From: a virus | Taxonomy: Duplodnaviria; Heunggongvirae; Uroviricota; Caudoviricetes | Virus record (IMG/VR): IMGVR_UViG_3300020202_000067 | Span: 1 to 17,334 of that record | Reading direction: 5' to 3' (one strand) | DNA length: 17,334 bases | In this document: piece after piece, positions 1 to 17,334 of the stretch | How positions within the stretch are numbered: position 1 is the stretch's first letter | Layout: each line of letters begins with the position of its first letter | Notes under the pieces: generated by a model | Told to the model about the DNA's origin: nothing | The model's database searches: none | The model's input: the letters and a program-made list of their open reading frames with translations, nothing else | Translations under genes and position numbers: made by a program

Positions 1-67
1 CCTACACCTTTCATAATATAAATCTTTTCCAGTTCTTTCATAACTAAAGAGGAGGTGGAGAAGTGGA

Positions 68-253
68 ATGAAACGCGTGATACTCAGAAGGCCTAAGAAC
101 AAGAGTGAAAAATTCTATCGGGCATGGCTCAAAATTGTGGGCGAACACCACAAGAAGCACAAGCCGCTTCGTGGGGTTTATCGACAGAGAACACCCAATA
201 ATGTTTTCTTTCCGAAGAAGACACCGAAAGGAAGTTCAAATGGGCATGGGTGA
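68..253 (+). CDS. Hypothetical basic protein, 61 aa
   Basis: Strong SD-like GAGGAGGTGGAG at 49-60 before ATG 68; Lys/Arg-rich; no recognisable domain. Confidence 0.55.
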   Translation: MKRVILRRPKNKSEKFYRAWLKIVGEHHKKHKPLRGVYRQRTPNNVFFPKKTPKGSSNGHG

Positions 254-449
254 TGTGATTGGACTTGATCTGCACGAGCGGATGACGCCCAAAGAAGCGA
301 CAGGCGCGGCCGCGCGTCAGGAATGGGAGAAGGTCATGGTGCTCGGGTGGCAGGACGGGAGACTCGTGGTCGTTCCTTCAGCAATGACGCGGGAGGAGGC
401 GCTGTTCTTGCTCGAACATGCGAAGTTATATGTGTTGGAGGTTAAATGA
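240..449 (+). CDS. Hypothetical protein, about 69 aa (MGMGDVIGLDLHERM...)
   Basis: Start re-placed at ATG 240 (or 246) after AAGGAAG; stop overlaps the next ATG (ATGA at 446-449). Confidence 0.65.
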   Translation: MGMGDVIGLDLHERMTPKEATGAAARQEWEKVMVLGWQDGRLVVVPSAMTREEALFLLEHAKLYVLEVK

Positions 450-1081
450 TGAAGACCAAGGCAACGATAGCGAATGCGATGTTGGTGGCGGACAGGGAGA
501 ACCTTGTGCGCGGGGAAAATGAAAGCGAAGTGGAGTTCATCAGGCGTCTCGGCCGCGCGCTCGAGATGGCCGATGAGGAGCTTAACACCGGCGTCATCAA
601 GGAACGGAAACAAGTGATCATCGGCAACCGCACGGACCTGGGCGGACTGCTGGCGCAGATTGGTACCTGGCCGCCTGGAGCTGAACAGGTTGCAGAGCAT
701 TTCACTGCCGTGCAATACGCGCTCGATGAAGGGCTGATCGTGGTGCGTAAGCACTATGACGCGGCGCACCCTGATGGGGCGAATGCTTTCGAGGTCACTG
801 ATGCAGGTCTTGATAAATTGAAAGAGCTGCATGGGGACGAGATGGCGCAGGAGGCCTCACGCATCCGCGAGTTTCACCGCAATGAATCAACGCAAGAGGC
901 ATTCGAAGAAGCGCGCCGCGTTGTACAACGCATGCGCCGTGAGCAATTGGCTGGTGATGCCGCTTTCATTGAGCGCGTGCAGGAGGCGATCGGGTTGAAG
1001 AGCAAGAAGGAAGCGCGTGAATATGTGCTTGATGAAACAAAGGCGCTGGAGGAAATTGAAGCTCTCAGAGGTGTTGGATGA
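446..1081 (+). CDS. Hypothetical protein, 211 aa, with a possible winged-helix-like segment
   Basis: ATGA-coupled at both ends; segment ALDEGLIVVRK...FEVTDAGLDKLKEL resembles a wHTH wing followed by a helix. Confidence 0.75.
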   Translation: MMKTKATIANAMLVADRENLVRGENESEVEFIRRLGRALEMADEELNTGVIKERKQVIIGNRTDLGGLLAQIGTWPPGAEQVAEHFTAVQYALDEGLIVVRKHYDAAHPDGANAFEVTDAGLDKLKELHGDEMAQEASRIREFHRNESTQEAFEEARRVVQRMRREQLAGDAAFIERVQEAIGLKSKKEAREYVLDETKALEEIEALRGVG

Positions 1082-1398
1082 AAATTATCTCCTGCAACTG
1101 CTTCATGGGTCATAAGGGCATGGACTGGTGTTCGCGGTGCGACGGGACGGGGAGCTTAGTGCTGGCCGCCGCTGGCGGTCTGCATCGGACCCTCCCGAAC
1201 ACCAAGGAGGGCTACACCTGGGCTCTGGTAGAGCGAGCACGGTTGCGGGCTAAGGCTGCAAGAGCCTTGGTCCGTGTGGAACGGTGGATCGCTGAATGGA
1301 AGGAGACCGCTGATCGAGTGGAATGGACTGATGATGAACGGCAAATGTTGGATGACATCTTGGAAAAGATCAAGGAGGAGCGGGATGCGCAAGCCTGA
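1078..1398 (+). CDS. Hypothetical protein with an N-terminal Zn-finger-like Cys cluster, 106 aa
   Basis: CNC...CSRCDGTG (CxxCxGxG, DnaJ-type repeat) followed by a helical/coiled C-terminus; ATGA overlap. Confidence 0.7.
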   Translation: MKIISCNCFMGHKGMDWCSRCDGTGSLVLAAAGGLHRTLPNTKEGYTWALVERARLRAKAARALVRVERWIAEWKETADRVEWTDDERQMLDDILEKIKEERDAQA

Positions 1399-1633
1399 GG
1401 ATGTGTTCAAGTTGGATGACTTCAAGGCGTGGGTGGCGGAACAGTCTGAGGATCGTGCGTACGACTACACCGACCCGCATCAATGCGCCTTGGCTTTCTA
1501 CCTACAAGCGCGTGGCGTGCCGGAATATATGAGTTGCGTGGACGGCTGGACCTTTGGCTCTGATGTGCACAAGGCAGTGTCGGCGATGCCTAACACGTTT
1601 GGCGCGTTGAAGGGGAGGTTGGCACATGTCTGA
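1385..1633 (+). CDS. Hypothetical protein, 82 aa (MRKPEDVFKLDDF...)
   Basis: SD AAGGAGGAG directly upstream of ATG 1385; overlaps both neighbours. Confidence 0.7.
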   Translation: MRKPEDVFKLDDFKAWVAEQSEDRAYDYTDPHQCALAFYLQARGVPEYMSCVDGWTFGSDVHKAVSAMPNTFGALKGRLAHV

Positions 1634-1823
1634 AGTTCAATTTCGCAACGCATGCGGCATCATGGGTCGAGTGTCCGCCGACGCCGATGACATCGTATGG
1701 GTCAATGACAGCCCGGTCACATTGCTGATCACGGAGGTCTGCTTCGTGAGTGAGGACGCAACGCTTTCATGGCCTACCAGCTACAGAGTTCGCCCAGGTG
1801 AAAGTCTGGTGGTGGTGAGATGA
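1626..1823 (+). CDS. Hypothetical protein, 65 aa
   Basis: SD GGGGAGG upstream; fills the gap and ends in an ATGA overlap with the next gene. Confidence 0.6.
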   Translation: MSEVQFRNACGIMGRVSADADDIVWVNDSPVTLLITEVCFVSEDATLSWPTSYRVRPGESLVVVR

Positions 1824-2149
1824 AGCTCTCTGACGCACAGTACGAGATCATGGAGGCAATGGTCGAGGGCCATGCTCCTTGCCTCCATTGGTATGGCGGG
1901 CCGCCCGGGGCTGAAGGCAAAGGGGCGGGCTATTATTGGCGACAATGGGTGGACCGCGGCAAGCCCAAGCCGAAGACTGATACGCGCTCTGTGGACGGCT
2001 TGCTCAGGCGCGATCTGATCGTTGGCATAGGTGACGGAGACTACGGGCCGACGGAGCGTGGGCGTGAGTTGTTCTATGTGGTGAGGGAGAAGCGCTGGAG
2101 GATGCGCCATAATGCTGATCGACGAGCTCAATCCAAAAAGCGACCGTGA
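1820..2149 (+). CDS. Hypothetical protein, winged-helix-like, 109 aa
   Basis: LSDAQYEIMEAM...RSVDGLLRRDLIV...YGPTERGRELF matches the pattern of wHTH recognition helix plus wing. Confidence 0.7.
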   Translation: MKLSDAQYEIMEAMVEGHAPCLHWYGGPPGAEGKGAGYYWRQWVDRGKPKPKTDTRSVDGLLRRDLIVGIGDGDYGPTERGRELFYVVREKRWRMRHNADRRAQSKKRP

Positions 2150-2378
2150 TGCGGCGTTGCTAGTGTTGATGGAGCTCCAGGGCGACGGTGGATATACGCT
2201 AGGGCGACGGATCATAGAGGAGCTGCAAAGAGCGCGGGTCCCAATCCCCAGGAGGAAGTTGCCATCGCTCCTGCGCCCATTCGCTTCACGCTCTGGGCAC
2301 GGCCTGAAGTCCTCCTACCGACTCACGCCGGCCGGGCGAGAGGAAGCGCTGCGCGCTGTTGAACGTGCAAGAAACTAG
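2112..2378 (+). CDS. Putative winged-helix DNA-binding protein, 88 aa
   Basis: AALLVLMEL...GRRIIEEL...LPSLLR...YRLTPAGREEAL; the YxLTxxG wing motif is typical of PadR/MarR-like wHTH. Confidence 0.65.
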   Translation: MLIDELNPKSDRDAALLVLMELQGDGGYTLGRRIIEELQRARVPIPRRKLPSLLRPFASRSGHGLKSSYRLTPAGREEALRAVERARN

Positions 2379-2925
2379 CACGGGAAAACACGTGCAAAGT
2401 GTTGGGGTCCGTGGGCCTTGGTTCTTGTGGCTTTGGAATGACCTTCCGCAGGGGAAGGTGTGATCTTGCGTCGATCCAACACGAAATTCTGATTCATTAA
2501 ACATAAAATATTCCATGGTTTTAAGTGGTTTTCCCGACACTTAGCATTTTGTGTTTGATTCCACTTAGCCGGACGAGGTCATTTTTACGGGCTGAAATCG
2601 CACGCCACCGGTAAGCCGCTGGAATTTCACGATAAAAAATTCTCCTTATATAACAACGGACGTAATGTGTGTTTTAGTGAACACATTCCGGATTTGCAAC
2701 GTCATAGACAAATTCTCCTTATATTTCATCGAAACCAAATACCAAAAATTGACCCTTCTAAGAACTCATAGAGAAAAGAGAGTTAAAAGAATTAATAGGG
2801 TAGAAGTGGAAATTTCCAATTTTTTGGAGTTTGGTTTTAAGTCATTATGCGATGCGAATTTTTAGGCTTTCCTTGGGAACTTTTTTCAGCCATAGTTGTT
2901 GTGGGTCGATCGTGGGGGAGCATGA
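2379..2925. other. AT-rich non-coding control region (promoter, origin or packaging-site candidate)
   Basis: About 550 bp with no convincing long ORF. Lines counted by hand at 2701-2820 are about 30-32% GC against clearly GC-rich flanks. Contains a direct repeat and palindromes. Confidence 0.7.
2637..2724 (+). repeat. Perfect 15-bp direct repeat AAATTCTCCTTATAT (2637-2651 and 2710-2724)
   Basis: Read directly; the copies start 73 bp apart and enclose an inverted repeat AATGTGT/ACACATT (2664-2670/2681-2687). Confidence 0.9.
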
Positions 2926-3423
2926 ATGACCAGAGATTGGGGCGTAGCGATGACTCTGCCACTGAGCGAGCGTCTGGCGTTACGTCATCTCGAGAACCAA
3001 GGCTTCATTTGTTATTTACCACGACTTGTTGAGTATGTCGTGGTTCGCGGAAAGCGCGTGGCGCGGGAGCAGGTCATGTTCTCGCGCTATTTGTTTGTGC
3101 AGATCGCCGGGCGATGGCGTTCCATTCTCGGCACACGTGGAGTGAAGTCGCTTGTGATGATTGGAGAGCAACCTGCTCTCATCGATGAAAAGATCATCGA
3201 GGACATTCGCAAGCAAGAGCGTGAAGACGGCCTCATTAAGCTCCCGCCTCGTCCATCCAAGTTCTTTCCGGGCCAGCACGTGCGTGTTGAGTCAGGACTG
3301 TTTGCGGGTGAAACGGGGATTTATGAAGGCATGACCTCGCAGCAACGCGAGGTCGTTTTGTTGTCGATGCTCGGGCGCAAGGTCCGGGCAACAATTGCAG
3401 CGGAAGATCTGTCAGCGCGCTGA
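2926..3423 (+). CDS. rfaH: RfaH-like NusG-family transcription antiterminator (NGN + KOW), 165 aa
   Basis: NGN domain W...HLENQGFICYLP...VRGKR...MFSRYLFV...GTRGVKSLV and KOW domain FFPGQHVRVESGLFAGETG. HLExQ, VRGKR and TRGV match E. coli RfaH as I recall its sequence. SD GGGGGAG at 2914-2920. Confidence 0.9.
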   Translation: MTRDWGVAMTLPLSERLALRHLENQGFICYLPRLVEYVVVRGKRVAREQVMFSRYLFVQIAGRWRSILGTRGVKSLVMIGEQPALIDEKIIEDIRKQEREDGLIKLPPRPSKFFPGQHVRVESGLFAGETGIYEGMTSQQREVVLLSMLGRKVRATIAAEDLSAR

Positions 3424-3511
3424 AGTTTTCCTTCGGACGCTGGCCCCTACAGATCCATTCCTGTCTGCGGCCCAAGCTCTTGTGCACGCCGTGGTGCGTG
3501 TCAAGGGTGGC

Positions 3512-3523
3512 GGCGGTAGCATG
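3512..3523 (+). promoter_or_regulatory. ops element (RfaH recruitment pause site) GGCGGTAGCATG
   Basis: Exact match to the consensus GGCGGTAGnnTG. It lies 88 nt after the rfaH-like stop and 28 nt before the terS ATG, and is preceded by CAAGGG as in JUMPstart elements. Confidence 0.85.
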
Positions 3524-3551
3524 TTCACTTGACTTTTGCAAGATTACCAAG

Positions 3552-3932
3552 ATGGCAAAGAAGACACAGACGAAGAAGCAAGGCAAGCCGAAAGGCTCTT
3601 GGGGCGGTCCGCGCCCCAACTCCGGGCGCAAGCCTGGTCTGCCTGACATCGCGCCGCTCGCTGATCGCCAGCACATTGCTGAACTCGCGCGCCAACACGC
3701 GCATACTGCAATTCAAACATTGCTTGAAATCTGTTTGAACGGCGAGAGCGAAGCGGCGCGTGTCACGGCTGCAGTCAACATTCTTGATCGCGGCTTCGGC
3801 AAGCCGCCGCAGCAGGTGGAACTCGCGAACAAGGACGGCGAGCCGTTCAAGATCCAACAGGCCTTCGATAGCTTCCTCGGCGTGCTGAACAACATCGCGC
3901 AGCAGAAGGCCGACAAACCGGTGGCGCATTGA
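3552..3932 (+). CDS. terS: Terminase small subunit, 126 aa
   Basis: Basic N-terminus with GGPRPNSGRKPG, then ELARQHAHTAIQTL and AARVTAAVNILDRGFGKP...VEL, typical of small terminases; lies upstream of terL. No obvious SD. Confidence 0.8.
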   Translation: MAKKTQTKKQGKPKGSWGGPRPNSGRKPGLPDIAPLADRQHIAELARQHAHTAIQTLLEICLNGESEAARVTAAVNILDRGFGKPPQQVELANKDGEPFKIQQAFDSFLGVLNNIAQQKADKPVAH

Positions 3933-3933
3933 A

Positions 3934-4080
3934 ATGGCTACGGCCACCTTCAACGAGAAGGCGCTGCGCGACGAACGCAATCTGCTCAATGCGCGCAAGT
4001 TCGCCGGACCATGGACCAAGGATGATGAGGTGCGCTTGCGCTGGCTCAACTGGCAGCTTGACCAGGAGAAGAAATCGTGA
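3934..4080 (+). CDS. Hypothetical protein, 48 aa (MATATFNEKALRDERNLLNARKFAGPWTKDDEVRLRWLNWQLDQEKKS)
   Basis: Translated by hand (below the ORF-track cutoff); starts 1 nt after the terS stop and ends in a GTGA overlap. Confidence 0.65.
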   Translation: MATATFNEKALRDERNLLNARKFAGPWTKDDEVRLRWLNWQLDQEKKS

Positions 4081-4268
4081 CCACCACATGCTATGTCGAT
4101 TGCATCTTGCCGCATGCCGCGAAGCTTTCTGATGGTCACGTCATGCCTGCATTCGCAACGTTGATGTGCAACCTTGAAACATTGCGCTATCACGATTGCT
4201 ATCAGCGCGGTGATGGCATGTGGGTGCACACCTGGCACGCGGAGAGATGTGATGGCCAAGGCAAATAA
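4077..4268 (+). CDS. Hypothetical Cys/His-rich protein, 63 aa
   Basis: GTG start overlapping the previous stop; 5 Cys and 5 His. Confidence 0.5.
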   Translation: MTTTCYVDCILPHAAKLSDGHVMPAFATLMCNLETLRYHDCYQRGDGMWVHTWHAERCDGQGK

Positions 4269-4440
4269 GTTCGTCGTGGCGATCGTCTTTGAGACCAACA
4301 AGCCGGTGCTGAAGCGTCAGGTGCGCGGATTGATCGAAGGAATGCTTGGCACGATCGAGGCAGCAGAGATCGAGGACGGCCTCACAGGTGAAAAGTTCCA
4401 CGTCAATCGTGCGAGCGTCCGCTCGATGGAGATTGATTGA
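4252..4440 (+). CDS. Hypothetical protein, 62 aa (MAKANKFVVAIVF...)
   Basis: ATG 4252 after GGAGAG; TGATG coupling to the next ORF. Confidence 0.65.
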   Translation: MAKANKFVVAIVFETNKPVLKRQVRGLIEGMLGTIEAAEIEDGLTGEKFHVNRASVRSMEID

Positions 4441-4586
4441 TGTCGTTCGAAGCCGCTCTGTTCAAGGTTGCTGCTGACACGCAAGCAATCCGTCGCGTCG
4501 TGTCACGCTTGACTCGGGAAGAGTTGGCGCGGCTCTATGTGGTTCTCCCGCAGCCCAAGCTGCGCGAGGTGCCGCGCGATGCTTGA
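4440..4586 (+). CDS. Hypothetical protein, 48 aa (MSFEAALFKVAADTQAIRRVVSRLTREELARLYVVLPQPKLREVPRDA)
   Basis: Translated by hand; TGATG overlap at the start and overlap with the next ATG at the end. Confidence 0.6.
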   Translation: MSFEAALFKVAADTQAIRRVVSRLTREELARLYVVLPQPKLREVPRDA

Positions 4587-4800
4587 TGAATTCGGAATGA
4601 CGTTGCTTTCCAAGCACCTCCGCACTGCGGCGGAAGGTCTGCGCTCTGGCAAGATCCGTCTTACGCTTAAAGAGGGCGAAGCCTCTCCTGCCGTAAAGCA
4701 ATGGTTCAAGGACATCGAGACTAAGTTGGCCGAGGACCTCGAACAGCGCGCCGCGATGTATGAGCGCATGACCATCGATTGTGACGGGGCGGCGAGGTGA
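4579..4800 (+). CDS. Hypothetical helical protein, 73 aa (MLDEFGMTLL...)
   Basis: ATG 4579 after GAGGTG; coupled to its neighbours. Confidence 0.65.
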   Translation: MLDEFGMTLLSKHLRTAAEGLRSGKIRLTLKEGEASPAVKQWFKDIETKLAEDLEQRAAMYERMTIDCDGAAR

Positions 4801-4907
4801 TGTTCTCAGCTCGCTCGTTTCTGATTGGTGCCGCGCTTGCCTTTTGTGGTGGCGCGCTTTCAGTCGTAGGGCTTTTTCATTTCACCTTGACGCAGGTGTT
4901 GAAATGA
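4800..4907 (+). CDS. Small hydrophobic (single-TM or signal-like) protein, 35 aa (MFSARSFLIGAALAFCGGALSVVGLFHFTLTQVLK)
   Basis: Translated by hand; TGATG overlap at the start and ATGA overlap at the end exactly fill the gap. Confidence 0.6.
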   Translation: MFSARSFLIGAALAFCGGALSVVGLFHFTLTQVLK

Positions 4908-5149
4908 AGATCAACGTTGTTAGCAAAACTCCGCCCTGGGTCGCTGCCTACAAGGCCATGGACTTTGGTCAGCTCAACGAGGAGCTGGAGCGGCTGTTCC
5001 AGAACCATGCGTCCTTTTCCGTGCATGAATACATTGCGCGCATCAATTTCGTGCATGCTGAAATGGAGCTGAAGAAGCGGCGCTGGGCCTATGATGCATA
5101 CGACAAGGAGCGTCGGTTGATTGACGCTGGAACCTGGAGCGGTTGTTGA
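4904..5149 (+). CDS. Hypothetical protein, 81 aa (MKINVVSKTPPW...)
   Basis: ATG 4904 in an ATGA overlap; stop overlaps the terL TTG start. Confidence 0.65.
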   Translation: MKINVVSKTPPWVAAYKAMDFGQLNEELERLFQNHASFSVHEYIARINFVHAEMELKKRRWAYDAYDKERRLIDAGTWSGC

Positions 5150-6480
5150 TCAACATCGACCCAGCCAAGTTTGCAGCCTGCGAGCCGTGGCAGCGTGATG
5201 CCATCATCGCACGCACGGCTTGGCTGGAAAAGGCGCGGCCCAAGCAGATCACGCCGCCCGGCGATTGGACCCAGTGGTTCCTTATGGGCGGTCGAGGCGT
5301 GGGTAAGACGCGTACCGGCGCTGAGGACATGGGCTGGTGGGCCCTCTCCAACCCCGGCTCACGGCTCGCCATAGTTGCGCCCACGGCTGCTGACGCACGC
5401 GACACCTGCGTGGAAGGCGTTTCCGGTCTCATCAACACGCTGCCAAGCTCAGCCGTGCGTGCATGGAACCGCTCGCTGGGCGAGCTGGTGCTGGTCAATG
5501 ACTCAAGGTTCAAGTGCTTCTCATCCGAGGAGCCGGATCGCCTGCGTGGCCCGCAGCATCATCGCGTGTGGTGTGACGAGTTGGGCGCTTGGCGCTATGA
5601 CGAGGACACCTGGGACAATATGATCTTCGGCCTGCGCTTGGGCACGTTGCCGCAGGTGCTCATTACGACGACGCCAAGGCCGACCGCTTTGATCCGGCGC
5701 ATTCTCAAGGATCCGAAGACGATCAAGACGACTGAGTCAACCTTCGCCAATGAGGCGAACCTAGCGCCGTCCGTGATGAAGGCGTTCCGTGACCGCTACA
5801 TGGGCACGCGCCTCGGCCGCCAGGAGCTTGAAGCGGAACTGCTCGATGATGCACCAGGAGCACTCTGGCGTCGCGCCCAGCTCGATGACACACGCGTCAA
5901 GGAAGGCGACAAGCTTCCCGACATGCAGCGCGTTGTTGTTGCCGTGGATCCGGCGGTCGCTGACGCAGAACTTCTCAAGGAAGGCAATGCTGAGACCGGC
6001 ATCATTGTCGCAGGTCTTGGTATTGATGGTCGCGGTTACGTGCTCAGCGATCTCTCTTGCCGTGTCTCTCCGGATGCATGGGCACGCCGAGCGATTAGCG
6101 GCGTCGATCTCTACGATGGTGACGCTGTCGTGGCTGAGACCAACCAAGGCGGAGAGCTTGTCAAGCAGACCATTCGCGCCGTTCGTCCTACAATCAAGGT
6201 CATTGGCGTTCATGCCTCTCGCGGCAAGGTCACCCGTGCCGAACCAATCTCCGCCTTGTATGAGCAAGGTCGTATATCGCATGTCGGCTCTTTCCCGCAA
6301 CTGGAAGACCAGATGGTGGCATTCACTTCCGCTGGCATTGTGGGAGGTACAACGGGAGATCGAGTTGATGCTCTCGTCTGGGCGTTCACGGAATTGTTCC
6401 CCAAGATGACGCGCAAGGGGGATGCAATCAAGAACCTTAAAGCAATTGGCGTCAAAGAATATCAACCACACAATTGGTGA
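5143..6480 (+). CDS. terL: Terminase large subunit (Terminase_6-type ATPase + RNase H-like nuclease), about 445 aa
   Basis: Walker A GGRGVGKT, Walker B VWCDE, coupling motif ITTTPR, nuclease VAVDPA and C-terminal DRVDAL. TTG start at 5143 or 5146. Confidence 0.95.
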   Translation: MLINIDPAKFAACEPWQRDAIIARTAWLEKARPKQITPPGDWTQWFLMGGRGVGKTRTGAEDMGWWALSNPGSRLAIVAPTAADARDTCVEGVSGLINTLPSSAVRAWNRSLGELVLVNDSRFKCFSSEEPDRLRGPQHHRVWCDELGAWRYDEDTWDNMIFGLRLGTLPQVLITTTPRPTALIRRILKDPKTIKTTESTFANEANLAPSVMKAFRDRYMGTRLGRQELEAELLDDAPGALWRRAQLDDTRVKEGDKLPDMQRVVVAVDPAVADAELLKEGNAETGIIVAGLGIDGRGYVLSDLSCRVSPDAWARRAISGVDLYDGDAVVAETNQGGELVKQTIRAVRPTIKVIGVHASRGKVTRAEPISALYEQGRISHVGSFPQLEDQMVAFTSAGIVGGTTGDRVDALVWAFTELFPKMTRKGDAIKNLKAIGVKEYQPHNW

Positions 6481-6488
6481 GGAACGCG

Positions 6489-6782
6489 ATGCAAGAGAGT
6501 TACAACAAGACTTTTCCGCCAACCCATGTTGAAGCTGCTCGTTCGTCAGGCTTGCTGACGCGTCAGGAAGAGAATGTCAAGATGCTCGGAGAGCTTGCCA
6601 ACTTGATCGAGAATTTCTCGATGCGGTTGTTAGGCACTTCGACATTCGACCCGCCAACTGTTTCGACTGGTGGGCCGCAAGGCTCGGGTCCCGCATCCCT
6701 CCCGACACTGACTGAGAAGACTGGGACGCATATTCGCGAGTGCATGATCGCCATGACGCGACTGCAAGACGCGATCTCTTGA
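6489..6782 (+). CDS. Hypothetical protein, 97 aa
   Basis: ATG 6489 after GAGGA; no recognisable domain. Confidence 0.6.
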   Translation: MQESYNKTFPPTHVEAARSSGLLTRQEENVKMLGELANLIENFSMRLLGTSTFDPPTVSTGGPQGSGPASLPTLTEKTGTHIRECMIAMTRLQDAIS

Positions 6783-6795
6783 AGGAGTGAAGACA

Positions 6796-6870
6796 ATGCC
6801 GAAAGGTGGAAAAGGCGGTAAGGGCGGTAAGGGTAAGCCTGCGGGCAAGCCGCCGAAGAAGGCTTACTGA
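6796..6870 (+). CDS. Lys/Gly-rich micro-protein, 24 aa (MPKGGKGGKGGKGKPAGKPPKKAY)
   Basis: Strong SD AAGGAG at 6782-6787, 8 nt before the ATG; translated by hand. Confidence 0.6.
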   Translation: MPKGGKGGKGGKGKPAGKPPKKAY

Positions 6871-6949
6871 TCGAGGCGCGCTAGACCCCGTCGCGCGTCT
6901 CAGGGCTGTCGGTGTTGCAGGGACCGGCATCGACAGCCCACCTCCTCGA
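6871..6949 (+). other. Structured intergenic RNA element (nested hairpins)
   Basis: TCGAGG/CCTCGA (6871-6876/6944-6949) encloses CGCGC/GCGCG and a 14-bp stem GGGCTGTCGGTGTT/GGCATCGACAGCCC (9 Watson-Crick bp at the base, G-U wobbles above). No U-tract. Confidence 0.5.
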
Positions 6950-6960
6950 AAGGATGATGG

Positions 6961-8097
6961 ATGTCTAAGGTTTACAACCGAGCAAGAGTAGCCACCGCCA
7001 CTACCGGCACTGGCACCATGACGCTTGGAGCAGCGACGACATCCGCTTACTTCACTTTCTCAGAAGCCGGAGTGGCTGATGCTGATGAGGTGACTTACCT
7101 CATTGAAGATGGCACCGACGTTGAGATCGGTCGCGGAGTATACACATCCGCTGGCACCACGCTCACTCGCGCAACGGTCCTGCGCTCCAAGATTGCTGGC
7201 GTGCAAGGCACGTCCAAGATCAACCTCTCTGGCAGCGCAACCGTCTCCATTGTTGCTGTCGCCGAGGACCTGCCCACCTCGCTAGCGGCTCTTAGCGTCT
7301 GGGGCGTCACCGGCAATGCGGTCGCGACGCCAGCCGCAATCGCCGCAGGCTCTGATGGTCATGTGCTGCGACGTTCGGGCACGACGCTAGCCTTCGGCAC
7401 CGTGGCCAATGCAGGCATTCGCGACAGCGCCGGGCTCTCGGTGCTCGGGCGCTCAGCCAACTCAACGGGTTCCATCGCAGACATTACCGCAGGCACTGAT
7501 GGTCATGTGCTGCGACGTTCGGGCACGACGCTTGGCTTTGGAAGCCTCGCTGGCTCTCAAGCTTCTCTTGTTCTGATTCAAACACAGACTGCGAGCAGCA
7601 GCGCCCAAATTGATTTCACGACCGGCTTAGACGACACATACGACGCCTTTGTGTTTCATTTGTCGAACGTTATCCCTGCAACAGACGATGTTGAGCTGTG
7701 GATACGTGCAGGCACAGGAGCTGGTCCTACATATCAAACGGCAAATTACCGTTGGGCCGTTGGAATGACTTCGAACGGCGGCAGCGCAATTCATGCCGGA
7801 TCGGCTGCTGGATCAAGCATAGTGCTGACGTCCAATGCCGCCTCCGACTCAATCGGTAACGCTGCAGGGGAAGCAGGCTGGGATGGCGTTGTTCGCTTTT
7901 CCAATCCTGATGGCAGCGTTTACAAGATGTTTTCCTTCAATGGCGCTTATACACGCGCCGATGGATCCATCATTCCTGTTGCAGGAGCCGGAGCTTATGT
8001 TGGAGCAACTTCAGCCATCACAGGAGTGCGCTTCATGATGGAAACCGGCAACATCGCATCGGGGCGCATTTCGCTTTATGGCGTTCGCAAGTCGTAA
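6961..8097 (+). CDS. Tail-fibre / receptor-binding-like virion protein, 378 aa
   Basis: N-terminus RARVATATTGTGTMTL...YLIEDG...EIGRGVYT...TLTR of a type common in phage tail proteins; Gly/Ala/Ser/Thr-rich; internal 48-aa repeat; beta-rich C-terminal domain ending GNIASGRISLYG. Confidence 0.7.
   Translation: MSKVYNRARVATATTGTGTMTLGAATTSAYFTFSEAGVADADEVTYLIEDGTDVEIGRGVYTSAGTTLTRATVLRSKIAGVQGTSKINLSGSATVSIVAVAEDLPTSLAALSVWGVTGNAVATPAAIAAGSDGHVLRRSGTTLAFGTVANAGIRDSAGLSVLGRSANSTGSIADITAGTDGHVLRRSGTTLGFGSLAGSQASLVLIQTQTASSSAQIDFTTGLDDTYDAFVFHLSNVIPATDDVELWIRAGTGAGPTYQTANYRWAVGMTSNGGSAIHAGSAAGSSIVLTSNAASDSIGNAAGEAGWDGVVRFSNPDGSVYKMFSFNGAYTRADGSIIPVAGAGAYVGATSAITGVRFMMETGNIASGRISLYGVRKS
7343..7532 (+). 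repeat. Intragenic direct repeat, 46 nt with 1 mismatch (7343-7388 and 7487-7532), including 37 identical nt
   Basis: CTGATGGTCATGTGCTGCGACGTTCGGGCACGACGCT at 7352-7388 and 7496-7532; period 144 nt; encodes (S/T)DGHVLRRSGTTL. Confidence 0.9.
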
Positions 8098-8155
8098 AAT
8101 GGCATTTGTGCTGACCGCCCTTCCGCGCGATAGTCGGCCTCTTTGGAGGTCGCGC

Positions 8156-8971
8156 ATGAAGAAGCTGTTGCTCATTGGAGCCTGCCTGATTGCTTTCAAC
8201 CTTCCCGCAAATGCCAAGTGTTATCACACAGACGACAACCGCTCCTGGTTGTGTGGTCAGAACAAGGTTGTCAAGAAGCAAGCCAAGCGTAAAAAGTTTA
8301 CGCGCGCACGCTACATCAAGCGTGTTCGCGTGAAGCAACGGACGGCCGCCAGAGTGAAACCACTGCTTGGGGCAGCTCAGCGTAGCGGTCTCAACCGCCT
8401 CCCCGCGAAGCCGCTGCGCGCCTCTGAGCGGCCGTCCGTAAAGCTTCAGGTCAGCGATGTTGCGCTCGGCGCTATGTATTCGGAACGCATTGATGACAAC
8501 TTCCTCGCCCAATTCGGTGAGGCATTGGTCAGTGTTGTGACTGCACCTGTGCAGATCCTACACACGATCTTCACCTACATCTTTTCGGTAGGCCGCTGTC
8601 AAGGCCTGGAGGAAATCGATTGGCGCGTGCGAAGGGTGGTGGATGATGCGGCGAGGCACTTTGGCAGACCCGCGCAGGCGATATCTTGCTACCGGCCACT
8701 CGCTTACAATCGAGCCATTTACGGCAATCGCAAGCTCCGCAACGGGCGCTACAGGGGCGACGGATCACAACATATCCGTAAGCGCGCCATCGACTTCCGT
8801 ATTCCCGGTGTCGCTAAGCACGCGCTCGCCAAGTACCTGCGACGGCACCCGTTGATGCGTTCCACTGGAGGCATTGGACTTTATTGCGGAGACTTCGTGC
8901 ATGTTGACTCGCGCCCGACCAAGGTGCAGGTCAATTGGAACTGGTGCAGACGTGCATCCAGACGACGCTGA
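8156..8971 (+). CDS. Exported peptidase M15A / YcbK(MepK)-like peptidoglycan endopeptidase, 271 aa
   Basis: SD GGAGGT before ATG 8156; signal peptide MKKLLLIGACLIAFNLPANA; Zn motifs SQHIRKRAIDF (HxxxxxxD) and FVHVD; YRPLAYN and GGIGLY. Confidence 0.8.
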   Translation: MKKLLLIGACLIAFNLPANAKCYHTDDNRSWLCGQNKVVKKQAKRKKFTRARYIKRVRVKQRTAARVKPLLGAAQRSGLNRLPAKPLRASERPSVKLQVSDVALGAMYSERIDDNFLAQFGEALVSVVTAPVQILHTIFTYIFSVGRCQGLEEIDWRVRRVVDDAARHFGRPAQAISCYRPLAYNRAIYGNRKLRNGRYRGDGSQHIRKRAIDFRIPGVAKHALAKYLRRHPLMRSTGGIGLYCGDFVHVDSRPTKVQVNWNWCRRASRRR

Positions 8972-9101
8972 AGAATATATCGAGACTGACAACCTACTTT
9001 TTGTGAAGTGGTTTGGCGCCGCTGTTTGCGGCTGCGCTTGTCTTTTGCTCCTCGCCGTTTTGGCAGTCAGTTGTTTCGGTATTTATTACGCGTCACTCTG
9101 A
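8952..9101 (+). CDS. Possible small membrane protein, 49 aa
   Basis: GTG 8952 opens VHPDDAEEYIETDNLLFVKWFGAAVCGCACLLLLAVLAVSCFGIYYASL with one hydrophobic stretch; overlaps both neighbours; start uncertain. Confidence 0.35.
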   Translation: MHPDDAEEYIETDNLLFVKWFGAAVCGCACLLLLAVLAVSCFGIYYASL

Positions 9102-9484
9102 TTGGATTTGTCTTGGGGCTGACTCTAGGGTTCATCATCGGCTTGGTTGCTGCGCTGTTCATCACAGTCGCACAGGCACAACATTTTCATCCGCCGCAGG
9201 ACGAACCGTTGCACGAGAAGTTCTATCGCGGATGGTATATGCCTGACGACCCGACCAAGAGCTGTTGCAACAAGGCTGATTGCTATCCGACCGAAGTTAG
9301 AATTGAAGGCGACGCGATCTTTGCGCGCAGACGCGAGGACGGACGCTTCATCCGTATCCCGCCGCAGAAGGTTGAGCGCCATCGCGATAATCCGGACGGC
9401 CGCAACCATCTCTGCGCGCCGCCGCCACTGAGCATCTACCCGAATGATACGGTGTTCTGCTTCTCGCTGGGAGCCGGCATATGA
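9071..9484 (+). CDS. Exported Cys-rich hypothetical protein, about 137 aa
   Basis: TTG 9071 gives a clean signal peptide (FRYLLRVTLIGF...VAQAQ); the ORF track starts at 9008. Mature part has WY...SCCNKADC...HLC...FCF (5 Cys). Confidence 0.7.
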   Translation: MFRYLLRVTLIGFVLGLTLGFIIGLVAALFITVAQAQHFHPPQDEPLHEKFYRGWYMPDDPTKSCCNKADCYPTEVRIEGDAIFARRREDGRFIRIPPQKVERHRDNPDGRNHLCAPPPLSIYPNDTVFCFSLGAGI

Positions 9485-9657
9485 GCAATGAAGACACCAT
9501 CAATAGGAAGCTGGCGTGGTCGGGCTCAATCGACCTCACCAATGCTTACCCTGACGTCCGGCGCACTGCTTATGAAATGCAGGAGCGAGGCGAAGTGATC
9601 GTACGCCACACAGAGCACGGTGGCGTGTTCGCGCATCGAGCGCCAAAGCAATGTTGA
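9481..9657 (+). CDS. Hypothetical protein, 58 aa (MSNEDTINRKLAWSGSIDL...)
   Basis: Translated by hand; ATGA overlap at the start and overlap with the next ATG. Confidence 0.55.
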   Translation: MSNEDTINRKLAWSGSIDLTNAYPDVRRTAYEMQERGEVIVRHTEHGGVFAHRAPKQC

Positions 9658-9884
9658 CGGCGATCGTGCTCATTTGCTCCTTGGCGGTTACTCCTGACCT
9701 GGCAGATTGCACATCCAAGAATGCAAGGGCTACCATGCTTGTGCCAGAAGATTTTCTGATCCCGACGCAATGCTATTTTAAAGCACAAGCCTTTGCTGCA
9801 GGCACGCAACTCGGCCGTGACATCTCCCCCGACGAGCGCATAAAGGTGGTGTGCGTTCGTCACGAAGGCAGGAAGTCAACTTGA
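9651..9884 (+). CDS. Small exported Cys-containing hypothetical protein, 77 aa
   Basis: Hydrophobic N-terminus MLTAIVLICSLAV and four spaced Cys; resembles small proteins I recall from rhizobial genomes (not verified). Confidence 0.7.
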   Translation: MLTAIVLICSLAVTPDLADCTSKNARATMLVPEDFLIPTQCYFKAQAFAAGTQLGRDISPDERIKVVCVRHEGRKST

Positions 9885-10069
9885 CAATTTATTCGCTCTG
9901 GTTGCTTCTGGTGGCGCTGTCTGGACTGTTGTTCTCATTGCTTACTGTTGTCGCCTACATCCACACGATCATCCGTGGCGAGGCAGACGCGCAAGACTAC
10001 ATCTGCACAGCCGGAGCTGGTTGCGCATCAGTGGCTTCTTTTTACACCCTCATTTCAATGGTGCAATGA
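9881..10069 (+). CDS. Small two-TM membrane protein (holin/antiholin candidate), 62 aa
   Basis: TTGA overlap at the start; two hydrophobic segments; ATGA-coupled to the endolysin. Confidence 0.5.
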   Translation: MTIYSLWLLLVALSGLLFSLLTVVAYIHTIIRGEADAQDYICTAGAGCASVASFYTLISMVQ

Positions 10070-11004
10070 TGCCGATTGAACTCACCCGTGAAACCTTGCG
10101 CGGCATCTTCCCCAAGGCGCCAAGCGGCGTCATCGATGCCTTCCTCGCCAAGCAGGATGTGCTCACCAAGCACGGCGTCAATCACACGCGCCAGCGTCTG
10201 GCTTGGGCGTTCGCCAATGTGGAGCATGAGTGCGCTGGCTACACCATCTTGCGCGAGAACATCAACTACTCGCATGAGCGGCTCGCTGCTGTGTTCCCCA
10301 ATCGGTTCTCCAGCGCCGCAGACGTCATCAGGAAGTACGGCAATGAAAAGGGTTGGCAGCTCAAGGCATTCGACGACATCTACGGCGGCCGTATGGGCAA
10401 CCGCAAAGGGACCAATGATGGCTCGACCTATATCGGACGCGGCGGCCCGCAGATCACAGGACGAGATTGTTACAAGGTTGTTGGCGACGCTTGTGGGGTC
10501 GATCTCATCTCCAATCCTGTCTGGGCTGAGACGCACGACTTGCAGCCAGAGATCCTCTGTGGCTTCGTTGATTGGAAGCGGTTGAACCTCAAGGCGGACG
10601 CAGGCGACTGGAAGGGCTACGTCAAGACCTGGAACGGCGGCCACAATGGCATGGCCGATCGCGAGGCCAAGCTCAAGGGCAACGATCCATTCTTCCAGCG
10701 CATGGTTGCTGTTGAGCTCGCCAAGGTTGATGTTGAGCGCATGAAGGGTGCGCCACCCACTAAGGAGCCGCCGCAAGAGAGCATTGATGAAGCCACGCGC
10801 AAGGAGCGCGCTGCGCGCAAGGGCGCTGTTGCTGGCACGCTCGCCTCTGGCGGTGAAGAGGTTGGCAAGGCGACAGGCGCGGGCAGCACCGGTCTGCCCA
10901 CATGGGCTGCAATTTCTATTGGTCTTGTTTGCATTATTGCTGTTGTAGCGTTAGGCATAATGATTGCGAAGAAGAAATCCATTGTGAAGGCTAACTGGAG
11001 ATGA
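10066..11004 (+). CDS. GH19 (chitinase-like lysozyme) endolysin with C-terminal transmembrane anchor, 312 aa
   Basis: HECAG...LRENINYS, YGGRMGN...DGSTYIGRGGPQITGRDCY and NGGHNGMADR are GH19 phage-lysin motifs; C-terminal WAAISIGLVCIIAVVALGIMIAKKK. Confidence 0.9.
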   Translation: MMPIELTRETLRGIFPKAPSGVIDAFLAKQDVLTKHGVNHTRQRLAWAFANVEHECAGYTILRENINYSHERLAAVFPNRFSSAADVIRKYGNEKGWQLKAFDDIYGGRMGNRKGTNDGSTYIGRGGPQITGRDCYKVVGDACGVDLISNPVWAETHDLQPEILCGFVDWKRLNLKADAGDWKGYVKTWNGGHNGMADREAKLKGNDPFFQRMVAVELAKVDVERMKGAPPTKEPPQESIDEATRKERAARKGAVAGTLASGGEEVGKATGAGSTGLPTWAAISIGLVCIIAVVALGIMIAKKKSIVKANWR

Positions 11005-11339
11005 CGATGCAAGCAACATTCACGTTTGGTTTGCTGGCAATTTCTGTCTTGTGCTATTTCATGTTCGTACGCCCCGTGCTGCGTAAGCGTCCGGAGTTTG
11101 ATCAGTTCTATGATCTGTCCGAAAGCTTCTTCGGCCGGGTCTGGGCCTGGATCAAGATCCGCTGGGATATTGCCTTGGCAATGGTTGCAGTGATCGCGCC
11201 AGAGATCCCTCAATTGCTCACCGAACTATCTGTGCTTGACTTGTCTGCGCTCATCCCTGGAGAAGTTGGCAAGCGCATTGCGCAATTGCTCACGTTGTTG
11301 GCGACCTTGAGCCGCGCCTTCTGGATCCGGAGGAGTTGA
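11001..11339 (+). CDS. Membrane protein, holin-like, 112 aa
   Basis: Two to three hydrophobic segments; ATGA-coupled directly after the endolysin. Confidence 0.6.
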   Translation: MTMQATFTFGLLAISVLCYFMFVRPVLRKRPEFDQFYDLSESFFGRVWAWIKIRWDIALAMVAVIAPEIPQLLTELSVLDLSALIPGEVGKRIAQLLTLLATLSRAFWIRRS

Positions 11340-11866
11340 TGTTTCTCGAAGCCATCATCAGCAAGGTCGCATCCACCGCTGTTGGTGGCCTGATATCTTC
11401 GCTCACCAAGCCGTTTGAGATGTACCTTAACAAGCAGATCACGGAAGCTGAGCTGAGGAACAAACTGGCCTTGGCGCAAACGGAGGCTGAAACAGAGCTG
11501 AGGAAGGCTCTCATCCAAGGCTTCGTCGAAACTGAAAAGGCGCATGCTGATTCTGTCACGAAGACGCAAAGCGCCTTCTTTGATGCCATGGGCAAGAATG
11601 ACACCATGGTGCAGGTCTGGAAGATCGGCGTTTTCGTTGAATTGTTTGTTCTGTTCTGGCACCAATGGTGCATTCCGTTCATTGTGATGGTGGTCAGAAA
11701 TTTCTCTGACAACTCGACTTGGAATTATCCTTCCTCCGGTGCGACGGTTGAATGGGCTTATTTATTGCTTGCGGCTTGGATGGGTGCAGGCGCAGTGTTG
11801 CTGCGCTCTGGCCCTGCGGCCGGAAATATTGCTGACCAGATTAAAGGATTGGTCCTCAAGAAATGA
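11336..11866 (+). CDS. Holin-like membrane protein (GTA_holin_3TM-like layout), about 175 aa
   Basis: N-terminal amphipathic helix, coiled-coil, then hydrophobic segments (IGVFVELFVLFWHQWCIPFIVMVV; WAYLLLAAWMGAGAVLL); lies in the lysis cluster. Confidence 0.55.
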   Translation: MMFLEAIISKVASTAVGGLISSLTKPFEMYLNKQITEAELRNKLALAQTEAETELRKALIQGFVETEKAHADSVTKTQSAFFDAMGKNDTMVQVWKIGVFVELFVLFWHQWCIPFIVMVVRNFSDNSTWNYPSSGATVEWAYLLLAAWMGAGAVLLRSGPAAGNIADQIKGLVLKK

Positions 11867-12150
11867 GCGCGATCGTCACTGAGCTTTCGCTTGAAAACAC
11901 ACTCAAGATCTTCGAGATCCTTGCCATCATTGGTGGAGGAGCAATCGTCTTAATCAAGATGAGCGGATGGACATCAAAGATGCAGTCTTCAATTGACACG
12001 CACAGAGCAGACATCAGAGAGCTAAAAGACAATATGAAACAAATGACCAAAATCATGGAGACGCAAGCGATCACAACGACAAGGCTTGATCACCATGAGC
12101 AAATGATCATGGAACTCAAATCTGAACGTCGCGCAGCTGCGGGAGTTTGA
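11863..12150 (+). CDS. Single-TM coiled-coil protein, lysis-associated (XhlA- or i-spanin-like layout), 95 aa
   Basis: IFEILAIIGGGAIVLIK followed by a heptad-like helical tail. Confidence 0.6.
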   Translation: MSAIVTELSLENTLKIFEILAIIGGGAIVLIKMSGWTSKMQSSIDTHRADIRELKDNMKQMTKIMETQAITTTRLDHHEQMIMELKSERRAAAGV

Positions 12151-12151
12151 A

Positions 12152-13114
12152 GTGCTCATTATCGCCGCCATTGGCCCTTGCGGCGGGGACCTTGACCGGG
12201 TGATCGAGACGATTGAAGCAGCGCGCACGGCTGGTGCCAACACCGTCAAGTTCACTGCATTCAATCCAGATCGCTTGACCATTGATGCTGGCGGAATAGT
12301 GTTCACGGTTCAGAGCGGCCCATTCACAGGCAAATCACTGCTGGAATTTTACAAGTCGCAGGTTATGCCTTATGCCTGGTTTCCGGAGTTGTTCAAATAT
12401 TCCAAAGCGCGCGGCCTCAATGTTGCTGTTGCCGCACTCGATGAACAAGCGATCGAGATGGCAGAGTTCTTGGATTGTCAGATCTATCGCATCCCGTCCT
12501 TGGACATCACAGACACGAACCTGATCAGTCGTGCCGCTAAGGCTGGTAAGCATCTTATCATTTCAACAGGAATGGCCAGCGATGACGAGATCGACGACGC
12601 GGTTCAGGCCTCATTGCTCGCAAGCAAGGTCACACTCCTACATTGCGTATCGGCTTACCCGGCACCGGTTGAAGGCTTTTCGTTGCGCCGCATCCTGGGA
12701 ATCAGGAACCGCTTTTCCAAACCTGTCGGATTGTCTGACCACTCTGTTAGCACTGTCCTACCTGCTATTGCTGTTCCGCTCGGCATCGATGTGATAGAGA
12801 AGCACATCACTTTGGATGATGACGATGAGCAGTTTGAGATGGACCCTGCAGAGTTTGCTATCATGGTCTCAAATGCGCGCGATGCAAGAGAGGCGATGAG
12901 AGTGAGCGTCTCTCCGCAGCCACTACACAATTTGCGCCGGTCGATTTATGCTGTCGAGAACATTCAGGAAGGCGAGCGCTTCACGCACGACAATGTGCGC
13001 GTAATCCGTCCTGGTCTCGGAATGAAGCCTAATGAGTTGTCTCGAGTGATCGGACAATTTGCGAGCAAGGACATTCGTCGCGGAACGCCGATGAACATTG
13101 AGATGATTAGATGA
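12152..13114 (+). CDS. neuB: Divergent NeuB/PseI-family nonulosonic-acid synthase homolog with C-terminal SAF domain, 320 aa
   Basis: ISTGMA, LLHCVSAYPAP, GLSDHS, VIEKHITL and the SAF domain RRSIYAVENIQEGERFTHDNVRVIRPGLG...KDIRRGTPM. SD GGGAG before the GTG. The N-terminal E-x-x-x-N-H motif is absent. Confidence 0.9.
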   Translation: MLIIAAIGPCGGDLDRVIETIEAARTAGANTVKFTAFNPDRLTIDAGGIVFTVQSGPFTGKSLLEFYKSQVMPYAWFPELFKYSKARGLNVAVAALDEQAIEMAEFLDCQIYRIPSLDITDTNLISRAAKAGKHLIISTGMASDDEIDDAVQASLLASKVTLLHCVSAYPAPVEGFSLRRILGIRNRFSKPVGLSDHSVSTVLPAIAVPLGIDVIEKHITLDDDDEQFEMDPAEFAIMVSNARDAREAMRVSVSPQPLHNLRRSIYAVENIQEGERFTHDNVRVIRPGLGMKPNELSRVIGQFASKDIRRGTPMNIEMIR

Positions 13115-13545
13115 TGATCATCTACGATTACCCTCCGAACTTTGACAAGATCGATAAAGTCTTCAATGTGCGCGGCAAGCCGATCTTTTATGCATATGGG
13201 GACAAGATCTTCAACCCGATGCGTCAGCACATTCCGGATGCGATCATCAAGCATGAGGGCATACATCACAAGCAACAAAAAGAATTTGGCGACATCGATG
13301 GATGGTGGGACGAGTACATCGATAATCCTGAATTCCGTCTTGTGCAAGAGATTGAAGCGCACCGTGCAGAGTTTCAATATTGGATTGGAGCAAGTGCCAA
13401 TGCGCCTAAAGGCTTCCGTTCTATGAAAGACTTTCAACTCATCCATATTGCGCAGCGCCTTGCTTCACCGCTTTATGGACAATTGATCACTGCTGCTGAA
13501 GCACGCAAGTTGATCCTCGGACAAAAGGACTTTGTTGCGCGATGA
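13111..13545 (+). CDS. Putative zinc metallopeptidase-like protein (HExxH), 144 aa
   Basis: IIKHEGIHHKQQ followed about 28 aa later by QEIEAH (gluzincin-like third ligand). Confidence 0.7.
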   Translation: MMIIYDYPPNFDKIDKVFNVRGKPIFYAYGDKIFNPMRQHIPDAIIKHEGIHHKQQKEFGDIDGWWDEYIDNPEFRLVQEIEAHRAEFQYWIGASANAPKGFRSMKDFQLIHIAQRLASPLYGQLITAAEARKLILGQKDFVAR

Positions 13546-14006
13546 AGCCTGGCGATCTGGCTGAGTGGGCGATCTGGCTCTCAGGCAAGGAAACTGAAGA
13601 GCACATGCACCACTTCAAAGAAGTTGTCATTCCGAATGTGATCAAGCGCACAGAACAAGAGCGCGGTGTGAAATTGGCCAATGTGCGTTTCGTCATTAAG
13701 AAGCCAGGCGAGGATCGCGTCCCAAAGGTACCGGACCATATCTCTGGCCCAGACGTGCGCTTGTTTGTCTTCGTTGCAGACGTACATCCCGCAGACAGCA
13801 AGCCAGTCATTGCCAAAGAGGAACCCGGCTTCGTGAATGACTTGAAGCCAGAGGACCAGCAGCGTTTGCGCGAAATTGCTCGACGCATGCATAAGAGAGC
13901 CAATCCTGCTTTGCCTCGACTCAAGGACCATGAGTGTGATCGCATCATAAACATGGTTGGTCCGGATGTCGTATTGAAGCAGATACTAGGCAAGACACTC
14001 CATTGA
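13542..14006 (+). CDS. Hypothetical protein, 154 aa
   Basis: ATGA overlap; no recognisable domain. Confidence 0.7.
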   Translation: MKPGDLAEWAIWLSGKETEEHMHHFKEVVIPNVIKRTEQERGVKLANVRFVIKKPGEDRVPKVPDHISGPDVRLFVFVADVHPADSKPVIAKEEPGFVNDLKPEDQQRLREIARRMHKRANPALPRLKDHECDRIINMVGPDVVLKQILGKTLH

Positions 14007-14170
14007 AGCTCACACCTGAAGAAATTCGTAATGGCTGGGACGAGGCAACGCTGAAGGCTTATTTGGCCGAGCGCGAAGCTCAGCGCGTAGCATTTTCAGC
14101 AGAAGAAGTCAAGTTGAAGAATTTCAAAGTTGAGAACACTTCTGGTTTCAATCCGCACAACTGGAGATGA
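14003..14170 (+). CDS. Hypothetical protein, 55 aa (MKLTPEEIRNGWDEATLKAYLAEREAQRVAF...FNPHNWR)
   Basis: Translated by hand; TTGA overlap at the start and exactly fills the gap before 14174. Confidence 0.65.
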   Translation: MKLTPEEIRNGWDEATLKAYLAEREAQRVAFSAEEVKLKNFKVENTSGFNPHNWR

Positions 14171-14173
14171 GAG

Positions 14174-14467
14174 ATGACATTTGTCACTCGCGCGTTCAAT
14201 GATGTGGGCAAGGCGATCAATCGAGCCTTCACGCTTCCTGGCAGCGGTGGCCCGCCGCCGCCCGCACCGACCTTGACTGTGTCAAGCAATTCATCGATTA
14301 CGACACAGCAAAGCACGCCCAATCAGCCGATCAAGGTGAAGCCGAATGCTGGCGATGACAGCTTGAGCGGCACTCCGGTCGGCGCAGGCGCTGCTGGCAT
14401 TAAGCTCGATCCGCTCGGTGTGCGTGGTCGTGGCGCTGCTGGCTACACAACCATTCTGGGGAAATGA
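14174..14467 (+). CDS. Small Pro/Gly/Ser/Thr-rich pre-portal protein A (putative virion protein), 97 aa
   Basis: Sits upstream of the portal like small virion proteins of T7-like/BPP-1-like phages; ends TTILGK. Confidence 0.7.
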   Translation: MTFVTRAFNDVGKAINRAFTLPGSGGPPPPAPTLTVSSNSSITTQQSTPNQPIKVKPNAGDDSLSGTPVGAGAAGIKLDPLGVRGRGAAGYTTILGK

Positions 14468-14757
14468 TCATGGCATTTGTTACCAAGACATTCAACGACA
14501 TCGGCAAGGGCATTGGCCGCATGTTCACGCCTCCTAGCGGCATGATGGGCGCTGGCGGGCAAGGCGGCAACATCACCATTGAGTCGCCTGAACCGGTGGC
14601 TCCTCCGCGCACGCCACTTTCTTCTACAGAGACGGCTGCATTACAACGTGCTCGTGCCGGCTCGCCGAAGTCTGCGAACAAAGATATCGTTCTGACCTCA
14701 ACGGCCACTAGAGCTGAAGATGTTCCAGTCGTGCGCCGAACATTGGCAGGTGGGTGA
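14464..14757 (+). CDS. Small pre-portal protein B, paralog of A, 95-97 aa
   Basis: MAFVTKTFNDIGKGIGRMFT versus MTFVTRAFNDVGKAINRAFT in protein A; ends TLAGG; start at 14464 or 14470. Confidence 0.7.
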   Translation: MIMAFVTKTFNDIGKGIGRMFTPPSGMMGAGGQGGNITIESPEPVAPPRTPLSSTETAALQRARAGSPKSANKDIVLTSTATRAEDVPVVRRTLAGG

Positions 14758-16382
14758 TGGCTCGATTTCATGACCTGATGGACCGAGCAAAAGCTCTGGA
14801 TGATCGCAAAAATCCCTGGATGGATTTTTGGCAGCAGCTTGCAGACATCTTTCTGCCCCATCAGGCTGATTTCACCAGACTCAATCAACCGGCAGAACCG
14901 CGCGGTGTCAGCATCTATGATGGCACTCCGCGGCTCGCCGCGCGAGATCTGGCCACAACGCTGGATGGCCTGACAAAGCCGAAGTCGGTGAGCTGGTTTG
15001 ATGTCGATGTGCTCGATGAGGATCTGAAGGCATTTGATGATGTTAAGCTCTGGCTTGATATTGTCAAGGACCGGATGTGGAATCATATCTATCGCAAAGA
15101 TGCTCGTTTCATTCAGCGCTCTGGCGAAGTTGATATGCAGCTTGCCGTCTATGGCTGGGGTCCGCTGTGGACGCAGGAAAATGCATTGAAGAATGGATTG
15201 CTGTTCAAGTCGTTCCATCTTTCTAAGGTTGCTATTGACGAGAACAGCGAAGGCATTGTTGACACCATCACCATCAAGGAGATGCTGAACGCCCGGCAAG
15301 CGCACGACAAGATCCTTTCTTTTGGAAAGGCTCCTGGAAAGCACATCATGGAAGTCTTGCAAGGAGACCGCAAGAAGATTGCTGATTCCAAGTTTGAATT
15401 CGTCCAGATCGTTCTGCCGAATACAGACTTTGATGCCAAGGCTTTCGGCAAGCGTCGCATGCCATTCCTGACGGCGTTGATTGATGTCAAGGATGAAAAG
15501 ATCATTCATGAGGACGGCTTCTTCGAATTCCCTGCTGCGTGTCCGCGCTGGGAAACCGCCCCTGGTGAGATTTATGCACGCTCGCCAGCAATGATCGCAT
15601 TGCCAGATGCGCAGACATTGCAGGCCATGGGCAAGACCTTGCTGGTCGGCGGACAGCGCGCCGTGGACCCGCCGATCTGGGTGCTGAATGACTCCATCAT
15701 GTCTCCGCTGCGCACCTTCCCTGGTGGAGTGACAGTTCTTGACACGAGCGACGGCAATACTCCGGTTGGCTCTTTCCCTGTCACAACCAATCTTCCAGTC
15801 GGTCGGGAAATGCAGCAAGACTATCGCATTCAGGTGGAAGCTGCATTCTTCAAGAACATCTTCAATCTCCCGATCGAAACGCGCCAGATGACGGCGACAG
15901 AGATCGTTGCCCGCAAGGAAGAGTTCATTCGCGTCATTGGCCCTGTATTCGGCCGTCTTGAAACTGACTACATTGGCCATATTGTTGAGCGAGTGTTCGG
16001 CATCATGGATCGAGCCGGAGCTTTTCCGCCGCGTCCTGATGTATTGCAAGATCAGAAGATCACGTTCAAGTTTCGCTCACCGATCCAGCAAGCGCGCAAG
16101 CAGATGGAGATTGCTTCACTGAGCAATGCGCTCACGATGTTGGCGCCACTGGCTGAGGTGCAGCCGCACATCATCGATCGCATCGATGGCGAAGAGGTCG
16201 TGAAAGACTCACCTGATTGGGGCGGTCTGCCACATCGCTGGATCAAGTCAGACAAGAAGGTTGAAGAGGAGCGCGCAGCGCGCCAGGAAGCTGGTGAGCT
16301 TGAGCAAACGCTCGCGGCGTCTGGTCCTGTTTCCCAGGCGATCAAGAATGTCGCTCAAGCTGATGCGTTGATGCAGCAATGA
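14757..16382 (+). CDS. Portal / head-to-tail connector protein (T7 gp8 / BPP-1 Bbp21-like), about 541 aa
   Basis: W..LADIFLP, IYDGTPRLAARDLA...WF, FPAACPRW...EIYARSPAMIALPDAQTL, MTATEIVARKEE...GPVFGRLETD...PIQQA; TGATG coupling at 14755-14759. Confidence 0.92.
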   Translation: MARFHDLMDRAKALDDRKNPWMDFWQQLADIFLPHQADFTRLNQPAEPRGVSIYDGTPRLAARDLATTLDGLTKPKSVSWFDVDVLDEDLKAFDDVKLWLDIVKDRMWNHIYRKDARFIQRSGEVDMQLAVYGWGPLWTQENALKNGLLFKSFHLSKVAIDENSEGIVDTITIKEMLNARQAHDKILSFGKAPGKHIMEVLQGDRKKIADSKFEFVQIVLPNTDFDAKAFGKRRMPFLTALIDVKDEKIIHEDGFFEFPAACPRWETAPGEIYARSPAMIALPDAQTLQAMGKTLLVGGQRAVDPPIWVLNDSIMSPLRTFPGGVTVLDTSDGNTPVGSFPVTTNLPVGREMQQDYRIQVEAAFFKNIFNLPIETRQMTATEIVARKEEFIRVIGPVFGRLETDYIGHIVERVFGIMDRAGAFPPRPDVLQDQKITFKFRSPIQQARKQMEIASLSNALTMLAPLAEVQPHIIDRIDGEEVVKDSPDWGGLPHRWIKSDKKVEEERAARQEAGELEQTLAASGPVSQAIKNVAQADALMQQ

Positions 16383-16708
16383 TTGAAGGAAAAGAAGCTC
16401 TCGTAGAATTGCTTGAAAGCCTGCCGCGCGTGCGGGCTGCAGATGACGGTCCCTATACATACAAGGATCGTGCCGCTGACTTCATCGCAGTTTTCAATGG
16501 CACATCCAATGCTGAGCAGGGCCGACGCGTCCTGTCTCAGATCCACCAGATTTGCGATCCGGCACCAATTTTTTCGGACGCAGATAAGCCGGGAGCACTT
16601 GCTTGGAAGACTGGCATGCGCCGCGTGTTTGCGGAAATCATGCTGTGCTTCGTGGCGAAGCAGCCGGTAACTATTCAGTCAAGTCCTGAGACCAACAAGG
16701 AAGTTTGA
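16379..16708 (+). CDS. Bbp19-like protein, 109 aa
   Basis: Directly after the portal; FIAVF...GRRVLSQI..IC...ALAWKTGMRRVF pattern. Confidence 0.6.
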   Translation: MIEGKEALVELLESLPRVRAADDGPYTYKDRAADFIAVFNGTSNAEQGRRVLSQIHQICDPAPIFSDADKPGALAWKTGMRRVFAEIMLCFVAKQPVTIQSSPETNKEV

Positions 16709-16710
16709 AC

Positions 16711-17334
16711 ATGTCTACAGCAGCAGCCCAGGGGCAACAGAACAATGCGTCTGGAGGAGATCCGGCCTCCCAACAGGGCCAACAGGCGGCGCAGGCGGCG
16801 CAAGGCCAGCAAGCGGCGCAGGGTGAACAGAATACTCAAGGCCAGCAGGCTCAGCAAGGTCAGCAAGAGGCGCAAGGACAGCAAGCCGCACAATCCCAAC
16901 AGACGGCCCCAAATGCGTTTCAGGAACTCATCAGTCAGATTAATGATCCGAAGTTGAAGGAGTATGGCCAGCGCTATACCTCAGCAGAGGATCTTGTCAG
17001 GACGGCACTTAATCTGCGCGATGATGTTTCTAAGCGCATCAAGGTTCCGGACGAGAATGCCTCTGAAGAGGACAAGCAGAAATATCGCAAGGCACTAGGC
17101 ATTCCGGAAGCTGCTGATGGTTACAAAGAGGCCATTCAACTTCCTCAAGGTGTGCAACTGACTGAGTCGGACAACGTCATTCTCGACGCCGTTCTTCCGA
17201 TCGCACATGAAGCTGGTGTTCCGGCAGGCGCTATGGGCAAGCTCGTGTCCAAGTTCGTTGAGCTTTCGCACAACCTGCAGAATGAAGCGGCACAGACCAT
17301 TGTCAATTTCGGTAAGCAGGCAGAAGCCGACTTG
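16711..17334 (+). CDS. Putative capsid scaffolding protein, partial (open at the window end, at least 208 aa)
   Basis: Translated by hand from ATG 16711 after AAGGAAG: Gln/Ala/Gly low-complexity N-terminus (QGQQAAQ repeats), then KVPDENASEEDKQKYRKALGIPEAADGY, typical of podovirus-like scaffolds; no stop before 17334. Confidence 0.75.
   Translation, partial: MSTAAAQGQQNNASGGDPASQQGQQAAQAAQGQQAAQGEQNTQGQQAQQGQQEAQGQQAAQSQQTAPNAFQELISQINDPKLKEYGQRYTSAEDLVRTALNLRDDVSKRIKVPDENASEEDKQKYRKALGIPEAADGYKEAIQLPQGVQLTESDNVILDAVLPIAHEAGVPAGAMGKLVSKFVELSHNLQNEAAQTIVNFGKQAEADL

Follow-up and report, generated by a model that had tools for sequence, protein, structure and literature searches.

An uncultured soil phage carries, at the head of its late genes, a gene for an RfaH-like protein followed by an exact copy of ops, and we think it likely that the protein, encoded by the first cistron of the late unit, loads at this ops element and makes transcription of the late block processive. 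The genome comes from a soil metagenome and comprises 81,334 nt; the stretch that we analysed (hereafter the window) is 17,334 nt long, and its relevant features are collected in Table 1. The positions that an earlier note on this DNA had assigned to the rfaH-like gene, ops and terS are correct base for base: ops is separated by 88 nt from the preceding stop codon, that of the rfaH-like gene, and by 28 nt from the start codon (ATG) of the terS-like gene.

Table 1 Features of the rfaH-like locus and of the late block in the window
Feature	Position	Strand	Description
Non-coding AT-rich region	2379..2925	+	547 nt; directly upstream of the rfaH-like gene
rfaH-like gene	2926..3423	+	165 aa; NusG paralog with NGN and KOW domains
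Stem-loop	3470..3511	+	3' arm ends 1 base before ops; stems 3476-3482/3502-3508 and 3484-3489/3496-3501
ops element	3512..3523	+	GGCGGTAGCATG; exact match; non-template (coding) strand of the downstream genes
terS-like gene	3552..3932	+	First gene after ops; 126 aa; phrog_15261 (5.6e-12)
Large terminase subunit	5143..6480	+	Terminase_6N (1.6e-21), Terminase_6C (2.7e-13), phrog_979 (7.4e-40)
In-window part of the co-directional block	3552..17334	+	Packaging, lysis, portal (14754-16382)

The rfaH-like gene is preceded by a ribosome-binding site (GGGGGAG, 5 nt ahead of the ATG), and its product matches the Pfam NusG NGN domain over residues 4-95 (3.8e-11), phrog_6386 ('transcription antiterminator') and, as its top match in the PDB, E. 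coli RfaH (E 4e-14). Among NCBIfam models the protein scored highest with RfaH (99.4 bits, compared to 58.4 for UpxY, 40 for NusG and 14.2 for LoaP), and RfaH was likewise the top model for all 40 of its 40 closest relatives. Note that the protein scores below the RfaH equivalog cut-offs (99.4 against 144.5 bits for TIGR01955 and 85.1 against 124 for NF006534), as it does below those for UpxY (NF033644; 58.4 against 100 bits) and LoaP (NF033641; 14.2 against 125 bits). Relatives of the protein were gathered by an exhaustive HMMER search, and the related loci were located with a 13-sequence subset of the alignment. Clustering with housekeeping NusG, an outcome that the earlier note had raised against its own reading, is not what the tree returned: the NusG proteins of Bradyrhizobium and Methylocystis separate from all 151 RfaH-like sequences (SH-aLRT 99). 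The phage protein itself falls within an all-viral clade of 42 sequences (support 87, where the threshold for strong support in this tree is 95) that adjoins chromosomal alphaproteobacterial RfaH-like genes, and Salmonella RfaH lies within the RfaH-like set on a long branch.

The motifs previously read from the translation are present and align with their counterparts in E. coli RfaH (RHLENQ, VRGKR at residues 40-44 and TRGV at residues 70-73). The list of residues through which E. coli RfaH contacts ops reportedly goes back in part to Zuber 2018. When the protein was compared with that list (K10, R16, H20, R23, Q24, T72 and R73; taken in part from PMC11880322 and PMC7593976), four positions were found to be kept and three changed. 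In particular, the T6-pocket residues H20, Q24, T72 and R73 are retained as H21, Q25, T70 and R71, whereas K10 and R16, about which the earlier note had been cautious, correspond to L11 and L17, and R23 corresponds to N24; to reach these positions the RfaH alignment was carried ungapped through the N-terminal 17 residues. Among the relatives, arginine is frequent at the position of R23 and asparagine at that of H20. An AlphaFold 2 model built from a 40-sequence alignment (pLDDT 93; a single-sequence run, at pLDDT 32, was uninformative) comprises an NGN domain and a five-stranded C-terminal barrel, such that the KOW domain is predicted as a beta barrel and not as the autoinhibited alpha hairpin of E. 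coli RfaH. The NGN of the model superimposes on that of RfaH at ~2 Å over 95 residues, and its Foldseek matches are RfaH and NusG chains, 9IK0 among them. At the positions equivalent to E48, I93, F130 and R138 of E. coli RfaH the phage protein has Q49, I91, Y133 and R141. The C-terminal domain is predicted, from the model, to be without the autoinhibited alpha-helical state.

The ops consensus of E. coli and Salmonella RfaH is GGCGGTAGnnTG, and the phage element is identical to it. With both strands counted, the window holds a single exact match to the pattern (GGCGGTAGNNTG), compared to 0.01 expected from shuffling, and only 1 of 200 shuffled sequences contained one. Moreover, the uniqueness that had been noted for the + strand extends to both strands of the entire 81,334-nt genome, in which the CGGTAG of ops is also the sole one in sense orientation to lie outside plausible coding sequence. 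If one mismatch is allowed the statistical signal vanishes (0.70 expected), and the observation therefore draws its strength from the exactness of the match, from where the element lies and, most of all, from how well it is conserved among relatives.

Whether homologous phage loci have ops downstream, a question that the earlier note had posed, could be answered from the related loci: many of them do, including all three of the closest homologues, in which GGCGGTAGC(G/T)TG lies 47-60 nt past the stop codon. Of 154 related loci, 95 have CGGTAG, the core of the ops hairpin, within 200 nt past the homologous gene, as do 29 of the 70 non-identical loci in the viral subset, compared to ~3% expected in each case. 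(The exact core is absent from this interval in the other 41 viral loci, and in some loci other genes lie directly downstream.) Enrichment over the 200 nt past the gene was 20-fold for CGGTAG (154 loci) and 41-fold for GCGGTAG (164 loci), and the motif is strand-specific across the related loci. The letters conserved among relatives are those at positions 3-8 of ops, together with C9 and T11, and three variants occur in the set (GGCGGTAGC, TGCGGTAGC and ACGGTAGTG). In 58 loci that have no nearby site, GCGGTAG occurs 200-1500 nt downstream in 8 and upstream of the gene in 4. When downstream genes were typed with Pfam, 16 of the 23 viral loci with ops proved to have a large terminase as their first large ORF downstream, and two terminase families were represented. 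Almost nothing in the related loci was matched by tblastn with the terS, TerL and upstream genes of the window; the linkage of gene to ops spans many phage lineages with different terminases. The GenBank phage collection contained no cultured phage with a homologue of the rfaH-like protein, its only matches being two contigs of Salmonella that carry chromosomal rfaH and two metagenomic records that lack annotation. The same CGGTAG core also follows RfaH-like genes on alphaproteobacterial chromosomes, ahead of polysaccharide operons and with no terminase present; these chromosomal relatives belong almost exclusively to Hyphomicrobiales or Xanthobacteraceae. Polysaccharide operons are classical targets of RfaH.

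Because chromosomes of Alphaproteobacteria encode RfaH-like proteins that have the core after them, we considered that ops might be read by the RfaH of the host, the phage protein acting as an ops-free NusG-like anti-pausing factor, as a competitor of NusG or RfaH, or as an effector of host polysaccharide operons. The three altered contact positions would fit this idea, as would the predicted beta-barrel KOW domain, since 'monomorphic' RfaH homologues, the class that it resembles, have been reported to be active without ops in E. coli (preprint, PMC13015549). The retention of the T6-pocket residues argues against it, however, and a gene and an ops that work separately would hardly be expected to stay so tightly linked across phage lineages. 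We consider this explanation quite improbable.

The 46 nt ahead of ops fold with an energy of -19.9 kcal/mol, and across relatives hairpins that end at ops positions 3-6 exceed those at control positions in stability by ~7 kcal/mol (p = 6.5e-8 for 31 viral loci and 1.4e-11 for 63 chromosomal loci). Only this ops-abutting hairpin stands out; no unusual degree of structure is seen over the full 137-nt leader (z = +0.8), a search of positions 2300-3800 with Rfam returned neither JUMPstart nor any other relevant leader model at E values up to 10, and no Rfam model matched 10 related loci at gathering score. A motif that sits immediately before terS, with a stable hairpin abutting it in most loci, could in principle be a pac signal, a 3' hairpin that processes or stabilises the message of the rfaH-like gene, or a lone pause or attenuator. 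Such readings appear highly improbable, given that polysaccharide loci on chromosomes, which are free of terminase, have this motif after the homologous gene too, that conservation falls exactly on the letters forming the hairpin core of ops in the RfaH system, and that the motif is strand-specific.

The block that ops heads is larger than the >13 kb ascribed to it from the window: it comprises 39 co-directional genes over 35.3 kb (genome positions 3552-38884), with no strand switch before 38884 in a gene map based on codon usage. The block contains genes for packaging, lysis, portal, capsid and tail functions and, in a 9-kb gene, a 2994-aa ejection protein. Supporting matches include phrog_2538 (terminase small subunit) for the terS-like protein (1.1e-5), two endolysins, phrog_332 for the connector or portal protein (1e-100), and Phage_capsid_2 (3e-50). 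A terminator-like hairpin lies after the capsid genes (genome positions 19424-19449). The length of the block, the 2994-aa gene and this hairpin together make for a target whose length fits RfaH-type processivity. Note that the 20 nt before the ATG of the terS-like gene contain no SD-like word (the 21 nt upstream read GACTTTTGCAAGATTACCAAG), whereas such a word is present ahead of 75 of the 121 called genes. No single-subunit phage RNA polymerase was found in the phage genome, and no protein in the 81 kb matched the Q families PF03589 and PF06530, which argues that the host polymerase is likely the late enzyme. The alphaproteobacterial host that had been proposed is plausible: the phage encodes a GcrA-like regulator, and its rfaH-like gene has the chromosomal relatives described above. 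Judging from these genes, the host is probably an alphaproteobacterium.

The non-coding region directly upstream of the rfaH-like gene probably serves the unit as its promoter or regulatory region. GC content falls to 0.41 in positions 2501-3000 from ~0.56 elsewhere, and the region holds an inverted repeat (AAACCAAATACCAAAAA at 2732-2748 and TTTTTGGAGTTTGGTTT at 2821-2837) and a direct repeat (AAATTCTCCTTATAT at 2637 and 2710), both unique in the genome, together with an AACCAAA motif that is common to the upstream regions of the phage gene and of its closest relatives (L002 and L003). A consensus scan of the + strand from 2379 to 3551 found no sigma-70-like promoter, and manual inspection found only 3-of-6 hexamers; the gap between the rfaH-like gene and terS is too short and too GC-rich for an obvious promoter. 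(Terminator-like matches within the rfaH-like ORF, at 3058-3090 and 3331-3356, were judged to be chance occurrences, as the count over the window is below that expected from shuffled sequence.) Since no promoter was found between gene and ops, and no terminator directly after ops, the unit that is modified probably has the rfaH-like gene as its first cistron.

We envisage that host RNA polymerase would start in the upstream AT-rich region, transcribe the rfaH-like gene, and meet ops 88 nt further on. The CGGTAG core on the non-template strand would there fold as a small DNA hairpin and be read by the NGN while the polymerase pauses, and protein made from earlier transcripts would board the paused polymerase and stay on. 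Once bound, the RfaH-like protein would exclude host NusG, and hence Rho, and would suppress pausing, such that the modified polymerase could read all 39 genes (35 kb), including the terminator-like hairpin after the capsid genes and the 9-kb gene. In addition, the KOW domain may recruit a ribosome to the first gene, which lacks an SD sequence.

The earlier note had proposed that RfaH and ops replace Q as the late-gene switch. Its interpretation of the locus is supported, in that neither of the two computable outcomes it had named as refuting was observed; a timed switch remains an analogy. In such a switch, transcription would be blocked just past ops until the RfaH-like protein accumulates, and the protein would set timing and not only processivity. 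The gene does immediately precede terS, the place that Q occupies in lambdoid phages, no Q-family protein was found, and the SD-less first gene could leave the leader RNA open to Rho for as long as the factor has not coupled a ribosome to it. Q loads at a sigma-dependent promoter-proximal pause, and a terminator lies immediately downstream; at the phage locus neither such a pause nor such a terminator was found. Moreover, no terminator-like site was detected in the interval from ops to terS or in the early part of the block (Rho-dependent sites being beyond prediction by the tools used), and should the gene and its target share one transcript, as the failure to find a promoter between them suggests, the upstream promoter would set the timing. 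We hold a timed switch to be possible, if doubtful, and a cis-encoded processivity module is the better reading of the locus than a timed switch like Q.

RfaH of E. coli and Salmonella acts on the waa, hly, kps and tra operons, and structures are available (2OUG, 5OND, 6C6S and 8PHK). Like it, the phage protein is a two-domain NusG paralog (the NGN domains are ~30% identical), ops is on the non-template strand of the leader, and the operon targeted is long and horizontally mobile and opens with a gene that has no SD sequence. Unlike rfaH, which is monocistronic and whose product acts in trans, the phage gene is directly upstream of its target; in addition, the phage protein scores below the family cut-offs, has non-basic residues at the equivalents of K10, R16 and R23 and a C-terminal domain predicted to be a beta barrel, and its host is probably an alphaproteobacterium. 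Two published precedents for RfaH homologues encoded in cis with ops are AnfA1 and PrfaH. AnfA1, an RfaH homologue linked to the antifeeding prophage (afp) of Serratia entomophila on pADAP, and the ops-headed PVC operons of Photorhabdus (PMC6748792) resemble the phage locus in layout: AnfA1 is likewise a divergent RfaH homologue adjoining an ops-headed operon of phage-derived structural genes, and the 'cryptic' motif of PVC operons, with TGCGGTAGCTAT, is a variant found in several phage loci of our set (for example L058). Those operons, however, encode enterobacterial tail-like injection particles and hold no packaging or lysis genes, whereas the phage locus heads the complete late block of a tailed phage. 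PrfaH, from conjugative IncX3 plasmids, an RfaH homologue encoded in cis with an ops-like site (PMC11880322; structure 9IK0), is similarly a mobile-element factor co-transcribed with a long target operon and recruited at an ops-like site, as we infer for the phage protein. It differs in that its ops-like site is upstream of prfaH, in the leader of that gene, whereas the phage site is downstream of the gene, and in that its targets are type IV secretion genes.

With lambda Q/qut and Q21-type systems the phage module shares its position just ahead of the packaging and late genes and, by analogy, the processive modification of host RNA polymerase where the DNA encodes a pause near the start of the late unit; the phage protein has the NusG fold and no homology to Q. 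BrrG, from the Bartonella gene transfer agent, is Q21-like and not NusG-like (bioRxiv 10.1101/2024.11.20.624540). UpxY (Bacteroides), TaA (Myxococcus) and LoaP (Bacillus) are encoded in or at the head of their own long operons (PMC7593976), but their recruitment signals are RNA or unknown whereas the phage locus has ops, and the NCBIfam models of UpxY and LoaP score the phage protein below the RfaH model. [quoted passage not shown]

The score below the RfaH cut-offs, the L, L and N at the positions of K10, R16 and R23, the predicted beta-barrel KOW domain (a trait of the homologues reported to act without ops), the 41 of 70 viral loci without the core, the other genes directly downstream in some loci and the failure to find a promoter or a terminator directly after ops all count against our main reading, which we nevertheless consider probable. 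Phage RfaH together with ops looks like a real but unpublished route to the full transcription of long late operons. To our knowledge, RfaH and ops, a textbook system, are known almost only from enterobacterial chromosomes and plasmids. For the question of how tailed phages other than lambdoid ones achieve full-length transcription of 30-40-kb late operons by the host polymerase, the locus and its relatives suggest a concrete, testable answer in a large group of uncultured soil phages, namely that they bring their own RfaH and their own loading site. The set of loci also offers natural variation for studies of recognition, in the ops variants, in the contact residues, in a C-terminal domain predicted to be non-metamorphic and in the adjacent hairpin, and it extends ops-type control to Alphaproteobacteria, ahead of polysaccharide operons. 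A broader idea, which at present seems to us unlikely, is that a hairpin-plus-ops loading site and a cis-encoded RfaH-type factor free of autoinhibition are a widespread late-operon device of soil alphaproteobacterial phages that does the job of Q, with cross-talk possible between phage and host. Were this so, host RfaH could drive phage late genes, both using the CGGTAG core, and the phage factor could switch capsule or O-antigen operons of the host during infection.

The IMG/VR phage genome of which the window forms the first 17,334 nt is 81,334 nt long, is rated complete by CheckV and comes from soil metagenomes. The earlier note had described an RfaH-like NusG paralog followed by a perfect ops element, and had read the pair as a late-gene switch in place of Q. 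Gene and element lie exactly where the note had put them (see the table), and GGCGGTAGNNTG is indeed unique, occurring once in the whole genome with both strands counted; in the window, one exact match compares with 0.01 expected from shuffles. Note that when one mismatch is allowed the number of matches in the window is not unusual (0.70 expected), so that the weight rests on the match being exact, on where it lies and on its conservation. The perfect 6-nt inverted repeat that flanks ops vies for bases 3502-3505 with the larger hairpin upstream.

Coordinates of the features of the rfaH-like/ops module and of the genome around it
Feature	Position	Strand	Remarks
Gene arm 1	75397-81260 and 105-38884	+	codon-usage gene map
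Gene arm 2	38929-75340	-	codon-usage gene map
AT-rich non-coding region	2379-2925		547 nt
GANTC sites	near 2492 and 2558		two, in the AT-rich region
Direct repeat AAATTCTCCTTATAT	2637 and 2710		15 nt
Inverted repeat AAACCAAATACCAAAAA	2732-2748 / complement 2821-2837		17 nt, 72 nt apart
rfaH-like gene	2926-3423	+	165 aa
Stem-loop	3470-3511		-19.9 kcal/mol; its last base directly precedes ops
Inverted repeat GTCAAG / CTTGAC	3500-3505 / 3528-3533		flanks ops
ops, GGCGGTAGCATG	3512-3523	+	88 nt past rfaH-like stop, 28 nt ahead of terS-like ATG
terS-like gene, ATG	3552	+	
ops-headed block	3552-38884	+	39 genes, 35.3 kb
Terminator-like hairpin	19424-19449 (L165:2424-2449)		in 58-nt gap after capsid-region genes
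GcrA-like gene	79053-79748 (L167:7053-7748)	+	231 aa

An exhaustive HMMER search recovered 5,988 relatives of the rfaH-like protein, the closest of which are 40-48% identical to it. On the contigs of the three closest relatives GGCGGTAGCGTG or GGCGGTAGCTTG is present, in each case 47-60 nt past the stop. For L002 and L003, two of the three, the downstream ORF has a short basic N-terminus that by eye resembles the phage terS-like protein; of the two, the ORF of L003 alone gave a tblastn match to that protein (3e-6). We also sampled 80 viral loci, along with the same number from species-representative genomes. In the first 200 nt past each stop codon, and on the strand of the gene, we looked for the core CGGTAG (ops positions 3-8, the part forming the DNA hairpin that RfaH reads), counting non-identical loci. 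The core was found in the window and all its closest relatives (4/4), in 29 of 70 viral loci and in 63 of 80 chromosomal loci (95/154 overall), a 20-fold enrichment over the ~3% that the background of these loci predicts. The median distance from stop codon to core was 63 nt, the heptamer GCGGTAG was enriched 41-fold after the gene, and C9 (87%) and T11 (72%) were conserved beside the core. Three variants recur: GGCGGTAGC, the type found in the window; TGCGGTAGC, which is also the 'cryptic' motif of the Photorhabdus PVC; and (A/G)ACGGTAGTG. The downstream ops on which the note's reading depended is present, in full or as its core, in many homologous phage loci.

At seven viral loci (L027, L031, L042 and L063, and L018, L019 and L026) no CGGTAG core was found within 200 nt after the rfaH-like gene; there, a cold-shock-protein-like (GTVKWF..KGFGF) or HNH-endonuclease-like ORF directly follows it. 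Near-miss sequences (CCGGACG, TCGGAGA) occupy the expected place of ops at L005/L006 and L029. In four divergent viral loci (L057, L060, L064 and L084) GCGGTAG is found not downstream of the rfaH-like gene but ahead of it, 11-58 nt before the start codon, the 'self-loading' arrangement of IncX3 PrfaH.

The stem-loop abutting ops also has counterparts elsewhere. When a 40-nt segment was forced to pair at its last base in 31 non-redundant viral and 63 chromosomal loci, stability was maximal for segments ending at ops positions 3-6. Such segments were ~7 kcal/mol more stable than controls from the same locus (Wilcoxon p 6.5e-8 for viral and 1.4e-11 for chromosomal loci), many of the controls being in coding sequence and the G-rich beginning of ops itself favouring pairing. 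Stem sequences vary between loci, and no Rfam family, JUMPstart included, matched the leader. When polymerase pauses at ops, no more of the stem than its portion upstream of ops could have emerged, and the spacing would then be akin to that of hairpin-stabilised pauses. The hairpin could equally act against backtracking, or shield the message upstream at its 3' end.

The protein carries the HLExQ, VRGKR and TRGV motifs that the note had reported, and these align with the matching motifs of E. coli RfaH. Pfam detects a NusG NGN domain (3.8e-11), and among curated NCBI models RfaH scores best (99.4 bits, compared with 58 for UpxY, 40 for NusG and 14 for LoaP), a score short of the 144.5 bits set for an RfaH equivalog; for all 40 closest relatives RfaH is likewise the best model at a sub-cut-off score. 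The PHROGs family is phrog_6386, 'transcription antiterminator', and the best relative of solved structure is E. coli RfaH (E 4e-14), with NusG behind it (2e-6). The phage protein is an RfaH-type NusG paralog at the level of subfamily, not of equivalog. In a confident AlphaFold model made from 40 relatives (pLDDT 93; a single-sequence run was uninformative), the NGN superposes on that of RfaH at ~2 A across 95 residues that are 30% identical. The ops contacts H20, Q24, T72 and R73 of E. coli RfaH are kept (H21, Q25, T70 and R71), whereas K10, R16 and R23 are changed to L11, L17 and N24; autoinhibition residues E48, I93, F130 and R138 correspond to Q49, I91, Y133 and R141. The C-terminal domain is predicted as a five-stranded beta barrel, in contrast to free E. 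coli RfaH, in which it is an alpha-helical hairpin. According to a 2026 preprint, RfaH homologues predicted to be 'monomorphic beta' have their genes beside the operons they target and, in E. coli, need no ops to act (PMC13015549); the phage gene too is beside its target, yet adjoins a perfect ops. (One close homologue, P0005 at L004:1244-1930, has 228 aa and ends in a duplicate, second KOW-like segment, seen as two matched stretches by HMMER.)

In a maximum-likelihood tree of 153 proteins (strong-support threshold 95), housekeeping NusG of Bradyrhizobium and Methylocystis separates (SH-aLRT 99), so the phage protein does not cluster with it. The window protein and its three closest relatives fall within a 42-row all-viral clade with support 87, below the threshold; the chromosomal genes form one clade (support 97), and Salmonella RfaH lies within the RfaH-like set on a long branch, its exact placement unsure. 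The large terminase is the first large downstream ORF in 16 of 23 ops-bearing viral loci (14 Terminase_6, 2 GpA), and the two families indicate that more than one phage lineage has the gene-ops pair. Chromosomal loci, nearly all from Hyphomicrobiales or Xanthobacteraceae, have the pair followed by epimerases, methyltransferases and ABC transporters, that is, by polysaccharide operons, the classical targets of RfaH. In these soil Alphaproteobacteria (L085-L164) TGCGGTAGCnTG lies 50-100 nt after the gene, and a block upstream is conserved too (consensus TCACCCGGA(C/G)TG); these loci have the look of a cis-encoded alphaproteobacterial RfaH/ops regulon, as yet uncharacterised.

In the phage, ops heads a 35.3-kb block without strand switch, where the note had spoken of a co-directional operon of more than 13 kb. 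It contains the terS-like gene, the large terminase, two endolysins, portal, capsid and tail genes and a 2994-aa gene. The strong terminator-like hairpin inside it, an 11-bp GC-rich palindrome (AGGGAGGAGCGCAAATGCTCCTCCCT) with a weak T tract, is plausibly a partial terminator. Neither a T7-type RNA polymerase nor a Q-family protein was found in the phage genome, so the host multi-subunit polymerase, the target of the NusG family, is the likely late enzyme. On the same arm as the block, and upstream of it, lies a GcrA-like cell-cycle regulator that has an HTH at its N-terminus (PF07750, 5e-16); the family is typical of Alphaproteobacteria, and the protein may activate the late promoter.

No promoter-like site was found within the 88-nt gap between gene and ops, which is GC-rich and mostly occupied by the hairpin. 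The AT-rich region upstream of the gene probably serves a regulator as operator or promoter region; its inverted and direct repeats are both unique in the genome, AACCAAA also precedes the gene in the two closest relatives, L002 and L003, and an AT-rich stretch does so in several relatives. Most simply, the rfaH-like gene would be the leading cistron of the very unit that its product modifies, much as IncX3 prfaH is co-transcribed with its target and UpxY and TaA are encoded within the operons they act on; what differs in the phage is that ops comes after the gene, not before it. With that layout, the module is most simply read as a feed-forward processivity device. A timed late switch like Q is possible, but nothing that we found requires one.

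The 20 bases ahead of the gene that follows ops contain no Shine-Dalgarno-like word, whereas a lenient test finds one for 75 of 121 phage genes, and the rfaH-like gene itself is preceded by GGGGGAG. The RfaH KOW domain recruits ribosomes to genes that lack such a word (PMC7819879, PMC13015549), and the phage arrangement fits such recruitment, as a single observation with the closest relatives mixed.

In the literature searched, we found no description of a tailed phage that uses RfaH/ops for its late genes. Wang et al. [quoted passage not shown] Cis-encoded RfaH homologues with ops have been studied experimentally in AnfA1 of the Serratia afp particle (PMC6748792) and PrfaH of IncX3 plasmids (PMC11880322); BrrG, from the gene transfer agent of Bartonella, resembles Q21 and not NusG (bioRxiv 10.1101/2024.11.20.624540). 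The ops at the head of the 35-kb phage late block is genuine and conserved, and the conserved element and the separation from NusG support the note's overall reading. We consider there to be a good chance that the module works like RfaH/ops, from which it differs in being carried by a phage, in having its ops past the gene and next to a hairpin, in its changed contact residues and in a C-terminal domain predicted not to be autoinhibited.
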